A DNA stretch of 61,819 bases, from contig CAZMOW010000005.1 of NCBI GenBank assembly GCA_964567975.1, forward strand, positions 1 through 61,819. The letters run 5' to 3'. Both the position numbers and the translations under genes were made by a program. Under the pieces are notes generated by a model. The model was not told the origin of the DNA. It made no database searches and saw nothing but the letters and a program-made list of their open reading frames with translations. Source of the DNA: an uncultured Anaerolineales bacterium (lineage in GTDB: Bacteria; Chloroflexota; Anaerolineae; UBA1429). This document shows positions 1 through 61,819 of this stretch, in pieces (positions within the stretch are counted from its first letter, which is position 1; every line of letters starts with the position of its first letter).

Positions 1-1
1 G

Positions 2-3000
2 TTCGTCGGCCAGATAGTGGGTGAGACGGGTTATGACGGCATCTATTTGGTGGGGCGGGCCCTGAACGGTGTGCTCGATATGCTTTCCATCGTGTTGATC
101 TTTTACATAGGGAAACGTCTCTATGACGCCCGTGTGGGGCTCCTGGGTGCCCTGTTTCTTGCCCTCAGCGTGCTTAACATTCAGAGCGCTCACTATTTCA
201 CCGTGGATACGTGGACCACATTTTTCGTCACTTTGAGCCTCTACTGTGCCGTTCGCGTGGCTCAGGGTGAAGGCCGGGGAAGCGTCCTGGCCCTGGGTCT
301 GGCTTTTGGTCTGGCCATAGCCTCCAAGATCAGCGTCCTCACCTTCCTACTCGTTATCGGGCTGGCTTACACGTTGAGGATCTGGAGACGATGGCGGGAA
401 GAGAGGGGCGAAGCGGCGCCATCACGATTGGCGGATTTACGCAGCCGATGGGGTCGGTTCAACCTCTCTCTCACGATTGCGCCGGATGATGCGTGTGGGC
501 CGGTGACCGACGGCGAACGTCTAGCCTTTCGCGTTTTCCGTGGTGCGCTCTTTCTTTTGGGAACATTGGTTATAGCCGCCCTCGTCTTTCGTGTGGCACA
601 GTCCCATGCCTTCACGGGGCCAGGGCTGTTCAATTTCAACCTGAACCCCACGTGGACGGACGATATGAGCCATATCAGCAAGTTGACGAGTGGGGAAAAT
701 GATTGGCCGCCCAGTTATCAATGGGCGTCGCGGACGCCGATCTTTTTCATGCTCAAGAACATGGTGCTGTGGGGGCTGGGGTTGCCGTTGGGCATCACGG
801 CGTGGGCGAGTTGGGGATTCATGGCCTGGGAGCTCTACAAAAAGGAGAAGTTGGCCCATCTTTTGCCCTGGGTATGGATGACTTTTACTTTTCTCTATCA
901 CAGTACCCAGTACGTCAAGACTATGCGCTATCTGCTTCCCATCTATCCCGCGGCGGCCATGATGGCCGCCTATGGCCTGGTCAAATTGTGGGATGGTGCC
1001 AGGATGTGGGGAATGCGTTATGATCGGAAGGACCGTTGGATACGCGGGGTGGCCGGCCTGGTGATCCTGGTGGTGGTGTTAGGTACGGCCTTTTGGGCCG
1101 TCGCCTTTACCAGCATCTATGCGCGGCCGGTGACGCGCATTGCGGCCTCGCGCTGGATGTATGAGAATCTACCTCAAGGCAGTGCCGTGTCCTATGAGGT
1201 GTGGGATGATCCCCTGCCCCTGAACATTGATGGACGCCTGGCCAGTTCCCACTTTGATCAGGTGAGGATGGACCTGTATGCGGAGGATACCCCGGAGAAG
1301 CGCGAAAAACTGTACGGCTGGCTCGAGGCAACGGACTATGTCATCCTCTCCAGCAACCGTCTCTATGAGTCGATTCCGCGTCTGCCCATGCGCTATCCCA
1401 TGACCACGCGCTACTATGAGGCCCTCTTTTCGGGGGAGCTTGGTTTTGAGCGTATAGCCACCTTTACCTCGCGGCCAAAGCTGTTGGGCATCGAGATTGT
1501 CGATGACAACGCGGAGGAGGCCTTTACCGTGTATGATCATCCCAAGGTGATCATCTTTGAAAAGGCCCCCGAATTTTCCATGGCCAGGGTCAGAGCCCTG
1601 TTCGAAGGGTATGACCTCGGACGCGTCGTGCGCCTAAAGTCGGGGCAAGTGGCCTCGGCGCCCAATTTGTTGATGCTCAGCGAGGAGGAATGGGCCATAC
1701 AGCGTGCCGGGGGGACGTGGTCCAATATCTTTTCTCGCGAAAGCCTATCCAACAGACTGCCCACGACGATCTGGCTTCTGGCTCTATTTTATGTGGGATT
1801 CGCCGCTTTTCCCCTGACTTTTGCGGCCTTGGGGCGGCTGCGCGATCGTGGATATATGCTATCCAAGACCGTGGGCTTGTTGCTGGTGAGCTATCTTGCC
1901 TGGCTGCTGCCCAGTTTGAAGGTCTTTCCCTATCGTCGAGAGCTCATTGTGGGAGTGTTGTTAGGCGTGAGCGCCCTTGCTGCCGTGGTGGGGTGGATAC
2001 AGAGACGCCAATTGCTAGAGTTTTTGCGGGCGCGCTGGCGTCTTCTAATAGTCAGTGAACTGCTGTTTTTGGGCTTTTTTTTCCTTTTCTGGCTCATACG
2101 TTTTCTCAATCCCGACCTCTGGCATCCGACCATGGGCGGAGAGAAACCCATGGATATGGCCTATCTGAATGCCATCATCAAGAGTACCCACTTTCCCCCC
2201 TATGATCCGTGGTTCGCTGGCGGGTACATCAATTATTATTACTTTGGCTGGGTCACCGTGGCGACGCTGATCAAGCTGACGGCCATCGTGCCCTCGGTGG
2301 CCTACAATCTGGCCATTCCTACCTTTTTTGCTCTGCTGGCCATGGGTTCCACGTCTGTGGTCTTTAACCTTGTCCCCGCGGGGGAGGATGAGGACGGTTG
2401 GTTCCCCAGGGCGTTGGGGTACGGCCTCGTCGGTGCGCTGTTGGTGGCTGTGGTGGGCAACCTAGGCGAACTGCAACTCTTGTGGAATGGTTTCAGGGAA
2501 TTGGGCAGTGCGGTCTCCTTTGAGAGCACCCTTCCCGGGCTCGTGCCTCTGGTGCAGGGGATCCGTGGGTTCTGGGCTTGGATCGGGGAAGGTGAGCGGT
2601 TACCTTTTCGCCCCGAGTGGTGGTACTGGAACGCCAGTCGCATCATGAAGCACGGCGAGATTAACGAGTTTCCCTTTTTCAGCTTCCTGTATGCTGATCT
2701 CCATGCCCACCTAACAGCCATGCCCTTTGCCGTCTGTGCTCTGGCCCTGGCGAGCAGCTTTGTGGTCGAGCCCGTGCGGCGGCTGTCCGGCTTGGCTGGT
2801 GACGAAAAAAGGGAAGGAGAATCCGAGGCGGAATCTGTCGGGGATCTGGAGGACAATCTCTCATCTGGCGCGCTCTCCGCTCGGCAAATTGCGCACTCTG
2901 CGTTCGCCTCCCTGCGACGTGTATGGCGACGCATCCATTGGCCCGAGATTTTCTCCTTGACCCTACTGGCGTTGGTGCTCGGGCAACTATGGTGTAACAA

Positions 3001-6000
3001 TTCTTGGGACTTTCCCACCTATGCCGGCGTCTCTGTGATCGCCCTGGCCATAAGCGCATATGCTCGGGCCGACAGGATCGACAAGGAGGTGGTGGCCCGT
3101 TTCGCGTTGCGCGTCGCGTACTTGCTGGCGTTGAGCATGCTCCTTTTCTTTCCCTACCATGCCAACTATGGCCTGGCATATTCCAGCGTCAAGTTCTGGG
3201 AGGGGGAACGTACCTCTATCGGTGCGTATCTCATCATCCATGGGACCTTTCTTTTTATACTGGTCTCATATCTTCTGGCACTCCTTTTCGATAGGAAGCG
3301 CCGAAACGGTATCGTGCGTGCCATACGCCTGCTCTTCCATTTCAGGGAGCGAAGGGAACGTGCGCTGCATCTCTACGATCTTCTCGTGCGCTGTCCAAAG
3401 GTGGGCTACGAGCTGGGATGGTTGAGCCTAATCGTCCTGGGGGTCCTGTTGGTTCTGCTCTGTTTTCAGCAGGCCTGGATCCTGTTGCTGACGGTGCCCA
3501 TACTCGCCCTGGCCTTTGGTGTAGTGTTCTTCATACGGGTGCGGGCGGAGCGGCGCTTACAGGCCGCTCTCGTGGGCGTCGGGCTGCTACTCACCCTGGC
3601 GGTGGAATACATCGTGCTCAAGGGTGACATCGGTCGCATGAACACTGTGTTCAAGTTCTCCCTGCAGGCATGGATCATGTGGGGAGTGGTTGGGGGCGCC
3701 GCGTTGGCCTATCTGATCCCCCGTCACGAGGCCTGGCCGACGGGAGCGCGTTCTCTCTGGCGCAAGGCGCTTATCTTTCTCCTGGTCGGCGTATCACTTT
3801 ATCCCTTGTTTGCCACGTATGGCAAGGTGCGGGACCGCTGGAATCCCGAGCTGCCGCCGGGATTGGATGGTATGCGCTTTATGACCGTGGCAAACTATCG
3901 AGATAACGAGCGCGATTTGGCCCTGGAACATGATTATCAGGCTATCGTGTGGATGCAGGAGCATATCAAGGGCTCGCCCGTGATCGCCGAGGCCAATAGC
4001 CCCCTCTACCGTTGGGGAAACCGCGTATCGGTATACACGGGATTACCTGCCATCGTGGGCTGGGATTGGCATCAAAAGCAGCAGCGCGCGGCGGTGGGCA
4101 GTCAGGTGGTAGATTGGCGCCTGGAGGATCTGCGGCAACTCTATAACACCCATGATACCGTGGTCGCCGCCCGCATTCTTGACCGCTACCGCGTGGGCTA
4201 TATATATGTGGGCGAATTGGAGCAGGCCTACTATGACGCACAGGGTCTAGCCAAGTTTGAGCGTATGGTTGGTTCCACGTTGGAGGTCGTCTACGAACGG
4301 GGTCCGGTCACTATCTATCGCGTCAAGGGGTCGGGTGCTGAAATGGTAGCCTCGGATTCCGGGGAACAGGGGAGCTCATGGAATGCCGTGAAACGTTGGC
4401 TTGACAGGCATTGGGTGCCGGGGGTGGTGAGGGCGGAGGAACCACAGAAACGCCCCTCTGGCGGACTGCAGGCGGGGGAGGAGGGGGCCTCGCTTATGCT
4501 GGACGAACCTGTCGATCAGCTGCCGGTGATCGAGGATCGGGGCTGGAATCGCCTGGCGGCGGACAGCACGATCTTTTCTCTCCTCTCTTGGTGGGTCGTA
4601 CTGCAGCTCCTTGGACTGGTCGCGCTTCCCCTGGTGGGCTATGCTTTTCCTCAGCTGCCGGACGGGGGGTATTATCTCAGCAAGGGGATTGGTCTGTTGC
4701 TCGTCAGCTATCTCGTATGGTTCGGTGCCAGTTTGAATGTGGTTGCCAACCGTCCCCGGGTGGCCTGGTCGGCCTTGGTGTTGCTGGGGGGATGCGCTTT
4801 TTTTCTGTGGTTACGCCATCGCCGTCGTTTAGGAGGGAGGTGGCGCCTACAGCGGAGGCTGATACTGATAGAGGAGGGAATCTTTGACGTCGGTTTTCTG
4901 CTCTTTGTCGGTCTGCGCCTTCTCAACCCGGACCTGTGGCAGCCCTGGTTCGGCGGGGAAAAGATGATGGAGATGGCTTTCCTCAATGCCATCTCCAAAT
5001 CCGCCCATATGCCGCCCTATGACCCCTATTTCGCCGGCGGGTATATCAACTATTACTATTATGGGCAATTTATCGTCGGCACGTTGATCAAGCTCACGGG
5101 GACGCTTCCTCGTGTGGCCTTTAACCTGGCCGTGCCCACCTTTTTTGCACTGACCGTCTCCCATACCTTTGGTGTCTCCTATGGACTCGCGGCCCTGGAT
5201 GAGGGAGGACCGGAAGCGACCCCAGGAGTGGGGGACGACGTTGAAATTGCCGGGGCTGCTCCTCGCGCAAGTTCCATCTCCTCCCGGGGGCTGTGGGCGG
5301 GGATGGGGACGGTGGCATTGGTGGCCGTCATGGGCAACCTCTCTGGTATATTGCAGGTGCTGGAGAGGCTTGCAGAGGCCGGAGGGGTCTCTATCACGGG
5401 CTCTCAGGTGACCTGGGCGGATATTTCCCGCGTCCTACCGGGGCTGGTGCGCATGATACGACAGGGCATCCCTTTACGTTTCGAATACTGGTACTATGGC
5501 ACGCGTATCATCCCCCATACCATCAACGAGTTCCCCTTTTTTACCTTTCTCTTTGCTGATTTGCATCCCCATCTGATCGGCATTCCCTTCACCATACTCG
5601 TCGTGGGGCTGGCCGCTTCTTTGTTATGGGGTAGGGAGCGCCGTCCCGGCTCCTCCATCATGGCTGGCGTCCTGGCCATCGTCGCCCTGGGTTCTTTGGG
5701 GGTGATCAACACCTGGGATCTACCCGCCTATGCGGCGCTCTTGGGTTGTATCATGTTCTACGGTGGCTACATCCGCGGGGGGTTGAGAGGAGCCATGGTG
5801 GGTGCGGGCGCCTTTTTGCTCTTTTTCTTACTCTCCCTGATGGCCTATGGCCCCTTCTATGCACACTATCGAGCTCAGCATGTGGGATTGGGGATCGTTC
5901 CTCTAGCTGGGCGTACCCCACTGGCTCCTTTTTTGGTCATCTGGGGATTTTACGTCTTTTTGGTCATTTCTGTAACTCTGTGGTGGACGTGGCAGGCCTG

Positions 6001-7042
6001 GCCGTGGCCTCGCATGGCGACCGTGGTCAAAAGGCGGGGATTGGGTCGCACCTTGCACCGGCTTTGGTCCTGGCGAAAAAGGGCGATGGTAGCCTGGGGG
6101 ATCTATTTTCTGTCTTTGGTGATGCTGATAGCCACGGGCGTCTTTTTCGTCCTGTCCAGCGTATGGCTTTGGGCGTTGCTCGTGCCCCTGATGGGATTGA
6201 CCGGGCTGGCCGTTCTCCGCAGTGGGACGGATCGAACCGTTTTTTTACGACGCCTGATGGCCTTTGCGGGGCTGGCAATCCTGTGGATGGTGGAGATCGT
6301 CTATGTGAAGGATTTCCTGGCCGGCTCCGAGTGGCGGCGCATGAATACCATGTTCAAGTTCTACATTCAGGTCTGGGTGTTGCTCGGTTTGGCAGTGGGC
6401 GGTACTTTGCCCATACTATGGAGTAGGATAAGGGGATGGCTGGGAGCCGTGTGGAAGACCCTCTTTCTCTTGGGCCTGGTGTCGTCCATGGTATACACTG
6501 TACTGGCAATTCCGGCGCGCATCACCCAGCGCTTTCCCAATGCGGAACCGCCGGTGGCAACCCTAGATGGCACGGCTTATATGGAAACGGGCGTCTATTC
6601 CTGGCCGGATGAGGAGAGCGAGATCTATTTGAGATATGATCGGCAGGCCATCGCCTGGCTGTGGGAAAACGTGGAGGGCACGCCGGTGCTTGCCGAAGCA
6701 CCCCTGGGCTACTATCGAGAAGGGGGGCTTCGCGTCTGTTCCTATACGGGTCTGCCCACGATCATCGGCGCTCATGTGAACGAGCAGCGTCCCTGGGAGC
6801 AGTTGGGCTCACGGCAGGAGGATGCGGAGAGCATATTTCGTAGCGCGGATATCAAGAGGGTGCGGGAGATCCTGGCGAAATATCGCGTGCGCTATGTGTA
6901 CGTGGGTCAACTGGAGCGTAATGCCTATGACCCCGCCGGCCTGGCCAAGTTCGATATCATGGTGGATCGGGGAATCATGACGCGCGTATTTCATAATGAG
7001 GGGGTCGATATCTATAAGGTGCTGGGGGCTGGGGATGCCTGA
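2..7042 (+). CDS. 5-prime-partial giant polytopic membrane protein: PMT_2/ArnT-like GT-C domain fused to two complete DUF2298 (Chlor_Arch_YYY, TIGR03662-type) modules
   Basis: The frame is open to the left window edge (no stop upstream of the GTG at 17), so the true start lies outside the window. The protein is extremely hydrophobic. The DUF2298 signature occurs twice: NPDLWHPTMGGEKPMDMAYLNAIIKSTHFPPYDPWFAGGYINYYYFGW (nt ~2104-2253) and NPDLWQPWFGGEKMMEMAFLNAISKSAHMPPYDPYFAGGYINYYYYGQ (nt ~4921-5070). Each copy is followed by INEFPFF(S/T)FL(Y/F)ADLH.H and a C-terminal YRV.Y.YVG.LE block. Confidence 0.8.
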   Translation, partial: FVGQIVGETGYDGIYLVGRALNGVLDMLSIVLIFYIGKRLYDARVGLLGALFLALSVLNIQSAHYFTVDTWTTFFVTLSLYCAVRVAQGEGRGSVLALGLAFGLAIASKISVLTFLLVIGLAYTLRIWRRWREERGEAAPSRLADLRSRWGRFNLSLTIAPDDACGPVTDGERLAFRVFRGALFLLGTLVIAALVFRVAQSHAFTGPGLFNFNLNPTWTDDMSHISKLTSGENDWPPSYQWASRTPIFFMLKNMVLWGLGLPLGITAWASWGFMAWELYKKEKLAHLLPWVWMTFTFLYHSTQYVKTMRYLLPIYPAAAMMAAYGLVKLWDGARMWGMRYDRKDRWIRGVAGLVILVVVLGTAFWAVAFTSIYARPVTRIAASRWMYENLPQGSAVSYEVWDDPLPLNIDGRLASSHFDQVRMDLYAEDTPEKREKLYGWLEATDYVILSSNRLYESIPRLPMRYPMTTRYYEALFSGELGFERIATFTSRPKLLGIEIVDDNAEEAFTVYDHPKVIIFEKAPEFSMARVRALFEGYDLGRVVRLKSGQVASAPNLLMLSEEEWAIQRAGGTWSNIFSRESLSNRLPTTIWLLALFYVGFAAFPLTFAALGRLRDRGYMLSKTVGLLLVSYLAWLLPSLKVFPYRRELIVGVLLGVSALAAVVGWIQRRQLLEFLRARWRLLIVSELLFLGFFFLFWLIRFLNPDLWHPTMGGEKPMDMAYLNAIIKSTHFPPYDPWFAGGYINYYYFGWVTVATLIKLTAIVPSVAYNLAIPTFFALLAMGSTSVVFNLVPAGEDEDGWFPRALGYGLVGALLVAVVGNLGELQLLWNGFRELGSAVSFESTLPGLVPLVQGIRGFWAWIGEGERLPFRPEWWYWNASRIMKHGEINEFPFFSFLYADLHAHLTAMPFAVCALALASSFVVEPVRRLSGLAGDEKREGESEAESVGDLEDNLSSGALSARQIAHSAFASLRRVWRRIHWPEIFSLTLLALVLGQLWCNNSWDFPTYAGVSVIALAISAYARADRIDKEVVARFALRVAYLLALSMLLFFPYHANYGLAYSSVKFWEGERTSIGAYLIIHGTFLFILVSYLLALLFDRKRRNGIVRAIRLLFHFRERRERALHLYDLLVRCPKVGYELGWLSLIVLGVLLVLLCFQQAWILLLTVPILALAFGVVFFIRVRAERRLQAALVGVGLLLTLAVEYIVLKGDIGRMNTVFKFSLQAWIMWGVVGGAALAYLIPRHEAWPTGARSLWRKALIFLLVGVSLYPLFATYGKVRDRWNPELPPGLDGMRFMTVANYRDNERDLALEHDYQAIVWMQEHIKGSPVIAEANSPLYRWGNRVSVYTGLPAIVGWDWHQKQQRAAVGSQVVDWRLEDLRQLYNTHDTVVAARILDRYRVGYIYVGELEQAYYDAQGLAKFERMVGSTLEVVYERGPVTIYRVKGSGAEMVASDSGEQGSSWNAVKRWLDRHWVPGVVRAEEPQKRPSGGLQAGEEGASLMLDEPVDQLPVIEDRGWNRLAADSTIFSLLSWWVVLQLLGLVALPLVGYAFPQLPDGGYYLSKGIGLLLVSYLVWFGASLNVVANRPRVAWSALVLLGGCAFFLWLRHRRRLGGRWRLQRRLILIEEGIFDVGFLLFVGLRLLNPDLWQPWFGGEKMMEMAFLNAISKSAHMPPYDPYFAGGYINYYYYGQFIVGTLIKLTGTLPRVAFNLAVPTFFALTVSHTFGVSYGLAALDEGGPEATPGVGDDVEIAGAAPRASSISSRGLWAGMGTVALVAVMGNLSGILQVLERLAEAGGVSITGSQVTWADISRVLPGLVRMIRQGIPLRFEYWYYGTRIIPHTINEFPFFTFLFADLHPHLIGIPFTILVVGLAASLLWGRERRPGSSIMAGVLAIVALGSLGVINTWDLPAYAALLGCIMFYGGYIRGGLRGAMVGAGAFLLFFLLSLMAYGPFYAHYRAQHVGLGIVPLAGRTPLAPFLVIWGFYVFLVISVTLWWTWQAWPWPRMATVVKRRGLGRTLHRLWSWRKRAMVAWGIYFLSLVMLIATGVFFVLSSVWLWALLVPLMGLTGLAVLRSGTDRTVFLRRLMAFAGLAILWMVEIVYVKDFLAGSEWRRMNTMFKFYIQVWVLLGLAVGGTLPILWSRIRGWLGAVWKTLFLLGLVSSMVYTVLAIPARITQRFPNAEPPVATLDGTAYMETGVYSWPDEESEIYLRYDRQAIAWLWENVEGTPVLAEAPLGYYREGGLRVCSYTGLPTIIGAHVNEQRPWEQLGSRQEDAESIFRSADIKRVREILAKYRVRYVYVGQLERNAYDPAGLAKFDIMVDRGIMTRVFHNEGVDIYKVLGAGDA

Positions 7043-7090
7043 GGTGCTAGAGTCTCCCTATTTGAGAGCAATCTTGAGGAGTTCTGGTCC

Positions 7091-9490
7091 ATGATGCACG
7101 TCCTGCTCTGGTGGTTTGTCCTGCAGGTCATAGGGCTGCTCGCCCTGCCCATCGGCCTGCGGCTCCTGCGCTTTCTGCCCGACCGTGGATTCGGTTTCGC
7201 CCGTCAGATGGGATTGATCCTGTCAGCCTTTGTTTTTTGGCTGTTGGTGACCTTGGGGATCCTGCAGAACACCACCTCCTGTATAGTGTTCGTGTTGCTG
7301 CTCATGGGGGGCTTTTCAGCCTATCTCTGGTCAAGGGACGGGGGGCGAATGCTGGCCGACCTGAGGGAACGCTGGCGTCTCCTCCTTGCCACCGAGTGCG
7401 TTTTCCTCGTGGGGCTGGTCGGCTTTGCCCTTTTTCGGGCCTACAATCCCGATATTGCGGGCACGGAAAAGCCCATGGAGTTCGCTTTCATAAACGCTAT
7501 CCTGCGCAGCCGCACCTTTCCTCCCCACGATCCCTGGCTGTCGGGCTATGCCATCAGCTACTACTATTTCGGCTACATCATGACGGCCATGCTCATCAGG
7601 CTTTCAGGGGTGCCCAGCGAGATGGGCTTCAATCTCATGGGTAGCACCCTTTTCGCCCTCACCCTGAGCGGTTCCTTCAGTCTCGTCTATAGTATGGTAC
7701 AGGCGTACCTTGATGGCGAGGAGGATGGGCCAGCGGAGGATACACCTCCGATATCGGGAGCTGCCGTGGGCACTGGCCTCCTGGCGGCAGTCCTTGTGGC
7801 GCTGATGGGCAATCTGGAGGGTGTCTTTGAGCTGCTTCGCGCCCATGGCGGGGGGTCGGAGGCGTTATGGCGTTGGTTGGATATAAGGAACCTGCGCGCC
7901 ACGCCGCCGAGTTCTAGCTGGTATCCGGATGATTCCTGGTGGTGGTGGCGGGCTTCCCGCGTCATCCACGACGTGGACGCGACGGGTCGCTCCATGGAGG
8001 TCATCAGTGAATTTCCCTTTTTCAGCTTTCTCCTAGGGGATAACCACCCTCACGTGCTCGCGCTGCCCTTTGTTCTGCTGGCCCTCGCTCTGGCCCTGAA
8101 CCTGCTGCTGCACGGGGCGCGGGAAGGGGTGCATGGGGAGGAAGTAGGAGAGGGGGGAAGCCTCTGGAAGCGGGGGATCGCCCTTTTAGGACGGATCTGG
8201 CCTGGCGGTATCTGGGATTTCCTTCTCTATGCTGTGATCATAGGAGGCTTGGGCTTTCTCAATACCTGGGATTATCCCATCTATCTGGGATTCCTCGTTC
8301 TGATCTATGCCGTCCACCGTCAGGCGGAGGTGGCGCCCGGGCAAAGGTGGCTGCCTGACGCGCTTGCTGTCTTTGTGGCACTGCTCTTTACGGGTATCCT
8401 GGCCTATCTCCCTTTTTATATAAGCTTTCGCTCTCAGGCGGGGGGCATCGGCTGGGTGGGGGAGATTAAGACGCGGCTGCATCAGTACCTGATCATGATG
8501 GGAATCTTTGTCTTCATTCAGCTTGGTTTTCTGGTCTTTCTCACGGCTCACCAGCAGCGTGGGAGAGGGACGGATGGTCCCCCGTGGGCGAGGTGGGTGG
8601 CCGGCTTGATGGCACTTTTCGTGCTGTTTTGCCTGCTCCGACAGTGGTGGACGGCGGCTTTTGTTTGGGCCATTGTGGCGCTTTCAGTGACACTCTGGCT
8701 GTCGGGGAGTTGGAGTGCCCCGGAAATGTCCCTTTCGCCCAGCACGTCCTTTGCGCTTCTTTTGGTCATGGGGGGTTTTGCGCTGACGGGTAGTGTGGAG
8801 TTTATCTTTCTTCGAGACACGTTCGGTACGCGCATGAATACCATCTTCAAGTTTTACTATCAGGCGTGGGTGATGCTGGCCCTTGCCTCTGCTTATGGGA
8901 TATTCCACGTGCTGCATCGATGGGAGCGGCTCGGCTCCATGCTGGGACGCGTCGCCACGGGGGTGTGGCTGGCGGTGGCGGGAGTGCTTGTGCTGGCTGG
9001 TGTGAGCTATACAGTGGCCGCCACCGTCAGCAAGGCCGGGGGATTTCGTGGGGAACCGACCCTCGATGGCAGCCGCTATGTGAGGCAGCACCGCATGGCA
9101 GAGTATGAGGCCATCCAGTGGCTGGAGGCCAATGCCCCGCCGGGGAGCGTGCTCCTGGAGGCGCCAGGGGGATCCTATTCGGAGTATAATTGGGTCTCTG
9201 CGCATACGGGCATACCCACCCTGCTAGGTTGGGGGGGACACGAATTGCAGTGGCGGGGCAACTATGATGAGCCCGGACGTCGGGAGCCGGATGCTGCCAC
9301 CATCTATCAGAGTCTCGACAGGGCGCAAAAGCGTCAGCTCTTGGAGGAATACGACGTGGATTTTGTGTACGTGGGGCCGCTGGAGCGAAAAAAGTATAGT
9401 TTGAACCCGGCCATGATTGCCGCCTTTGACGATCTCATGGGGCGTTGTTACGAGGGAGATGGCATCATCATCTATTGTTGGTCGCCCTGA
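7091..9490 (+). CDS. DUF2298 (Chlor_Arch_YYY) family polytopic membrane protein, stand-alone module
   Basis: 799 aa with the same signature set: NPDIAGTEKPMEFAFINAILRSRTFPPHDPWLSGYAISYYYFGY, ISEFPFFSFLLGDNHPH, and C-terminal YDVDFVYVGPLERKKY. GAGGAG lies upstream of the ATG, and the gap to the previous gene is 48 bp. Confidence 0.8.
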   Translation: MMHVLLWWFVLQVIGLLALPIGLRLLRFLPDRGFGFARQMGLILSAFVFWLLVTLGILQNTTSCIVFVLLLMGGFSAYLWSRDGGRMLADLRERWRLLLATECVFLVGLVGFALFRAYNPDIAGTEKPMEFAFINAILRSRTFPPHDPWLSGYAISYYYFGYIMTAMLIRLSGVPSEMGFNLMGSTLFALTLSGSFSLVYSMVQAYLDGEEDGPAEDTPPISGAAVGTGLLAAVLVALMGNLEGVFELLRAHGGGSEALWRWLDIRNLRATPPSSSWYPDDSWWWWRASRVIHDVDATGRSMEVISEFPFFSFLLGDNHPHVLALPFVLLALALALNLLLHGAREGVHGEEVGEGGSLWKRGIALLGRIWPGGIWDFLLYAVIIGGLGFLNTWDYPIYLGFLVLIYAVHRQAEVAPGQRWLPDALAVFVALLFTGILAYLPFYISFRSQAGGIGWVGEIKTRLHQYLIMMGIFVFIQLGFLVFLTAHQQRGRGTDGPPWARWVAGLMALFVLFCLLRQWWTAAFVWAIVALSVTLWLSGSWSAPEMSLSPSTSFALLLVMGGFALTGSVEFIFLRDTFGTRMNTIFKFYYQAWVMLALASAYGIFHVLHRWERLGSMLGRVATGVWLAVAGVLVLAGVSYTVAATVSKAGGFRGEPTLDGSRYVRQHRMAEYEAIQWLEANAPPGSVLLEAPGGSYSEYNWVSAHTGIPTLLGWGGHELQWRGNYDEPGRREPDAATIYQSLDRAQKRQLLEEYDVDFVYVGPLERKKYSLNPAMIAAFDDLMGRCYEGDGIIIYCWSP

Positions 9491-9557
9491 AAATGGGGCC
9501 TCCCGTTCTGTAAGGGCGCGCTCAGGTATGGTATAATCCTTGTGACCGTATGTCAGT

Positions 9558-11396
9558 TTGTCAATTCCATCCATTCGCTGGGAGATGAATAAACCGCCTA
9601 TGATCGTCGATTCCAACGGTTCACATGCCTTGTCCTCGGCATCTTTGGAGGGTGTCGGCGATTTGAGGGAGAGGGGCATAAAACAGGGGCTGATACTCGA
9701 GGGGCTGTCTGTCGAGGTCGCGCTGTATGGGATCATTACCATAGCTGCGCTCACGGTGCGGCTGGCGGCTCTGGGGCGCTGGCCACTTGTGGAAGGGGAG
9801 GCACATACGGCATTGGCAGCGTGGCGCACTTTGCAGGGGACCCGGCCCGTGGGCTCGTTGGAATATATCCCCCTGCTCTACGACGCGAATCTGGCGCTCT
9901 TTGCTTTGACAAAGGCGTCGGATGTGGCCGTTCGCCTGCTGCCCGCTTTTGCGGGGGCGGCGCTCGTATCACTTCCCTACTTTTGTCGGGATGTGTTGGG
10001 ACGTCAGGGAAGCTTGCTGGCCTCTCTCCTGCTTGCTTTTGCACCCACGTGGGTCTTTTTCTCGCGCATGGCAGAGGGGCCCATACTCACCGCTGCGTTG
10101 AGTGCGGTCATGCTGCTGTCGATCCGGCGCTACTGGCAAGCGGGCGATGGGACTCGTTTGGCCCCGGCCTTTGCCGCGCTGGGATTGGGACTGACGGCGG
10201 GGCCGGGGATATACACCCTTTTGATCTATGGGTTGCTGTACGGCGGTATCTGGTGGCTTACGCGGCGTCACGTTACCTCCCGTGAACGTGGGGGGGTGTT
10301 GTTCCAGGGAGCCTTTACGCGATGGAATGTCTCGATCCTGGTGGGGACGTTCCTTCTTTTTGGCAGCGCTTTCCTGAGTAACCCCGGGGGTATCGGAGTC
10401 AGCATCAACCTGGGCGGTCGGTGGGTGCGTGCGCTGTCCTCTGTGGGCGATTTGTCCTCTCTCGCCCTCGTCAAGACGTTGCTGACGTACGAATTTCTGA
10501 CCGTGGCCTTTGCTCTGGTGGGCGTCGTGTGGGGCCTGTGTCGAAAGGATAGACTCATCCCCTTTCTCTCCCTGTGGGTTGCCTGGGGGTTGTTTTTGAG
10601 CGTTCCTCTGGGCCATCGGGAGCCACGGTGGCTTCCCCATCTGCTTCTGCCGCTGGTCATCCTGGCGGCGAGAGGGTTTCAGTATCTCTGGGATTATCTC
10701 ATCCCCGGTGTGGGGCGAGATGAAGGAATGGTATTCTGGGCGGCCGTCGCTTTGACGGCCTTTGCTTTCCTGGAACTCTGTGCTTTTACCCACACGACAC
10801 AGGAGAGGTACCTCCTCTATGCGGCTGGGGGAGGGGGGGTGGTTTTGGCCATGTGGGGGGTGTCCTGGTGCTGGCTCGGACGTCGTGGAGCCCTGGCGGT
10901 CGGTGTGGGCATCCTGATGCTGTGTATGAGCGTCTTGACTATCAGGGCCTCGACGGCGGTGGCCTATCAGGCGGGGCGCGATGCGCGGGAGCGGATGGTT
11001 CATCGTCCCGCCTCGGTACAGCTGCGCAATCTGGAGCGTTTTTTGCTGGAACTTTCCAGCCGTCGAACGGAGGGACTGCGCGCCGTGGAAATCGAGTATG
11101 AGGAAAGCCTGGACCCCTGGATGAGCTGGTATCTGCGCGACTATCCCCACGCGCGCCCCGTGCCTCTTGGCGATGGTCGGACGGGCGGGGCGGTTCTGAT
11201 CACCGAGGAGCGTCCCGAAGAAGGGGCACCAAGCGGCTATGTGGGCCAGCGTTTCTACCTCCGGGAGCATCGTACCACGCAGCTTCTTTCTGGACGCCAG
11301 TTCCTGCGCTGGTTGTTCTACCGCGATGCCGTGGGGATTGTGGAGGCCGAGCAGATACAGGTGTGGATACGTCTCGATGAAACAGGTGACCAATAG
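9558..11396 (+). CDS. TIGR03663-like / GT-C-fold polytopic membrane protein (divergent paralog of the next gene)
   Basis: 612-aa hydrophobic ORF. Its N-terminal region aligns by eye with the next gene (RLAALGRWPLVEGEAHTALAAW vs RLWALAPRGYSHDESIHAWESW; VRLLPAFAGAAL vs ARLSPALFGIAL). The start is uncertain (TTG 9558 or ATG 9585). The 486-aa antisense ORF has Arg/Pro/Gly-rich shadow composition. Confidence 0.6.
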   Translation: MSIPSIRWEMNKPPMIVDSNGSHALSSASLEGVGDLRERGIKQGLILEGLSVEVALYGIITIAALTVRLAALGRWPLVEGEAHTALAAWRTLQGTRPVGSLEYIPLLYDANLALFALTKASDVAVRLLPAFAGAALVSLPYFCRDVLGRQGSLLASLLLAFAPTWVFFSRMAEGPILTAALSAVMLLSIRRYWQAGDGTRLAPAFAALGLGLTAGPGIYTLLIYGLLYGGIWWLTRRHVTSRERGGVLFQGAFTRWNVSILVGTFLLFGSAFLSNPGGIGVSINLGGRWVRALSSVGDLSSLALVKTLLTYEFLTVAFALVGVVWGLCRKDRLIPFLSLWVAWGLFLSVPLGHREPRWLPHLLLPLVILAARGFQYLWDYLIPGVGRDEGMVFWAAVALTAFAFLELCAFTHTTQERYLLYAAGGGGVVLAMWGVSWCWLGRRGALAVGVGILMLCMSVLTIRASTAVAYQAGRDARERMVHRPASVQLRNLERFLLELSSRRTEGLRAVEIEYEESLDPWMSWYLRDYPHARPVPLGDGRTGGAVLITEERPEEGAPSGYVGQRFYLREHRTTQLLSGRQFLRWLFYRDAVGIVEAEQIQVWIRLDETGDQ

Positions 11397-11417
11397 AGCG
11401 GAGGAGAAAGCACACGG

Positions 11418-14400
11418 ATGAATGAGCAAAAAGCGGTCGCGCTTCTGGACAGGCCCGTCATCCGAGGCAGGATCGCGTGGTGGAAGGTGATATATGCTCT
11501 TCTCATACTCTTTATCGTCTTGACCCGTTTATGGGCTCTGGCCCCCCGTGGTTACAGTCATGACGAGAGCATTCATGCCTGGGAATCTTGGAAATTGATC
11601 ACGGGGCAGGGATATAGTCATAATCCCGTCTATCACGGCCCCTTTCTCTACCATTTCACGGCTTCTATCTTTGCCTTGTTTGGGCATAACGATTATACAG
11701 CACGCCTGAGTCCTGCGCTCTTTGGTATTGCGCTGGGGGTTATGCCTCTCCTGTTGAAAAAGTGGCTGGGCAAAAAGGGTGTCCTGGCGGCGACTTTTCT
11801 GATGGCCATCTCTCCCGTGATGATGCATCGTTCCCGTTTCCTGCGTCATGATGTGTACGTCGCCGTGTTTAACCTGCTGCTGTTCATCGCCACCCTTCGA
11901 TATCTGGATCAGCGCAAAGATAAAGATCTCTATCTGGTGGCGGCGGCGGTCTCTTTGGGCTTTTGCGCCAAGGAGACCACCTTTATCACCTATTTCATCT
12001 TTGGTACCTTTTTAGCCCTTTTTCTTCTCTATAAATGGCGCCGCGATAGCACGCGTGCCTGGCGTGAACTGCCCGTGTTCGATCTGATCATCGTCATCGG
12101 CACCCTCATCTTGCCCCTGGCCTCTCCTTTTCCCATCAAGTTGTTGGGAGGAGACCCGCTGGATTATACGCAGCAGGGAGTCCTTTTCTCTGGAGGCATA
12201 TTCCTGATAGTTCTGGGCATCTCTGTGGCCATCGGCTTCTGGTGGGACTGGCGCCGCTGGTTGATATGTGCGGGCGTATTCTACGGCATCTTTGTGCCAT
12301 TGTTCACGACAATGTTCACTAACGGGCGGGGGTTTGCCACGGGTACGGTGGGCCAATTGGGATACTGGCTTTCTCAGCACGGCGTCAGGCGTGGCGATCA
12401 ACCACCGTATTATTACCTTGTGCTGATGCCCATGTACGAGTTCCTTCCCCTGCTTGGTGGGGCTGGCGGGGCGGTGTACTTTGTTTCCAAGAGATCGGCG
12501 GGTGACGGAGGCGCGGAGGAGACTCGTGTGCGAGTTCCATTTATTCCCATGCTCCTCTACTGGAGCGTGTCGGCCTTTGTGATCTATAGTTGGGCCGGGG
12601 AAAAGATGCCCTGGCTGACCATGCACCTGGTTCTTCCGCTGCAACTTTTGGCCGGCTGGGCTGTCGGGCGCCTCTTTGACACGGACTGGTACGAACTGAA
12701 GGAAAAGGGGTCGCTCTGGCTCCTCCTGTTGGTTCCCCTTTTCATCTATGTGATTCTGCGCCTGTTCAGTCTCAGTCCCTCGGCGGGTACGACCAGACAG
12801 GAGTTGAGCGAGACCATGGCCTGGTTGACCTCTCTGGTCGTCGGACTGGGACTGGTGGTTGCCATCTCTCGCATCATCTATCGTCTGCGCCGGAGCCAGC
12901 GCTGGCGCATAATCCTGGTCTCAGTTTTCATCATACTCAGTATGCTGACATTGCGCTTTGCCTGGATGGCGTCCTTTATCAACGCCGATCTCCCAACCGA
13001 GTTTCTGGTCTACGCCCAGGGCTCGCCGGACGTGGCTCTGGTGGCGCAGGAGATTGAGGAGATGTCCCGTCGGCTGACCGGGGGACTGCATATGAAGGTG
13101 GCCTACGATGACGACGCCAGCTGGCCCTTTGTCTGGTATCTACGCAAGTTTGACAATGCCCAGTTCTATGGCAAAGAACCGGAAGGCCCTTTTGATGCCG
13201 AGGTGGTACTTGTCGGGCCACCCAACGAGTCGGCCGTCAAGCCCCTGTTGGGCAACAACTATTACCGGCGTCAGTATCGGCTCATCTGGTGGCCCAATCA
13301 GGACTGGTATATGGATGCAGAACTGAGGAGTGTTCGGGAGGGCATGCAGGGTAAAGGCTCCCTGGGGAGCCTGTCCGATAATCTGCTTTACATGGGCAAG
13401 ATGTTACAGAAAATCTGGCGGGTTATCAGTAGCGAGTCGGCGCGCCAGAACCTCTGGAACGTCTTCTTTTACCGCAAATACGAGGAGGCTTCCTTGACTG
13501 ACTGGCCCCACGTGCACAAATTCGCCATGTACGTGCGGCGGGACGTGGCACAGCAGTTGTGGGACTATGGTCCCGAGGCGCTCACGGCGGCGGAACCCCT
13601 GCCAGGAGACGAATACGTGGAAAAGTGGGAGCAGATCAAGGCGGTCGATGCCTTTGGTACTGCGGGCAGCGAGGGGGGGCAGTTGAACACACCCAAGGGT
13701 GTCGCTGTGGATAGTGAGGGCAATGTTTATGTGACCGATGCCCACAATCATCGGGTACAGGTGTTCGATGGAAACGGCCAGTTCCTGCATCAGTGGGGTG
13801 CAGAGGGTGGTCGCCCCGGCGAGTTCAAGGAGCCCTGGGGGGTGGCAGTGGGGCCCGAGGGGGATGTCTATGTCGCCGACACCTGGAATCACCGCATTCA
13901 GATATTCGATGCTAGGGGGGAACTAGAGCGGGTATGGGGAACCTTTGGTGAAGTGGGGAACCCTATGGATTCGGATGAGCTCCTGTATGGTCCGCGTGAT
14001 GTCGTCGTCGATGAGGAGGGCTATCTCTATATCAGTGATACGGGGAATAAGCGGGTGGTCAAGTATGACCCCGAGGGCAACATGGTCAAGGCCGTGGGCG
14101 GTGCCGGCGACGAGAAAGGTCAGATGCAGGAACCCGTGGGGCTTGCGGTGTCCCGGGCGGGCGTTCTGTACGTCGCCGATACGTGGAACCAGCGTATTCA
14201 GGCCTTTGATGGCGATCTGAACTTTTTGCGCAGTTGGCAGATTCACGCCTGGGGGGGCATGTCCGTAATCAACAAGCCCTACCTGGCGGTGGGTGCTGAT
14301 GGGGGTGTCTATGCCACCGATCCCGAGGGCCAACGTATCATCGCCTTTGATAATCAGGGGCAGCTCTTGCGTGTGTGGGGGCAGGAAGGTAGTGACCTCT

Positions 14401-14501
14401 CCTCTATGAATCTGCCAACGGGCATCGCCGCGGATGCGTCAGGTCGGCTTTTGGTAAGCGACTCTGGAAACGATCGTATTCTGGTGTTCGAGGAGCGTTG
14501 A
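11418..14501 (+). CDS. TIGR03663-type GT-C-like membrane protein with a C-terminal six-bladed NHL-repeat domain
   Basis: The N-terminal ~700 aa are polytopic and carry RGYSHDESIHAWESWKL...NPVYHGPFLYH, a first-loop acidic motif of PMT_2/TIGR03663 type (recalled from memory). The C-terminal ~280 aa (nt ~13650-14498) hold six NHL-like repeats: PKGVAVDSEGNVYVTDAHNHRVQVFD, PWGVAVGPEGDVYVADTWNHRIQIFD, PRDVVVDEEGYLYISDTGNKRVVKYD, PVGLAVSRAGVLYVADTWNQRIQAFD, YLAVGADGGVYATDPEGQRIIAFD, PTGIAADASGRLLVSDSGNDRILVFE. A GAGGAG RBS lies upstream. Confidence 0.8.
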   Translation: MNEQKAVALLDRPVIRGRIAWWKVIYALLILFIVLTRLWALAPRGYSHDESIHAWESWKLITGQGYSHNPVYHGPFLYHFTASIFALFGHNDYTARLSPALFGIALGVMPLLLKKWLGKKGVLAATFLMAISPVMMHRSRFLRHDVYVAVFNLLLFIATLRYLDQRKDKDLYLVAAAVSLGFCAKETTFITYFIFGTFLALFLLYKWRRDSTRAWRELPVFDLIIVIGTLILPLASPFPIKLLGGDPLDYTQQGVLFSGGIFLIVLGISVAIGFWWDWRRWLICAGVFYGIFVPLFTTMFTNGRGFATGTVGQLGYWLSQHGVRRGDQPPYYYLVLMPMYEFLPLLGGAGGAVYFVSKRSAGDGGAEETRVRVPFIPMLLYWSVSAFVIYSWAGEKMPWLTMHLVLPLQLLAGWAVGRLFDTDWYELKEKGSLWLLLLVPLFIYVILRLFSLSPSAGTTRQELSETMAWLTSLVVGLGLVVAISRIIYRLRRSQRWRIILVSVFIILSMLTLRFAWMASFINADLPTEFLVYAQGSPDVALVAQEIEEMSRRLTGGLHMKVAYDDDASWPFVWYLRKFDNAQFYGKEPEGPFDAEVVLVGPPNESAVKPLLGNNYYRRQYRLIWWPNQDWYMDAELRSVREGMQGKGSLGSLSDNLLYMGKMLQKIWRVISSESARQNLWNVFFYRKYEEASLTDWPHVHKFAMYVRRDVAQQLWDYGPEALTAAEPLPGDEYVEKWEQIKAVDAFGTAGSEGGQLNTPKGVAVDSEGNVYVTDAHNHRVQVFDGNGQFLHQWGAEGGRPGEFKEPWGVAVGPEGDVYVADTWNHRIQIFDARGELERVWGTFGEVGNPMDSDELLYGPRDVVVDEEGYLYISDTGNKRVVKYDPEGNMVKAVGGAGDEKGQMQEPVGLAVSRAGVLYVADTWNQRIQAFDGDLNFLRSWQIHAWGGMSVINKPYLAVGADGGVYATDPEGQRIIAFDNQGQLLRVWGQEGSDLSSMNLPTGIAADASGRLLVSDSGNDRILVFEER

Positions 14502-14515
14502 GGTAAGGATGGCCC

Positions 14516-15655
14516 ATGAGACTGCACGAATATCAGGCAAAAGAGGTATTCATCGCTCATGACATTCCCGTGCCCGCCGGCCAGGTGGCGGAGCGGGCGG
14601 AGGAGGTGTCAAAGATCGCGGAGCGGTTGGGCACGGACGTGGCCATCAAGGCGCAGGTACTGGTGGGAGGTAGGGGCAGAGCCGGCGGTATCGCCTTTGC
14701 AGAGACGCCTGGGGAAGCCGCCAAGAAGGCTCGGGGCATCCTGGGCCGTGAGCTTATGGGGCTGTCCGTGCACTGTGTCCTGGTGGAGAAAAAGATCGAC
14801 GTCGCCGACGAGATCTATGTGGGGTTGGCCGTCGATCGCCAGGCGCGGTGCATGGTGTTCATCGTCTCCTCCGAGGGAGGTGTGGATATCGAGGAGACGG
14901 CGCGTGGGCGGCCCCAGACCGTACAGCGGATAGCCCTCGATCCCCTCGTCGGGCTCCGTCCCTATCATGTGACTCGCCTCGTGTCGGCCGTGGGGCTACC
15001 GCGTGCCCTGTGGGGCGGACTGCGGCGGATCGCGGTCAAATTGTACGAGCTTGCGCAGGAGACCGAGGCCACTCTGGTGGAGATAAATCCCCTGGCGGTT
15101 TCGCGAGAAGGAGACATGTGTGCCGTCGATGCCAAGATGACGGTGGATGATAATGGCCTCTTTCGGCATCCGGATATGGCGGCCATGCGGCGCGCTGATG
15201 ACGAGGGGGCGGGGGAGCGGCGGGCGCGGGAGGCGGGCATCAGCTACGTGAGGCTGAAGGGTGATATCGGCTGCATGGTCAATGGTGCGGGATTGGCCAT
15301 GGCCACCATGGATGTGATCAACCTCTATGGCGGTGCGCCAGCCAACTTTCTCGATATCGGCGGGGGCGCCCGGACTGACAGGGTGATAGAGGCTCTGGAG
15401 ATCATCCTGGAAGATGGGGCCGTACGCGCTGTGCTTATCAATATATTTGGTGGCATCACGCGCTGCGATGCGGTGGCCGAGGGTATCGTCGAAGCCCTGA
15501 ACAAGTTGGAGGTTGATGTGCCCATGGTCGTTCGCCTCGCGGGGACGAACGAGGAGGCGGGGCGCCGTATCCTGACCGAGGCGGGATTGGAGACCACGCC
15601 CAGCCTTGCTGAGGGCGCGCAGGCGGCTGTCGCCGCGGTGGGGAGGAGCGGATGA
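14516..15655 (+). CDS. sucC: succinyl-CoA synthetase (ADP-forming) beta subunit
   Basis: [13 protein letters not shown]-terminus, ATP-grasp layout, 379 aa. ATGA overlap with the alpha-subunit gene. Confidence 0.9.
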
Positions 15656-16521
15656 GCATTTTGATCGACGCCGATACCCGTGTGCTTGTGCAGGGCATCA
15701 CGGGACGGGAGGGTTCCTTTCATGCCAGGCAGATGCTGTCCTATGGTACAAACGTGGTTGCCGGCGTCACTCCGGGCAAGGGAGGCCAGAGCGTAGAGGG
15801 GGTGCCCGTCTTTGACCATGTGCAGGTGGCCCTTGAGAACAGCGGGGCTGACGTATCTATCGTCTTTGTGCCCGCTCCCTATGCTATGGACGCTATCCTG
15901 GAGGCGATGGAGGCGAATATTCCCCTGATTGCCTGCGTGACGGAGGGCATCCCCCTATGGGATATGTTGCGCGTGGCGCGCTATCTGCAGGATGAGCCTG
16001 TTCGTCTCCTGGGCCCCAATTGCCCGGGGATTATCAGTCCGGGCGTTACCAAAGTGGGTATCATGCCCGGGCATATTCACCTGCCGGGAAACGTGGGGGT
16101 GGTGTCGCGGAGCGGCACGCTGACCTACGAGATCGTATGGGGCCTGACCCAGGCCGATCTGGGGCAGTCGAGTTGTGTGGGGATCGGCGGGGATCCCATC
16201 GTCGGAACGGATTTTGTCGACATTCTGCGTTTGTTCGAGGCCGATCCCCAGACGGAGGCGGTGGTGATGATCGGCGAGATTGGGGGGCAGGCGGAACAGC
16301 GGGCGGGGGAATTCATCGAGGCTGAGATGACCAAGCCCGTAGTCGCTTTTATCGCCGGGCGCACGGCGCCCCCTGACCGGCGCATGGGGCATGCGGGGGC
16401 CATCATTTCCGAGGAAGGAGGGCGTGCGGAGAAAAAGATCGCTATCCTTCGCTCGGCAGGTGCCTTGGTGGCCGAACAGCCGGTACAGGTGGCAGAGCTC
16501 TTGTATGAGGTGATGGACTGA
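15652..16521 (+). CDS. sucD: succinyl-CoA synthetase alpha subunit
   Basis: [23 protein letters not shown] and the phosphohistidine loop MGHAGAII. 289 aa. Confidence 0.9.
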
Positions 16522-16525
16522 GCAC

Positions 16526-17179
16526 ATGATTCTGGATGTTGACGTTTTTCTCTTCGATTTTGATGGCACCCTGATCGCGCCAAGCATAGATTTCGACAGG
16601 ATGTATCGGGAAGCCTTCAGCATAATAGGCGATTTTGGTTTGTATGATCGTTCAATGGAGCAGTTGCACATCCTGGAGATCGTAGAGCGCGCAGAGGCGC
16701 AGCTGCGGGCCGACCATGGTACGCGCGAGGAATTTTTGAAACAGGTGCATACAGCGATCCTCGATGCGGAACTGGAGGCCGCCGAGCGTGCCAACGTCTA
16801 TCCGGGCGTCCCCGAGATGCTGGAGGAACTCGCTGACAGGGGATTCGGGGTGGCCATCGTGACGCGCAACTCCCGGGCTGCCGTGATGCGTATCCTGGAG
16901 CGAGAAGCCCTGCATCACGATGTGTTGCTCACCCGTGATGACGTGGCGCACGTCAAGCCGGATCCTCGCCATCTGTTGGAAGCCTTGGAGCACTTTTCCG
17001 AGACGAAACGGTGTGCTGCCATGTGTGGGGACCACCCCATGGACGTGCTCGCGGGAAAGCGCATCGGCGCGTTGACGGTGGGCGTTCTTACTCCCGACAC
17101 GACGGAGGAACGCTTTGCGGAGGTGAAGCCCGATCTTGTGGTCTCACACCCGCCAGAGATCTTGGAGTATATGGGTTAA
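16526..17179 (+). CDS. HAD-superfamily hydrolase (phosphoglycolate-phosphatase-like)
   Basis: Motif I FLFDFDGTL, motif II VTRNS, C-terminal GDHPMDVLAG (motif III/IV-like). Lies 4 bp after sucD. Confidence 0.75.
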   Translation: MILDVDVFLFDFDGTLIAPSIDFDRMYREAFSIIGDFGLYDRSMEQLHILEIVERAEAQLRADHGTREEFLKQVHTAILDAELEAAERANVYPGVPEMLEELADRGFGVAIVTRNSRAAVMRILEREALHHDVLLTRDDVAHVKPDPRHLLEALEHFSETKRCAAMCGDHPMDVLAGKRIGALTVGVLTPDTTEERFAEVKPDLVVSHPPEILEYMG

Positions 17180-17204
17180 CTCATATTATGCTCGCGAAAT
17201 CCGT

Positions 17205-17233
17205 TTGACAGGGCAAAGTAATACTTTTATGAT
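17205..17233 (+). promoter_or_regulatory. sigma70-like promoter candidate for the kor operon
   Basis: TTGACA (17205-17210), a 17-nt spacer, then TATGAT (17228-17233), in the 225-bp gap upstream of korD. Confidence 0.45.
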
Positions 17234-17404
17234 GAAGGTGGAGCTGACTATAGGTACTTTGCGGAAATCCATTACTCAAAGATGAGATGGAGGCATTATA
17301 GTGGTTGGGAGATATTGGGGTCAGACCCTTGAGGTGGTGGCAAAGGGGCTGGCCCTGTTCCTTTTTAAGCAGGGGGCGTCGCCATGGAACAAGGAGGTTC
17401 TTAG

Positions 17405-17701
17405 ATGACGACTGCAGAAATGGTTCCTCAAGGAACCGTTGAGAAAGAGGGGACGTGGGCAGAGACTGAACAGGAGGAGCGGGCGCGTATGCGCGTCCGC
17501 GTTTTTGGCAAGTGGTGCAAGGGATGTGGTCTGTGTATCGCCTTCTGTCCGCAGCAGGTCTTTGAAGCGGATGTGGAGCAGCGCCCGGTCGTGGCGCACC
17601 CGGAGCGTTGCGTGGGCTGTCAGTGGTGTGTGATTCACTGCCCGGATTTTGCCATCATCGTCGATGAGGTTGAGGTCGGGGAAGGTGAGGCCGTGAAATG
17701 A
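17405..17701 (+). CDS. korD: 2-oxoacid:ferredoxin oxidoreductase delta subunit (2x[4Fe-4S] ferredoxin domain)
   Basis: Two Cys clusters, CKGCGLCIAFCP and CVGCQWCVIHCP. AAGGAGG RBS. ATGA overlap with korA. Confidence 0.8.
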   Translation: MTTAEMVPQGTVEKEGTWAETEQEERARMRVRVFGKWCKGCGLCIAFCPQQVFEADVEQRPVVAHPERCVGCQWCVIHCPDFAIIVDEVEVGEGEAVK

Positions 17702-18816
17702 CGGTAGAGTTTTTGCAGGGGAACACCGCCTGTGTCAAGGGGGCGTTGATGGCGGGCTGCCGCTTCTTTGGTGGCTATCCCATCACCCCCGCGTCAGAGA
17801 TCGCCGAGCTGTTATCGCAGGAACTTCCCAAGGTGGGGGGGAAATATATGCAGATGGAGGACGAGATGGCTTCCATCGCCTCTGTCATCGGGGCTTCCAT
17901 CGGCGGGCTGAAGGCCATGACGGCCACAAGCGGTCCCGGTTTTTCCCTCATGCAGGAGAATATAGGTTACGCAGCGGCCACCGAGATACCTTGCGTGATC
18001 GTCAACGTGCAGCGAGGGGGCCCGAGCACGGGTTTGCCCACGTCTCCCTCTCAGGGAGATGTCATGCAGGCGCGCTGGGGTACACATGGGGATCATCCCA
18101 TCATCGTGCTGTGTCCTTCTTCTGTGCCCGAGACCTTTACGCTGACAGTGGAGGCGTTCAACTTTTCCGAAAAGTATCGCACCCCCGTAATCGTACTCAT
18201 GGATGCCGTCATGGGACATATGCGGGAGCCCTTTGATCTGGGGGCCAACGAGCCGGTGGAGATCGTGGAGCGTATGGGAACGGATGTGCCGCCCGAATGG
18301 TACTTTCCCTATGACGACACGCGCACCATTCCGCCCCTGGTCAGTTTTGGACGAGGGTTCCGCTACCATGTCACCGGCTTGATGCACGATCGCGCGGGTT
18401 TCCCCACCTACAGGGAGGACGAGATCGTCCCCTGGTGGCAGCGCGTGTTCGCCAAGATCGAGGGCAGTTTGGATCAGATCGTCATATACAGAACGGACGG
18501 TGTGGAAGATGCGCGCACGGTGGTCATCGCTTACGGATCCACAGCGCGGTCCGCGGCACAGGCTGTCAAGATGGCGCGCTCGAAACGCTACAAGGTGGGA
18601 CTTGTGGTGTTGCAGACGCTTTGGCCCTTTCACGACCTGCTGGTCGAGGAGCTTGCCGCCGAGGCGCGTCGGGTGATCGTGCCAGAGATGAACCGGGGGC
18701 AATTGGTGTTGGAGGTGGAGCGTGTCTTGGGGCGTTCCAAGGTGACACGGGTCAATCGGCTGGATGGTGAGCTGATTCCCCCTCGACAGATCGTCGAGGC
18801 CATCGAGAGGGGCTAG
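17698..18816 (+). CDS. korA: 2-oxoacid (probably 2-oxoglutarate):ferredoxin oxidoreductase alpha subunit
   Basis: 372 aa with N-terminus LQGNTACVKGALMAGCRFFGGYPITPASEI, typical of KorA/PorA. The substrate is inferred only from the adjacent sucCD. Confidence 0.8.
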   Translation: MTVEFLQGNTACVKGALMAGCRFFGGYPITPASEIAELLSQELPKVGGKYMQMEDEMASIASVIGASIGGLKAMTATSGPGFSLMQENIGYAAATEIPCVIVNVQRGGPSTGLPTSPSQGDVMQARWGTHGDHPIIVLCPSSVPETFTLTVEAFNFSEKYRTPVIVLMDAVMGHMREPFDLGANEPVEIVERMGTDVPPEWYFPYDDTRTIPPLVSFGRGFRYHVTGLMHDRAGFPTYREDEIVPWWQRVFAKIEGSLDQIVIYRTDGVEDARTVVIAYGSTARSAAQAVKMARSKRYKVGLVVLQTLWPFHDLLVEELAAEARRVIVPEMNRGQLVLEVERVLGRSKVTRVNRLDGELIPPRQIVEAIERG

Positions 18817-18818
18817 AG

Positions 18819-19652
18819 ATGATACGAGAAGAGCACCAAGTTTACGAGTATTTACGACATAAGAAGCGCTTTCCCAGCATGTGGTGCGCCGGTTGTGGCA
18901 TCGGCATCGTGCTGGCGGCGATCATTCGTGCTGTGGACCGCGTGGGGGCATCCAAGGATGAGGTAGCCTTGATATCGGGTATCGGCTGCAGTGGGCGCAT
19001 GCCCGTCTATGCTGATTTCAATACCATGCATACCACCCACGGCCGTGCTCTGGCTTTTGCCACGGGATTAAAGATGGCGCGACCGGATATGCACGTGCTG
19101 GTTGTCATGGGCGACGGCGATGCACTGGCCATCGGGGGCAACCACTTTGTTCATGCGGCGAGGCGTAATATCGATCTGACGGCCATCATTATCAACAATC
19201 GGGTATATGGCATGACGGGGGGACAGTATTCGCCGGCTACTCCCAAGGGAGCCCTTACCTCGACGGCGCCTTATGGCACCATTGAGCGTGCCGTTTCCTG
19301 CTGTGATCTGGCTTCTGCCTCCGGGGCCGCCTTTATCGCTCGCGGGACCGTCTATCATGCGCGGGAACTGGATCGCTTGATAGAAAAGGGCATGCAAAAG
19401 AAGGGCTTTGCCGTCATCGAGACCATGAGCTATTGCTACACTACCTATGGTCGGCGCAACGAAAAGGGCTCCGTCGTGGAGATGATGCACGATCTGAAAG
19501 AGAACAGCATCTCTGTAGAGGCCGCCAGGGAGATGAGCGACGACGAGCGTGAGAACAAGATCGTTCGAGGCATTCTAGAAGATCGCGGTTTCCCCGAGTA
19601 CACGGAAGAGTATGCAAAGCTGATCGAACGGGCGCAGAGTGCGGCTAACTGA
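18819..19652 (+). CDS. korB: 2-oxoacid:ferredoxin oxidoreductase beta subunit (TPP-binding)
   Basis: WCAGCGIG motif and the GDGD...GGNH TPP-binding region. 277 aa. Confidence 0.85.
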   Translation: MIREEHQVYEYLRHKKRFPSMWCAGCGIGIVLAAIIRAVDRVGASKDEVALISGIGCSGRMPVYADFNTMHTTHGRALAFATGLKMARPDMHVLVVMGDGDALAIGGNHFVHAARRNIDLTAIIINNRVYGMTGGQYSPATPKGALTSTAPYGTIERAVSCCDLASASGAAFIARGTVYHARELDRLIEKGMQKKGFAVIETMSYCYTTYGRRNEKGSVVEMMHDLKENSISVEAAREMSDDERENKIVRGILEDRGFPEYTEEYAKLIERAQSAAN

Positions 19653-19818
19653 GCCCATTTTCAACATAGAGCAAAATTCTCCTGCAATCTGTGATATTTT
19701 GTGGTTTGTGCCCACCTAGGTATTGTGGCCGCATCTTTTTGGATCACTTTTTGTACACAATATATGGTCCATTGCCGATTCAGGCATACTATATGGCGAG
19801 GTGTTGAAAACGGGCTGA
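19650..19818. repeat. 16-bp imperfect inverted repeat bracketing the AT-rich korB-korC spacer
   Basis: TGAGCCCATTTTCAAC (19650-19665, includes the korB stop) and GTTGAAAACGGGCTGA (19803-19818) are complementary at 14 of 16 positions. Confidence 0.6.
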
Positions 19819-19839
19819 GGACGTCTAGAATGGAGATAT

Positions 19840-20376
19840 ATGGCACGGGTTGAAATTCGACTGGCGGGTGCGGGGGGACAGGGGCTGCTGCTGGCGGGCC
19901 TCATTTTGGCCGAGGCGGCCGTCCTCTACGATCACAAGCAGGCCTGCCAGACACAATCCTACGGCCCCGAGGCCCGTGGGGGCGCCAGCAAGTCGGAGAT
20001 TATCATCGATGATGAGCCCATCGATTATCCCAAGGTGATCGCCGCCGACGTGCTTTTGGCCCTGAGCCAGGAGGCTTGCGATGAATACTATCACGATCTA
20101 AAGCGTGACGGACTCTTGATCGTGGATTCGGTGCATGTGCGGCGTGTGCCCACGAACAGGGCCTTCAGTTTGCCCATTACCGAGATCGCGGAGGAGAGGA
20201 CCGGGCGCGCCATCACGGCGAATATCGTGGGGTTGGGGGTACTGGCCGGGCTCGCCGACGTTGTATCCAAAGGGGCGTTGCAAAAGGCCGTCGCAGAGAG
20301 GGCGCCAGAGGGCACGGCGGAGATCAATCTGGAGGCGTTGGCCGCCGGCCTGGAAGAGGGAGAGAAGCTGCGCTAG
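19840..20376 (+). CDS. korC: 2-oxoacid:ferredoxin oxidoreductase gamma subunit
   Basis: 178 aa, IRLAGAGGQGLLLAGLILAEAA N-terminus typical of the gamma subunit. Confidence 0.8.
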   Translation: MARVEIRLAGAGGQGLLLAGLILAEAAVLYDHKQACQTQSYGPEARGGASKSEIIIDDEPIDYPKVIAADVLLALSQEACDEYYHDLKRDGLLIVDSVHVRRVPTNRAFSLPITEIAEERTGRAITANIVGLGVLAGLADVVSKGALQKAVAERAPEGTAEINLEALAAGLEEGEKLR

Positions 20377-20396
20377 CGTGGGATAAGGAGTGTGTT

Positions 20397-21023
20397 TTGG
20401 CCGTGTTAAAGGGGGATGACACTTCACATAAAATAGAAAATCCGCATCCCGAGCGCGTGGAGGTGATATCCACCGAATGCACCTTCGACGGCTTTTTCAA
20501 GGTCGATCGCGTGCGGTTTCGTCACGCCAGGTTCGACGGTACTATGAGCGACGCGGTCACTCGCCTGGTGTTCGAGCGAGGCGACGCCGTCGCTGTGTTG
20601 CCCTACCATGGTGAGCAAAGGCGGGTCGTTCTTGTCAAGCAGTTTCGGTATCCCGCGCACGTGCGCGGTGGGCCTGGCTGGTTGTGGGAGATCATCGCCG
20701 GCATGCAGGAGGAGGAACTGACGCCGCAGGAGGTGGTGCGTAAGGAAGCCCTAGAGGAGGCGGGGTATTACCTCGGTGACCTCGAAAAGATAATGACGGT
20801 CTATCCCAGTCCCGGGGCTTGCTCCGAACGCGTACATATCTATATCGCGCCGTTCGAGCGGACGGATCGGGTGGCGCGTGGGGGAGGCGTCGGTTCGGAG
20901 GACATCTTGGTGCGCAGCTTTTCTCTCGATGAGGCGCGGTGTATGATAGAGGATGGGAATATCGTGGATGCCAAGACGGTGATCGCGCTGCAGTATCTGT
21001 TTCTTCATGGGGATGATATGTAG
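20397..21023 (+). CDS. NUDIX hydrolase (ADP-ribose / nucleoside-diphosphate-sugar pyrophosphatase-like)
   Basis: NUDIX-box-like GMQEEELTPQEVVRKEALEEAGY. Non-ATG (TTG) start in the track. Confidence 0.7.
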   Translation: MAVLKGDDTSHKIENPHPERVEVISTECTFDGFFKVDRVRFRHARFDGTMSDAVTRLVFERGDAVAVLPYHGEQRRVVLVKQFRYPAHVRGGPGWLWEIIAGMQEEELTPQEVVRKEALEEAGYYLGDLEKIMTVYPSPGACSERVHIYIAPFERTDRVARGGGVGSEDILVRSFSLDEARCMIEDGNIVDAKTVIALQYLFLHGDDM

Positions 21024-21087
21024 GGTATGAAAATCTCGTCTGTCTGGAGGGGCCCACTGCGTACGCAGCGGGCTATGGTATATTGAG

Positions 21088-22455
21088 GTGACGATGCGTA
21101 AAGCGCTCTTGGAACGGTGGCTGGCCCGGGTGCCCCTCTGGGATGCCACGATGGCTTTATTGTCCGCCGATGGGACACAGACGTATCTGGTGGGGGGCTC
21201 TGTGCGCGACGCGTTGTTGGAGCGCCCCGGCCATGACGTGGACATCGCGGTGGCTGGGGGGGCGATGGCCCTCGCCCGGCGCGTCTCCGACGCCCTTGGT
21301 GGCGCATACGTGCCCCTGGATGCGGAACATGACGTGGCGCGGGTGGTAACTTTTTGGGGAAACGCCCGGTATCACCTGGACTTTGCCGCCCTGCGGGCGG
21401 AGGATATAGAAGGGGATCTCTGGGCGCGGGACTATACTATCAACGCCATGGCCGTGGCCATCGACGACGGTCTGGGGGAATTCTATGATCCGACGGGGGG
21501 CGAACAGGATCTGGAGGCTGGTCTGATTCGCATCACCCAGGAGGGGGCGTTCGCAGATGATCCCCTGCGTATCCTTCGCGGCCTGCGAATGCGCGGGCTT
21601 TTTGGTTTCTCTTTGACGCCAGAGACAGAGACGTTGGCCTGTCGCTGGCTTTTTGCTTTGGAGAGGGTTTCCGCGGAGCGCATCCGGGACGAGTTCTTTC
21701 AGATACTGGGTCTCCCCTGCGCCGCATGTTCCCTCCGCTATGGCGCGGCATTGGGACTGTTCCGCGTCGTGCTGCCGGAGCTGGAAGGATGTCTGGAACC
21801 TGCGCTGGGCATTTTGGCCACGCTGGAACACGCCTTTTGCTCGGGGGAAGGGGAAGAAAGTGCGAATCTTTTGCATTCCTTTCGCAGTGCCTTGAGGGAA
21901 CACTGGGAGGAGGGATTGGCGGGTGGGCGCACGCGATGGACGGTCCTGAAACTGGCCGCATTGCTGAGCGTGATCCCGCGAGCCGCGTGTAGGGGGGCAC
22001 GTATTGCGAGGCGTTTCAAATTGAGCACACGGGAGGTTGGTTACATTGAGGATGTGATCAGGGGCAGCTTTTGGGACACCCTCTGGGATGCTGAGCACGA
22101 GGTAGATGCCCTGACCGCGCATCGCCTTTTCCGTGATGTGGCAGAGGCGGGCGTCGATGGGATCATCGTGGCCCTGGTTGGTCGTCTCGCCGACGACGGC
22201 GTACATGCGAGGGGACTATCCATCGAGGAAACTATTGCCAGAACCGAGCGGGTACTTCAAATGTGGTTCGAGAGGTATGAGGAAATCGTCGAGCCCTCTC
22301 TCTTACTCTCGGGGCACGAGGTGATTCGCTTTTTAGGGGTGGAGCCCGGCCCCATCGTGGGCCGGGCGTTACGGTACTTGACCGAGGCCCAGGTTGAGGG
22401 GCGCGTGAGTACAAAGGAGGAGGCCGAGGCCTACCTGCGCCAGAACTTTGGGTAA
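21088..22455 (+). CDS. cca: CCA-adding enzyme / tRNA nucleotidyltransferase (poly(A) polymerase family)
   Basis: YLVGGSVRDALLERPGHDVDIAV head-domain motif and DPLRILRGLR. 455 aa. Confidence 0.75.
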   Translation: MTMRKALLERWLARVPLWDATMALLSADGTQTYLVGGSVRDALLERPGHDVDIAVAGGAMALARRVSDALGGAYVPLDAEHDVARVVTFWGNARYHLDFAALRAEDIEGDLWARDYTINAMAVAIDDGLGEFYDPTGGEQDLEAGLIRITQEGAFADDPLRILRGLRMRGLFGFSLTPETETLACRWLFALERVSAERIRDEFFQILGLPCAACSLRYGAALGLFRVVLPELEGCLEPALGILATLEHAFCSGEGEESANLLHSFRSALREHWEEGLAGGRTRWTVLKLAALLSVIPRAACRGARIARRFKLSTREVGYIEDVIRGSFWDTLWDAEHEVDALTAHRLFRDVAEAGVDGIIVALVGRLADDGVHARGLSIEETIARTERVLQMWFERYEEIVEPSLLLSGHEVIRFLGVEPGPIVGRALRYLTEAQVEGRVSTKEEAEAYLRQNFG

Positions 22456-22550
22456 GGGGAACTGGTGTATGTCGCCAGGATTTCCCTTTTTCTGTCTCCC
22501 TATCGATATGGTACAATGCTTGCAGTTGATTTATATGGGGAGCACGGACA

Positions 22551-23252
22551 TTGGAGATCCAGTTCGGGGTGGCCAAGGTCGCCAAGTATGCCACCCGAGA
22601 GAGTGGGGATACCCTGGAACTTATCGAGCGCCCCCATGGGGGGCTGTCGGCCGTTCTGGTCGATGGCCAGCGGAGCGGACGCTCTGCCAAGATCATCAGC
22701 AACATTGTGGCGCGAAAGGCCATCTCTCTCTTGGGGGAGGGGGTTAGGGACGGCGCGGCTGCCCGCGCGGCGCACGACTATCTCCTCACCCACCGGGGCG
22801 GTGGGGTGTCAGCCGAGCTGCAAATAGTTTCGGGCGATCTGCGCAGCGAGTCGGTGGTGATCTCTCGCAATAGTCGCTGTCCCGCCCTCATCGTGCACGA
22901 GGGGCGGTTTCGTCGCTTTGACACCGAGAGTGATCCCATAGGCGTTCATGTGGATACAAAGCCCGTGATCATCGAGTTGCCCTTGCGATGCGATACCGTC
23001 GTTGCGGCCTTTACGGATGGCTTGGGTTGCATTGAGGATGCCTGTCTGGACGACGGGAGTTTGGAGGGCATGGTGATGCGTGCCACGCAAGAAGGTCTAT
23101 CGGCGCAGGCGCTCGCCGATATGCTTCTCTTCAGGGCCCTGGAGGTCGAGGAAGGGCGTCCCAGGGACGACATCAGCGTTCTAGCCATGGTGGTACTTTC
23201 GAGCGACATTCCTCACGGCGTGCGGCGCCTTTCGGCCAGTTTTCCCGTATAA
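22551..23252 (+). CDS. stand-alone PP2C/SpoIIE-family protein phosphatase-like protein
   Basis: SGDTLELIE...LSAVLVDGQRSGRSA (metal-binding Asp region), FTDGL and C-terminal DDISVLAMVV resemble SpoIIE/PP2C motifs. No sensor domain. An extended -10 candidate TGGTACAAT lies upstream. Confidence 0.5.
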   Translation: MEIQFGVAKVAKYATRESGDTLELIERPHGGLSAVLVDGQRSGRSAKIISNIVARKAISLLGEGVRDGAAARAAHDYLLTHRGGGVSAELQIVSGDLRSESVVISRNSRCPALIVHEGRFRRFDTESDPIGVHVDTKPVIIELPLRCDTVVAAFTDGLGCIEDACLDDGSLEGMVMRATQEGLSAQALADMLLFRALEVEEGRPRDDISVLAMVVLSSDIPHGVRRLSASFPV

Positions 23253-23298
23253 GGGCTTTTCGCTCGTTCATATGTGACGCGTTGTCTGGAGGTGGCAC

Positions 23299-23700
23299 GT
23301 GGTGGCATATATAGATGACGGCCAGGAGTTTCCAGACCCTGTTGAGGGGCGGATAGCGGTCGTTGGCGTGTGTGCCTCGGGTAAGACCGTTCTGGTGGAA
23401 AGGTTGCGCGCCCTCGGTTACGCTGCCCGTGCCTGTGCTCAGGAGCACTCCTACGTTCCCCATATGTGGCGCCTTTTGGTTCATCCCCAAGTTCTCGTCT
23501 ATCTGGAGGCCTCTTTGCGAACTGTACGGCGGCGGGGACGCACCTCTTTTGATGCGGCATATTTGCAGGAGCAACGTCACCGGCTGCGACATGCGCGCGC
23601 ATACTGTGATATCTATGTCAATACGGATGATCTTGACGAGGAAGAGGTGCTGGACCTGGTTACCGAGGCTTTGGAGGAGAGCTTTCATCTTGTGGCTTGA
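23299..23700 (+). CDS. small P-loop NTPase/kinase-like protein
   Basis: Walker A GVCASGKT near the N-terminus. 133 aa. No further family recognised. Confidence 0.4.
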   Translation: MVAYIDDGQEFPDPVEGRIAVVGVCASGKTVLVERLRALGYAARACAQEHSYVPHMWRLLVHPQVLVYLEASLRTVRRRGRTSFDAAYLQEQRHRLRHARAYCDIYVNTDDLDEEEVLDLVTEALEESFHLVA

Positions 23701-23713
23701 GGCTTTTACTGTT

Positions 23714-23742
23714 TTGACGCTTACCATGGGGGCCGATATAAT
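23714..23742 (+). promoter_or_regulatory. near-consensus sigma70-like promoter candidate upstream of secDF
   Basis: TTGACG (23714-23719), a 17-nt spacer, then TATAAT (23737-23742). Confidence 0.5.
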
Positions 23743-23855
23743 TGGTGCTCGTGTGTGAACGTATGGGGTACAATTCCTTTCCACCATAAGGGAGATATAG
23801 CGCCCGAAAGGGTGTTGATTTTTGCAGTCTTGTTGTACAAGAGGAGAGCTACTAG

Positions 23856-25214
23856 ATGCGGCAACGGGATGTACGCCTGCTCGTCCTGATCGTGATCGTT
23901 ACTGCTTTTGCCGCCTGGGTGGCGTGGCCGGGGAATCCGGGCATTCACCTTCGTCTGGGAGACGCCAGATTCGAGCGCGATCTCGATCTGCGGCTGGGGT
24001 TGGATCTACAGGGAGGCATGCGCGTTCTCCTGGAGGCCGATATGCCCGCCGGACAGACCGTGGATGGGGAAGCCATGGAGGCAGCCCGCAATATCGTGGA
24101 GAATCGCGTGAATGCCCTGGGGGTCACCGAGCCCATCGTGCAGTCCGTTGGGACCCGTCGCATTCAGGTTGAGCTGCCCGGGATCGAGGATCCGGAGGCG
24201 GCCATCGACACGCTAAAGGAAACCGGCCTGATGGAGTGGGTTGACACGGGAACAGAGTATTTGCCCCCCGGTACGGAGATAAAGACCGACTTTGACCAGT
24301 CTGTGGAAGCTGGGGAAGAGGTATCACCCACGGAAAAGATCTACCACACCGTGCTCACAGGGCGTCGGCTGAGGACGGCACAGGTGGAGTTTGATCAGAG
24401 AGGATTGCCCGTTATCGCCTTCGAGCTGGATAATGAGGGGGCCCAGATCTTTGCCGAACATACGGCGAATAACATCGGGCGCTTTTTGGCCATTGTACTG
24501 GACAAAAAAGTCATCTCCTGTCCCCGCATTCAGTCGGCGATTCCCGAGGGGCGGGGCCAGATCACGGGGGAATTTAGTGTGGAAGAAGCGAAAGCCACGG
24601 CGCTCCAGCTTCGGTACGGTGCCTTGCCTGTCCCCCTTGAGGTAGTGGATACCCGCACCGTGGGACCCACGTTGGGTCAGGATTCGGTGCGAAAAAGCGT
24701 GCGCGCCGGGGTCATCGGCCTGGTTACCGTGCTCCTGTTCATGCTTGTCTATTATCGTCTGCCCGGGTTCCTGGCCGATCTGGCCCTCCTCGTCTATGCC
24801 CTTTTGACGTTAACCGTCTTCAAGCTTGTGCCCATTACCCTCACGTTACCGGGCATCGCGGGCTTTCTCCTCTCTATAGGTATGGCCGTGGACGCCAACA
24901 TCCTGATATTCGAGCGCATGCGGGAGGAACTTCGTCTGGGACGCACCCTGCAGCGAGGCATACAGTCCGGTTTTCGTCGCGCCTGGACGTCGATTCTGGA
25001 TTCCAATGTCTCCACGTGGATCATATGCCTGATCCTGTGGTTTTTTGGAAACAGTTTTGGTGCGAGTATGGTCAAGGGCTTTGCCGTCACACTGGCCCTG
25101 GGCGTGCTCGTGAGCATGTTCACTGCCGTGGTCGTCACACGAACGTTAATCCACGCCGCTTTCGCCGTGGCGGGCAAAAGGTTGCAGGGGAAAGACTGGC
25201 TGCTGGGGATATAG
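23856..25214 (+). CDS. secD: protein translocase subunit SecD
   Basis: LGLDLQGG motif, a large periplasmic domain, then six C-terminal TM segments (GIAGFLLSIGMAVDANILIFERMREE). Confidence 0.9.
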   Translation: MRQRDVRLLVLIVIVTAFAAWVAWPGNPGIHLRLGDARFERDLDLRLGLDLQGGMRVLLEADMPAGQTVDGEAMEAARNIVENRVNALGVTEPIVQSVGTRRIQVELPGIEDPEAAIDTLKETGLMEWVDTGTEYLPPGTEIKTDFDQSVEAGEEVSPTEKIYHTVLTGRRLRTAQVEFDQRGLPVIAFELDNEGAQIFAEHTANNIGRFLAIVLDKKVISCPRIQSAIPEGRGQITGEFSVEEAKATALQLRYGALPVPLEVVDTRTVGPTLGQDSVRKSVRAGVIGLVTVLLFMLVYYRLPGFLADLALLVYALLTLTVFKLVPITLTLPGIAGFLLSIGMAVDANILIFERMREELRLGRTLQRGIQSGFRRAWTSILDSNVSTWIICLILWFFGNSFGASMVKGFAVTLALGVLVSMFTAVVVTRTLIHAAFAVAGKRLQGKDWLLGI

Positions 25215-25243
25215 GAAGGCGATGAGGGAATAAGGGAGGACGT

Positions 25244-26182
25244 ATGTTCAGTCTCGTGCAAAAACGGCGTTGGTACTTTGCTTTCTCTGCCCTGCTGATT
25301 GCCCTTGGCATGGGTGCCATGATCTATTCCACCATTTCTGTTGGTTCACCGTTGCGCTTGGGTATCGATTTCACCAGCGGCTCTCTGCTGGAGCTGCGTT
25401 TCCTGGAGCCCGTGACCCTGGAGGGGATGCGCGACAGCGTGGCAGAGGCCGGTTTCCCCGACGCCACCGTACAGACGGTGGGGGATAGGCGGACTGTAAG
25501 CATCCGCACGGAGCCCATGGATATCGATACAAAGAACGCTCTAAAGAGTCAGCTGGAGGCAAGGTTCGGCGAGGTGACGGAACTTCAGTTCGAGAGCGTG
25601 GGCCCCACCGTTGGCCGCGAGACCACCCGCGCTGCCGTCCTGGCCGTCCTGGCCGCCTCGGTGGCCATCCTCCTCTACATCGCCTTCGCGTTCAGGAATG
25701 TGCCCAACGCCTTTCGCTATGGTGTGTGCGCCACAGCCAAGATATTACATGACGTGCTCATCCTTCTGGGGGTGGGCAGCATCCTGGGCATCGCCATCGG
25801 GTGGGAGATGGATTCCCTGTTTCTCACAGCAGTGGTGACCGTTGTGGGCTTTTCTGTGGAGGACGTCATCGTCGTCTTTGACCGCATCCGGGAGAATATC
25901 CGTCGCCGGCGTGGCGAGCCCTTTGAGACTATCGTCAACCGGAGTCTTTTGGAGACTGTGCACCGCGCTCTGGTCACGCAGTTGAATGCCATCTTTATAA
26001 AGATCGCCATCATCTTTTTTGGCGGTATCACCATCCGCCAGTTCATGTTGATCATGTTGATCGGTATGGCGGTGGGGACCTATTCCTCCCTTTTCTTTGC
26101 CGTACCTTTGCTCATGGCCTGGGAAGAGGGAGAGATCGGACGTCTTTTCCGTGGTGCGGGCGAGGAGCGTGCGGCGGCATAG
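25244..26182 (+). CDS. secF: protein translocase subunit SecF
   Basis: GIDFTSG motif and SVEDVIVVFDRIREN. 312 aa, directly after secD. Confidence 0.9.
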   Translation: MFSLVQKRRWYFAFSALLIALGMGAMIYSTISVGSPLRLGIDFTSGSLLELRFLEPVTLEGMRDSVAEAGFPDATVQTVGDRRTVSIRTEPMDIDTKNALKSQLEARFGEVTELQFESVGPTVGRETTRAAVLAVLAASVAILLYIAFAFRNVPNAFRYGVCATAKILHDVLILLGVGSILGIAIGWEMDSLFLTAVVTVVGFSVEDVIVVFDRIRENIRRRRGEPFETIVNRSLLETVHRALVTQLNAIFIKIAIIFFGGITIRQFMLIMLIGMAVGTYSSLFFAVPLLMAWEEGEIGRLFRGAGEERAAA

Positions 26183-26233
26183 ATTCTCCCGCTGTGTGTT
26201 TCGGTTTACGTATCTGTAAGGTGGAGGCTGGCT

Positions 26234-27598
26234 ATGGTTAGCTTTGATCCAGCTTTGTATGAGCATGAGGGTGAGAAAGGAACGCGCCGTCGGCAGATCG
26301 TCAGTATCCTGGAAAGGGCGCTGGATGCCGTCGATCCCGCGACGGCGGTGGAGCGCCATCTTGAACGCGAGAGGGATACCCTCAGGATAGGGGACGCTCG
26401 CTACGATCTGGATACTTTTTCTGACATCTATGTGGTGGGCGCGGGCAAGGCGGGGGCTCCCATGGCCCAGGCTGTGGAGGAGATTCTTGGCGACCGTGTC
26501 ACGACGGGATGTATGAACGTCAAGTATGGTTATGCTCTACCCACGCAAAAGATCGAGCTAACCGAAGCCGGTCATCCCATTCCCGATCGACAAGGCGTCG
26601 AGGGTGCACGCCGCATCGCGGAGCTGTCGGATGAGGCTGGACCCGACGATCTGGTACTCTGCCTTATATCGGGAGGTGGATCGGCCCTCATGACCCTCCC
26701 CGTGGAGGGCATCACCCTGGAGGATATGGAGGCCCTGACCGATGCGCTCCTCCGCGCGGGGGCCACTATCAACGAGATAAATGCCATTCGCAAGCATGTG
26801 GATCGTCTAAAGGGGGGAAAACTCGCCCGCCTGGCCAATCCGGCCCGCGTGGTCTCTCTCATCCTCTCTGACGTGGTGGGAGATCCCCTGGACGTGATCG
26901 CCTCCGGGCCCACCGTTCCCGATACGAGCACCTTCACCGAGGCTTATAATCTGCTCGAACGCTATGATTTGCTGGAGACTGTCCCCGCCTCGATTGTGGA
27001 TCATCTTCGATGTGGCAAGGAGGGGGAGATCGCGGAGACGCCCAAGCCTGGGGACGCCATTTTTTGCGCGTCCCAGAACGTGGTGGTGGCTAGTAACGAG
27101 ATCGCCGCTCGCGCGGCAGTAAGGGAGGCCATGGGGCTGGGCTTCAACTCGCTGCTCCTGTCCACCTTTGTGGAGGGAGAGGCGCGGGAGGTGGCCAAGG
27201 TTTTCGTGGCCCTGGCCAAGGAGGTTCGCAACTCGGGCGATCCCGTTCCCCGCCCCGCCTGCATCATGGCGGGGGGCGAGACGACGGTGACCCTGCGTGG
27301 CGATGGGAAAGGGGGGCGCAATCAGGAGATGGCCCTGTCGGCGGCCATAGGCCTGGAGGATCTGGAGGATGTGGCCATCGTTTGCCTGGCCACCGACGGT
27401 ACCGATGGGCCCACGGACGCCTCCGGTGCTCTGGCCGATGACGATACTCTCCGTCGCGCGAAGGAGCGGGAACTCGACCCCTGGCACTATCTGGAGAACA
27501 ATGACTCCTACAACTTTTTTGCCCCCCTTGACGATCTGCTGATGACGGGGCCCACGAACACGAATGTCAACGATCTGACCTTCGTTTTCGCCTGGTAG
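26234..27598 (+). CDS. glycerate 2-kinase / hydroxypyruvate-reductase-like protein (DUF4147 + MOFRL)
   Basis: VVGAGKAGAPMAQA, LISGGGSAL and GGETTVTLRGDGKGGRNQE are typical of the MOFRL glycerate kinase family. Confidence 0.8.
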   Translation: MVSFDPALYEHEGEKGTRRRQIVSILERALDAVDPATAVERHLERERDTLRIGDARYDLDTFSDIYVVGAGKAGAPMAQAVEEILGDRVTTGCMNVKYGYALPTQKIELTEAGHPIPDRQGVEGARRIAELSDEAGPDDLVLCLISGGGSALMTLPVEGITLEDMEALTDALLRAGATINEINAIRKHVDRLKGGKLARLANPARVVSLILSDVVGDPLDVIASGPTVPDTSTFTEAYNLLERYDLLETVPASIVDHLRCGKEGEIAETPKPGDAIFCASQNVVVASNEIAARAAVREAMGLGFNSLLLSTFVEGEAREVAKVFVALAKEVRNSGDPVPRPACIMAGGETTVTLRGDGKGGRNQEMALSAAIGLEDLEDVAIVCLATDGTDGPTDASGALADDDTLRRAKERELDPWHYLENNDSYNFFAPLDDLLMTGPTNTNVNDLTFVFAW

Positions 27599-27601
27599 GC
27601 G

Positions 27602-28939
27602 CTACGGCGACTGGAAGGCGGCGCGTAGTTCGTCGTGTTTTTTCTGCAGTTCTGGGGCAGCGTCCAGATCGTCGACGATGATCCGCTCGATGGTTGCCAG
27701 CAGCTCGCCGCCTATCCTTTCCAGCGCCCCAAGATTCTCGGCAGGTAGCATGAGAACGTTGTCGGAAAAAGTCCTGGCCACGTCAGCCACCTCTTTCCTC
27801 ACCTGCTGTTCATAGTCTTTGGCGTCCACCAGACTCTTTCGTGGAGGCAGTTTCTGCCCTGAGGCCTCCGGATAGTCTGAGAGAAAGCGTAGTAGCTTGA
27901 GGGCTTCTGCAGGATGCTGGCACTGTTTGCTGATGTAATATCCCTCGATGTCCCCCAGTCCAAAAGGCGCGCGATCCCTTGGCAAAGGGCGCATGATCCA
28001 CTCGGTGATCCATTCAAAGGGCGTATCCTGACCGCCACGGCTACTGTACCAGCCCAACCATACACCGCAGGCGCCCCTGACGGCGGCCTCATGGAGGCCG
28101 CCCTGGTGGAATGTCGTGCGGATCATCTCGGGGGCTGGCGCTACCTGGTAGACGTTGTAGAGGTCGGCATACCATTGCACGGCCTCGATGGTATAGGGAT
28201 CGTCCAGGGTCACCTTGGAGGGGGAGTTCAGGTCGTCCACGATCTTGCCCCCGTGCAGGTAGATAAAGACGACGGGATCCATACTTTGGGGCGTGGTGCA
28301 GTAGCCAAAGCCTCCAGCGTCCGTCGTTTGGGACAGTCCTTGGGGATAGTTCATCTCGGCAGTGAGTTCCAAGAAGTCTGAAAGTGTCCATGCCTCGGTG
28401 GGGATTTCCACGTTCAGGGCTCTGGCCTGTTCCACGTTGATATAGACCACCACCATGTCCAGCCCGGCGGGGATTCCCCACTGCTGACCCTGTATCTGCA
28501 GCCCCTCCCATGCTCCTTTGTAGTAGTCCTTGCGAATGCCTGCCCATTCCCCAAGTTGAATATCGTCCAGGGGTTTGAGAAGTCCCCCTTGCGCATAAGC
28601 GAGGGCCTGTTGTCCCTCGATAAAAATATCCAATTCTCCCGTTCGTATCAGTAGATCTATCTCGTTGCCAAAACGTTCTACTTTGCGCACCTCGACGGTT
28701 ATCCACGGGTACTGTTCGTGGAAGGCGGCGAGCAGGGGTTGTAGTTGTCGCGTATGCTCTCGATAAGCCATGCGGAGCGTCACGGGCTCGGGCGTGGGGG
28801 CCATGGCCATCTGCGGTGCACAGCCCCCTGCGAGGAGTAGAAAGGGCAAGGAGACCATGCTCAGCAGGATATGGCGGAGCATTCTCTTTATGGGCTGCGA
28901 GCGAGTATCTCTTTCCATGAGACTGCTGTCCTCTGACAC
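27602..28939 (-). CDS. ABC-type extracellular solute-binding lipoprotein (family 1, sugar-type), orphan
   Basis: Signal peptide plus lipobox (SLPFLLLAGGC) and SBP_bac_1-like length and composition. Start uncertain (GTG 28939, ATG 28918 or ATG 28882). No permease or ATPase genes are adjacent. Confidence 0.7.
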   Translation of the reverse strand: MSEDSSLMERDTRSQPIKRMLRHILLSMVSLPFLLLAGGCAPQMAMAPTPEPVTLRMAYREHTRQLQPLLAAFHEQYPWITVEVRKVERFGNEIDLLIRTGELDIFIEGQQALAYAQGGLLKPLDDIQLGEWAGIRKDYYKGAWEGLQIQGQQWGIPAGLDMVVVYINVEQARALNVEIPTEAWTLSDFLELTAEMNYPQGLSQTTDAGGFGYCTTPQSMDPVVFIYLHGGKIVDDLNSPSKVTLDDPYTIEAVQWYADLYNVYQVAPAPEMIRTTFHQGGLHEAAVRGACGVWLGWYSSRGGQDTPFEWITEWIMRPLPRDRAPFGLGDIEGYYISKQCQHPAEALKLLRFLSDYPEASGQKLPPRKSLVDAKDYEQQVRKEVADVARTFSDNVLMLPAENLGALERIGGELLATIERIIVDDLDAAPELQKKHDELRAAFQSP

Positions 28940-28972
28940 TCCCTAATAGCGTATCGGATCCCCATCTTCCTC

Positions 28973-29062
28973 ATCATAGTTCCGTTCAAGAGGCATGTCA
29001 ACCGGGCAAGGGGGAAAATGAACCTTTGCACGGTTGACATGCCCTTGTGTTCGCGCTATGCT
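28973..29062. promoter_or_regulatory. symmetric divergent promoter pair built on a perfect 13-bp inverted repeat
   Basis: GGCATGTCAACCG (28992-29004) and CGGTTGACATGCC (29031-29043) are exact reverse complements. Each arm carries TTGACA, followed after 17 nt by a -10-like hexamer: TATGCT at 29057-29062 on +, and TATGAT on the minus strand (= 28973-28978). Confidence 0.55.
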
Positions 29063-29112
29063 AATGCTCGTTAATGGTGTTGATCTTTTTGCATATGTCG
29101 AAAGGGAGAGAA

Positions 29113-30270
29113 ATGGCGAACAAGCCGACGATCACGAGCATCGAGATTACGGAATTCGAGTACACCCTACATGAGCTGGGGACGGATTATAACGGGTTCA
29201 ACCTCGTCTACGAGCCGGGGAGCACCATCACCCGCCAAAGCGCTGTTTTGCAGATTCACACCGACATGGGCATCACGGGCGAGTACGTTACGGGCATGGG
29301 GCAGCTATCCACGCTCCCCGGGTTGGCCCAGTATCTGATCGGCAAGAATCCTTTGGAGCGGGAGCGCATCTATCAGGAAGTCAAGCGGGCCATGCGGCAG
29401 ATGGCGCGCATCGGCGTGGCGGTTGTCGACGTGTGTCTGTGGGACATCGCCGGCAAGTACTATGAGGCACCCATCTGGGAGCTGTTGGGTGGCCACATTC
29501 GCCCCCTCAAGTGCTACGCCAGCACGACTCACGGCGATCATAATGGAGGGCTGGATTCTCCCGAGGCCTATGCGGATTTTGCCGAGCGGTGTCTGGATAT
29601 AGGTTATCCGGCTTTCAAGATTCACGGCTGGGGGCAGTCCCTCGTCGATCTGGAGATCGCCAATATCCATGCCGTAGGCCAGCGAGTGGGAGATGAGATG
29701 GACCTTATGCTGGATCCCGCTTGCGAACTGGATACCTTTGGAGACACGATTAAGGTGGGCAGGGCCTGTGACGAGGAGAGGTTCTACTGGCTTGAGGATC
29801 CCTACAAGGATGGCGGCATCTCCCAGTTCGCTCATCGCAAGCTGCGCCAACTCATCAGCACGCCCCTCCTGCAGACGGAGCACGTGCGTACTCTGGAGCC
29901 TCACGTGGATTTTGCTCTGGCCGATGCCACCGATTTTCTGCGGGGCGATGTGGGCTATGATGGCATCACCGGCGTGATGAAGTTGGCTCACGCGGCCGAG
30001 GGATTGGGGATCGACGTGGAGATGCACGGTCCGGGGCCGGCTCAGAGACACGTCATGACCAGCATCCGTAATAGCAACTATTATGAGATGGGGCTGGTCA
30101 ATCCAGGAAGCCCCGGGACGGCGTCGCCCGTCTATGTGGACTATCAGGATGGTCTCGAGGCCATCGATGAGGGGGGATGCGTCTATGCGCCAAAGGGACC
30201 CGGGCTGGGCGTGGAACTGAATTGGGATTACATCGAATCCCATCGCGTCGACGGCGCCAAGTTCGACTAG
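29113..30270 (+). CDS. enolase-superfamily enzyme (mandelate racemase / muconate lactonizing enzyme family; probable acid-sugar dehydratase)
   Basis: MR_MLE-type layout with metal-ligand-like segments (LMLDPA, WLEDP, TEH). ATG 29113 has an AAGGGAGAG RBS and is preferred over the track start at 29074. Confidence 0.7.
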   Translation: MANKPTITSIEITEFEYTLHELGTDYNGFNLVYEPGSTITRQSAVLQIHTDMGITGEYVTGMGQLSTLPGLAQYLIGKNPLERERIYQEVKRAMRQMARIGVAVVDVCLWDIAGKYYEAPIWELLGGHIRPLKCYASTTHGDHNGGLDSPEAYADFAERCLDIGYPAFKIHGWGQSLVDLEIANIHAVGQRVGDEMDLMLDPACELDTFGDTIKVGRACDEERFYWLEDPYKDGGISQFAHRKLRQLISTPLLQTEHVRTLEPHVDFALADATDFLRGDVGYDGITGVMKLAHAAEGLGIDVEMHGPGPAQRHVMTSIRNSNYYEMGLVNPGSPGTASPVYVDYQDGLEAIDEGGCVYAPKGPGLGVELNWDYIESHRVDGAKFD

Positions 30271-30436
30271 CGTGACACCGTAACGTGAGATAAAGGGGCT
30301 TCCAAAGCCTGCTCCGTTGGGCTGCTTGTTCGAAACGGCTGTTGCAATTGGGAGCAGGGAGGTCATTGAGGCAGCAGAGAATTTGGAAGCCGTGTTCCTT
30401 GTAGAATTCCCGTTTCTTTGTTTATCAGGAGGTAAT

Positions 30437-31435
30437 ATGGAAAAGAGAACACTGGGCGATTCTGATCTCGAGGTAAGCGTCTTTGGGTTGGGCTGTTGGC
30501 CCCTGGGAGGAGGCTCCGGTTGGGGCGAACACGATACAAGAGAGTCAATCGCCACGGTCCACGCGGCTCTCGATCACGGCATGACATTGTTCGATACCGC
30601 CGAGGCCTATAACGCCGGGCGCAGTGAGGAGATATTGGGCAAGGCGCTGGAGGACCGGCGGGATGAGGCGTTCATCGCCACCAAGATATCGCCCTCTAAC
30701 GCGGAACCCGAGACGCTGCGCGCCCATTGCGAGGCCAGTCTGAAGCGCCTGCGCACCGACTATATCGATCTCTATCAGGTACACTGGCCCATCACTGACT
30801 GTTCGGTGGAGGACGCCTTTGCCACTCTGCAGCATTTGCAGGAGGAGGGCAAGGTGCGGGCCATCGGTGTCAGCAATCATGGGGTGCGGCAACTCGGCGA
30901 GGTGTTTGACACGGGGGTGCACATCGTCAGCAATCAGCTATCCTACAGCCTGCTGAGCCGGGCCATCGAGACGGAGATCCTACCCCTGTGTCGGAAAGAG
31001 GGTGTCGGGATCATCGCTTACATGGCCCTCATGCAGGGATTGCTGGCGGGAGTCTGGGAGTCGCCAGACAAAGTGCCCCCCTTTCGGGCGCGCACGCGCC
31101 ACTTTGGCGGGGACCGCCCACAAGCGCGGCACGGCGAGGAGGGTGCCGAGGAAGAGATGTTTGCGGCGCTGGAAAGGATCGCAGAGATCGCCGATGATTT
31201 AGGGCTTGCCATGGCTCACGTCTCTCTGGCCTGGGTCGCCGCGAAACCTGGCGTATCCTGTGTGCTCATCGGAGGTCGTAAGGTACACCAGTTGGAGCGC
31301 AACCTGGCGGCCGCCGAGGTGGAACTTTCCTCCGACGTGATCGTCGCCTTGGACGAGGCCACGGAGGAACTGCGGCTGAAACTGGGCCCCAATGCCGACT
31401 ATTTCCAGGGTGGCGGGAGGGGCAGGATCGAATAG
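30437..31435 (+). CDS. aldo/keto reductase
   Basis: LGDSDLEVSVFGLGCW, DTAEAYNAG, YIDLYQVHWP, IGVSN. ATG 30437 has an AGGAGG RBS; the track ORF starts further upstream. Confidence 0.85.
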   Translation: MEKRTLGDSDLEVSVFGLGCWPLGGGSGWGEHDTRESIATVHAALDHGMTLFDTAEAYNAGRSEEILGKALEDRRDEAFIATKISPSNAEPETLRAHCEASLKRLRTDYIDLYQVHWPITDCSVEDAFATLQHLQEEGKVRAIGVSNHGVRQLGEVFDTGVHIVSNQLSYSLLSRAIETEILPLCRKEGVGIIAYMALMQGLLAGVWESPDKVPPFRARTRHFGGDRPQARHGEEGAEEEMFAALERIAEIADDLGLAMAHVSLAWVAAKPGVSCVLIGGRKVHQLERNLAAAEVELSSDVIVALDEATEELRLKLGPNADYFQGGGRGRIE

Positions 31436-31454
31436 TAATCGTTTTGCGTGTAGC

Positions 31455-31493
31455 ATCCTGAGCCCAGGGGCTTTTCTGGGTTCAGGATTTTTG
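31455..31493 (+). terminator. rho-independent terminator candidate after the aldo/keto reductase gene
   Basis: ATCCTGAGCCCAG (31455-31467) pairs with CTGGGTTCAGGAT (31476-31488), giving a 13-bp stem with one G-U pair, followed by a T run. Confidence 0.65.
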
Positions 31494-31565
31494 TCCGAAA
31501 GTATGGCTTTTTCATTTTTAGATCGATAACGTATCTTGGCGATCGAAAGGTTATCACATCAACAT

Positions 31566-33110
31566 ATGAGCATACTCCTTGCGGCTTTTCCTCTTCTCGT
31601 TATCCTGGTTCTTATGATAGGATTGAAATGGGGAGGAGTACAGGCCGGTGCCGTTGGATGGCTTTTTTCCCTTCTCATCGCTTTTTTATGGTTCGACGCC
31701 GGCCCCTCCGTTCTCTTTTGGGCGCAGGTGCGGGGCGCCTTTCGGGCCGGTTATGTTCTCTATATCATATGGGGTGCTCTCTTTTTCTTCCGCGTCACCG
31801 AGGCGGACGGAACGTTGAATCGGGTTAGGCAAATCCTTCAGAGGATTGCCCCCGATCCCGTCCTTCAGGTGCTGCTGATGGCCTGGGGTTTCACCTCGTT
31901 TCTTCAGGGGGTCGGAGGATTCGGTGTGCCGCTGGCCGTGGTCGCGCCGATTTTGGTCGCCATGGGGTTTTCTCCCCTGGATGCCGTTGTGATGCCCTCC
32001 CTCGGTTATAGCTGGTCCATCTCTTTTGGATCCCTCGGTGCGTCTTACGAGGCGTTGATATCCACGACCGGCATCGACGGCTCTCTGGTGGCTCCCTGGA
32101 TGGCGGTCATGCTGGGAGTACCCTGTCTGCTGGGGGGTGGAGGTGTCCTTGGTATCGCTAGTAAGCGTGAGACCCGTCGACCTTTCATCGTCTCTTTACT
32201 GACGACGCTGACGATGGCCATGGCCATGATCGCCGTGCAATATGCGGCCGTTCGCGTAGGGCTTCCGAACATTGGTGCCATGCTGGGTGCGCTGGGCGGG
32301 CTGATTGTCGGAAGTGTGTGGGCCATCTTTCGACGGCTACGCCTTCCGTCGGACGCCAGAGCCAAAATCTCGCTGAAGAGAGCCTTTTCCTCCATGTTGC
32401 CCTATGTGCTTCTGATCGCCATCATCGTGACAGTTAACTTTTTGCCATTCCTTCGCGAGCCGCTCAATCGACTGACGCTGGGAGTCCGTACTCCCCCTCT
32501 GAGCCTGCGCGATGGTGCTCGGATCCCGGCGAACCGGACGAAAGCCATCTCCGTCTTTGGACATCCCGGCGCCCAGCTTGTTTATACGGCGCTCATCACC
32601 CTGGTCCTTGCCAAACTCAAAGGGAACCTTCCGCCCGGCAGTGGAGAGCAGATTCGCAAGGGCGTATTGCAGAGCGGCGTGAAATCCTCCCTCGGCATCC
32701 TGGCGATGATGGCAATGGCCACCACGATGCAGGTCACGGGCATGGTCAGCGAGCTGGCAACGGCCATGGCCGCGCTGGCGGGACAGTACTTTCCCCTCAT
32801 CTCCCCCTTTATCGGGGCTTTGGGCGCCTTCATGACGGGCAGCAACACGAATTCTAACGTGCTGTTCAGCGCTTTCCAACTCCAGGTTAGCGAGGCTCTG
32901 TACCTCCCCATCCCGTTGATTTTGGCCCTACACAACGCTGGTGCTGCGGTTGGATCGGTCTTTGCCCCTGCCAAGATCATCGTGGGATGCAGTACGGTGG
33001 GGTTGAGTGGCAAAGAGAGCGGGGTGTTATCCCGTACTGCACGCTATGGCTTGATCGTTCTCATAGCCCTTGCAGCCCTTGGTTTTCTCATCGTCAGGGC
33101 TTGGGGTTAG
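31566..33110 (+). CDS. lctP: L-lactate/glycolate permease (LctP) family transporter
   Basis: About 514 aa, polytopic, with LctP-like segments (GFGVPLAVVAPILVAMGF, GAFMTGSNTNSNVLF). ATG 31566 is preferred over the non-ATG 31536. Confidence 0.7.
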   Translation: MSILLAAFPLLVILVLMIGLKWGGVQAGAVGWLFSLLIAFLWFDAGPSVLFWAQVRGAFRAGYVLYIIWGALFFFRVTEADGTLNRVRQILQRIAPDPVLQVLLMAWGFTSFLQGVGGFGVPLAVVAPILVAMGFSPLDAVVMPSLGYSWSISFGSLGASYEALISTTGIDGSLVAPWMAVMLGVPCLLGGGGVLGIASKRETRRPFIVSLLTTLTMAMAMIAVQYAAVRVGLPNIGAMLGALGGLIVGSVWAIFRRLRLPSDARAKISLKRAFSSMLPYVLLIAIIVTVNFLPFLREPLNRLTLGVRTPPLSLRDGARIPANRTKAISVFGHPGAQLVYTALITLVLAKLKGNLPPGSGEQIRKGVLQSGVKSSLGILAMMAMATTMQVTGMVSELATAMAALAGQYFPLISPFIGALGAFMTGSNTNSNVLFSAFQLQVSEALYLPIPLILALHNAGAAVGSVFAPAKIIVGCSTVGLSGKESGVLSRTARYGLIVLIALAALGFLIVRAWG

Positions 33111-33186
33111 ATCTTTCAAGAACGGTCCGCTCGTCCTTATTGATTAGAGAGCATACAGAGTATATATAGATTGTTCTCAAGATACG

Positions 33187-33930
33187 TCACTGTATCAGAT
33201 CCTCCAGCCGATATCTCGTGAGCCTCCAGGCGGCCCAGTATAGAGCAAGGGCAAAGAGTGCACTGACGCCCAGATCGAGCACCAGAGGATAGTGGGCCTC
33301 TCCTTTGGCTATCAGGAGATACCGCAAGGCATCCACCATATAGGTCAGGGGGAGAAAGCTGGCCACGACGCGCAGGATAGCGGGCATCCCGGCGAGGGGC
33401 ACAAAGACGCCACATAAAAAGACCATGGGGAAGCGAAAATAGTTGGACACGGTCATGGCGTCGAACACCTCACGCATCAAGAGGCTGATCACCACGCCAA
33501 GCAGAGAAAATGTCACGCTTCCCAAAAGGATGGTGACGAGGATGCCCAACCAGGCAAAGTGCAGGCCCCAGGCCACGCTGCCGACCAGCCATACCAGGCA
33601 ACCGGTGGTCAGCCCGAACAGCGCGCCGCTGGCCATCTTGCCCATAACCAGGGTGGCGGGGGCTATGGGGGCCATCAGCAGGCGCTCCATGGCTCCGATG
33701 CGTTTCTCAAAGGCGATGACCACCGCCTCCATGGATGTGGTGCCAAAGAGGACGGTTATGCCGATTAACCCGGGGAACACGGAACGAATATCCCCTGGGT
33801 TTCGAATATAAAAGGCCAGGATCATCACCAGGGGAAATAAGATGCCCCAACTGATGATGGGCGATTTGAGATAATAGGTGCGCATGTCCTTGCGCGTGAT
33901 ATACCAGGCGCGTTTCAGCTGTACCTTCAC
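33187..33930 (-). CDS. ABC-2 type exporter permease (DrrB-like)
   Basis: 247 aa with six TM-like segments. 4-nt overlap with the upstream ATPase gene. Confidence 0.75.
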   Translation of the reverse strand: MKVQLKRAWYITRKDMRTYYLKSPIISWGILFPLVMILAFYIRNPGDIRSVFPGLIGITVLFGTTSMEAVVIAFEKRIGAMERLLMAPIAPATLVMGKMASGALFGLTTGCLVWLVGSVAWGLHFAWLGILVTILLGSVTFSLLGVVISLLMREVFDAMTVSNYFRFPMVFLCGVFVPLAGMPAILRVVASFLPLTYMVDALRYLLIAKGEAHYPLVLDLGVSALFALALYWAAWRLTRYRLEDLIQ

Positions 33931-34910
33931 CGTTTGCTACCTCCTTGGCCGTTGGGGGCCTTTTGTTGTTCCAGTGTCTCCACGTCCATGCCGGTCAATT
34001 TCACAAAGGCGTCCTCCAGGGATACATTTACCGATCGAATCTCCTCGATGGGGGCCTGATGCTGGCGCATGATGGCGCATATCTCGCTCAGTCCGTCGTC
34101 CAGAGAATTTGCGCCGAGGCGCAGGCGGTTCTTTCTCGCAGAGACGGTGCTGATCTTGTCGGATGCTTCCAGGGCGCGACGGAGAGCTTTAGTGGGCGAG
34201 GGGGTCACCACCTCCACACGAAGGTCGTCATTCTGGTACCGTCTTCGCAGGGCGGAAGGGGTATCCACAGTAACCAGTTTCCCATCCACGATGATGCCCA
34301 CGCGGTCGCACAGGCGCTCTGCCTCGGCGATTAGGTGGGTGGTGAGAAAGATGGTCACCCCTTCGGCGCGGAACTCGTGGATCATGGTGCGCAGGTCTCT
34401 GGCGCTTTGCACGTCCAGGCCGGTGGTCGGCTCGTCCAAAAAGAGTATGGTGGGATGGTGCACCAGGGCCGCGGCTATGGTGAGGCGGCGTTTCATGCCC
34501 CTGGAGAGGGCCCCAAAGGGAGAGTCGGCCCGCTCGGATAGCTTCACCCGCTGCAAGAGTTCGTCTGCTCGCGGACGCCACTGGCTGCGTGGCAGGCCGT
34601 AGAGTTGGGCCATAAAGATAAGATTATCCCGCGCGCAGAGTTCGCCGTACAGGTTGGAACGCTCGGGGACGACCCCCACCCGTGCCTTCACCTCCAGGGG
34701 CTGGTTTTGTATATTCAGGCCATCGACGAGGGCCGTGCCCTCTGTGGGCTGGATCAGGCCCGTCAGCATGCGGATGGTCGTCGTCTTGCCCGCCCCATTG
34801 GGCCCCAGAAAGGCGAACAGTTCTCCCGAGTCTACCGTCAGGTTCAGGTCGTCGACGGCGCACAGGCCGTTATAGTGACGCGTCAGTCCGTCAGTTTCTA
34901 TGGATGCCAT
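33927..34910 (-). CDS. ABC transporter ATP-binding protein (DrrA-like)
   Basis: Walker A GPNGAGKTT, signature LSRGMKRRL, Walker B ILFLDEPTTGLD. Confidence 0.9.
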   Translation of the reverse strand: MASIETDGLTRHYNGLCAVDDLNLTVDSGELFAFLGPNGAGKTTTIRMLTGLIQPTEGTALVDGLNIQNQPLEVKARVGVVPERSNLYGELCARDNLIFMAQLYGLPRSQWRPRADELLQRVKLSERADSPFGALSRGMKRRLTIAAALVHHPTILFLDEPTTGLDVQSARDLRTMIHEFRAEGVTIFLTTHLIAEAERLCDRVGIIVDGKLVTVDTPSALRRRYQNDDLRVEVVTPSPTKALRRALEASDKISTVSARKNRLRLGANSLDDGLSEICAIMRQHQAPIEEIRSVNVSLEDAFVKLTGMDVETLEQQKAPNGQGGSKR

Positions 34911-34920
34911 TCTCGTTTAT

Positions 34921-36066
34921 CTATACCTCCTGTAGATTTCCTTCGATCGTGCCCCGGCGGATAAGCCAGCGCACCGTATAGGCAGCGGCCAGGCCCACGA
35001 TAAAGCCGACGGCCATGTTAAGGGCTACCGATATGGCGGCCGTGAGCAGGGCCAGGTAGAGGGGCCATCTTCGCAGTTCGGTGGCGACTTTTGCCAGGCG
35101 AATGCCCACCATGAACATCATGCCACCGATCAGGGGCATGGGAAAGGCGGTGAGGATGGCCAGCAGGGCCCGCCCCAAAAAGATCCCCAGGGTGATCTCG
35201 ATCAGCCCCTCCAGAATACTCGCGCCGCCGGTACGCGCGCCAAAATAGTATTGGCCGGCCAAGCCGTGCGCTCCATGGCACATGGGCATGCCGCCAAAGA
35301 GGGAGGAGACCACGTTCATCACCCCCATGTTAAACAGCAATTTCCTCTCGGTTACAGGCTTTTCGGGAAAGAGGTCGCGGATCAGAGTGGCCGTGGCCAG
35401 TACCGCGTTGGTTATGGATAGGGGAATCTGGGCGAATCCCCCTCGCACCATGGCCTGCCATATGTCTGACCACTTGGGCACGGAGAACCTGGGCAATCCT
35501 ATGCCAAAGTCGAGTCCCTGAGACAGTTCCCCCCTGATTAGCATGATGACGATGCCCAGGCCCATGATCACCACCGCCGCGGGAGCGTAGCGGTTCTCCC
35601 GCAGCAACAGGATAATGACTATGGCCAGGGCACCCAGCCACAGTTCGGGGAGCATCATCTCCACGGCGCTCATTCCCAGACTGATCCCCAGCGCCAACTG
35701 GATGCCGCGTATGAGGTAGGTGGGGATCTTTTCCACGAGTTCGCTCACCAGCCCCGTCAGCACCAGAAAAAGCCAGAGAAGCCCCAGACCCAATGCGGAA
35801 GCGGTGACCATGGCGGCCGGCCACCCCTCGGCGATGGCCGTGACCGCGATGACCTTTTTGGGTTCCAGGGGCATGGGCAGGCGATACACGACTCCCAGGA
35901 GGATGTTGGCCAGCCCCATCATCACAAACATGGCGGTGGGATCCAGGCGAGAGACGGCGATGAGTCCCACGGCAAGGGGAAAGAGGGTGCCGAAATCGCC
36001 CATGGATCCGCCCAGCTCGCGCATATTGAATTCGAAATCCGGGTATTGTGCCGTATCGCGCTCCAT
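34921..36066 (-). CDS. MOT1-like / SulP-related putative molybdate or sulfate transporter
   Basis: N-terminal ELGGSMGDFGTLFPLAVGLI resembles the E.sG..GDlGT motif of MOT1-type transporters (recalled). 381 aa, polytopic. Confidence 0.5.
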   Translation of the reverse strand: MERDTAQYPDFEFNMRELGGSMGDFGTLFPLAVGLIAVSRLDPTAMFVMMGLANILLGVVYRLPMPLEPKKVIAVTAIAEGWPAAMVTASALGLGLLWLFLVLTGLVSELVEKIPTYLIRGIQLALGISLGMSAVEMMLPELWLGALAIVIILLLRENRYAPAAVVIMGLGIVIMLIRGELSQGLDFGIGLPRFSVPKWSDIWQAMVRGGFAQIPLSITNAVLATATLIRDLFPEKPVTERKLLFNMGVMNVVSSLFGGMPMCHGAHGLAGQYYFGARTGGASILEGLIEITLGIFLGRALLAILTAFPMPLIGGMMFMVGIRLAKVATELRRWPLYLALLTAAISVALNMAVGFIVGLAAAYTVRWLIRRGTIEGNLQEV

Positions 36067-36097
36067 AAGAGAGCTTCTCCTTTGTACTATTTCACTT

Positions 36098-36859
36098 CTA
36101 TCCGTTTTCTTTTTGCAGCAGCCAGGTGGCGATGCCTAAAAAGATAACGCCGTAAATTAACTGTATTCCCAGAGCGATCACAAAACTTCCCGCATTTGCC
36201 GGGCCATTCATGGCCCGGCGCAGGGCGTTCACCGCGTATGTGAGAGGTGACAGCAGGGCTACATTTCGCACCAACGCCGACGCGGCTTCAAGGGGGGCAA
36301 AGGCCCCGGACAGGAAAACCATGATAATGCGTATGACAGTCGCCGGAGGCATGGCCTGTGGGACATCTCGAAAGGGGGCCGCCAGGCAAAGCCCGAAGCC
36401 GGAGAAACAAAAAGAGGAAAACAGAGCGGCGATGGAGAACAGGATCAGGTTTGGTTGTAAAGGCAGGAGCAACAGTACGACCGCCATATAGGTCACAGCC
36501 AGAACGAGGCCAAATACAACACCGGCCAACGCCTTTCCCACCACGATCATTAGCGGGGTGACGGGCGTTGCCAGCATGGTGTGCAACGTCCCTGTCCTTC
36601 TCTCCAGGGGCAGAGATACGGCCTGGATGGCTCCGGCACCGAAAAAGATGGCGATGGCTATCAGTCCCGGGATGATCCTGATGAGTTCCACCTCCCTGTT
36701 GAGAGAGAAAGCCCAGTAGAGGACCAGCGGCAGAAAGAGCCCAAAGGTCAGGTTAGGCCCCTTGAAAAAGTATATTCTGGCATCCTTTTCTCCTATCCAG
36801 AGAACTTTTTTTAATCCCCCGAGCCACCTCTTACTCATTATTTCCTCTCTTGCCTTCAC
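36098..36859 (-). CDS. ABC-2 type exporter permease (DrrB-like)
   Basis: 253 aa, polytopic. The C-terminal ABC-2 signature-like region LSGAFAPLEAASALVRNVALLSPLTYAVNALR is present. Start is GTG 36859 or a downstream ATG. Confidence 0.75.
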   Translation of the reverse strand: MKAREEIMSKRWLGGLKKVLWIGEKDARIYFFKGPNLTFGLFLPLVLYWAFSLNREVELIRIIPGLIAIAIFFGAGAIQAVSLPLERRTGTLHTMLATPVTPLMIVVGKALAGVVFGLVLAVTYMAVVLLLLPLQPNLILFSIAALFSSFCFSGFGLCLAAPFRDVPQAMPPATVIRIIMVFLSGAFAPLEAASALVRNVALLSPLTYAVNALRRAMNGPANAGSFVIALGIQLIYGVIFLGIATWLLQKENG

Positions 36860-36906
36860 TCCAGATGCTCCTCGACGGCCATAGCCTCAGGCGGCAGTCC
36901 TAAGCG
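36856..36906 (-). pseudogene. vestigial 3-prime end of a DrrA-like ATPase gene
   Basis: The minus-strand frame reads RLGLPPEAMAVEEHLE-stop. The intact ATPase at 37884-38846 ends LTGLPPETMTVEERLE-stop. The vestigial TGA (36856-36858) overlaps the permease GTG (36857-36859) as GTGA. Confidence 0.6.
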
Positions 36907-37052
36907 CTCGTTCCCAAGCAGATGCCGATAGCCGTCTCTCCATCTTCTATCAGCCTACCCTTGCTAATCCCCTCAAATTGAGAGACATGCCTCGCAAGCG
37001 AGGCACCGAAACATTTTGGCCACGAGAGAACTGACCCCACCTTCCCTTTGCG

Positions 37053-37754
37053 CTACGATTGCTTGGCCAGACGCAAGATCATGCCCCCCTCGAAAGTCAG
37101 TTCATCAATATGGCCGGCTGACTTGCCGTCCTTGGATATGAGATGGATATGCATCGCGTTTTTCACGCCTTTATCTTTAACGGCAGGAGCGTAGGTGCCG
37201 ATGAACACACCGTGGTGTTTTTCAGAGTAGAACCCGATGATGTTCACCTCTTCGTTTTTCGTGACATAGTTCGCTTTGGATTCCCTGAAAAGTTCGCGGG
37301 TGATGGGCTTGCCCCCCGTGCGGTCGACATTGATGTGCCACCTTAGTTCGGCGGCCTTGCCCGTCACCAGGAAAGGAAAGGCCACAGCGCCGGTGTCGAT
37401 ACCGGCGGCGGTCGCGCGAGCCTTGACGAAGCGCTGCAGGTCATAATAGGTCTTTACATCGGCAGAGACTGATTCGTCGCGCCACTGCGTATTCTTGGTC
37501 CAGGCACCAAAGATCGCCGTGCCGTGGCGGCCATTGTCCATGATAAAGCCATCGCCACGCACCCTGGTCACATAGGGCTTGCTCTCAAAGACAGTGATCT
37601 CTCCATCGAGGTCGCCACAGGCGCCCACGCCGTAGGTAGCGTTGGAACCCGACATCTCGGCAATGGGCAGGACGCCCTCTGTCTTGCCGGAAGCTACGAT
37701 GGCCGCCTGTTTCCCATAGTATTCGACCAGACCGTGGTTGTGATGCTTGGTCAT
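37053..37754 (-). CDS. alpha-acetolactate decarboxylase-family-like protein
   Basis: GVGACGDLDGEITVFESKPY and GFYSEKHHGVF...MHIHLISKDGKSAGHIDEL resemble the ALDC GTF..LDGE and HxHxxxxxxxxxxH zinc-site pattern (recalled). ATG 37754 (MTKHHNH) is preferred over the track start. Confidence 0.45.
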   Translation of the reverse strand: MTKHHNHGLVEYYGKQAAIVASGKTEGVLPIAEMSGSNATYGVGACGDLDGEITVFESKPYVTRVRGDGFIMDNGRHGTAIFGAWTKNTQWRDESVSADVKTYYDLQRFVKARATAAGIDTGAVAFPFLVTGKAAELRWHINVDRTGGKPITRELFRESKANYVTKNEEVNIIGFYSEKHHGVFIGTYAPAVKDKGVKNAMHIHLISKDGKSAGHIDELTFEGGMILRLAKQS

Positions 37755-37883
37755 GTCATCTCTCCCCGTGATTAGTTTGGGTTTGCAGGGTGCGGGTCTT
37801 GCTCTCGGGTACCATCCACATCCTCTCGCTCGAAGCGCAGCCATATGCCGATGGCTGCCTCCCCATTGTTTTTCCTTTTGTCT

Positions 37884-38846
37884 TCACTCCAGCCGTTCCT
37901 CGACGGTCATGGTCTCGGGGGGCAATCCTGTGAGTGCGACAAAGGCGTCTTCCAATGTGGGTTGGCTCGTGTTTAGGGATAACACTTTTAATTGACTCTC
38001 TCGGGCCGTGTCCACAAGGGCCGGGAGTATTTCGGAGGGGTCCTGGACGTACAGTGTAGCCCTTTTTCCAGAGATGATCACCTCTTCTACGTGATCGAGT
38101 TTCTGGAGGCCGATGCGAATCGCGTCCGCTGGATCGTCAAACGAGGCCCGAATGACCTTTCCCCTTTGGGCCAGGCTTTTGAGGTTTTCTGGCGTATCTA
38201 TGGCGACGATTTTGCCCTGGTTCAGGATGGCGATTCGCTGACATAGTTGGTCAGCCTCCTCGATATAGTGCGTTGTGAGGAGAATCGTCACGCCTCTCTC
38301 ATGCAGTTCCCGCATCAGATCGCGGATCAATCGGGCACTCTGGACGTCGAGGCCGGTGGTTGGCTCATCCAAAAAGAGGATTTCGGGCTCGTGGATCAGG
38401 GCGGCGGCGATTGTCAAGCGCTTTTTCAGCCCCGTCGAAAGGGCAGCGGTGCGTCTATCGCGCATGCCGTACAGGCCAAAGAGGTGGAGCAGCTCCTCGG
38501 CTCGCTGGGTCCTTTTCCCCCTGGGCATCCCGTGCAGCCTGGCTACAAAGATGAGGTTATCCCATGCGGTCATCTCGCCGTACAAATCCGCGACATCTGA
38601 GACTACCCCGATGTGTTCCTTCACCTCGATGGGGTGACTGACTATGTCGAGACCAGCCACGGTCGCTGTCCCCGACGAGGGTGTGCTCAGGCCCGTGAGC
38701 ATGCGGATACTCGTCGTCTTGCCCGCGCCATTGGGGCCGAGGAGTCCGAATAACTCGCCCTCTTGCACTGAAAAGCTGACGTCATCGACAGCAAGGAGAT
38801 GGCGGTAATATTTGGTCAGGTGTTGTCCGTCTATCGCTCTGCTCAT
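37884..38846 (-). CDS. ABC transporter ATP-binding protein (DrrA-like)
   Basis: GPNGAGKTT, LSTGLKKRL, ILFLDEPTTGLD. 320 aa. Confidence 0.9.
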   Translation of the reverse strand: MSRAIDGQHLTKYYRHLLAVDDVSFSVQEGELFGLLGPNGAGKTTSIRMLTGLSTPSSGTATVAGLDIVSHPIEVKEHIGVVSDVADLYGEMTAWDNLIFVARLHGMPRGKRTQRAEELLHLFGLYGMRDRRTAALSTGLKKRLTIAAALIHEPEILFLDEPTTGLDVQSARLIRDLMRELHERGVTILLTTHYIEEADQLCQRIAILNQGKIVAIDTPENLKSLAQRGKVIRASFDDPADAIRIGLQKLDHVEEVIISGKRATLYVQDPSEILPALVDTARESQLKVLSLNTSQPTLEDAFVALTGLPPETMTVEERLE

Positions 38847-40688
38847 CCTTGTCTATTGGGATCCTTTCACCTGATTCGGCGATGTGGCGGCCCACTGCCG
38901 CTGGTAGAGGCGCTGGTACGTGGGGTTATTCTCCACCAGTTCACCGTGCGAGCCCTGGCCCGCGATGCGCCCGTCCTCGACAACCACGATGCGATCGGCC
39001 TTGCGCAGGGTGGAGAAGCGGTGGGCGATGATGATGGTGGTGCGATCCTCCCGGATGGCGTCCATGGCCCGTTGGATCAGGGCCTCGGTATAGGGATCGA
39101 CATCGGCCGTGGCCTCATCCAGGATGAGGATCTTGGGATCGGCCAGCAGGGCACGGGCAAAGGCCACGAGCTGCCTCTGACCTCCCGACAAGAGCGCGCC
39201 GCTCTCCCCCACCTCGGTATTATATCCCTGAGGCAGATTTTTGATAAATTGATGTGCCTGGGCGCGCCTGGCCGCCTCCTTGACCTCCTCATCGGTGGCC
39301 TGGGGATCGCCATAGCGTATGTTTTCCATGATGCTGTCCGCAAAGAGGAACACAGCCTGGGGCACCAGCATGATCAGGCGGCGCAGATCCTCGGGGGCGA
39401 TGTGCCGCACGTCTATCCCGTCGATGCTGACTGTACCCTCCTGTGTGTCATAGAGCCGGGCCAGCAGGCGAGCGATGGTGCTTTTGCCCGCGCCCGTAGG
39501 TCCCACCAGGGCGATGGTCTCTGCGGGACGGATGGATAGGTTCAGGTCATGGAGCACGGTTTCCTCATCGTAGCCAAAGGTGACGTCGGAGAAGGTGATG
39601 GCACCCTGAAATCCCCCTTCAGGTGCCTGGGGATGCTCGGGGGGCTCTATCTCTAGGGGTTCATTCATGTATTCGTTGATGCGATCCAGGGAAGCCGCCG
39701 CCGACTGAAAGGTATTGTAAACCAGGCTCAGTTCACGGAGGGGGCCAAAGAAGCGGTTCACATAGCCCATAAAGGCCAGGAGTACACCGATAGTGAGGGT
39801 ACCTTGGGCCACCAACGTGCCCCCGTACCCCAGAACGAGGGCCGTGCCCAGCATGTTGGTGATGGTCATGATGGGAAATACGGCGGCAAAGAGCAGGCTC
39901 ACACGGAGGTTGGCCTGGAGGTTGCGCAGGCTCAGGTTCTCGAACTGTTGCACGGTAAAGGACTCTTGAGAGAGGGACTGTACCACGCGCATGCCAGACA
40001 CTCCCTGCTCCACGCCGGCGTTCACGGCGGCCAGTTCCTGTTGCACCTGACGATAGGCGCCCCGCATCTTTTTGCCCAAGTATCCCATGCTGATGATGAC
40101 CACGGGAATGGAGATCATGGTCACGAGGCTGAGGCGCACGTTGATGAGTAACATGATGACGACTATGCCAATCAAGGTCAGCACATCGCTGAACAGATTG
40201 ACAAGGCTGCTGGATACCATGTCCGACAGGGTGTTGACGTCGTTGGTGAGGCGGGAGGAGATCTGTCCCACGCGTTCCTTACCGTGGAAGGCCATGGATT
40301 GCTGTAACACCCGATGGAACAGATCCCGCCGGATATCATAGATGACGTGTTGGCCGACCCAGGTCGAAAGGTATCCCTGAGCATATTGCGCCGCCCAAAA
40401 GAGGCCGTTGAGGCCCAGGTAAAGGAGGCAGATGAGGCTCAGGCCCCTGAAATCGCCCTGCGCGATATAGTCATCGAGGGCTACCTTGCTCAGATAGGGC
40501 ATCAGGAGCACGGACCCCGCCACCAGCAACATGGCCCCGATGGCCAGCAGCAGGCGACCCACATAAGGTCGCAGATATTGCGTCAGCATGCGTACCGCCT
40601 GACGATCCAGACGGCGAAGACTGTACTCCTCCTCTTCGCCCCGGAGACGCCCCACGAATCCGCCGCGTCTGGGCATGCTCTCACTCCT
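38718..40688. repeat. direct repeat, copy A (~1.97 kb)
   Basis: Aligns with 41153-43122 at an offset of 2434-2435 nt. From 38828 to 40578 I found no differences, and all overlapping track ORFs translate identically. The flanks carry SNPs and a 1-nt indel. Confidence 0.9.
38853..40676 (-). CDS. MsbA-like ABC exporter half-transporter (TMD-NBD), repeat copy A
   Basis: N-terminal six-TM domain, then [31 protein letters not shown] 40676 (MPRRGGF) is homologous to the copy B start; the track start at 40691 adds 5 codons. Identical to copy B except in about the first 35 residues. Confidence 0.85.
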   Translation of the reverse strand: MPRRGGFVGRLRGEEEEYSLRRLDRQAVRMLTQYLRPYVGRLLLAIGAMLLVAGSVLLMPYLSKVALDDYIAQGDFRGLSLICLLYLGLNGLFWAAQYAQGYLSTWVGQHVIYDIRRDLFHRVLQQSMAFHGKERVGQISSRLTNDVNTLSDMVSSSLVNLFSDVLTLIGIVVIMLLINVRLSLVTMISIPVVIISMGYLGKKMRGAYRQVQQELAAVNAGVEQGVSGMRVVQSLSQESFTVQQFENLSLRNLQANLRVSLLFAAVFPIMTITNMLGTALVLGYGGTLVAQGTLTIGVLLAFMGYVNRFFGPLRELSLVYNTFQSAAASLDRINEYMNEPLEIEPPEHPQAPEGGFQGAITFSDVTFGYDEETVLHDLNLSIRPAETIALVGPTGAGKSTIARLLARLYDTQEGTVSIDGIDVRHIAPEDLRRLIMLVPQAVFLFADSIMENIRYGDPQATDEEVKEAARRAQAHQFIKNLPQGYNTEVGESGALLSGGQRQLVAFARALLADPKILILDEATADVDPYTEALIQRAMDAIREDRTTIIIAHRFSTLRKADRIVVVEDGRIAGQGSHGELVENNPTYQRLYQRQWAATSPNQVKGSQ

Positions 40689-41152
40689 CATATTATATGT
40701 ATGAGGGAGCCAGTTCTCCCTCGATTTGACTTTGGGGAAATCCCTGGCATCCTGGGGACTGGCCCAGGGAGCGAAACGCTATCGCTCCTTGTTGCACCCT
40801 ACGGGGTGACTTCTAAGAAAGCTTGCGTCCCTCGTCCCGATGGGTACTTCTCACCCGTATCTTGTGCCTCTGCTTCCCGCTCACCTGTGGCAGCAGCCTC
40901 AGGGCGTTTCCTGAGCCGGAAGCAAGCTCTCATTAACTGCGAGGCTGTTGATCTCATCGGGTACCAGGGATCCCCCTTGGCAAACGTCTCTCACCACACT
41001 GTACACAGGAGGTGCGTATTATGAGCAACAACCCCTTGTTAGTGGGCGTTGACGTCCACCGCAAAACGAACACCATTTGCCTCATGAATCGTTATGGCCA
41101 AGAGATCGGCCAACGGCTCAGTGTCCCAAACAATCGGCAGGGTACGGCAACG
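40689..41152 (+). mobile_element. IS110-family insertion sequence remnant: 5-prime non-coding end plus the first 44 codons of the transposase
   Basis: AGGAGG RBS, then ATG 41021. [44 protein letters not shown] matches the DEDD-type IS110 transposase N-terminus (the G.DVHK pattern). The reading frame runs straight into repeat copy B at 41153. Confidence 0.65.
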
Positions 41153-41280
41153 CTTGCCCGCGCCATTGGGGCCAAGCAGTCCGAAAAGTTCGCCCGATTG
41201 CACCGAAAAGCTGACGTCATTGACAGCAAGGAGATGGCGGTAGTATTGGTCAGGTGTTGTGCGTCTATCGCTCTGCTCAT
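41153..41280 (-). pseudogene. 5-prime fragment of a DrrA-like ATPase gene (start codon to Walker A), frameshifted
   Basis: A diverged copy of 38718-38846: MSRAID.QHLT...[29 protein letters not shown] 1-nt deletion relative to copy A splits it between two frames. It ends exactly at the Lys codon of GPNGAGK. Confidence 0.8.
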
Positions 41281-41286
41281 CCTTGT

Positions 41287-43110
41287 CTATTGGGATCCTT
41301 TCACCTGATTCGGCGATGTGGCGGCCCACTGCCGCTGGTAGAGGCGCTGGTACGTGGGGTTATTCTCCACCAGTTCACCGTGCGAGCCCTGGCCCGCGAT
41401 GCGCCCGTCCTCGACAACCACGATGCGATCGGCCTTGCGCAGGGTGGAGAAGCGGTGGGCGATGATGATGGTGGTGCGATCCTCCCGGATGGCGTCCATG
41501 GCCCGTTGGATCAGGGCCTCGGTATAGGGATCGACATCGGCCGTGGCCTCATCCAGGATGAGGATCTTGGGATCGGCCAGCAGGGCACGGGCAAAGGCCA
41601 CGAGCTGCCTCTGACCTCCCGACAAGAGCGCGCCGCTCTCCCCCACCTCGGTATTATATCCCTGAGGCAGATTTTTGATAAATTGATGTGCCTGGGCGCG
41701 CCTGGCCGCCTCCTTGACCTCCTCATCGGTGGCCTGGGGATCGCCATAGCGTATGTTTTCCATGATGCTGTCCGCAAAGAGGAACACAGCCTGGGGCACC
41801 AGCATGATCAGGCGGCGCAGATCCTCGGGGGCGATGTGCCGCACGTCTATCCCGTCGATGCTGACTGTACCCTCCTGTGTGTCATAGAGCCGGGCCAGCA
41901 GGCGAGCGATGGTGCTTTTGCCCGCGCCCGTAGGTCCCACCAGGGCGATGGTCTCTGCGGGACGGATGGATAGGTTCAGGTCATGGAGCACGGTTTCCTC
42001 ATCGTAGCCAAAGGTGACGTCGGAGAAGGTGATGGCACCCTGAAATCCCCCTTCAGGTGCCTGGGGATGCTCGGGGGGCTCTATCTCTAGGGGTTCATTC
42101 ATGTATTCGTTGATGCGATCCAGGGAAGCCGCCGCCGACTGAAAGGTATTGTAAACCAGGCTCAGTTCACGGAGGGGGCCAAAGAAGCGGTTCACATAGC
42201 CCATAAAGGCCAGGAGTACACCGATAGTGAGGGTACCTTGGGCCACCAACGTGCCCCCGTACCCCAGAACGAGGGCCGTGCCCAGCATGTTGGTGATGGT
42301 CATGATGGGAAATACGGCGGCAAAGAGCAGGCTCACACGGAGGTTGGCCTGGAGGTTGCGCAGGCTCAGGTTCTCGAACTGTTGCACGGTAAAGGACTCT
42401 TGAGAGAGGGACTGTACCACGCGCATGCCAGACACTCCCTGCTCCACGCCGGCGTTCACGGCGGCCAGTTCCTGTTGCACCTGACGATAGGCGCCCCGCA
42501 TCTTTTTGCCCAAGTATCCCATGCTGATGATGACCACGGGAATGGAGATCATGGTCACGAGGCTGAGGCGCACGTTGATGAGTAACATGATGACGACTAT
42601 GCCAATCAAGGTCAGCACATCGCTGAACAGATTGACAAGGCTGCTGGATACCATGTCCGACAGGGTGTTGACGTCGTTGGTGAGGCGGGAGGAGATCTGT
42701 CCCACGCGTTCCTTACCGTGGAAGGCCATGGATTGCTGTAACACCCGATGGAACAGATCCCGCCGGATATCATAGATGACGTGTTGGCCGACCCAGGTCG
42801 AAAGGTATCCCTGAGCATATTGCGCCGCCCAAAAGAGGCCGTTGAGGCCCAGGTAAAGGAGGCAGATGAGGCTCAGGCCCCTGAAATCGCCCTGCGCGAT
42901 ATAGTCATCGAGGGCTACCTTGCTCAGATAGGGCATCAGGAGCACGGACCCCGCCACCAGCAACATGGCCCCGATGGCCAGCAGCAGGCGACCCACATAA
43001 GGTCGCAGATATCGTGTCAGCATGCGTACCGCCTGACGATCCAGATGGCGAAGACTGTACTCCTCCTCTTCGCCCTGGAGACGCCTCATGAACCCGCCGC
43101 GAATAGTCAT
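41287..43110 (-). CDS. MsbA-like ABC exporter half-transporter, repeat copy B (probable heterodimer partner of the upstream gene)
   Basis: 607 aa with the same motifs as copy A. ATGA overlap with the gene at 43107-45038. Confidence 0.9.
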
Positions 43111-45038
43111 GCTCTCACTCCTTCCAGCATTTCACCTTGGAATTGTAGATCGTACATCTCTTTATAGAGCCCACCTTCCCTCATCAGGAGCTCGTGGGCC
43201 GAATGCTCCTCGGTCCCATGCGCCTGCTCCGCGATGCGGCCCTCCTTGAGGAGCACGATGCGGTCCGCCTGCTGCACAGTCCACAGTCTGTGGGCGATGA
43301 CGAGGGTGGTTCGGCCCTCGCGCACCGTCTCCATGGCCTGCTGCATGCGGCGTTCGGTGTCCGCGTCCACGCTGGAGGTAGGCTCATCCAGGATGAAGAT
43401 GCGTGGGTCCGTGAGCAGGACGCGGGCCAGGGCGATGCGCTGGCGTTGCCCGCCTGATAGGCGCACGCCCCTCTCGCCCACGGGCGTGCCATATCCCATG
43501 GGCAGGGCCTTTATAAAGTCGTGTATCTGCACTGTGCGTGCCGCCCACTCGATATCCTCCTGGCTGGCATCGGCGCTCCCGTAGGCGATATTCTCTCCGA
43601 CGGAAGCATCGAACAGGAACACCGTCTGGAGGGCGATACCGATGGCGTCGCGCAGGCTTTTTAGCGTCACGTCGCGGATGTCGTGGCCGTCGATAGTGAT
43701 ACCCCCCTCGTCCACGTCGTAGAAGCGGGGCAGAAGGTGTACCATAGTCGTCTTGCCCGTTCCCGAAGGCCCCACCAGAGCCACCATCTCGCCGGGGGCG
43801 ACGTCCAGATTGATGTCGTGGAGCACCTCATCGCCCTCGTTATAGGAGAAATGGACGTGCTCGTAGCGGATCCGGCCCTCGATGGGGGGTAGGGGATAGG
43901 CGTCGGGCGCGTCTTTTACCTTGGGTTCGAGATCCAGGATATCAAAGATGCGCTCCGCCGCCGCCGTGGCGCGCATAAAGGCGTTCAGCATCATCCCCGT
44001 CTGGCGAATGGGTCGGAAGAGCATGTTGATATAGGTAGTAAAGCCGATCAAGGTGCCCAGAGTGATTACATCTTGTATGACGCCGCCGCCACCGATCCAG
44101 AGAACAAGGGCCATAAACACTCCGCTCAGCACATTCACATAGGGCATCCAGAGGGCGCCGATCTTGCCGGCCTCGATGTTGACACCCATGAGGTTCTCGC
44201 TCTGCCGATCGATCCGTTCCTCCTCCATCTCCTCTCGCCCAAACAGTTTGATGACCTGGATGCCCACCAGGCTTTCCTGTATGGCTGTGGTGAGATCGGC
44301 CAGTTTACGGCGTACCCTGCCAAAGACCGGGCGCAGACGCTTGGCGTAGATCAGCATGCCATGGGCCATAAGGGGGAGGAAAAAGAGGTACAACAGACCG
44401 AGACGCCAATCCCATACCAAAAGGACCGCCAGGATGCCCAGCAAGGTGAGAGAGTTGCCCACCACGATCACCACGGCCCTGGAAAAGAAATCGCTCAGGG
44501 TATCCACGTCCGCCGTGACCCGGGACATCAGGTCCCCGGTGCGAGTGCGATCGTAGAAGGAGAAGGAGAGTTGACTCAGGTGTTCAAAGACGGCATTGCG
44601 GATACCAAAGATGATGCGCTGTCCCACATAGGCGCCCAAATAGAGTCGAGCAAAATCTATGGCCCCCTGCACGAGAGAGAGCGCGAGCAGTCCCCCTGCC
44701 AGCCACCACAGGCGTTCCGTTCGACCGGCAAGGATGAACTGGTCCACGGCGTAGCGGATCAGCCAGGGCGGGGCCAGTTCCATGACTGTGGTAACAAGTA
44801 CGGCCGCGAGGACCAACAGCATTATCTTGCTGTGGGGCCTTATATACTGCAGCAGCCGCTTTAGAATGGGACCTATGTCGGGAGGAGGTTGTCCCCCCCC
44901 GGCCCCTGGACCTTTTTTCTGTCCTTTGGTGTCTTGCGAGCCACTTTTCTGACGGCTCCCCTGTTCTTGGTTCTTGCTCGCTGGTGGAGCATTTGTTTTC
45001 TTCATGATCTGAAGCGTCTCCTTTTTTATCATCTCCAC
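43107..45038 (-). CDS. MsbA-like ABC exporter half-transporter with a low-complexity N-terminal extension
   Basis: About 60 Lys/Gly/Gln/Pro-rich N-terminal residues, a six-TM domain, then GPSGTGKTT, LSGGQRQR, IFILDEPTSSVD. Confidence 0.9.
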   Translation of the reverse strand: MEMIKKETLQIMKKTNAPPASKNQEQGSRQKSGSQDTKGQKKGPGAGGGQPPPDIGPILKRLLQYIRPHSKIMLLVLAAVLVTTVMELAPPWLIRYAVDQFILAGRTERLWWLAGGLLALSLVQGAIDFARLYLGAYVGQRIIFGIRNAVFEHLSQLSFSFYDRTRTGDLMSRVTADVDTLSDFFSRAVVIVVGNSLTLLGILAVLLVWDWRLGLLYLFFLPLMAHGMLIYAKRLRPVFGRVRRKLADLTTAIQESLVGIQVIKLFGREEMEEERIDRQSENLMGVNIEAGKIGALWMPYVNVLSGVFMALVLWIGGGGVIQDVITLGTLIGFTTYINMLFRPIRQTGMMLNAFMRATAAAERIFDILDLEPKVKDAPDAYPLPPIEGRIRYEHVHFSYNEGDEVLHDINLDVAPGEMVALVGPSGTGKTTMVHLLPRFYDVDEGGITIDGHDIRDVTLKSLRDAIGIALQTVFLFDASVGENIAYGSADASQEDIEWAARTVQIHDFIKALPMGYGTPVGERGVRLSGGQRQRIALARVLLTDPRIFILDEPTSSVDADTERRMQQAMETVREGRTTLVIAHRLWTVQQADRIVLLKEGRIAEQAHGTEEHSAHELLMREGGLYKEMYDLQFQGEMLEGVRA

Positions 45039-45128
45039 TGGGAAGGATTTTGCCCCTGAGACCTTTTTTGGTCCCCAGAGTTGCGATTCTTGGTAGAGCC
45101 CCTGTGGTTGACTATCGTCTAAAACTTT

Positions 45129-45437
45129 TCAGTGACCATCCTGGATTCCCAGAACGGTTAACTTTTCTAGACTTTTGATTCCCCTTGGTTCATCTTTTTC
45201 GATAAAGATGCTCGACTGTTCTCCCAGTTCAAAACTCCCCTCGCGGTTCGTGAATAGACCCCGGCCTTTGAGGACCAAGAAAAAGACCGCGTAGGGTTCA
45301 GGGTGTGGGGGGATCTCTTGCCCGGTCTCAAAGCAAACCAGGACGACGTTGAAATTCTCCGATTTTAGAATGTCGGTTTTATTTGGTCTTTCCCCAGAAA
45401 AGTTTTGAAAAGATAAAATATCGTCTATTTTTCTCAT
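45129..45437 (-). CDS. small cupin-domain protein
   Basis: 102 aa. GQEIPPHPEPYAVFFLVLKGRG...IFIEKDEPRGI fits the cupin_2 pattern. Visibly AT-rich. Confidence 0.6.
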   Translation of the reverse strand: MRKIDDILSFQNFSGERPNKTDILKSENFNVVLVCFETGQEIPPHPEPYAVFFLVLKGRGLFTNREGSFELGEQSSIFIEKDEPRGIKSLEKLTVLGIQDGH

Positions 45438-45463
45438 TGTTTACTCCTATTCCTTTGCTAAAC

Positions 45464-45823
45464 TCAGTATCCCAGCACGCGAGCCCGATGATGCATCCGG
45501 GCAGCGGGGATCAAAAAGACCACCAACAGTATCGGCAGCAGCGCCAGGTCAAGCCAGGGAGTCAAGAACCCTTTTCCTAGCACGGCATGGTTCATCAAAT
45601 CCTGCGTACAAGTCAGCGGCGACAGATAGGCAAGCCCTCGCGCCCAGGGTGCCATCTCTTCCAGTGGGACGAATATGCCACTGATGAACATCAAGGACCA
45701 ACGCACAACGTTGGGGCCCAGGAAGCCAAAGACTTGGCCCTGTTGCACGGCAAAGTCGATATGATCCACAGCGAGGAGATCGCCATAGTAGGTGAGGTTC
45801 TGCACTTGAATGGCATCAGACAT
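45464..45823 (-). pseudogene. in-frame chimera: ABC ATPase N-terminus (to GPN of Walker A) joined to the C-terminal ~80 aa of an ABC-2 permease
   Basis: MSDAIQVQNLTYYGDLLAVDHIDFAVQQGQVFGFLGPN | VVRWSLMFISGIFVPLEEMAPWARGLAYLSPLTCTQDLMNHAVLGKGF... The junction lies between nt 45710 and 45709. Confidence 0.7.
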
Positions 45824-46007
45824 TGGTGTTGCCTCTCGGACAGTACTTCTTCCATGGCGTTTACTCCCAGGTCGGTTTTTCCTAAAAGTGTGGGGCAATC
45901 TGCCCCACCAAGAATAAGTTCCAAATGTGCTTTAAGCGCGGTTTTCTGTAACATGGCGAGGCGTACAAGCGCCAGTCAACAGCGACTGTACGCCTCGGGT
46001 TTCTCCA

Positions 46008-46130
46008 CTATTCGGTCTCGCAGGGATGTTCGCTGACGTCACCGTGGCATTCCCGAATCTGCTCGGGGGCGCAATCGCCAGGCTCACCTTCCAGCCGTTC
46101 TGGATGGGCGCACTCGCAGTCGCAGCACAT
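46008..46130 (-). CDS. 40-aa Cys/His-rich small protein, absent from the ORF track (metallothionein-like candidate)
   Basis: Hand translation: MCCDCECAHPERLEGEPGDCAPEQIRECHGDVSEHPCETE-stop, with 7 Cys and 4 His. AAAGGAGGTGAGG lies immediately upstream of the ATG. It starts 25 nt after the arsR stop on the same strand, and a 10-bp hairpin (45958-45996) follows. Confidence 0.5.
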   Translation of the reverse strand: MCCDCECAHPERLEGEPGDCAPEQIRECHGDVSEHPCETE

Positions 46131-46155
46131 GGATACCTCACCTCCTTTCCAAAGA

Positions 46156-46470
46156 TTAGGATTCCTTTACCATTTTACAAAAAGCCTCGCCCAACTGCTC
46201 ACGGGCCAGGCGCTGATAGGCGGCTATCCGTTCGTGATCCAAGTAGTAGTGAAGCCGATATCCCTGCCGCTCTCCCCGCACAAGTCCCAGGTCTTTCAAG
46301 ATGCGCAGATGCTGGGAGACGGCCGAAGAACTGACGCCCAGTTCCTGGGCCAGGCGGCCCACACACAGGGCTCGCCCGGGCCGCTGTTGGGCCAGGAGCC
46401 GTACAAGTTGTAGACGGGTCTCGTCGGCGAGGGCTTTGTAGAATGGAACCAGTTTGTCCATTTCGCTCAC
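46156..46470 (-). CDS. ArsR/SmtB-family metalloregulator
   Basis: ALADETRLQLVRLL...LCVGRLAQELGVSSSAVSQHLRILKDLGLV is a winged-HTH ArsR pattern. Start is GTG 46470 or ATG 46461. Confidence 0.85.
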   Translation of the reverse strand: MSEMDKLVPFYKALADETRLQLVRLLAQQRPGRALCVGRLAQELGVSSSAVSQHLRILKDLGLVRGERQGYRLHYYLDHERIAAYQRLAREQLGEAFCKMVKES

Positions 46471-46481
46471 GGCTTTGATTT

Positions 46482-46491
46482 AGTGATCACT
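46482..46491. promoter_or_regulatory. candidate ArsR operator (10-bp perfect palindrome)
   Basis: AGTGATCACT lies 12-21 nt upstream of the arsR GTG. The duplicated copy at 48821-48830 reads AGTGATTACT. Confidence 0.3.
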
Positions 46492-46676
46492 TACATACTA
46501 ATATAGTTGCAGGGTTTAAGACTGTCAAATATGCTGGTGGCGTCAACTACGGGAAATCCCCTAGCCGTCATGGAGAAGGTGCTTAGCGGACATTCTCTTC
46601 AGCATACTCCCATATCCTGTCAGTTCACGTCACAAGCGGTACAAAAGTTTTTTGGAGGAAAATCATATCGCAGCTT

Positions 46677-48401
46677 TTATTCCAGCAATTGCGAGTTGTA
46701 GAGGCGAGTGTACAACCCCCCATTTTTAAGCAGCGTCTCATGTGTTCCTCTTTCGACTATCTCGCCTTCGTCCATAACCAGTATCTTATTAGCGTTCTGG
46801 ACAGTGGATAGTCTGTGAGCGATGATGAAAACGGTGCGATTCTCCACAAGATCCCCCAATGCTTCCTGGATCAAGGCCTCTGTTTCCGCATCAACGGAGG
46901 ATGTGGCTTCATCCAGGATTAGGATGCAAGGATCTTTAAGGATGGCTCTAGCGATAGAGATTCGTTGCTTTTCTCCAACCGATAGCTTGGCGGCTCTTTC
47001 ACCGACCTGGGTCTTATATCCTTCGGGCAGGGCTTTGATGAAGCGGTGAGCATTAGCTGCTTTGGCTGCGGCAACGATCTCATCCATTGTAGCATTGGGT
47101 TCTCCGAATACAATATTTTCCTCAACGGTCCCGTCGAATAGGAAAGTCTCTTGAGAAACTATGCCGATCTGCCTTCGCAGGGCCTCTGTCCGCAACTCTT
47201 TGACATCATATCCATCGATGGTGATCTTCCCTTGGCTTATGTCATAGAAGCGCGGTATGAGACTTAGCAGGGTGGTCTTCCCCGCTCCTGTGGGGCCCAC
47301 CAAGGCGACGGCCTCTCCCGGATGAGCCTCAAGATTCACGTTCTGTAAAACCTTGCTTCTGGTGACGTAACCAAAGGAAACGTTATTAAAAAGTACATGC
47401 CCTTTGCAGGGAGTGGGAAGGGGGATAGCGTCCTTGGCCTGTGAGATATCCGGCGTCACATCCAATATCTCAAAGACCCTTTCTGCAGCAGCGCGAGCTC
47501 GCTGCAAGGTGTGGTTTAGTCTATTCAGATCATGAACAGGCTGATAGAACTGGCCAACGTAGGAAATGAAGGCGACCATCTCTCCTACAGTTAGGCTCCC
47601 AACGATGATCTCTAGGCCGCCACGCCAAAGTATCAAAAGAGTACCGGCGGCTATAATAAACTGTATCGTGGGGGAGAAGATTGATCTCAGCTTGACGGCC
47701 CTCATATTGGCCGCGTAGTAGTTCTGATTCTCCCTGGCAAATTGTTCTGCCGCATAGTCCTCTTGGGTAAAGGCTTTGATCTCCTTCATTCCCGAGACGT
47801 TATCCTGTAGCCGTGCGCCCATATCCGCCAATCTCTTCCGTGCTTGACGAAAGAGCACAATCACCCGCTTGCTGAATTGATATATCGCCACCGATAGAAT
47901 CGGGATGGGGAGCATCGCGAGCAACGCCAGCCGCCAATTCATATACAACAGGACTGCCGAAATCCCTATCAGGGTTAAGACAGAGACGATAAAAGTTTCT
48001 GTCCCGTTGATGATTATGTCTTGTAGAACGTCGATGTCATTGATTATTTTGGACATTATTGTGCCGGTTTGAGTGCCCTCGTAGTAGCTTAAGGATAACC
48101 TCTGGAGATGCTCATAGGCCCGGTTTCGCAAATCGAAGATGACCTTTTGTCCAAGGTAGTTCGTCAGGAAGGATTTGCCCGCTATGAGAACGCTTCTTAG
48201 CACATAGACGAGAAGAAGGCCAAGGATGAGCAGATTCAGCGTGTGTATACTTCTGTTCACTACGACATTGTCGATTATTACCTTCATGAACCACGGGGGG
48301 ACAAGGTTCACCAGAGTCGCCAAGAGCGAACAGAAGACAGCTGCGAGAGCTTCTCGCCAGTAGGATTTGACATAATGCAATAATGCCAACATGGGCTTCA
48401 T
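46677..48401 (-). CDS. MsbA-like ABC exporter half-transporter (probable homodimer), low-GC
   Basis: 574 aa. Six-TM domain, [29 protein letters not shown]. Clearly lower GC than its neighbours. Confidence 0.9.
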   Translation of the reverse strand: MKPMLALLHYVKSYWREALAAVFCSLLATLVNLVPPWFMKVIIDNVVVNRSIHTLNLLILGLLLVYVLRSVLIAGKSFLTNYLGQKVIFDLRNRAYEHLQRLSLSYYEGTQTGTIMSKIINDIDVLQDIIINGTETFIVSVLTLIGISAVLLYMNWRLALLAMLPIPILSVAIYQFSKRVIVLFRQARKRLADMGARLQDNVSGMKEIKAFTQEDYAAEQFARENQNYYAANMRAVKLRSIFSPTIQFIIAAGTLLILWRGGLEIIVGSLTVGEMVAFISYVGQFYQPVHDLNRLNHTLQRARAAAERVFEILDVTPDISQAKDAIPLPTPCKGHVLFNNVSFGYVTRSKVLQNVNLEAHPGEAVALVGPTGAGKTTLLSLIPRFYDISQGKITIDGYDVKELRTEALRRQIGIVSQETFLFDGTVEENIVFGEPNATMDEIVAAAKAANAHRFIKALPEGYKTQVGERAAKLSVGEKQRISIARAILKDPCILILDEATSSVDAETEALIQEALGDLVENRTVFIIAHRLSTVQNANKILVMDEGEIVERGTHETLLKNGGLYTRLYNSQLLE

Positions 48402-48602
48402 ACAGCACCTTCTCGTATAATAGTATTGTCTCCTTCCCGGTTTGGAAAGCCCTGAAGGGACATCGCTTTCAATGCCCCTGGATTCAGATTCTTTCGCGTT
48501 GCTCAGAATAAGGAACGATCATTAGGCAGCTCTGCGGGATATACTTTGGATCCCATCTGATGCGGTTGACAATCTTCTTTTCCGCTCCAACGGAGCGGAA
48601 AA

Positions 48603-48809
48603 CCCTGCCGCTCTCCCCGCACAAGTCCCAGGTCTTTCAAGATGCGCAGATGCTGGGAGACGGCCGAAGAACTGACGCCCAGTTCCTGGGCCAGGCGGCC
48701 CACACACAGGGCTCGCCCGGGCCGCTGTTGGGCCAGGAGCCGTACAAGTTGTAGACGGGTCTCGTCGGCGAGGGCTTTAGAATGGAACCAGTTTGTCCAT
48801 TTCGCTCAC
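48603..48809 (-). pseudogene. arsR pseudogene (duplicate of 46262-46470)
   Basis: Near-identical to the functional copy, but a 2-bp deletion turns codon 8 into TAA (ATG GAC AAA CTG GTT CCA TTC TAA). Homology also stops about 35 codons before the normal C-terminus, at 48603. Confidence 0.8.
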
Positions 48810-49116
48810 GGCTTTGATTTAGTGATTACTTACATACTAATATAGTCGGGAGCTGGAGACCTGTCAAATTCAAGGGAACCCCTGGAGATGTTAGAGAAGA
48901 TATTCACGGGAGAGATTTCACGGTATGAGGGTAAAGGAGCGCTCCCAGCATTTTCAAAACAAAAGCTCGGGGAAGAGTGAATGTGAAGTTGGGAGTTCTC
49001 CATCGCCGAGACGCAGATAAAAAGGGAGGAAAAAAGCATTCCGTCTCTGCCGGTGAGACCTATTTCCCCTATCAAGCCCTGGAGTATGGGGGGATGCGTC
49101 GTCCTGGTTCCTGATC

Positions 49117-49746
49117 CTACATCTCGCGGATGACGCCGATGACTTTGCCCTGTATCTCCACCTTGTTGGCCCTCACATAGATGGGATCGAAGGTGGGGTT
49201 GCGAGGCTGCAGGCGCACGCGCTGTCCGCCGGCTTCCAGGTGGAACTCTTTTAGAGTCACCGTTTCCTCGTCCACGAGCCAGGCGGCCACCGTATCGCCG
49301 TTCTCGGCCGATCGTTGATGTCGCATGACGACGATATCGCCGTCGGCGATGAGGCTGTCGATCATCGAGTTGCCGTGCACGCGGAGGGCATAGATATCGT
49401 CCGTATTATTGAGCATCTCTGTGGGCACGGCGACGTGATCCAGTGCCGCCTCAGGGGCCTCGCTCCCTGGCACGGGAATCGGCTCGCCGGCCACGATGTT
49501 GCCCAGCAGAGGGACGGGCATGGCCGTCGTCTCTTCCTGCAGGCGCAAGCCCCGAGAGGTGTCTTTGTTGCGAGTGAGATAGCCCTTTTTCTCCAGTGCG
49601 TTCAGGTTGTAGCTGACCACGGAGGTGGACGAGATGCCGGCCGCCTCGCCTATCTCGCGGATGGTGGGGGGATAGCCGTACTCCACCAGATAGTCGCGGA
49701 TCGTCTCCAGGATCTTTTTCTGACGTTCGGACAATTCCTTTGCCAT
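49117..49746 (-). CDS. lexA: LexA repressor
   Basis: LSERQKKILETIRDYLVEYGYPPTIREIGEA, cleavage site VAGEP, Ser-Lys dyad context GNSM ... TLKEF. Confidence 0.9.
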   Translation of the reverse strand: MAKELSERQKKILETIRDYLVEYGYPPTIREIGEAAGISSTSVVSYNLNALEKKGYLTRNKDTSRGLRLQEETTAMPVPLLGNIVAGEPIPVPGSEAPEAALDHVAVPTEMLNNTDDIYALRVHGNSMIDSLIADGDIVVMRHQRSAENGDTVAAWLVDEETVTLKEFHLEAGGQRVRLQPRNPTFDPIYVRANKVEIQGKVIGVIREM

Positions 49747-49791
49747 ATGGCACACCGCTCCTTTCTCTCAGCCACTTGCATCCATTATAAT

Positions 49792-49803
49792 GAACATATG
49801 TTC
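49792..49803. promoter_or_regulatory. LexA (SOS) box of the GAAC-N4-GTTC type
   Basis: GAACATATGTTC lies 46 nt upstream of the lexA ATG, directly abutting a minus-strand TATAAT (plus-strand ATTATA, 49784-49789). Confidence 0.75.
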
Positions 49804-49878
49804 TATGTCAAATCGGTGATAGGGATGACTGTCCGCGGGTAGACGCTAGATGCGTAGACTTGGCGACGGGATGTCGAT

Positions 49879-49906
49879 GTAGAGACGCAAGATCTTGCGT
49901 CTCTAC
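49879..49906. repeat. 28-bp perfect palindrome
   Basis: GTAGAGACGCAAGATCTTGCGTCTCTAC, nested between GGCGACG (49862-49868) and CGTCGCC (49924-49930). Confidence 0.8.
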
Positions 49907-50113
49907 GCTCTGGGATATTGGCACGTCGCCGCATCATCTGACCGCACGTGGCAAGCCCGTCCTCAGCTGAGGGTTCAAATCTTGACGCTTCGAGTGGATA
50001 GTGACCGGGCAACTCGACAGCATGGAGGGCTTGCACTATGATAGGGGCAGATTGAGAGTTCAATGATCTTCTATGGTGCATTCGGTTCTTTCCGGATAAG
50101 AAAGGAGTACTCG

Positions 50114-50878
50114 ATGAAAGGTGTCGTTCTGGCTGGGGGATTGGGGACGCGGCTCTATCCCTTGACCCACGCTACAAACAAGCATCTGCTGCCGGTCTAT
50201 AATAGGCCCATGATCTTTTATCCCATCGATACGCTGGTGCAGGCGGGCATCACCGAGATTATGGTGGTCACCGGCGGCCCCCACGCGGGGGATTTCATTC
50301 GTGTGCTAAAGAATGGGACGCAATTGGGCCTGGCTCATCTGGAGTATGCCTATCAGGAAGATGAGGGGGGCATCGCGGACGCCCTGAGTCTGGCGGAAGA
50401 CTTTTCCGATGGGGGGCCTTTGGCTGTCATCCTGGGAGACAATACCACCGACGCCGATATCTCTGAGGCCGTACAGGGGTTCGAGGAGGGGGCCCTCGTC
50501 TTCTTGCGGCGCGTCCCCGATCCAGAGCGCTTTGGCGTGCCCAAGTTCGATCCGCAGACCGACAGAATTGTAGCCATTGAGGAAAAGCCGGAGGAGCCCA
50601 AGAGCGATTACGCCGTCACGGGCCTTTATCTTTATGATGCGCGCGTCTTTGATTTCATCCGCAGGGCTACTCCCTCGGAGCGGGGCGAGTTGGAGATCAC
50701 GGATATCAACAACATGTACATCGAGATCGGCCAATTGCGGTGGGCAGAACTGAACGGCTTCTGGTCGGATGCCGGGACCTTTGAGAGTCTGTTTCGGACC
50801 AACGCCTACTGGGCGCAAAAGGTGACGGGCAGGGCGTGTGAGGATTTTGGGTCGTATCTTGAGACGCCACCCGAATAG
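50114..50878 (+). CDS. sugar-1-phosphate nucleotidyltransferase (RmlA-like, glucose-1-phosphate thymidylyltransferase family)
   Basis: MKGVVLAGGLGTRLYPLTHATNKHLLPVYNRPMIFYPI. AAAGGAG RBS before ATG 50114. Confidence 0.8.
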   Translation: MKGVVLAGGLGTRLYPLTHATNKHLLPVYNRPMIFYPIDTLVQAGITEIMVVTGGPHAGDFIRVLKNGTQLGLAHLEYAYQEDEGGIADALSLAEDFSDGGPLAVILGDNTTDADISEAVQGFEEGALVFLRRVPDPERFGVPKFDPQTDRIVAIEEKPEEPKSDYAVTGLYLYDARVFDFIRRATPSERGELEITDINNMYIEIGQLRWAELNGFWSDAGTFESLFRTNAYWAQKVTGRACEDFGSYLETPPE

Positions 50879-50983
50879 CAGGATGAGAGAGTTCCTGTTG
50901 GTTGACAGTTTGACAGTGCTCTCTTGCTATCTCACAATCGTGACGTGTCAAGCATAGAAAGTCTATAGGAGAGTAAATAAATC

Positions 50984-51880
50984 ATGGGTATCAGCGGAGT
51001 ATATCCGCCCATTGCGACCCCGTTCGATGTACAGGGTAATTTGGATCGCGAGGCCCTGAGGGCCAACGTGGAGAAATGGAACGAGACGGGACTGGCGGGT
51101 TATGTGGTGGCTGGCTCCAACGGGGAAAGCGTGCTGTTGGAGGCGGAGGAAGTGCTAGCGATCGTGCGCGTGGTCCGCGACGCGGCCCTTCCGGATCAGC
51201 ACGTCATCGCGGGCACGGGGCGCCAGTCCACGGCGGCGACTATAAGGCTTACCGAGAAGGCTGCCGAGGCGGGCGCGGAGGTGGCGTTGGTGATGACGCC
51301 CTCCTTTTACGCCAAGCAGATGACGCCACCGGCCCTCATTCACCACTATGAGATGCTGGCCGATGCCTCTCCGGTGCCCATCCTGATCTACAACGTGCCC
51401 AAGTTCACCCATCTGAACATCTCGCCCGAGACGGTGGCCCGCCTGGCCTCCCATGAGGGCATCATCGGCATCAAGGATAGCGCAGGTGATATTGGGCAGA
51501 TCATCGATCTGGTGCGCCTCTGTCCCTCCGATTTCAATATCATGGTGGGCAATGGGCCGGCCTTTTTCAGTGCACTTCAGGCCGGAGCCCGTGGCGGCAT
51601 CCTGGCCCTGGCCAACGTGGCCCCGCGGGAGTGCGTCAGCATCTGGGAACTGGTGAATGCGGGGAGAAATGAGGAGGCGCGGGATATTCACTACCGGCTC
51701 ATGCCGGTGGGGCGGGCCGTCACCTCGGGATATGGTATCCCTGGGCTAAAGGGTTGTCTGGATCTTTTGGGATATCGTGGGGGGACGCCACGTTCTCCCC
51801 TGTTGCCAGCTGACGGCGCGACGCGAGAGCGACTAAGAGAGATACTTTTGGCCGCAGGGCTGCTCGCCCCTGCCACATAG
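50984..51880 (+). CDS. DapA-family (dihydrodipicolinate synthase / N-acetylneuraminate lyase family) class I aldolase
   Basis: VAGSNGES, IYNVP, and the Schiff-base Lys context IIGIKDS. Specific substrate not assignable. Confidence 0.75.
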   Translation: MGISGVYPPIATPFDVQGNLDREALRANVEKWNETGLAGYVVAGSNGESVLLEAEEVLAIVRVVRDAALPDQHVIAGTGRQSTAATIRLTEKAAEAGAEVALVMTPSFYAKQMTPPALIHHYEMLADASPVPILIYNVPKFTHLNISPETVARLASHEGIIGIKDSAGDIGQIIDLVRLCPSDFNIMVGNGPAFFSALQAGARGGILALANVAPRECVSIWELVNAGRNEEARDIHYRLMPVGRAVTSGYGIPGLKGCLDLLGYRGGTPRSPLLPADGATRERLREILLAAGLLAPAT

Positions 51881-51930
51881 TGTATGCTGAAGACGTCTGA
51901 GAAACGGAACGAGGGAGGAGCGTTGACACC

Positions 51931-52503
51931 ATGACATTAAAAAGCCTCGTGGTCTACTTTTCGCCAGGGGGTAACACCAAAAAGGTCGCCGGGGCCATCG
52001 TGAGGGGCCTGGAGAGCCGGGATGCTGGCGTGAAACTTTTGCCCCTGAAAGAGGCCGGGGAAGAGGATCTCTACGCCTACGATCTCGTCTGTCTGGGCGC
52101 CCCTGCCTACAATTTCAGTGTGCCGGCGCCTGTGGGACGCTACGTCAAGGAACAACTACGGAGAGCCCATGCGCGGGATCGGGTGCAGTTGCGCGCCCCG
52201 ACTCTCTCCGACAAATGGGCCGTCGTCTTTGTCACCTATGCAGGACCCCATACAGGTGTAGACGAGGCCACGCCTGCGGGCGATCATATGGCGCAGATGT
52301 TTCGCCATCTGAGATTCGAGGTCAGGGGCACATGGTACACGGTGGGCGAGTTCCACGATGAGAACTCGCCGAGCAATCTCTACGGTCGTCTGGGAGATAT
52401 CCGTGGACGTCCCAACGCCCATGACCTGGGGGTCATAGAGAGCAATGCCGCGGGACTGGCCTTTGTCCTGGAGCACGAAAAGGTGAGCGCGGAAGAAGAC
52501 TGA
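51931..52503 (+). CDS. flavodoxin-like protein
   Basis: LVVYFSPGGNTKKVA is an FMN-phosphate-loop-like N-terminus. 190 aa. Confidence 0.55.
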   Translation: MTLKSLVVYFSPGGNTKKVAGAIVRGLESRDAGVKLLPLKEAGEEDLYAYDLVCLGAPAYNFSVPAPVGRYVKEQLRRAHARDRVQLRAPTLSDKWAVVFVTYAGPHTGVDEATPAGDHMAQMFRHLRFEVRGTWYTVGEFHDENSPSNLYGRLGDIRGRPNAHDLGVIESNAAGLAFVLEHEKVSAEED

Positions 52504-52527
52504 CATTCCAGGCCCTTGAAGCAGGAG

Positions 52528-54333
52528 TCAGACCAGGGCTTCCAGTGTCTTTAACTGGTCCTCGAACTCGATAAGGGCGTCCTTGACTGGCTGTGGCGTG
52601 GTGAGATCGACGCCGGCATCCTTCAGAAGATCCAGCGGATACTTGCTGCGGCCGCTTTTCAGGAAGGTGATATAGTCGTCGAGGGCGCTTTTCTCTTGTC
52701 CCAGGATCCTGAAGGCGATGGCCACGGCGGCGCTCATGCCCGTGGCGTATTTGTAGACGTAGAAATTGTAGAAAAAGTGGTCGATGCGGGACCATTCCCA
52801 GGCGATGGAGGTATCCTCCTTATCAAAGGCCACACTGTCACCAAAATAGCGTTTGACGAGATCATAGTAGCTCTCGTCCAAGCCATCGGCAGTGAGGGGT
52901 TGTCCCTCCTCGCTCTGTGTATGGATCATCTTTTCGAACTCGGCGAACATGGTCTGGCGGAACAGGGTACCCCGGAAACTGTCCAGATAGCGGTCGATCA
53001 GGTAGGCGCGTGTGGCCTCGTCCCGTGCAGTGGAAAGTAGGTGATGGGTGAGCAGACTCTCGTTGACCGTCGAGGCCACCTCGGCCACGAGGATGCGATA
53101 GTCTGCCAGAGGATAGGGTTGGTTGCGGTTTGAGTACCAGCTGTGCATGGAGTGGCCCCCCTCGTGGGCCAGGGTGAAGACAGAGTCCAGATCCCCCGTA
53201 TAGTTCATGAGGATGTAGGGCATGGACTCGTAGCAGCCCGAGGAGTAGGCTCCCGAGCGCTTGCCCACGTTCTCGTAACGATCCACCCATCCCTCAGTCA
53301 ACCCTTGACGCAGCGCCGTCACATATTCCGTCCCCAGCGGCTCCATAGCCCGGCAGATCAGATCCACGGCTTCCTCGTATGTATGTTCTACATCCACTTC
53401 TGGGACCGCTGGCACATAGATGTCGTACATGTGCATGTGGTCGAGTCCCAGCAGGCGTCTGCGGAGGGTCATGTAGCGGTAAAAGGTGGGCAGAGCATCG
53501 TGCACGGCAGAGAGCAATGTATTATAGACCGAGGTGGTCACATTGTCCTGAAAGAGGGCGGCCTCCAGGGCCGAGGGGAAATCTCTCGCGCGCGCCTCAA
53601 AGATGTGGGCCTTGATCATGCCGTCCAGCATAGAAGAGATGGTCTGGCGGTTCCCCCGATACTCGGCATAGTAGTTATCATAGGCGGTCTTGCGCACCGT
53701 CCTGTCCTTGCTCCGTAACAGGGTTAGAAATGCGGCGTGTGTCAGTTGCCGCTCTTTGCCCTCTTCATCCTCAACTCGGGGCAGGCGCGCCGCCAGATCC
53801 ACGTTCTTGAGTACGCTAAAGATCTTGCCAAAGGCGGCCAGGGGTTCGCCAGCCATGGACAGGAGCCGCTCCTCGTCGCGGGAGAGGGTGTATGGCTTGT
53901 GCCGCAGCACATCCTGGAGCCAGACGCGATAGGGAGCGAGGATATCCTCTTGCAGCCATTCCCATATTATCTCGTCGTCGAGGCTCAGAATCTCTGGGGC
54001 CAGATAGGAACCCGCGGTATCCAGCTCGGTGTACAGGGAGCGGGCCCGTTCCCGCATCTGCTCATAGTGACTGTTACTGAGGTCCTCGTCGCTCCGCAGA
54101 TGGGCATAGACCCATAGCTTTTCCATCTGTCTGTTGGCCGCGAACCAAGTTTGCAACGCCTCTGCCAGTATATCTGGGGAATCGAGCCTGCCCCTGTAAG
54201 AAGCCACTTCCTCGGGCATCTTTTTGGCGGCCTCGAAATCGCGTTCCCAGTCCCCGTCTTGGGCATAGAGTGCTTTGAGGCACCATCTGTCCTCTTCCCG
54301 AACCTGGTCTCGCTCTGGCGATTCCTTTGTCAT
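52528..54333 (-). CDS. pepF: oligoendopeptidase F (M3B metallopeptidase)
   Basis: HEGGHSMH zinc motif and about 600 aa. ATG 54333 (MTKESPERD) avoids overlap with the upstream gene; the track ORF extends to 54543. Confidence 0.85.
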   Translation of the reverse strand: MTKESPERDQVREEDRWCLKALYAQDGDWERDFEAAKKMPEEVASYRGRLDSPDILAEALQTWFAANRQMEKLWVYAHLRSDEDLSNSHYEQMRERARSLYTELDTAGSYLAPEILSLDDEIIWEWLQEDILAPYRVWLQDVLRHKPYTLSRDEERLLSMAGEPLAAFGKIFSVLKNVDLAARLPRVEDEEGKERQLTHAAFLTLLRSKDRTVRKTAYDNYYAEYRGNRQTISSMLDGMIKAHIFEARARDFPSALEAALFQDNVTTSVYNTLLSAVHDALPTFYRYMTLRRRLLGLDHMHMYDIYVPAVPEVDVEHTYEEAVDLICRAMEPLGTEYVTALRQGLTEGWVDRYENVGKRSGAYSSGCYESMPYILMNYTGDLDSVFTLAHEGGHSMHSWYSNRNQPYPLADYRILVAEVASTVNESLLTHHLLSTARDEATRAYLIDRYLDSFRGTLFRQTMFAEFEKMIHTQSEEGQPLTADGLDESYYDLVKRYFGDSVAFDKEDTSIAWEWSRIDHFFYNFYVYKYATGMSAAVAIAFRILGQEKSALDDYITFLKSGRSKYPLDLLKDAGVDLTTPQPVKDALIEFEDQLKTLEALV

Positions 54334-54361
54334 GGCATTTCCTTTTTGAAAACGTCTCCGG

Positions 54362-55303
54362 TTAGTCCTGATCATCTCCGCGGGTAAAGAGGTCGTCCAG
54401 GTTGTCGAGCTCATCCCAGGCGTCGTCCAGGGGGATAAAGGGGCGCTCCACAAAATCCTTGGCCACGTTCTCCAGGTATTCCCTGACGTGGAGTTCCGGG
54501 TGCTTTTTTTCCAGTTCCTCGATCCTCTCGTCCCATTCCTCAATGAGTTCCTGGCTCTGCTCCTGCAATTCTGACAGGTCGAGCCCCAGTTTGAACATAT
54601 AGTCGATGCGTACCATCAGGTCGTACCAGGCCTTCCAGTCCGTCTCTACGCGCATCCCCTGCAGGGTGATGCCCAGTTGACTGAACTCGTAGGCGGGCGC
54701 AAAGGCATAGAGTACCACCAATTCCATGACATATCGTTCCGCGCAGTGGGCCAGGTAGGTGCCAATCGTCGCGCCACCCTCATAATTGGAGAATCTTACG
54801 GAATACTTTTCCAGTTCCTCTTTCATGTCGGGGAGGCTGTAGACGCAGGAGGCATCCCGATCCCTATCATAGGGCGTGGAACCGTATACGCCTCCCACAG
54901 CCACGATCCGTTTGACTTTTAGGGCCTCGGCCATTTCAAAGAAAGCCCTGGCATACTCGTCCTCTTGCCGATGCGGCTCATCTCCCAAAAAGATCACCAA
55001 TCCTTCATCTCCGAGATCAGCGTAAAAGATCTCGTTTTTGTTGCCTATCACGTCTTCCCGATATCCGTCCACGAGTTTTACGTGGGGTCTGAGCAGATGA
55101 TGCGCTCCCGGGATCTGAAAGAGATAGAAACCATCATAGGCGATCTCTCCTATCTTTCGCGCATCTGTGAGATCGACAAGATAGTCAGGGAGTCCAGAAG
55201 AGATCTCTCCGGCGTCGGCCCACTGGCGCCAGCCGGCGATCATATAATTATCCTTTTCCACGGGCGTTTCCCACAAATCGACGATCTCATTCATATCGTC
55301 CAC
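54362..55303 (-). CDS. PAC2-family (proteasome-assembly-chaperone-like) protein
   Basis: MIAGWRQWADAGEISSGLPDYLV and the overall ~310-aa layout resemble bacterial PAC2-family proteins (recalled). Start is GTG 55303 or ATG 55294. Confidence 0.5.
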   Translation of the reverse strand: MDDMNEIVDLWETPVEKDNYMIAGWRQWADAGEISSGLPDYLVDLTDARKIGEIAYDGFYLFQIPGAHHLLRPHVKLVDGYREDVIGNKNEIFYADLGDEGLVIFLGDEPHRQEDEYARAFFEMAEALKVKRIVAVGGVYGSTPYDRDRDASCVYSLPDMKEELEKYSVRFSNYEGGATIGTYLAHCAERYVMELVVLYAFAPAYEFSQLGITLQGMRVETDWKAWYDLMVRIDYMFKLGLDLSELQEQSQELIEEWDERIEELEKKHPELHVREYLENVAKDFVERPFIPLDDAWDELDNLDDLFTRGDDQD

Positions 55304-55489
55304 CTCTCTATCTAGTCCTAGTTTTCTCGCTAGCGTGATAATCGCATCGCTAATCTATTTTGCCCCTGTTCGGGCTGTGGGTCAAACGAGGGAGCGGGCT
55401 TGGCAAGGTAGGTGCTCTTTTGTCACCGTGTTCACCTTGTGTTACTATGATTTCGTGGGTTGACTTTTTGTTGAGAGTGAGCGTCGGCT

Positions 55490-56953
55490 TTGACCAACCT
55501 GGTATGGGAGCGAATGCAGCGGTTTCTTGTTCATCGCCGTCCTCTCGTCCGCGCGCTTGTGGTGTTTACCGTATGTCTCGTAGCGGGGGGGCTCACTGGG
55601 GCTGTCATCGGTTCCCTGGGAGGGATCCTGGGGAGCGCGGCGCTGATCGCTCTGGCAGTAGGCTATTTTATGCTGAGGAGTGTCTTTGCCGGGCTGCTGG
55701 TGCTGGTGGGCATCATCTGTCTCCTGCCCTTTGCTGCCGTCCCCGTCGATATAGGATTTTCGCCCACCTTTCTTGACCTGGTGCTGTTTGGTATCTTTTT
55801 CGTCTGGATGAGCAAATTGGTGACGGAAAAGGATCAGGAGTTTGTCACCCACTCTCCCACGCTTCCCATGATCGTTTTTGTCCTTTTGGCCGTCGTATCT
55901 TTTATCGCCGGGCTCGGACATGCTCCCCTGACGGCAAATATGTTGCGGCACTTTGTTGAGATAATATTCAGTATACTCCTTTTCCTAGTCACCATCAACG
56001 TGGTGCGCGACAAGGAGCGTTTGCAGATTATTGTGGGGACCCTGATCCTGGCCGGTTCCCTCGCTGCATTGACGGGCATCGTGCTTTATATCCTGCCCGA
56101 TAATCTAACAGTGCGTCTGCTATCGACCCTTCGCATCGTGCGCTATCCTACCGGCTCTGGCGTCCTGCGCCATATCGAGGATAATCCCGATCTGCCCTTG
56201 CGGGCGACCTCAACCTCCGTCGATCCCAATGTTCTGGGGGGCATGCTCATCTTTACCGGCACCCTCACCGCTGCCCAGGCCCTGGCCAGACGTCCCCTGT
56301 TGCCCCGAGGGTGGCTCATTTTCATGTTGTTTGTCATCGTCACCTGCATGGGGCTTAGCTTCTCTCGCGGCTCGTTTGTGGGGTTGGGGGTGGCCTTTAT
56401 GCTTCTTGGCCTGCTCCGTTACAGGCGTATGTTGTGGATCGGGCTGGTGATACTTGCCTGTCTCTTCCTGCTGCCCTCGGCCCAGGTCTACGTTCAGCAC
56501 TTTGCTGAAGGAATACAGGGAGAGGATCTGGCCACGCAGATGCGCTTTGGCGAGTACAAGGACGCGCTCATCCTCATCTCGCGCTACCCGTGGCTTGGCG
56601 TGGGATTCGCGGGCACGCCCGACATCGATACCTATCTGGGCGTGTCTTCTGTATACCTGCTCATCGCGGAGGAGATGGGATTTCTTGGACTCGCCGCTTT
56701 TTTGAGTGTGCTGATCACGTTCGTGGTGCGCTTTTTACGGACATTTCCCCTCTGTTGCCGGGATTGGGAACTGGATCCTTTGCTTCTGGGCACCTGCCTG
56801 GCCGTAAGCGGTGCCATGGTGGCGGGACTTGTGGACCACTATCTCTTCAATCTCGATTTCCCCCATGCTTCCGCACTCCTTTGGCTTATGTTGGGTCTGG
56901 GCACCGTGAGTATCGAACTGGTGAGGGAAAAGTACGCGCAGGTCGAATCATAG
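55490..56953 (+). CDS. O-antigen ligase / polymerase (Wzy_C)-like polytopic membrane protein
   Basis: More than 10 TM-like segments with a central loop region SFSRGSFVGLGVAFMLLGL typical of Wzy_C. Start uncertain. Confidence 0.55.
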   Translation: MTNLVWERMQRFLVHRRPLVRALVVFTVCLVAGGLTGAVIGSLGGILGSAALIALAVGYFMLRSVFAGLLVLVGIICLLPFAAVPVDIGFSPTFLDLVLFGIFFVWMSKLVTEKDQEFVTHSPTLPMIVFVLLAVVSFIAGLGHAPLTANMLRHFVEIIFSILLFLVTINVVRDKERLQIIVGTLILAGSLAALTGIVLYILPDNLTVRLLSTLRIVRYPTGSGVLRHIEDNPDLPLRATSTSVDPNVLGGMLIFTGTLTAAQALARRPLLPRGWLIFMLFVIVTCMGLSFSRGSFVGLGVAFMLLGLLRYRRMLWIGLVILACLFLLPSAQVYVQHFAEGIQGEDLATQMRFGEYKDALILISRYPWLGVGFAGTPDIDTYLGVSSVYLLIAEEMGFLGLAAFLSVLITFVVRFLRTFPLCCRDWELDPLLLGTCLAVSGAMVAGLVDHYLFNLDFPHASALLWLMLGLGTVSIELVREKYAQVES

Positions 56954-57012
56954 ACTGTGGCTATCTGCGTGCGTCATTTGAAGGCACAGGCTGAGCATTT
57001 GCCGTTCAGGGG

Positions 57013-58068
57013 TTATGCGTATTGTTGGGCAACCTCCACCAGCATCATAAAATTCTTGGCGGCTCGCTTGCCATAAATCCCCGATGAGGTCCCTCCCAGC
57101 ATGTAGCCGACAGTTCCGACGCTTTCTAGCAGATTTGCTGCCATGGTCCGTATCTCCTTGGATGGACGTGTTTCCAGGACTTCCATGTCATCCAGCCCTC
57201 CCACGAGACAGACGCGGTCGCCGATGCGCCTCATGGCCTCGGCCATCTCTATATCCCCGTATGGTGGCTGTTCGATGGGATCCAGGGAATCGATCCCCAG
57301 TGCGGCGATGCGCTCGAGAAAAGCCTGCATATTGCCATGGTTGTGATAGTGGGCGATGGCATCGTGGGCGTGTATCATCTCCACCAATGGTCCGTCGTAG
57401 GGCGCGACGAGCTCGTCCCAGGCCCGGGGTCCCATGAGCTGCGTGGCGTATTCTCCGCCAACAATGCGGAAACAATCGACACCCGCCTCGCAGGCCTCCT
57501 CTACCAGGCCGTGAATCCGCTCGGCGGCTGTGGCCACGAGATCGCGTATGATGTCCGGCTCTGCCGCCCACAGGTAGCTGCAGTACTCGGTGCCCAGCAT
57601 GTCGTTGGGATAGCACAGGGCGTTGGGTACTCCCATGACGACGAGACCGTCCTCTCCTATCTCCCTCCGGAGGTCCACGTATGCTTCCACGTCGGGATGG
57701 GGTGGGGTGTAGGGGATGGCGCGCAGCGCCTCGATATCCTCTTCTGTCTCGCAAAAATAGTTTGTGCAGGCCGTCGTCTCTGCCGTCGTGGTGCGGATGG
57801 AGACAAGGTCCCTGCCTGGGGTGTGGAGGACGCGTCGCTCACTGTTCCCTCGTCGCTCTATCTCCAGGGGAAAATACGCCCCACCCACCGGTCGGCATCC
57901 GAGGCCGATCTCGATCCACGGATCCGTGCGCGTGACGAGTTCTCGTCCCAGGGGACTGTGCATGGGGATGCGTCCCAGCCCCCAGGGGGAGACGGGCACA
58001 CGGTCGGGCGGAATGTGGTGGATGGCAGCCAACATACGTTCTCGTGAGGTCATGTGATGGGAGTTCAT
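57013..58068 (-). CDS. uroporphyrinogen-decarboxylase (URO-D) family protein, methyltransferase-like
   Basis: MTSRERMLAAIHHIPPDRVPVSPW N-terminus and a 351-aa TIM-barrel-size protein typical of URO-D/MtaA-like proteins. Confidence 0.6.
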   Translation of the reverse strand: MNSHHMTSRERMLAAIHHIPPDRVPVSPWGLGRIPMHSPLGRELVTRTDPWIEIGLGCRPVGGAYFPLEIERRGNSERRVLHTPGRDLVSIRTTTAETTACTNYFCETEEDIEALRAIPYTPPHPDVEAYVDLRREIGEDGLVVMGVPNALCYPNDMLGTEYCSYLWAAEPDIIRDLVATAAERIHGLVEEACEAGVDCFRIVGGEYATQLMGPRAWDELVAPYDGPLVEMIHAHDAIAHYHNHGNMQAFLERIAALGIDSLDPIEQPPYGDIEMAEAMRRIGDRVCLVGGLDDMEVLETRPSKEIRTMAANLLESVGTVGYMLGGTSSGIYGKRAAKNFMMLVEVAQQYA

Positions 58069-58214
58069 GGTATGTTTTTCATCTCATCGTAAGCGTTCCC
58101 CGCATCTAGGCGTTGAATACAGGTTGATCGTCGTATAGGGAGGGGTGCAGGAGCGATGGCAAGACTTTTCCAAAAGTTTTGCTAGAGGTGGAGCGGCGTG
58201 TTTTTGCGACTTGT

Positions 58215-59195
58215 CTAACGAGCGAGAACCTGAACAAGATCGTAGTATCTTTCCTCGATCTGGGGTTTGCCTTCTAATACCTCGGTCAGCGGTGCAATTC
58301 TAATCTCGTCATCGACACACCCGACCATAACGCCGCTCTTGCCCTCCTGCAGCGCCTCGACGGCTGCGGCGCCGAGGCGGGTGGCCAGCAAGCGATCCTT
58401 TGCTGTGGGAGAGCCTCCGCGTTGAATATAGCCCAGGACACTCAGGCGGGCTCCGAACCCCGTCTCCTCCTTGTGTTCCTCGATATAGTCGGTGATGGCG
58501 GCGGTGTCTGGCTCCATATCCTGTGCGACGGTGATGATGCAATATCGCTTGCCGCGCACATAGGCCTCCGCCAAATGCTGCACGATCTCTTCCAAACCGA
58601 GGGGCACCTCGGGAATACAGACCATCTCTGCCCCATCGGCGAGGCCCACCATCAGGGCCATATAGCCCGTTCCCCCGACGGTCTCTACCAAAAAGGCCAG
58701 CTCGCGCGATAAGGCTGTATCTCTGATGTGGTCGATGGCTTCCAGGGCCGTGTTCAGTGCCGTATCGACCCCCAGGGCCATGGTGGTGCCCGGTATGTCG
58801 TTCTCCACGTCGGCCGGCACACCCACGGTGGGAAATCCAGCCTCCGCAAGGAAGCGCGCTCCTTCCAGGCTCTCGTCGTCCCCTATGACTACCAGGCTAT
58901 CGATGTCCATCTCGTGGAGATTGCGCAATGCCTTGCGCAGTTCGGGACATCCTGCAAACGCCTCACCCTCTGACGCGCCGAGGAATGTTCCCCCCTTGTC
59001 GATGATGTGACTGACGGAACGGGATGAAAGTCGTTCAAACTCCCCGCTTCGCAGCCCGGTGTAGCCCTCCCTTATGCCCCAGGGCTCCAGATCACAGTGG
59101 ATGGCCATACGCACGACAGCACGAATGCAGGCGTTGAGGGCGGGATTTCCTGCTCCTGCCGTCAAAATCCCCAGACGTCTGAGCCGGTTGTTCAT
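58215..59195 (-). CDS. phosphofructokinase family A protein with non-canonical active-site motifs
   Basis: RLGILTAGAGNPALNACIRAVV, VVIGDDESLEGA, VGVPADVENDIPGT and LGYIQRGGSPT align by eye with E. coli PfkA. ATG 59195 (MNNRLRR) is taken because the longer track ORF overlaps pgk. Confidence 0.7.
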   Translation of the reverse strand: MNNRLRRLGILTAGAGNPALNACIRAVVRMAIHCDLEPWGIREGYTGLRSGEFERLSSRSVSHIIDKGGTFLGASEGEAFAGCPELRKALRNLHEMDIDSLVVIGDDESLEGARFLAEAGFPTVGVPADVENDIPGTTMALGVDTALNTALEAIDHIRDTALSRELAFLVETVGGTGYMALMVGLADGAEMVCIPEVPLGLEEIVQHLAEAYVRGKRYCIITVAQDMEPDTAAITDYIEEHKEETGFGARLSVLGYIQRGGSPTAKDRLLATRLGAAAVEALQEGKSGVMVGCVDDEIRIAPLTEVLEGKPQIEERYYDLVQVLAR

Positions 59196-59286
59196 GATAG
59201 CGGCGATACCTCCTTGAAAGTGGATATTTTCTCGTGATTGTGTTCTGCGCAATTGCGAGATATGCCTCTCGATGTTCAGGGGTCTG

Positions 59287-60465
59287 CTACTTCTCGCCAT
59301 CCAGTGCGGCGATACCGGGAAGTTCCTTTCCCTCGAGGAACATGAGGGAGGCCCCACCTCCGGTGGATACGTGCGTGATGTCGTCGGCCACGCCGGCCTG
59401 TTGCACCGCCGCGGCGGAATCTCCTCCTCCGATGATGGTGGTGGCCTCCGATGCTGCCAGAGCTTTGGCCAGCTCAAAGGTTCCCTGGGCAAAGGGAGCG
59501 AGCTCGAAGACGCCCATGGGGCCATTCCAGACGACGGTCGCGGCATCTTGCACCGCCTTTGCAAAGGTTTTCCCCGTCTCTGGACCAATATCGAGGATGC
59601 GCCAGCCCGCCTCCACGTCGCCAGCGGGGATCGTTCTGCTGTTCGCATCTGCAGAGAAGGCATCGGCCACCACCATGTCCTGGGGCAGACGCAGCTTGTC
59701 GCCCGCCTGTTCCAAGAAGCGGGCCGCGGCGTCGACGCTTTCCTCCTCTACAAGAGAATCGCCCAGGGCATAGCCCTGGGCTTTGAAAAAAGTATTGGCC
59801 ATCCCGCCGCCTACGAGGAGCGCCTCCACTTTATCCAAGAGGTTCTCGATCACGCCGATCTTGTCCGATACCTTGGCTCCCCCGAGGATGGTCACAAAGG
59901 GGTGTTCCGGATTCTCCACAGCGTTGCCCAGAAAGGTGATCTCCTTGTCCACGAGAAAGCCGGCCACGGCAGGGAGATGTTCAGCGACGCCCACCATGGA
60001 GGCGTGGGCGCGATGACAGGTACCAAAAGCGTCGTTCACATATACGTCGCCCAATTTGGCCAAACCTTGGGCGAACTGGGGATCATTAGCCCTCTCGCCG
60101 GGGTGGAAGCGCAGGTTTTCCAAAAGTATGACCCCGCCCGCCTCGTTGGCCTCCACCGCCGCTTCCACCTCTGGGCCCACACAGTCGTCAAGTTTGTTTA
60201 CTGGCGCTTGGAGTAGTTCGCTCAGGCGCGCGGCCACCGGGTCCATGCGCAGTGATTCGTCCATCTCTCCCTGGGGACGGCCAAGGTGGGAGCAGAGGCT
60301 GAGCGCCGCGCCCTGCTCGCGCAAGTACTGGATGGTGGGCAGGGCTGCCCGAATGCGCGTGTCATCTGTGACTTCCCGGTCCTCGTTCAGTGGCACATTA
60401 AAATCGCAGCGCATGATGGCACGCTTTCCCGTCCAATCGATGTCCTTTATCGTCTTCTTGTTCAT
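59287..60465 (-). CDS. pgk: phosphoglycerate kinase
   Basis: [40 protein letters not shown]. Confidence 0.95.
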
Positions 60466-60571
60466 TGTATAACCTCCTTGATGAGCACGTTCGCCATGTT
60501 AGTATATTCTATGAAAGTCGGGGGCATTGTATCACAACGCTCATGCCGTGTAAAGCAGTCTGAAATAATTT

Positions 60572-60600
60572 TTGACAGACCTTTTCTAATATGATACGCT
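60572..60600 (+). promoter_or_regulatory. sigma70-like promoter candidate for the P-type ATPase leader
   Basis: TTGACA (60572-60577), a 17-nt spacer, then TACGCT (60595-60600). Confidence 0.4.
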
Positions 60601-60609
60601 CTTCTCGAG

Positions 60610-60747
60610 ATGAAAAAAATGTGTGTTCAACGTAGGCTTCCTCGCGACCGGCGTCATTTATCTGTTTGTTCGGTTTGTGCTGCCGTGAGTTGTGAGGTAC
60701 TTTGGCATTTCATAGATTTTATTCCCTCGCCGCACAGTCAGAGGTGA
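60610..60747 (+). CDS. candidate 45-codon leader ORF (Cys/Arg-rich)
   Basis: Hand translation: MKKMCVQRRLPRDRRHLSVCSVCAAVSCEVLWHFIDFIPSPHSQR-stop. The ATG lies about 3 nt after the predicted transcription start, and the stop codon lies inside the terminator 3-prime arm. No SD sequence. Confidence 0.25.
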   Translation: MKKMCVQRRLPRDRRHLSVCSVCAAVSCEVLWHFIDFIPSPHSQR

Positions 60748-60756
60748 GGGTTTTTT
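60724..60756 (+). terminator. intrinsic-terminator-like hairpin inside the ATPase 5-prime leader (attenuator candidate)
   Basis: CCCTCGCC (60724-60731), an 11-nt loop, GGTGAGGG (60743-50; 8 bp including one G-U pair), then TTTTTT (60751-60756). Lies 57 nt before the ATPase ATG. Confidence 0.55.
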
Positions 60757-60812
60757 GTTTACCTTCCTATATTATCATTGGATTGGATCAAAAGGGGGTT
60801 TGTAACTAGCAG

Positions 60813-61819
60813 ATGGAAAACGATGATGATCGGGAGGCAGAACAACCTCCGGATTCACGGGATGATGTGTATCGCGAGGATGTAGATAGGCCCTGGGCTC
60901 GTTCCGCCGATGAAGTACTCGAGGCGTTGGAGGTCTCTCCGGAGGAGGGACTGGATGGGGGCGAGGTGCGGCGACGGCGACGGCGCTATGGCCGGAATCG
61001 GCTCCGAGAGGCGGAGACGGAGAGCGTCTGGGAGATCTTGATTCGGCAGTTCAAGAGCCTCATCGTGGCCCTGCTGGCCGCCGCGTCGGTGCTTTCCTTT
61101 GTCTTTGGGGAGTTTGTGGAGGGCATCGCCATTGGGGTGGTGATCGTGATAAATGGGATCATCGGCTTTGTGATGGAACTCAGGGCTGTGCGTTCCATGG
61201 AGGCTCTGCAGGAGCTCGGCCGGGTGGAGGTCAAGGTCCGCCGCGAAGGACAGAGAAAAGAGATCCCGGCTCAGGATCTCGTGCCGGGCGATATCGTGGA
61301 TCTCGAGGGGGGCGACATCGTGACCGCCGACCTTTGTCTCTTTGAGGCTTCTAAACTTCAGGCCAACGAGTCAGCCCTGACGGGAGAGTCCGTGCCCGTG
61401 GGCAAACAGGTCGATCCCATCGCGGAGGACGCGCCCCTGGCCGAGAGATCCAACATGGTCTTCAAGGGGACGGCGATAACGCGGGGATCGGGCAAAGGGG
61501 TGGCCGTCACCACCGGCATGGATACCGAACTGGGACACATCTCTTCCCTCGTGGCGACGGCGGAGGAGGAGATCACGCCCCTGGAAAGGCGGCTCGACGA
61601 TCTCGGCCAGCGGTTGATCTGGGTCACCCTGGGCGTCACTGCATTCGTCGTCCTCTCGGGCATGTTGAGGAACGAAAAAGATCTTTTTCTGATGATGCGA
61701 GCGGGCATCGCCCTGGCGGTGGCCGGTATACCGGAGGGTCTGCCCATCGTGGCCACCATCGCGCTGGCGCGAGGCATGTGGCGCATGGCCCGGCGCAACG
61801 CGGTGGTCAACCGGCTCTC
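60813..61819 (+). CDS. cation-transporting P-type ATPase (type II, Ca2+/Mg2+-ATPase-like), 3-prime-partial
   Basis: Not in the ORF track because it runs off the window. Hand translation: MENDDDREAEQPP...WARSADEVLEALEVSPEEGLDGGEVRRRRRRYGRNRL (Cation_ATPase_N), LVPGDIVDLEGGDIVTADL, ESALTGESVPV (TGES actuator motif), IPEGLP. Confidence 0.85.
   Translation, partial: MENDDDREAEQPPDSRDDVYREDVDRPWARSADEVLEALEVSPEEGLDGGEVRRRRRRYGRNRLREAETESVWEILIRQFKSLIVALLAAASVLSFVFGEFVEGIAIGVVIVINGIIGFVMELRAVRSMEALQELGRVEVKVRREGQRKEIPAQDLVPGDIVDLEGGDIVTADLCLFEASKLQANESALTGESVPVGKQVDPIAEDAPLAERSNMVFKGTAITRGSGKGVAVTTGMDTELGHISSLVATAEEEITPLERRLDDLGQRLIWVTLGVTAFVVLSGMLRNEKDLFLMMRAGIALAVAGIPEGLPIVATIALARGMWRMARRNAVVNRL

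What the first reader, a model, noticed from the sequence alone, without database searches (positions are those of the whole stretch)
40689..41152. IS110-family stump sitting exactly at the repeat junction, possibly retaining its bridge-RNA-encoding 5-prime end
The only unique sequence between the two repeat copies is 464 bp. It ends in an AGGAGG RBS and the first 44 codons of an IS110-type DEDD transposase ([44 protein letters not shown]). It then breaks directly into the Walker A codons of the ATPase fragment. IS110-group elements carry a structured non-coding RNA in the region upstream of the recombinase gene, reported in 2024 for IS621 as a bispecific bridge (seek) RNA. The 332 bp upstream of this ATG contain several local hairpins: TCCCTGG/CCAGGGA at 40741-40770, GAGCGA/TCGCTC at 40769-40787, and CTCAGG/CCTGAG at 40898-40915. 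The locus may therefore preserve an orphan bridge-RNA gene. It also implicates an IS110 element in creating the duplication junction.
Basis: partly seen in the sequence, partly recalled or inferred. Interest (0 to 1): 0.6.

Follow-up and report, generated by a model that had tools for sequence, protein, structure and literature searches.

The report
IS110 stump with intact bridge-RNA gene
The 464 bp between two copies of a transporter gene is the dead front end of an IS110-type jumping gene: it keeps its whole guide ("bridge") RNA gene but has lost its enzyme and promoter, so it is an informative fossil and not a working system.

Summary
Window 40689-41163 is the left part of an IS110-family element, 98-99% identical to intact copies in metagenomes. 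Position 40689 is the element's first base, directly after a CT core. All 332 nt upstream of the ATG at 41021 are the element's non-coding left end.

In 42 non-redundant relatives this left end folds into a conserved structure: a 5' stem-loop, a target-binding stem-loop and a donor-binding stem-loop. RNAalifold predicts 57 pairs, 40 with compensatory changes. The predicted guide segments covary with the flanking target and with the element's own right end (permutation p <= 2e-4). This is the IS621 bridge-RNA architecture.

The clade inserts at Shine-Dalgarno sites (CAT-N7-CTCCT|T), as IS900 is known to do.

The stump is probably inert. The -35 box lies in the missing right end, only about 47 recombinase codons remain, and no intact copy is in the assembled genome.

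The IS|ATPase junction lies in an 11-bp microhomology, so it arose by illegitimate recombination, not transposition. This is a new member of a known kind, of modest interest.

The parts
40684..40688 (+). Left target flank CTC plus the CT core (core at 40687-40688). On the minus strand this is the AGGAG Shine-Dalgarno of the ABC exporter copy, whose likely ATG is at 40675-40673.
   Evidence: 52 distinct insertion sites of relatives end in ..CTCCT. The uninterrupted site is at 43117-43128 in copy B and is conserved in congeners G003 and G001.
40689..41020 (+). Complete non-coding left end (LE) of the IS110-family element, 332 nt.
   Evidence: Homology to intact elements in independent contexts starts exactly here. 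An nhmmer profile of 42 LEs hits 40691-40978 at E=2.6e-76.
40691..40696 (+). -10 box TATTAT of the circle-junction promoter. The -35 TTGACA lies in the missing right end.
   Evidence: In relatives the right end reads TTGACA-N13 followed by CT. Joining right end to left end gives TTGACA-17 nt-TAT(A/G/T)AT. No sigma-70-like promoter is found in the integrated context.
40703..40722 (+). P1, the 5' stem-loop (GAGGGAG / CTCCCTC, loop CCAGTT).
   Evidence: Present in the MFE fold. Compensatory changes are visible in alignment A3. The loop is complementary to the P3 loop, and the two covary.
40734..40747 (+). P2 5' arm, a long-range closing helix that pairs with 40964-40975.
   Evidence: 86% of cells are canonical pairs and 7 of 11 pairs show compensatory changes, against 38-60% for shifted registers.
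40751..40768 (+). P3 hairpin (CCTGGG / CCCAGG, loop GACTGG complementary to the P1 loop).
   Evidence: 94% canonical, 4 of 6 pairs compensatory. Loop-loop match averages 6.43 nt against 5.06 +/- 0.15 for permuted partners.
40769..40833 (+). Target-binding stem-loop. Basal stem P4 is 40769-40779 / 40825-40833. The left target guide plus core is ATCGCTCCT at 40781-40789. The apical hairpin is 40794-40810. The right target guide is AAGAAAG at 40815-40821.
   Evidence: P4 is 97% canonical with 5 compensatory pairs. The left target guide matches the left flank and the right target guide is complementary to the right flank; both exceed all 5000 permutations. The window-private C at 40772 breaks one P4 pair.
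40836..40961 (+). Donor-binding stem-loop. Basal stem P6 is 40836-40844 / 40953-40961. The left donor guide region is CCCGTATCTT at 40854-40863. Upper stems are P7 (40873-40883 / 40912-40921) and P8 (40884-40889 / 40898-40903). The right donor guide region is at 40932-40943 and ends in GCGAG.
   Evidence: P6 is 97% canonical with 7 of 9 pairs compensatory; all 9 P7 pairs and all 6 P8 pairs are compensatory. The left donor guide covaries with the last bases of the right end in relatives. CGAG is the complement of the CT core plus the first two IS bases, CG.
40964..40975 (+). P2 3' arm.
41007..41012 (+). RBS (AGGAGG) of the recombinase gene.
41021..41163 (+). First 44-47 codons of the DEDD recombinase. 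They include only the first catalytic Asp (VGVDVH); the rest of the gene and the right end are missing.
41153..41163 (.). 11-bp microhomology CTTGCCCGCGC that holds the breakpoint. It is shared by the intact IS gene (codons about 45-48) and, on the other strand, by the Walker-A (GAGK) codons of the ABC ATPase gene.
   Evidence: loose ends at 41163
41153..41280 (-). 5' fragment of an ABC ATPase gene (through Walker A), the left edge of repeat copy B.

Best explanation
Window 40689-41163 is a truncated IS110-group insertion sequence.

History (inferred). An intact element inserted at the Shine-Dalgarno sequence of the 607-aa ABC exporter gene (target CACTC-CT-TCC), with its left end facing that gene. 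Later, illegitimate recombination within an 11-bp identity joined two sequences: CTTGCCCGCGC in recombinase codons about 45-48 and the same 11 bp on the other strand of the Walker-A codons of the downstream ATPase gene. The join produced a 2.4-kb tandem duplication and left only the left end and about 47 codons of the recombinase. The full element expected upstream of copy B has since been lost, either by precise excision or by replacement with an IS-free allele.

Bridge-RNA gene (shown at sequence level). The retained left end encodes the element's bridge RNA:
- a 5' stem-loop;
- a target-binding stem-loop whose left guide (UCGCUCCU, anti-Shine-Dalgarno-like) equals the top strand left of the insertion point, and whose right guide is complementary to the right flank;
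- a donor-binding stem-loop whose guides match the element's right end and left end.

Mechanism in intact relatives (inferred by analogy with IS621). Excision to a circle abuts the right and left ends and creates a TTGACA-17-TATNAT promoter that transcribes this RNA. The RNA then pairs the circle junction with an SD site for recombination at the CT core.

Status of this copy (inferred). It lacks the -35 element, the donor junction and the recombinase, so it is most likely an inert fossil.
For: Identity and boundaries:
- 98% identity to the full-length IS110 recombinase P0002.
- Homology with intact copies in different flanks begins at 40689.
- Multi-copy genomes fix the ends and the CT core.

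RNA structure:
- RNAalifold on 42 LEs gives 57 pairs, 40 with compensatory changes.
- Each helix is 84-97% canonical, against 12-76% for shifted registers.
- The window's own fold reproduces P1, P2, P5, P6 and P7, with z = -4.5.

Guides:
- Left target guide against left flank at positions -8 to -4: 113 matches against a null of 81 +/- 6.
- Right target guide against right flank: 118 against 93 +/- 5.7.
- Neither was reached in 5000 permutations.
- The left donor guide tracks right-end variants, for example CCGTATT, CGTATCA, CCGAATC and CCATATC.

Target and inertness:
- CAT lies 3-12 nt from CTCCT in 38 of 52 sites, against 8.8 +/- 2.8 in shuffled flanks.
- No sigma-70-like promoter is found in place.
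- The own genome has no right end and no further recombinase sequence.

Junction and ancestral state:
- 11-bp microhomology.
- Contigs carrying the intact IS diverge from the window at 41163.
- Congeners G003 and G001 carry the operon in single copy with an uninterrupted target.
Against: - No RNA data exist for this organism, so transcription, ends and processing of the RNA are unshown.
- The genome is a MAG: 89% complete, 215 contigs. Repeats such as IS copies are often unassembled, so an intact copy that supplies recombinase in trans cannot be excluded.
- The left end is almost undamaged. It has about 7 differences from L003 in 475 nt, of which one breaks a P4 pair and one changes the second IS base. 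Sequence decay alone therefore does not prove inactivity.
- A conserved internal TTGAC-N16-TGGCATCCT motif could be a weak promoter.
- No public run holds the window's two junctions, so the physical arrangement rests on one assembly.
- The about 10% divergence of the repeat edges beside a 100% identical core is not explained by a simple recent duplication.
Confidence: 0.85

Rival explanations
1. The orphan bridge-RNA gene is still expressed and acts in trans. Expression would come from read-in transcription or from the conserved internal TTGAC-N16-TGGCATCCT motif. The RNA would act either with a recombinase from an unassembled intact copy or as an anti-SD-like regulatory RNA.
For: The left end is 98-99% identical to active-looking copies, and all helices but one pair are intact. 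A congener (G002) carries the same IS at 95% identity. The MAG is incomplete. The internal motif is nearly invariant in 42 relatives.
Against: No consensus promoter is found on either strand. No recombinase, right end or second full left end is found in 2.95 Mb. The host operon transcribes the opposite strand, so any RNA would meet antisense transcripts. The window-private 40772 G>C lets the left guide pair with the P4 arm in the MFE fold. No experiment supports a trans role for solo left ends.
Confidence: 0.08
2. The arrangement is an assembly construct. The true molecules would be a single-copy operon plus either a strain variant or a small circle (core + IS stump + ATPase fragment). The assembler would have threaded a graph loop as a tandem duplication.
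For: The 1751-bp core is 100% identical while both edges are about 89-90% identical, which is what a collapsed repeat node traversed twice would give. The genome is a fragmented MAG. Congeners have one copy. No public run confirms the junctions.
Against: Whichever way the loop is threaded, the IS|ATPase join and the IS|SD join must both exist in real DNA. An 11-bp overlap is too short for a k-mer graph to create the join by itself (inference). The left junction is a canonical insertion junction for this IS clade.
Confidence: 0.1
3. The IS110 recombinase itself made the duplication junction, by bridge-RNA-guided off-target or half-site recombination.
For: IS110 elements have been linked to segmental amplifications in other bacteria (abstract of bioRxiv 10.64898/2026.03.19.712850, seen).
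Against: The breakpoint lies inside the recombinase ORF, not at an element end. It has no CT-core or guide-matching context. It sits in an 11-bp perfect identity between the two partners, which is the signature of microhomology-mediated illegitimate recombination.
Confidence: 0.03

Closest known systems
IS621 (E. coli) and its 177-nt bridge RNA (Durrant et al. 2024, PMC11208160; Hiraizumi et al. 2024, PMC11208158)
   Same: - IS110-group layout, with the non-coding left end upstream of a DEDD/Tnp recombinase.
- A CT core at both ends.
[quoted passage not shown]
- An RNA with a 5' stem-loop, then a target-binding and a donor-binding stem-loop.
- A left guide equal to the top strand (7 nt plus core) and a short right guide complementary to core plus right flank.
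- A right donor guide ending in CGAG preceded by G, opposite CT-CG-T; this parallels the G161·dT12 wobble described for IS621.
   Different: - Recombinase of 413 aa.
- Left end of 332 nt, with the structured part about 275 nt against 177 nt.
- An extra long-range closing helix (P2) and an extra hairpin (P3) whose loop is complementary to the 5' stem-loop loop.
- A longer, branched donor-loop apex.
- The target is a Shine-Dalgarno site, not a REP element.
- The host is Chloroflexota-like.
- In the window the element is truncated.
IS900 / IS901 / IS902 group of Mycobacterium avium (target CATGNNNNNNTCTCCTT; Doran et al. 1997, cited in PMC8141618)
   Same: An IS110-family element that inserts, in one orientation, at the reverse complement of an RBS plus start codon. 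The motif found here (CAT-N7-nCTCCT|T) is essentially the same.
   Different: I did not measure sequence relatedness of the recombinases. From memory, IS900 is described as inserting between the RBS and the ATG. Here the crossover is at the CT on the distal side, so the gene keeps AGGAG and the ATG.
seekRNA of IS110-type ISEc21 and the IS1111 family (Siddiquee et al. 2024, PMC11187229)
   Same: An RNA derived from the non-coding region that carries short matches to both strands of the target; it lies upstream of the transposase in the IS110 type.
   Different: Different target and a longer structured region. No biochemical data exist for this clade.

Membership tests
IS110 family (IS110 group) insertion sequence | N-terminal DEDD / RuvC-like domain (PF01548) | tested here: met
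   The 44-aa piece scores E=1.5e-4 and 22 bits, below the 29-bit cut-off because it is short. It is 98% identical to P0002, which scores 90 bits and passes NF033542 at 211 bits against a cut-off of 140.
IS110 family (IS110 group) insertion sequence | C-terminal Tnp domain with catalytic Ser (PF02371) | tested here: not met
   Absent from the window: the gene stops being IS-derived at 41163. It is present in intact relatives. The window copy is therefore a fragment, not a complete member.
IS110 family (IS110 group) insertion sequence | No terminal inverted repeats, a conserved core dinucleotide at both ends, and site-specific insertion | tested here: met
   In relatives a CT core flanks both ends and the target ..CTCCT|T.. 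is found in 52 distinct sites. The window shows only the left junction.
IS110 family (IS110 group) insertion sequence | Long non-coding end upstream of the recombinase gene | tested here: met
   332 nt at 40689-41020, colinear with intact copies.
Bridge RNA (IS621 type) | [quoted passage not shown] | tested here: met
   Sequence level only. The right end reads TTGACA-N13, followed by the CT core, then CG and TAT(A/G/T)AT of the left end, which gives a 17-nt spacer in all relatives that have both ends. The window keeps only the -10 box.
Bridge RNA (IS621 type) | [quoted passage not shown] | tested here: met
   RNAalifold plus per-helix covariation; single-sequence fold.
Bridge RNA (IS621 type) | Guides in the first internal loop match the target (left flank top strand; right flank complement) | tested here: met
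   Permutation tests over 55 and 46 events, p <= 2e-4. For the window, 7 of 9 positions of the left guide match its own flank.
Bridge RNA (IS621 type) | Guides in the second internal loop match the donor (right end and left end) | tested here: met
   The left donor guide covaries with the right-end terminus across 21 distinct pairs. The right donor guide's CGAG complements CT+CG. The right-donor side barely varies, so it is weakly informative.
Bridge RNA (IS621 type) | The RNA is transcribed, binds the recombinase and is required for recombination | not testable with these tools
   No RNA-seq is available for this organism.
Rfam families | Match to a curated covariance model | tested here: not met
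   cmscan over 40000-42000 at E <= 10 returned only chance snoRNA hits, none covering the structured left-end RNA.

The most novel reading that the evidence does not exclude
This Chloroflexota IS110 clade carries an enlarged bridge RNA. Beyond the IS621 design it has a covarying loop-loop (kissing) contact between the 5' stem-loop and an added hairpin, a long-range helix that clamps the target and donor modules together, and a nearly invariant internal promoter-like motif. These extras could form a regulatory layer that lets integrated copies or solo left ends, such as this stump, still make a guide RNA. In that case an orphan left end with an anti-SD-like guide could still steer recombination by a recombinase supplied in trans, or bind Shine-Dalgarno sequences.
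Probability: 0.1. Interest if true: 0.55.

Novelty: new member of a known kind. Interest (0 to 1): 0.3.

Why it matters
For this genome, the stump dates and explains a structural scar. It shows that an SD-targeting IS once sat in front of the exporter gene. It also shows that the tandem duplication junction arose by an 11-bp microhomology join, which explains why the ATPase fragment breaks exactly in Walker A.

More generally, the roughly 100 relatives collected here give a clean natural data set: 52 distinct insertion sites with guide-target and guide-donor covariation. The clade's bridge RNA homes to ribosome-binding sites through an anti-SD-like guide, which offers a guide-level rationale for the long-known IS900-type target preference. 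The extra RNA modules (closing helix, kissing loops) may interest people engineering bridge recombinases. None of this changes the known mechanism.

Tried and rejected
- Rfam cmscan of 40000-42000 at E <= 10: only chance snoRNA matches.
- Search for an intact copy in the own genome by DNA, protein, Pfam family, nhmmer profiles of the left and right ends, and tblastn: only the stump and a roughly 50-bp left-end remnant on contig C1.
- Public reads: no run held more than 37% of the sampled words. The four best, laid as contigs, carry the intact IS or unrelated ABC paralogs and none bridges either window junction, so the assembly could not be confirmed or refuted.
- Sigma-70 consensus scan of 40500-41400: no promoter on either strand. 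One terminator-like site is simply the P1 stem-loop followed by a T-rich stretch that relatives lack.
- Reader hairpin TCCCTGG/CCAGGGA: 91% canonical but only 1 compensatory pair. The competing P2 and P3 helices have 7 and 4.
- Reader hairpin GAGCGA/TCGCTC: relies on the window-private C at 40772.
- Reader hairpin CTCAGG/CCTGAG: replaced by P7/P8 in the consensus.
- Literature search for IS110 + Shine-Dalgarno targeting in bridge-RNA papers found nothing direct. The IS900 literature supplied the precedent.
- A covariance model was not built, because the forecast calibration time for about 300 positions was too long. nhmmer was used instead.

Full report
**What is in the sequence.** On the minus strand lie two copies of an ABC half-transporter gene, at 38853-40691 and 41287-43110. 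A 43-codon 5' fragment of an ABC ATPase gene ends at its Walker A motif (41153-41280). Between the transporter copies, on the plus strand, is an RBS (41007-41012) and an ORF starting at 41021 with [15 protein letters not shown]. The repeat copies are 38718-40688 and 41153-43122. Their 1751-bp core is identical and their edges are about 89-90% identical.

**Identity of the ORF fragment.**
- Pfam places the 44 residues at the start of PF01548 with E=1.5e-4 and 22 bits. This is under the 29-bit cut-off only because the piece is short.
- A search among longer proteins found a 413-aa protein, P0002, that is 98% identical over the fragment.
- P0002 passes PF01548, PF02371 and NCBIfam NF033542 'IS110 family RNA-guided transposase'.
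- The fragment keeps only the first catalytic Asp.

**Boundaries of the element.**
- I fetched contigs encoding P0002 and relatives, 19 genome loci and 80 metagenome loci.
- Copies in unrelated flanks become alignable with the window at 40689.
- Genomes with several copies fix both ends. The left end reads ...CTC-CT|CGTAT(A/G/T)AT and the right end reads TTGACA-N13|CT|TT...
- The whole 332 nt upstream of the ATG is the element's non-coding left end.
- Joining the right end to the left end through one CT gives TTGACA-17 nt-TATNAT. This is the circle-junction promoter described for IS621 (PMC11208160). The window keeps only the -10 box (40691-40696).

**The RNA.** I aligned 42 non-redundant left ends (A3).
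- RNAalifold predicts 57 pairs, 40 with compensatory changes.
- My per-helix counts give 84-97% canonical cells, against 12-76% for registers shifted by 1-3 columns.
- The architecture is:
  - a 5' stem-loop P1 (40703-40722);
  - a long-range closing helix P2 (40734-47 / 40964-75);
  - a hairpin P3 (40751-68);
  - a target-binding stem-loop, with P4 at 40769-79 / 40825-33 and an apical hairpin at 40794-810;
  - a donor-binding stem-loop, with P6 at 40836-44 / 40953-61 and upper stems P7 and P8.
- The window's own MFE fold reproduces most of this (-119.4 kcal/mol, z = -4.5).
- The P1 and P3 loops are complementary and covary, for example CCAGC/GCTGG, CCAAC/GTTGG, CCGGC/GCCGG and GTCAAC/GTTGAC. 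The mean match is 6.43 nt against 5.06 +/- 0.15 for permuted partners.

**Guides.** Following the IS621 rules (PMC11208160; PMC11208158), I compared the 5' strand of the first internal loop with the left flank, and its 3' strand with the right flank.
- Informative cases are clear. L019 has target ...CCCCCT and loop ...CACCCCCT. L088 has AAAGCCCT in both. L039 has AGACCTCCT in both. L024 has GAACCT against CAACCT.
- Over 55 distinct events the variable positions -8 to -4 match 113 times, against 81 +/- 6 for permuted guides.
- Right-flank complementarity gives 118 matches, against 93 +/- 5.7.
- Neither value was reached in 5000 permutations.
- In the donor loop, the 5' strand follows the last bases of the right end, for example CCGTATT, CGTATCA, CCGAATC and CCATATC.
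- The 3' strand ends in G-CGAG, opposite CT-CG-T. This is the arrangement with a G·T wobble seen in the IS621 structure.
- In the window, the left guide plus core is ATCGCTCCT (40781-89) and matches 7 of 9 positions of its own flank.

**Target.**
- All 52 distinct left flanks end in ..CTCCT or a guide-matched variant.
- 38 of the 52 have CAT 3-12 nt away, most often 7 nt, against 8.8 +/- 2.8 in shuffled flanks.
- The clade therefore inserts at Shine-Dalgarno sites, always with the left end facing the gene. The left guide (CCUCCU) looks like the anti-SD of 16S rRNA.
- The preference is not new for the family: IS900 has the target motif CATGNNNNNNTCTCCTT (PMC8141618, citing Doran et al. 1997).
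- In the window the target is the SD of the exporter gene. The uninterrupted site survives in copy B (43117-43128) and in the congeners G003 and G001.

**The junction with the ATPase fragment.**
- The intact IS (L003) continues ...GGCAACG-CTTGCCCGCGC-AATCG..., and the intact ATPase gene reads ...CGTCGT-CTTGCCCGCGC-CATTGG.... The breakpoint therefore lies somewhere within an 11-bp identity at 41153-41163.
- Contigs from other samples that carry the intact IS follow the window to 41163 and then continue as L003 does.
- This is the signature of microhomology-mediated illegitimate recombination, not of IS110 recombination, which acts at the element ends.
- It also explains why the ATPase fragment breaks in Walker A: the GAGK codons happen to be the reverse complement of recombinase codons about 45-48.
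- The congeners have a single-copy operon, so the duplication is specific to this lineage.
- A simple unequal exchange predicts a full IS upstream of copy B, and none is there. Precise excision or replacement by an IS-free allele has to be assumed (inference).
- The diverged edges beside an identical core remain unexplained. They fit gene conversion, an inter-allelic origin or assembly collapse, and I could not separate these.

**Is the orphan RNA gene alive?** Probably not.
- The -35 element lay in the lost right end, and no sigma-70-like site replaces it.
- No recombinase, right end or second full left end is found in the 2.95-Mb assembly.
- The host operon reads through the stump on the other strand.
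- A window-private substitution (40772 G>C; G in other copies) breaks a P4 pair and lets the left guide pair with the P4 arm.
- Against this, the stump is only about 1.5% diverged from intact copies, the MAG is 89% complete, and a same-genus genome carries the IS at 95% identity. A trans-acting role cannot be excluded, and I give it about 8%.

**Verdict.** The finding is real and correctly interpreted in outline. It is a truncated member of a known family with a well-supported bridge-RNA gene of the IS621 type. The family-level extras (SD homing explained by the guide, extra RNA modules) are of moderate specialist interest. The stump itself is an ordinary genomic fossil.

Noticed in passing
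G000 contig C1 about 12556-12606 (= L002:1501-1552): A second, smaller remnant of the same IS left end, about 50 bp: the -10 box, P1 and TTGAC. It abuts AGGAGG-N6-ATG of a sulfatase-like gene, so this genome has been hit at SD sites at least twice and both copies are dead.
   Followed up: partly
loci L003-L107 (left flanks); window 40684-40688: The whole clade, about 100 loci mostly from Chloroflexota/Anaerolineae MAGs, inserts at CAT-N7-nCTCCT|T. That is the SD plus start codon of a gene on the opposite strand, and the gene keeps AGGAG and its ATG.
   Followed up: yes
window 40710-40715 and 40757-40762; alignment A3 columns about 30-36 and 79-85: [quoted passage not shown] This suggests a kissing-loop or pseudoknot contact; neither word occurs in the IS621 structure paper (PMC11208158) when searched, and the other IS621 paper was not searched for them.
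   Followed up: partly
window 40726-40753: A nearly invariant TTGAC(T/A)-N16-TGGCATCCT lies inside the left end. It could be an internal weak promoter (extended -10 type) or a protein-binding single-stranded segment. The consensus scan did not call it.
   Followed up: no
L111 (G002:C68:1-1957) and L123 (G002:C39 end): A same-genus genome carries this IS at 95% identity, inserted at a different SD-like site whose flank TCGCTCCT matches the left guide perfectly. Its recombinase gene matches only residues 1-232 before unrelated sequence, so it is another truncated copy or a contig chimera.
   Followed up: partly
window 40642-40691: Copy A of the exporter gene has a cluster of private substitutions in its first roughly 12 codons (MPRRGGFVGRLRG against [13 protein letters not shown] in copy B and congeners). 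The second IS base is A instead of G, which creates an extra in-frame ATG at 40691-40689.
   Followed up: partly
L117 (G003:C5) and L120 against window 36516-38846: In congener G003 the ATPase gene is followed almost directly by the permease gene. The roughly 1-kb acetolactate-decarboxylase-like gene of the window lies elsewhere, about 6 kb away, next to a second permease copy.
   Followed up: no
window 41012-41308 (+): The 98-codon ORF (the 95-aa product from its ATG at 41021 is on record as a predicted protein, P0001) is a chimera of about 47 IS110 codons and the antisense of the ATPase fragment. It is not a real gene product.
   Followed up: partly

Follow-up and report, generated by a model that had tools for sequence, protein, structure and literature searches.

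A small Cys/His module encoded beside, and fused to, ArsR/SmtB-family repressors in anaerobic prokaryotes

Comparison of the arsR-peptide locus with described systems

Among bacterial metal sensors, the ArsR/SmtB proteins form the largest family, and the repressor itself normally contains the sensing site. The genes of the cyanobacterial Zn repressor SmtB and the metallothionein SmtA are divergently transcribed. In arsRDAB and copYZAB the order is repressor, small Cys protein, ATPase and permease, and the pairs CopZ/CopY and ArsD/ArsA illustrate that a chaperone can deliver its ligand both to a repressor and to a pump. In Streptomyces griseus, the ArsR-family repressor SrnR relies on a Ni-binding partner encoded apart from it, SrnQ, which has no known homologues and has been proposed to carry the metal site (PMC11672702, PMC7055735). 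In CmtR, the ligands are two Cys of helix alpha4 and a Cys of the C-terminal tail (PMC11672702).

The window (the whole 61,819-nt stretch of Anaerolineales DNA that was analysed) carries an SmtB-like arsR, a 40-codon mini-protein gene and a string of transporter genes, all on the minus strand (Table 1). The preliminary description had proposed that the 40-codon ORF is real, that it was missing from the ORF track through the 60-aa cutoff, that a strong Shine-Dalgarno sequence precedes it, and that it starts 25 nt past the stop codon of an ArsR/SmtB-type repressor gene. All of these points were confirmed, and the ORF is a genuine small-protein gene under purifying selection in its own frame. A phmmer search of 1.84 billion proteins, with a family cut-off of E ≤ 1e-3, returned relatives in 210 clusters (best E-value 1.5e-19). 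Homologues are present at orthologous loci. The dN/dS values for seven close orthologues range from 0.07 to 0.31, and substitutions follow the reading frame, with 22, 9 and 7 variable sites at codon positions 3, 1 and 2, respectively. The sole indel among orthologues is in frame, and the Shine-Dalgarno sequence is invariant in their alignment. The product contains 12 acidic residues and the seven Cys reported earlier, but three His (H9, H29 and H35) instead of four. The AF2 model, of moderate confidence (mean pLDDT 72), predicts a helix at residues 22-29, spanning C20-C28, and a Foldseek search with it found no fold neighbour in the PDB.

Table 1. Coordinates of the arsR-peptide locus and of neighbouring features (window numbering).
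Feature	Position	Strand	Basis
Duplicated arsR promoter region and truncated 5' arsR copy, before the upstream ABC exporter	48869..48503	minus	HTH_5 fragment
Upstream ABC exporter	48401..46677	minus	ABC domains
Candidate sigma-70-like promoter TTGACA-17-TATATT, upstream of arsR	46500..46528	minus	11/12 consensus positions
10-bp perfect palindrome AGTGATCACT, between -10 element and arsR start	46482..46491		Read from sequence
arsR, 104-aa ArsR/SmtB-family repressor, SmtB-like	46156..46470	minus	Pfam HTH_5 8.8e-15, NCBIfam NF033788 5.4e-24
Shine-Dalgarno sequence AAAGGAGGTGAGG of the peptide gene	46148..46136	minus	Read from sequence
Mini-protein gene	46130..46008	minus	ORF read as MCCDCECAHPERLEGEPGDCAPEQIRECHGDVSEHPCETE-stop, 40 codons
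40-aa product: one C-x12-C-x7-CH-x5-H-x-C module and N-terminal MCCxCxC cluster	46008..46130	minus	Sequence and homologues
Stem-loop, arms GAGGCGTACA / TGTACGCCTC	45996..45987 / 45967..45958	minus	Consensus structure in orthologues
Deletion remnant, 144 aa: DrrA-type ABC ATPase N-terminus in frame with ABC-2 permease C-terminus	45464..45898	minus	Pfam and NCBIfam matches split at about residue 63
Small cupin-domain protein, 102 aa	45129..45437	minus	Pfam Cupin_2 5.6e-8
Type-I ABC exporter half-transporter pair, 643 and 607 aa	41287..45038	minus	Pfam ABC_membrane and ABC_tran
Same-strand transporter string, further members	33927..40691	minus	ORFs and Pfam matches
Duplicated ABC exporter	40691..38853	minus	ORF and Pfam
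DrrA-type ATPase	38846..37884	minus	ORF and Pfam
AAL_decarboxy-like protein	37844..37053	minus	ORF and Pfam
ABC-2 permease	36859..36098	minus	ORF and Pfam
MOT1/SulP-type anion transporter	36066..34921	minus	ORF and Pfam
Second DrrA-type ATPase	34910..33927	minus	ORF and Pfam

The repressor scores above the curated cutoffs of PF01022 (54.8 bits, cutoff 22) and NF033788 (83.8 bits, cutoff 55). Its closest PDB match is SmtB (1r1t, 2e-14), with Cys36, in the motif LCVG, aligned to SmtB Cys61; a second Cys (Cys98) lies near the C-terminus, and SrnR is also among the PDB relatives (1.1e-7). The equivalog models for the sensor subtypes CmtR, BigR, TsoR, Rv2640c and SdpR all scored far under their cutoffs (40-49 bits against 150 for CmtR; 33-42 bits on the ArsR part against 155 for BigR). 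A BigR/SqrR-like identity, considered from the layout of LCVG and a C-terminal Cys, was rejected given the PDB match to SmtB and the poor BigR score, and the hgcAB-linked ArsR2 was rejected as the same system since it has a different, internal four-Cys site. Shuffled sequence yields about one site like the promoter match upstream of arsR, which is therefore a candidate only. The promoter region is duplicated at 48778-48869, within direct repeats (46253-46530 and 48594-48869) of 88-98% identity. The palindrome AGTGATCACT is a candidate ArsR operator.

A hairpin with a 10-bp stem had been described 3' of the peptide ORF, and its arms were located. The stem-loop (45958..45996) begins 11 nt past the stop codon, has no U-tract, and shows a consensus structure of -33.7 kcal/mol with three compensatory pairs among six orthologous loci; this conservation is confined to the window's clade. 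It was not picked up as a canonical terminator by a terminator scan, no Rfam covariance model matched at E ≤ 1 in 45400-46700, and it probably acts as an incomplete terminator or as a 3' structure that stabilises the transcript. The gene string had been said to continue into ABC exporters. The exporters are indeed present, but they do not follow directly, as an ATPase/permease remnant and a cupin gene intervene. Residues 22-65 of the remnant (likely start, ATG at 45823) match positions 1-45 of ATPases of about 320 aa, and residues 61-143 match positions 163-245 of permeases of about 245 aa. Judged from these alignments, it is a leftover of ancestral ABC-2 cargo. Each of these neighbours recurs among the relatives: the same remnant is carried by L006, the cupin gene lies at the equivalent position in L004 and L007, and the half-transporter pair, probably a heterodimer in the window, also follows arsR and the peptide gene in L001.

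The locus resembles SmtB-SmtA in that the repressor gene, whose product is nearest to SmtB among solved structures, has a gene for a small Cys/His protein as its neighbour, but arsR and the peptide gene are co-directional, and the family to which the peptide belongs has a conserved non-ligand scaffold and clade-wide repressor fusion. As had been suspected, the peptide shows no sequence relation to SmtA or BmtA (Pfam, E ≤ 1; PDB, E ≤ 10 with two profiles). The order of repressor, small Cys protein, ATPase and permease recalls arsRDAB and copYZAB, and the vicinal pair C2-C3 is the sole resemblance of the window peptide to ArsD. No ArsD or CopZ sequence match was found in Pfam or in the PDB (E ≤ 10). 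The ArsD domain is thioredoxin-like, of about 120 aa, with Cys12-Cys13-Cys18, whereas a 40-aa peptide is too short for that fold. Unlike CopZ and the HMA domain, the peptide has neither MxCxxC nor any other CxxC and no Pfam HMA match, and the pumps that accompany the module are ABC-2 or type-I ABC exporters rather than ArsAB or P-type ATPases. SrnR-SrnQ, compared for SrnQ by its description alone, is similar in joining an ArsR/SmtB protein to a small partner. However, SrnRQ represses sodF with Ni, whereas the cargo of the module consists of exporters, and the module is built on Cys and His, occurs in many anaerobes and is frequently joined to its repressor in one protein. The fused forms are like CmtR in placing Cys on a C-terminal extension besides a Cys of the HTH region, but their tail is predicted to be a structured, independently translated 34-aa unit that also exists as a free protein. 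The ArsR-module pair would most likely function like SrnQ/SrnR, CopZ/CopY and ArsD in arsRDAB.

The module family and its linkage to ArsR

The unit shared by the family is a module of about 34 aa with the pattern C-x12-C-x7-CH-x5-H-x-C, which occurs singly, as two modules in tandem (29 of about 150 listed) or fused to the C-terminus of ArsR. In window numbering, the conserved columns of ligand type are C7, C20, C28, H29, H35 and C37, with H29 present in all selected modules and H35 in 95%. The non-ligand residues P10, L13, P17, Q24, I25, G30 and P36 are also conserved, all of these positions are matched by the window peptide, and the conservation of P10, L13, P17, Q24 and G30 indicates a defined fold. 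The Cys spacing given in the preliminary description, CC.C.C...C...C...C, holds for the core (C7...C20...C28-H29...H35-x-C37) and fails for the N-terminal CC.C.C, which is variable. This N-terminal cluster is an add-on that is commoner in the presence of an ArsR partner (means of 2.25, 1.59 and 0.71 Cys), a correlation confounded by phylogeny. Certain members, such as P0056 and P0136, carry Cys/His-rich tails or heads. The CxxC knuckles typical of Zn or Fe-S sites are absent from the module.

The family is unnamed. No Pfam or NCBIfam model covers the module in scans that took in the window peptide as well as two-module and fused proteins, the peptide has no Pfam match at E ≤ 1, and two profiles gave no PDB sequence match at E ≤ 10. 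Across Pfam, NCBIfam, PDB and Foldseek searches no similarity to a known metal-binding family or fold was found, and neither motif nor family was found in the literature searched. The source annotations of ten clusters read just 'hypothetical protein' or 'ArsR family transcriptional regulator'. Genomes of at least 301 species carry the module, and one cultured carrier is Natroniella acetigena Z-7937 (locus L068). The genomes belong almost exclusively to anaerobic lineages, mostly of sediments and mats, including sulfidic ones, and span at least eight phyla and one archaeon; carriers include Chloroflexota, Desulfobacterota, Planctomycetota, Armatimonadota, Bacillota, Lentisphaerota and Atribacterota. 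The family thus reaches well outside Chloroflexota.

Synteny with arsR, raised as a check beforehand, was found at 53 of 81 informative loci, where arsR is either fused to the module or directly upstream of it. Across 83 loci, arsR is fused at 24, directly upstream at 29 and within 3 kb at 7, and PadR or HxlR stands in place of ArsR at two (the archaeal locus is of the HxlR type). At the other 21, mostly from Dehalococcoidia and with unrelated neighbours (PCC, cold-shock, GYD), there is no arsR nearby, so the module can work without a linked ArsR. The fusions are uniform in length, have an invariant linker Cys and extend across a whole clade, and the window ArsR terminates just past the equivalent of that Cys (EAFCK). 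An internal Shine-Dalgarno sequence precedes the module in 23 of 24 fused ORFs, compared with 7.8% of control windows, and stands in varying codon phases. The module also keeps its own start codon in these genes (the one non-ATG start is GTG). Since even fused genes retain both signals, a free peptide is apparently always produced. Among module-associated ArsR proteins, Cys36 is kept in 43 of 44, and no other Cys is universal.

ABC-2 exporters are the commonest cargo, occurring at 26 of the 61 loci with enough downstream sequence; ABC ATPases and ABC-2 permeases are encoded downstream on the same strand at 27 and 23 loci, respectively. Further cargo includes ArsP-type permeases, TauE, a chromate transporter and MOT1 transporters, and TauE/SafE exporters lie downstream in the fused class. 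DsrE-like proteins adjoin the module at five loci, and the ArsR of L056 carries a fused DsrE domain. To judge from gene order, the module and ArsR usually head exporter operons, most often of the ABC-2 type. Modifying enzymes such as radical-SAM, LanM or YcaO proteins were not found among recurrent neighbours or in the window's string, and no Fe-S assembly genes were near the module loci examined.

Proposed role of the module and alternatives

The explanation we prefer, and which we rate as about evenly balanced when taken as a whole, is that the peptide is a small cytoplasmic protein of an unnamed family whose module would be a dedicated partner of SmtB-like ArsR, serving as a sensor or chaperone that binds a thiophilic metal(loid). 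The module and the N-terminal Cys cluster would bind a thiophilic metal or metalloid, and the loaded module would act on ArsR by ligand sharing or handover. The repressor would then quit its operator, and the arsR-peptide-exporter string would be expressed; the module may also hand its ligand to the exporter. Metal(loid) binding, the nature of the ligand and physical contact between module and ArsR are points that we infer, and the fusions to ArsR at 24 loci lend such a complex indirect support. As Cys36 is the sole universally conserved thiol, ArsR would be unable to form a sensing site alone. In the window's clade, ArsR retains an SmtB-like DH in alpha5 and might for that reason sense ligand by itself. 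A bolder version, to which we give limited credence, treats the module as an obligate, separately translated sensor subunit of a two-piece ArsR, in which a 40-aa protein would provide the ligand site in trans. Fused ORFs would give tethered and free copies through the conserved internal ribosome-binding site, and the ratio of free to tethered copies would set the induction threshold of the exporter operon for a metal(loid) of sulfidic habitats.

A small peptide rich in Cys and His, apparently always available in free form, would also suit a metallothionein-like buffer or store, sequestering excess metal as ArsR-derepressed cargo with no action on the repressor. Tandem forms would raise the ligand count as in metallothionein domains, the Cys/His-rich tails or heads are in keeping with such a role, and so is the presence of the module at loci without any arsR. 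However, each 34-aa unit has merely four Cys and two His among its conserved non-ligand positions, unlike the Cys-dense and variable metallothioneins, and neither Pfam Metallothio_Pro nor PDB SmtA was matched. A pure store also makes it hard to account for in-frame fusion to the repressor throughout a clade with a conserved linker Cys, and we consider this role unlikely, if still of some weight. The same fusion bears on the SmtB-SmtA-like arrangement claimed at the outset: the pairing of a repressor with a small Cys protein stands, but the relation to ArsR looks closer than that of a repressor to its cargo, and clade-wide fusion fits a partner or sensor role better than pure SmtB-SmtA logic.

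The conserved His also bear on whether the Cys carry persulfide, polysulfide or disulfides, which would make the module a relay of sulfur or redox stress or a sensor for a winged-helix regulator. H29, H35 and the CH pair look more like metal ligands, and the main cargo is an ABC-2 exporter, not sulfur-oxidising enzymes. The DsrE-like neighbours and the ArsR-DsrE fusion, the TauE/SafE exporters behind the fused class, the HxlR-type regulator of the archaeal locus and the sulfidic habitats of the hosts speak in its favour, and the low BigR scores of the ArsR part against it. With the BigR-like identity dropped, the persulfide idea is left with the DsrE and TauE neighbours only, and we regard a sulfur or redox role as improbable.

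Still less probable is an Fe-S mini-domain, in which the four Cys would hold a [4Fe-4S] or [2Fe-2S] cluster and the ArsR-module pair would sense O2, NO or redox state. SufR, an ArsR-type HTH protein with a Cys4 cluster domain, provides the analogy, and exactly four near-invariant Cys per module, almost exclusively anaerobic hosts and fusion to a DNA-binding domain are compatible with it. Against this, CxxC and CxxCxxC motifs are missing, the conserved His would be superfluous for a cluster, exporter cargo is unexpected for an O2/NO sensor, and Fe-S assembly genes are not found close by at the loci examined.

ABC-2 transporters accompany some peptide natural products, and a short ORF with a conserved hairpin and transporter genes behind it could be a chance ORF, a leader peptide with an attenuator or a RiPP precursor exported by the ABC transporters. 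Purifying selection and amino-acid conservation over at least eight phyla effectively refute these readings, and the fusion to ArsR, the neighbours (no modifying enzyme among recurrent ones), the lack of an Rfam element and a hairpin that lies 3' of the stop codon and is limited to the window's clade also speak against them. We give a non-functional protein a negligible chance.

Implications for the ArsR/SmtB family

The compact Cys4His2 domain looks like a modular addition to the ArsR/SmtB family, used split, fused, or in both forms via an internal start. If the preferred reading is true, this would be a second and far more widespread partner-dependent ArsR design beside the rare SrnR/SrnQ. 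The peptide family is also a concrete case of genes hidden by a 60-aa ORF cutoff. Knowing the ligand would give an annotation to hundreds of small genes now called 'hypothetical' and to the exporter operons behind them, and could show which metal(loid) or sulfur species the anaerobes of sulfidic sediments export.

A conserved small gene behind arsR

Direct reading of the sequence and ORF listing confirmed the 40-codon Cys/His-rich ORF of the preliminary description, together with its Shine-Dalgarno (SD) sequence and its position 25 nt after the stop codon of a repressor gene, whose product matches HTH_5 and NF033788 (see table). The peptide contains three His residues, not four as first counted. 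The hairpin reported 3' of the ORF is present as an inverted repeat but has neither a U-tract nor a canonical terminator score, and the gene string does run into ABC exporters, but only after a 144-aa ORF and a cupin gene. Upstream of arsR lies a near-consensus candidate promoter, with a perfect palindrome between its -10 element and the start codon.

Features of the arsR-peptide locus and its surroundings in the window
Feature	Position (nt)	Strand	Basis or detail
Peptide ORF, 40 codons, MCCDCECAHPERLEGEPGDCAPEQIRECHGDVSEHPCETE	ATG at 46130, stop 46010-46008	-	Minus-strand reading of 45800-46700; ORF listing
Shine-Dalgarno AAAGGAGGTGAGG	46148-46136	-	Read from sequence
Inverted repeat GAGGCGTACA / TGTACGCCTC, 3' of peptide ORF	45996-45987 / 45967-45958	-	Read from sequence
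ArsR/SmtB repressor ORF, 104 aa	46470-46156	-	HTH_5, 8.8e-15; NF033788, 83.8 bits (cutoff 55)
Candidate promoter TTGACA-17-TATATT	5' of arsR	-	Promoter scan
Perfect 10-bp palindrome AGTGATCACT	Between -10 element and arsR start codon		Read from sequence
Remnant ORF, 144 aa	45464-45898	-	DrrA-type ATPase N-terminus joined in frame to ABC-2 permease C-terminus
Tandem duplication, ABC exporter gene	38812-39111 and 41246-41545; ORFs 38853-40691, 41287-43110 (-); also 41012-41308 (+)
Truncated second copy, arsR promoter region and 5' half of arsR	48503-48869	-	88-98% identity to 46253-46530

The peptide ORF is a real gene. A word-indexed search with the peptide returned four close homologues of 38-41 aa, and their contigs, with two genome loci, gave an orthologue set of seven copies. 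Homologues at orthologous loci with frame-respecting substitutions bear out the coding reading first proposed: dN/dS (Nei-Gojobori) was 0.07-0.31 for all pairs, variable sites numbered 22, 9 and 7 at codon positions 3, 1 and 2, respectively, and the sole indel was an in-frame deletion of 6 nt. The peptide directly follows arsR in six of the seven copies, and the DNA alignment shows the SD and peptide ORF to be more conserved than arsR itself. The hairpin is kept in the window's clade, with three pairs preserved by two-sided changes; no Rfam family matched the peptide region. DNA runs containing the locus came from metagenomes of a microbial mat, a soda lake and hypersaline sediment, and the nearest genome is an Anaerolineales MAG (93% peptide identity). 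In the seventh copy (L002, a single metagenome contig; 162-1806) the arsR position is occupied by an IS transposase: a DDE_5 transposase gene replaces arsR up to the peptide SD, and the peptide ORF is intact and identical to that of the related locus L001. This looks like an IS insertion that decoupled the peptide from its repressor.

The module family and its coupling to ArsR

An exhaustive search with phmmer, covering 1.84 billion cluster representatives, retrieved 210 clusters at E<=1e-3, of which 19 reached E<=1e-10. Two listed proteins, P0048 (848 aa) and P0132 (462 aa), are long, repetitive and without the motif, and appear to be low-complexity false positives. Common to the family is a module of ~34 aa, xxC-x2-PExLKGKP-x2-C-[ST]PEQI[RK]ECHG[DE]-x3-HPC, which occurs singly (38-60 aa) or as two tandem modules (~75-80 aa); 51 of 128 stand-alone members begin with 'MC'. 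Among 124 modules picked for an exact length of 34 residues with C20, C28 and H29 in register (each therefore 100%), conservation was 82% for C7, 83% for P10, 80% for L13, 91% for P17, 93% for Q24, 85% for I25, 96% for G30, 95% for H35 and 94% for C37. A curated alignment of 64 modules shows no variation at C7, C20, C28, H29, H35 or C37; the core of the Cys spacing, which the preliminary description had singled out for checking, is conserved.

No model in Pfam or NCBIfam matched the module, and neither family profile matched PDB sequences at E<=10. The AF2 model of the peptide (mean pLDDT 72) has helices at residues 22-29 and 36-39 and found no structural neighbour in the PDB with Foldseek. 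Public sources name members 'hypothetical protein', and no paper with the motif strings was found; the family appears to be undescribed in Pfam, NCBIfam, the PDB and the literature searched. A pattern scan of one genome per species confirmed a relative in at least 301 genomes, a lower bound because only two peptide patterns were used. Carriers include Anaerolineae, Dehalococcoidia, Desulfobacterota, Planctomycetota (Brocadiia, Phycisphaerae), Armatimonadota, Bacillota, Lentisphaerota, Atribacterota and others. A single Bathyarchaeia MAG also carries a relative, as does a single cultured organism, Natroniella acetigena. L036 (5977-6111 and 7014-7148) and L027 (5866-6105 and 6507-6935) each contain two paralogous module genes no more than ~1 kb apart. 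One member of 124 aa, P0056, is extended at its N-terminus by a long stretch rich in His and Cys (HDHHGHH..CCC..CHHHGH..) and has a probable coiled coil ahead of the module, a further hint of metal binding.

The synteny with arsR recurs in relatives. A recount with an ArsR profile covered 83 loci that encode a module (crude gene calling; best 80 of 301 genome loci examined): module and ArsR domain share one ORF in 24, arsR immediately precedes the module in the same orientation in 29 and lies within 3 kb in 7; 21 have no arsR and two are at a contig edge. Fused proteins are of uniform length (152-181 aa), have an invariant linker Cys and are nearly universal among the sampled Desulfobacterota, which rules out chance read-through as their source. 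The window's ArsR ends just past the position equivalent to the linker Cys ('EAFCKMVKES') and thus represents the split form; within its clade the residue is Cys in some members and Tyr in others. The sole Cys conserved across all module-associated ArsRs is Cys36 ('LCVG', 43/44), which aligns with Cys61 of SmtB, the best solved relative (2e-14). The NCBIfam models of characterised ArsR subtypes all scored well under cutoff for these repressors. In a Bacillota MAG (L046, ~5640-6123), the ArsR ORF bears the linker Cys and the start of a Cys cluster ('ECCVKKEG') before its stop, and 25 nt of it overlap with the module ORF, which is in a different frame. Either a fusion broken by a frameshift or a sequencing error seems to be behind this.

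Fused genes have retained a translation start for the module. An SD-like run of at least 5 nt lies no more than 20 nt before the module start in 23/24 of them, compared with 7.8% of 1680 control windows from the same ORFs; in the fused ORF of L008, AAAGGAGG stands 8 nt ahead of the module ATG. Since the codon phase of the internal SD varies (translated as E-R-R, K-E-V, H-K-E-G etc.), it is conserved as nucleotides and not as amino acids. The module start is ATG in 23/24 genes, and the Val case is GTG, an alternative start codon. With both signals present, the fused genes appear to yield two products, a tethered and a free module.

The 21 loci without arsR are mostly from Dehalococcoidia and Chloroflexia (context PCC, module, cold-shock, GYD). 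The regulator position is taken by PadR in a Desulfobacterota MAG (L016, 3334-5674) and by a divergent HxlR in the Bathyarchaeia MAG (L060, 3600-5896), each followed by module, ABC ATPase and ABC-2 permease, so the module is not strictly tied to ArsR. The mean number of Cys in the extra N-terminal cluster is 2.25 for fused, 1.59 for split and 0.71 for arsR-less forms (Mann-Whitney p = 6e-6), a comparison confounded by phylogeny because the last group is largely one clade; the trend fits a role at the ArsR interface.

Exporter cargo and local rearrangement

The arsR-module unit heads exporter operons. All neighbours within 4 kb were clustered and annotated with Pfam, which revealed a DrrA-type ABC ATPase in 27 loci (26 downstream, same strand) and an ABC-2 permease in 23 (all downstream, same strand). 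The association with transporters noticed in the window thus extends to relatives, an ABC-2 system being present in 26 of the 61 loci whose downstream sequence extends for 2.5 kb or more. The succession of repressor, small Cys protein, ATPase and permease mirrors that of arsRDAB and copYZAB. Minor recurrent cargo comprises split ArsP-type permeases (PF03773, 6 loci), TauE/SafE, cupins, a chromate transporter and MOT1-type transporters. DsrE-like proteins occur near the module in five loci; in L056 (5345-6141) an ArsR HTH and a DsrE/DsrF-like sulfur-carrier domain form a fusion (209 aa), with the module gene 23 nt on. Free DsrE-like genes also lie between module and ABC-2 transporter in several Planctomycetota loci, e.g., L041.

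In the window, the ORF after the hairpin is, by its sequence, a deletion remnant of ABC-2 cargo: residues 22-65 correspond to ATPase positions 1-45 and residues 61-143 to permease positions 163-245. The joined fragments (first ~45 ATPase and last ~80 permease residues) imply that ~1.3 kb of ancestral cargo was deleted; the remnant is also present in the nearest relative, L006, and is therefore no assembly artefact of the window. On the same strand follow a cupin, two type-I ABC exporters, a duplicated copy of one of these, an intact DrrA-type ATPase, an AAL_decarboxy-like protein, an ABC-2 permease, a MOT1/SulP-type transporter and another DrrA-type ATPase. The exporter duplication has a period of 2434 nt and repeated stretches that are 100% identical; the proteins are identical beyond approximately the first 20 residues. 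Between the copies are an N-terminal fragment of an IS110-family transposase (PF01548, 1.8e-6, just under cutoff) and a second remnant from the N-terminus of an ABC ATPase. This reflects either an assembly collapse/expansion or a rearrangement that took place recently.

The truncated arsR copy precedes the upstream ABC exporter gene (48401..46677) and carries the palindrome with one change (AGTGATTACT), so the same candidate operator may control that exporter. The segment 49117-52503 is syntenic with L001 and L003, where lexA and genes for an NTP-transferase, a DHDPS-family protein and flavodoxin flank arsR-peptide. In L003 arsR lies ~200 nt after lexA, whereas in the window the extra exporter and arsR duplication intervene; the transporter island therefore grew by local insertion/duplication.

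Possible roles of the module

The peptide is a conserved small protein in which a conserved scaffold bears six ligand-type residues. Its genetic link to an SmtB-like repressor is tight enough to have led to stable fusion, yet the module keeps its own translation start. For its role, we give roughly an even chance, from sequence and gene context, to the module being a metal(loid)-binding partner of ArsR, as a sensor or chaperone. The module would bind a soft metal or metalloid through Cys and His, and ArsR would probably sense with the module's ligands, in cis or in trans, because it has only one universally conserved thiol; ligand binding would then free the repressor. Taken together, the ABC-2, ArsP, TauE, chromate and MOT1 transporters give a hint that the ligand may be a metalloid or an oxyanion-related species.

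A pure metallothionein-like buffer is an unlikely but serious alternative. The preliminary description found the peptide unlike SmtA/BmtA, and sequence tests agreed: it belongs to none of SmtA/BmtA, ArsD and HMA/CopZ, with no match in Pfam or among PDB sequences at E<=10. A sulfur/redox relay is less probable again: DsrE, TauE and HxlR neighbours and sulfidic habitats favour it, but the His residues are conserved and the cargo is ABC-2. An Fe-S module seems improbable, and a non-protein or RiPP reading of the ORF hardly credible.

Systems that combine an ArsR-type repressor with a small Cys-rich partner or cargo are of a known kind. Functionally closest are SrnQ/SrnR, CopZ/CopY, ArsD and SmtA/SmtB, the likeness to SrnQ being one of function; partner-dependent ArsR is documented for SrnR/SrnQ (PMC7055735, PMC11672702). 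The hgcAB-linked ArsR2 is of different design and was rejected as the same system. What is new, as far as the databases searched show, is the domain family, the range of anaerobes that carry it and its expression in split, fused and dual forms.
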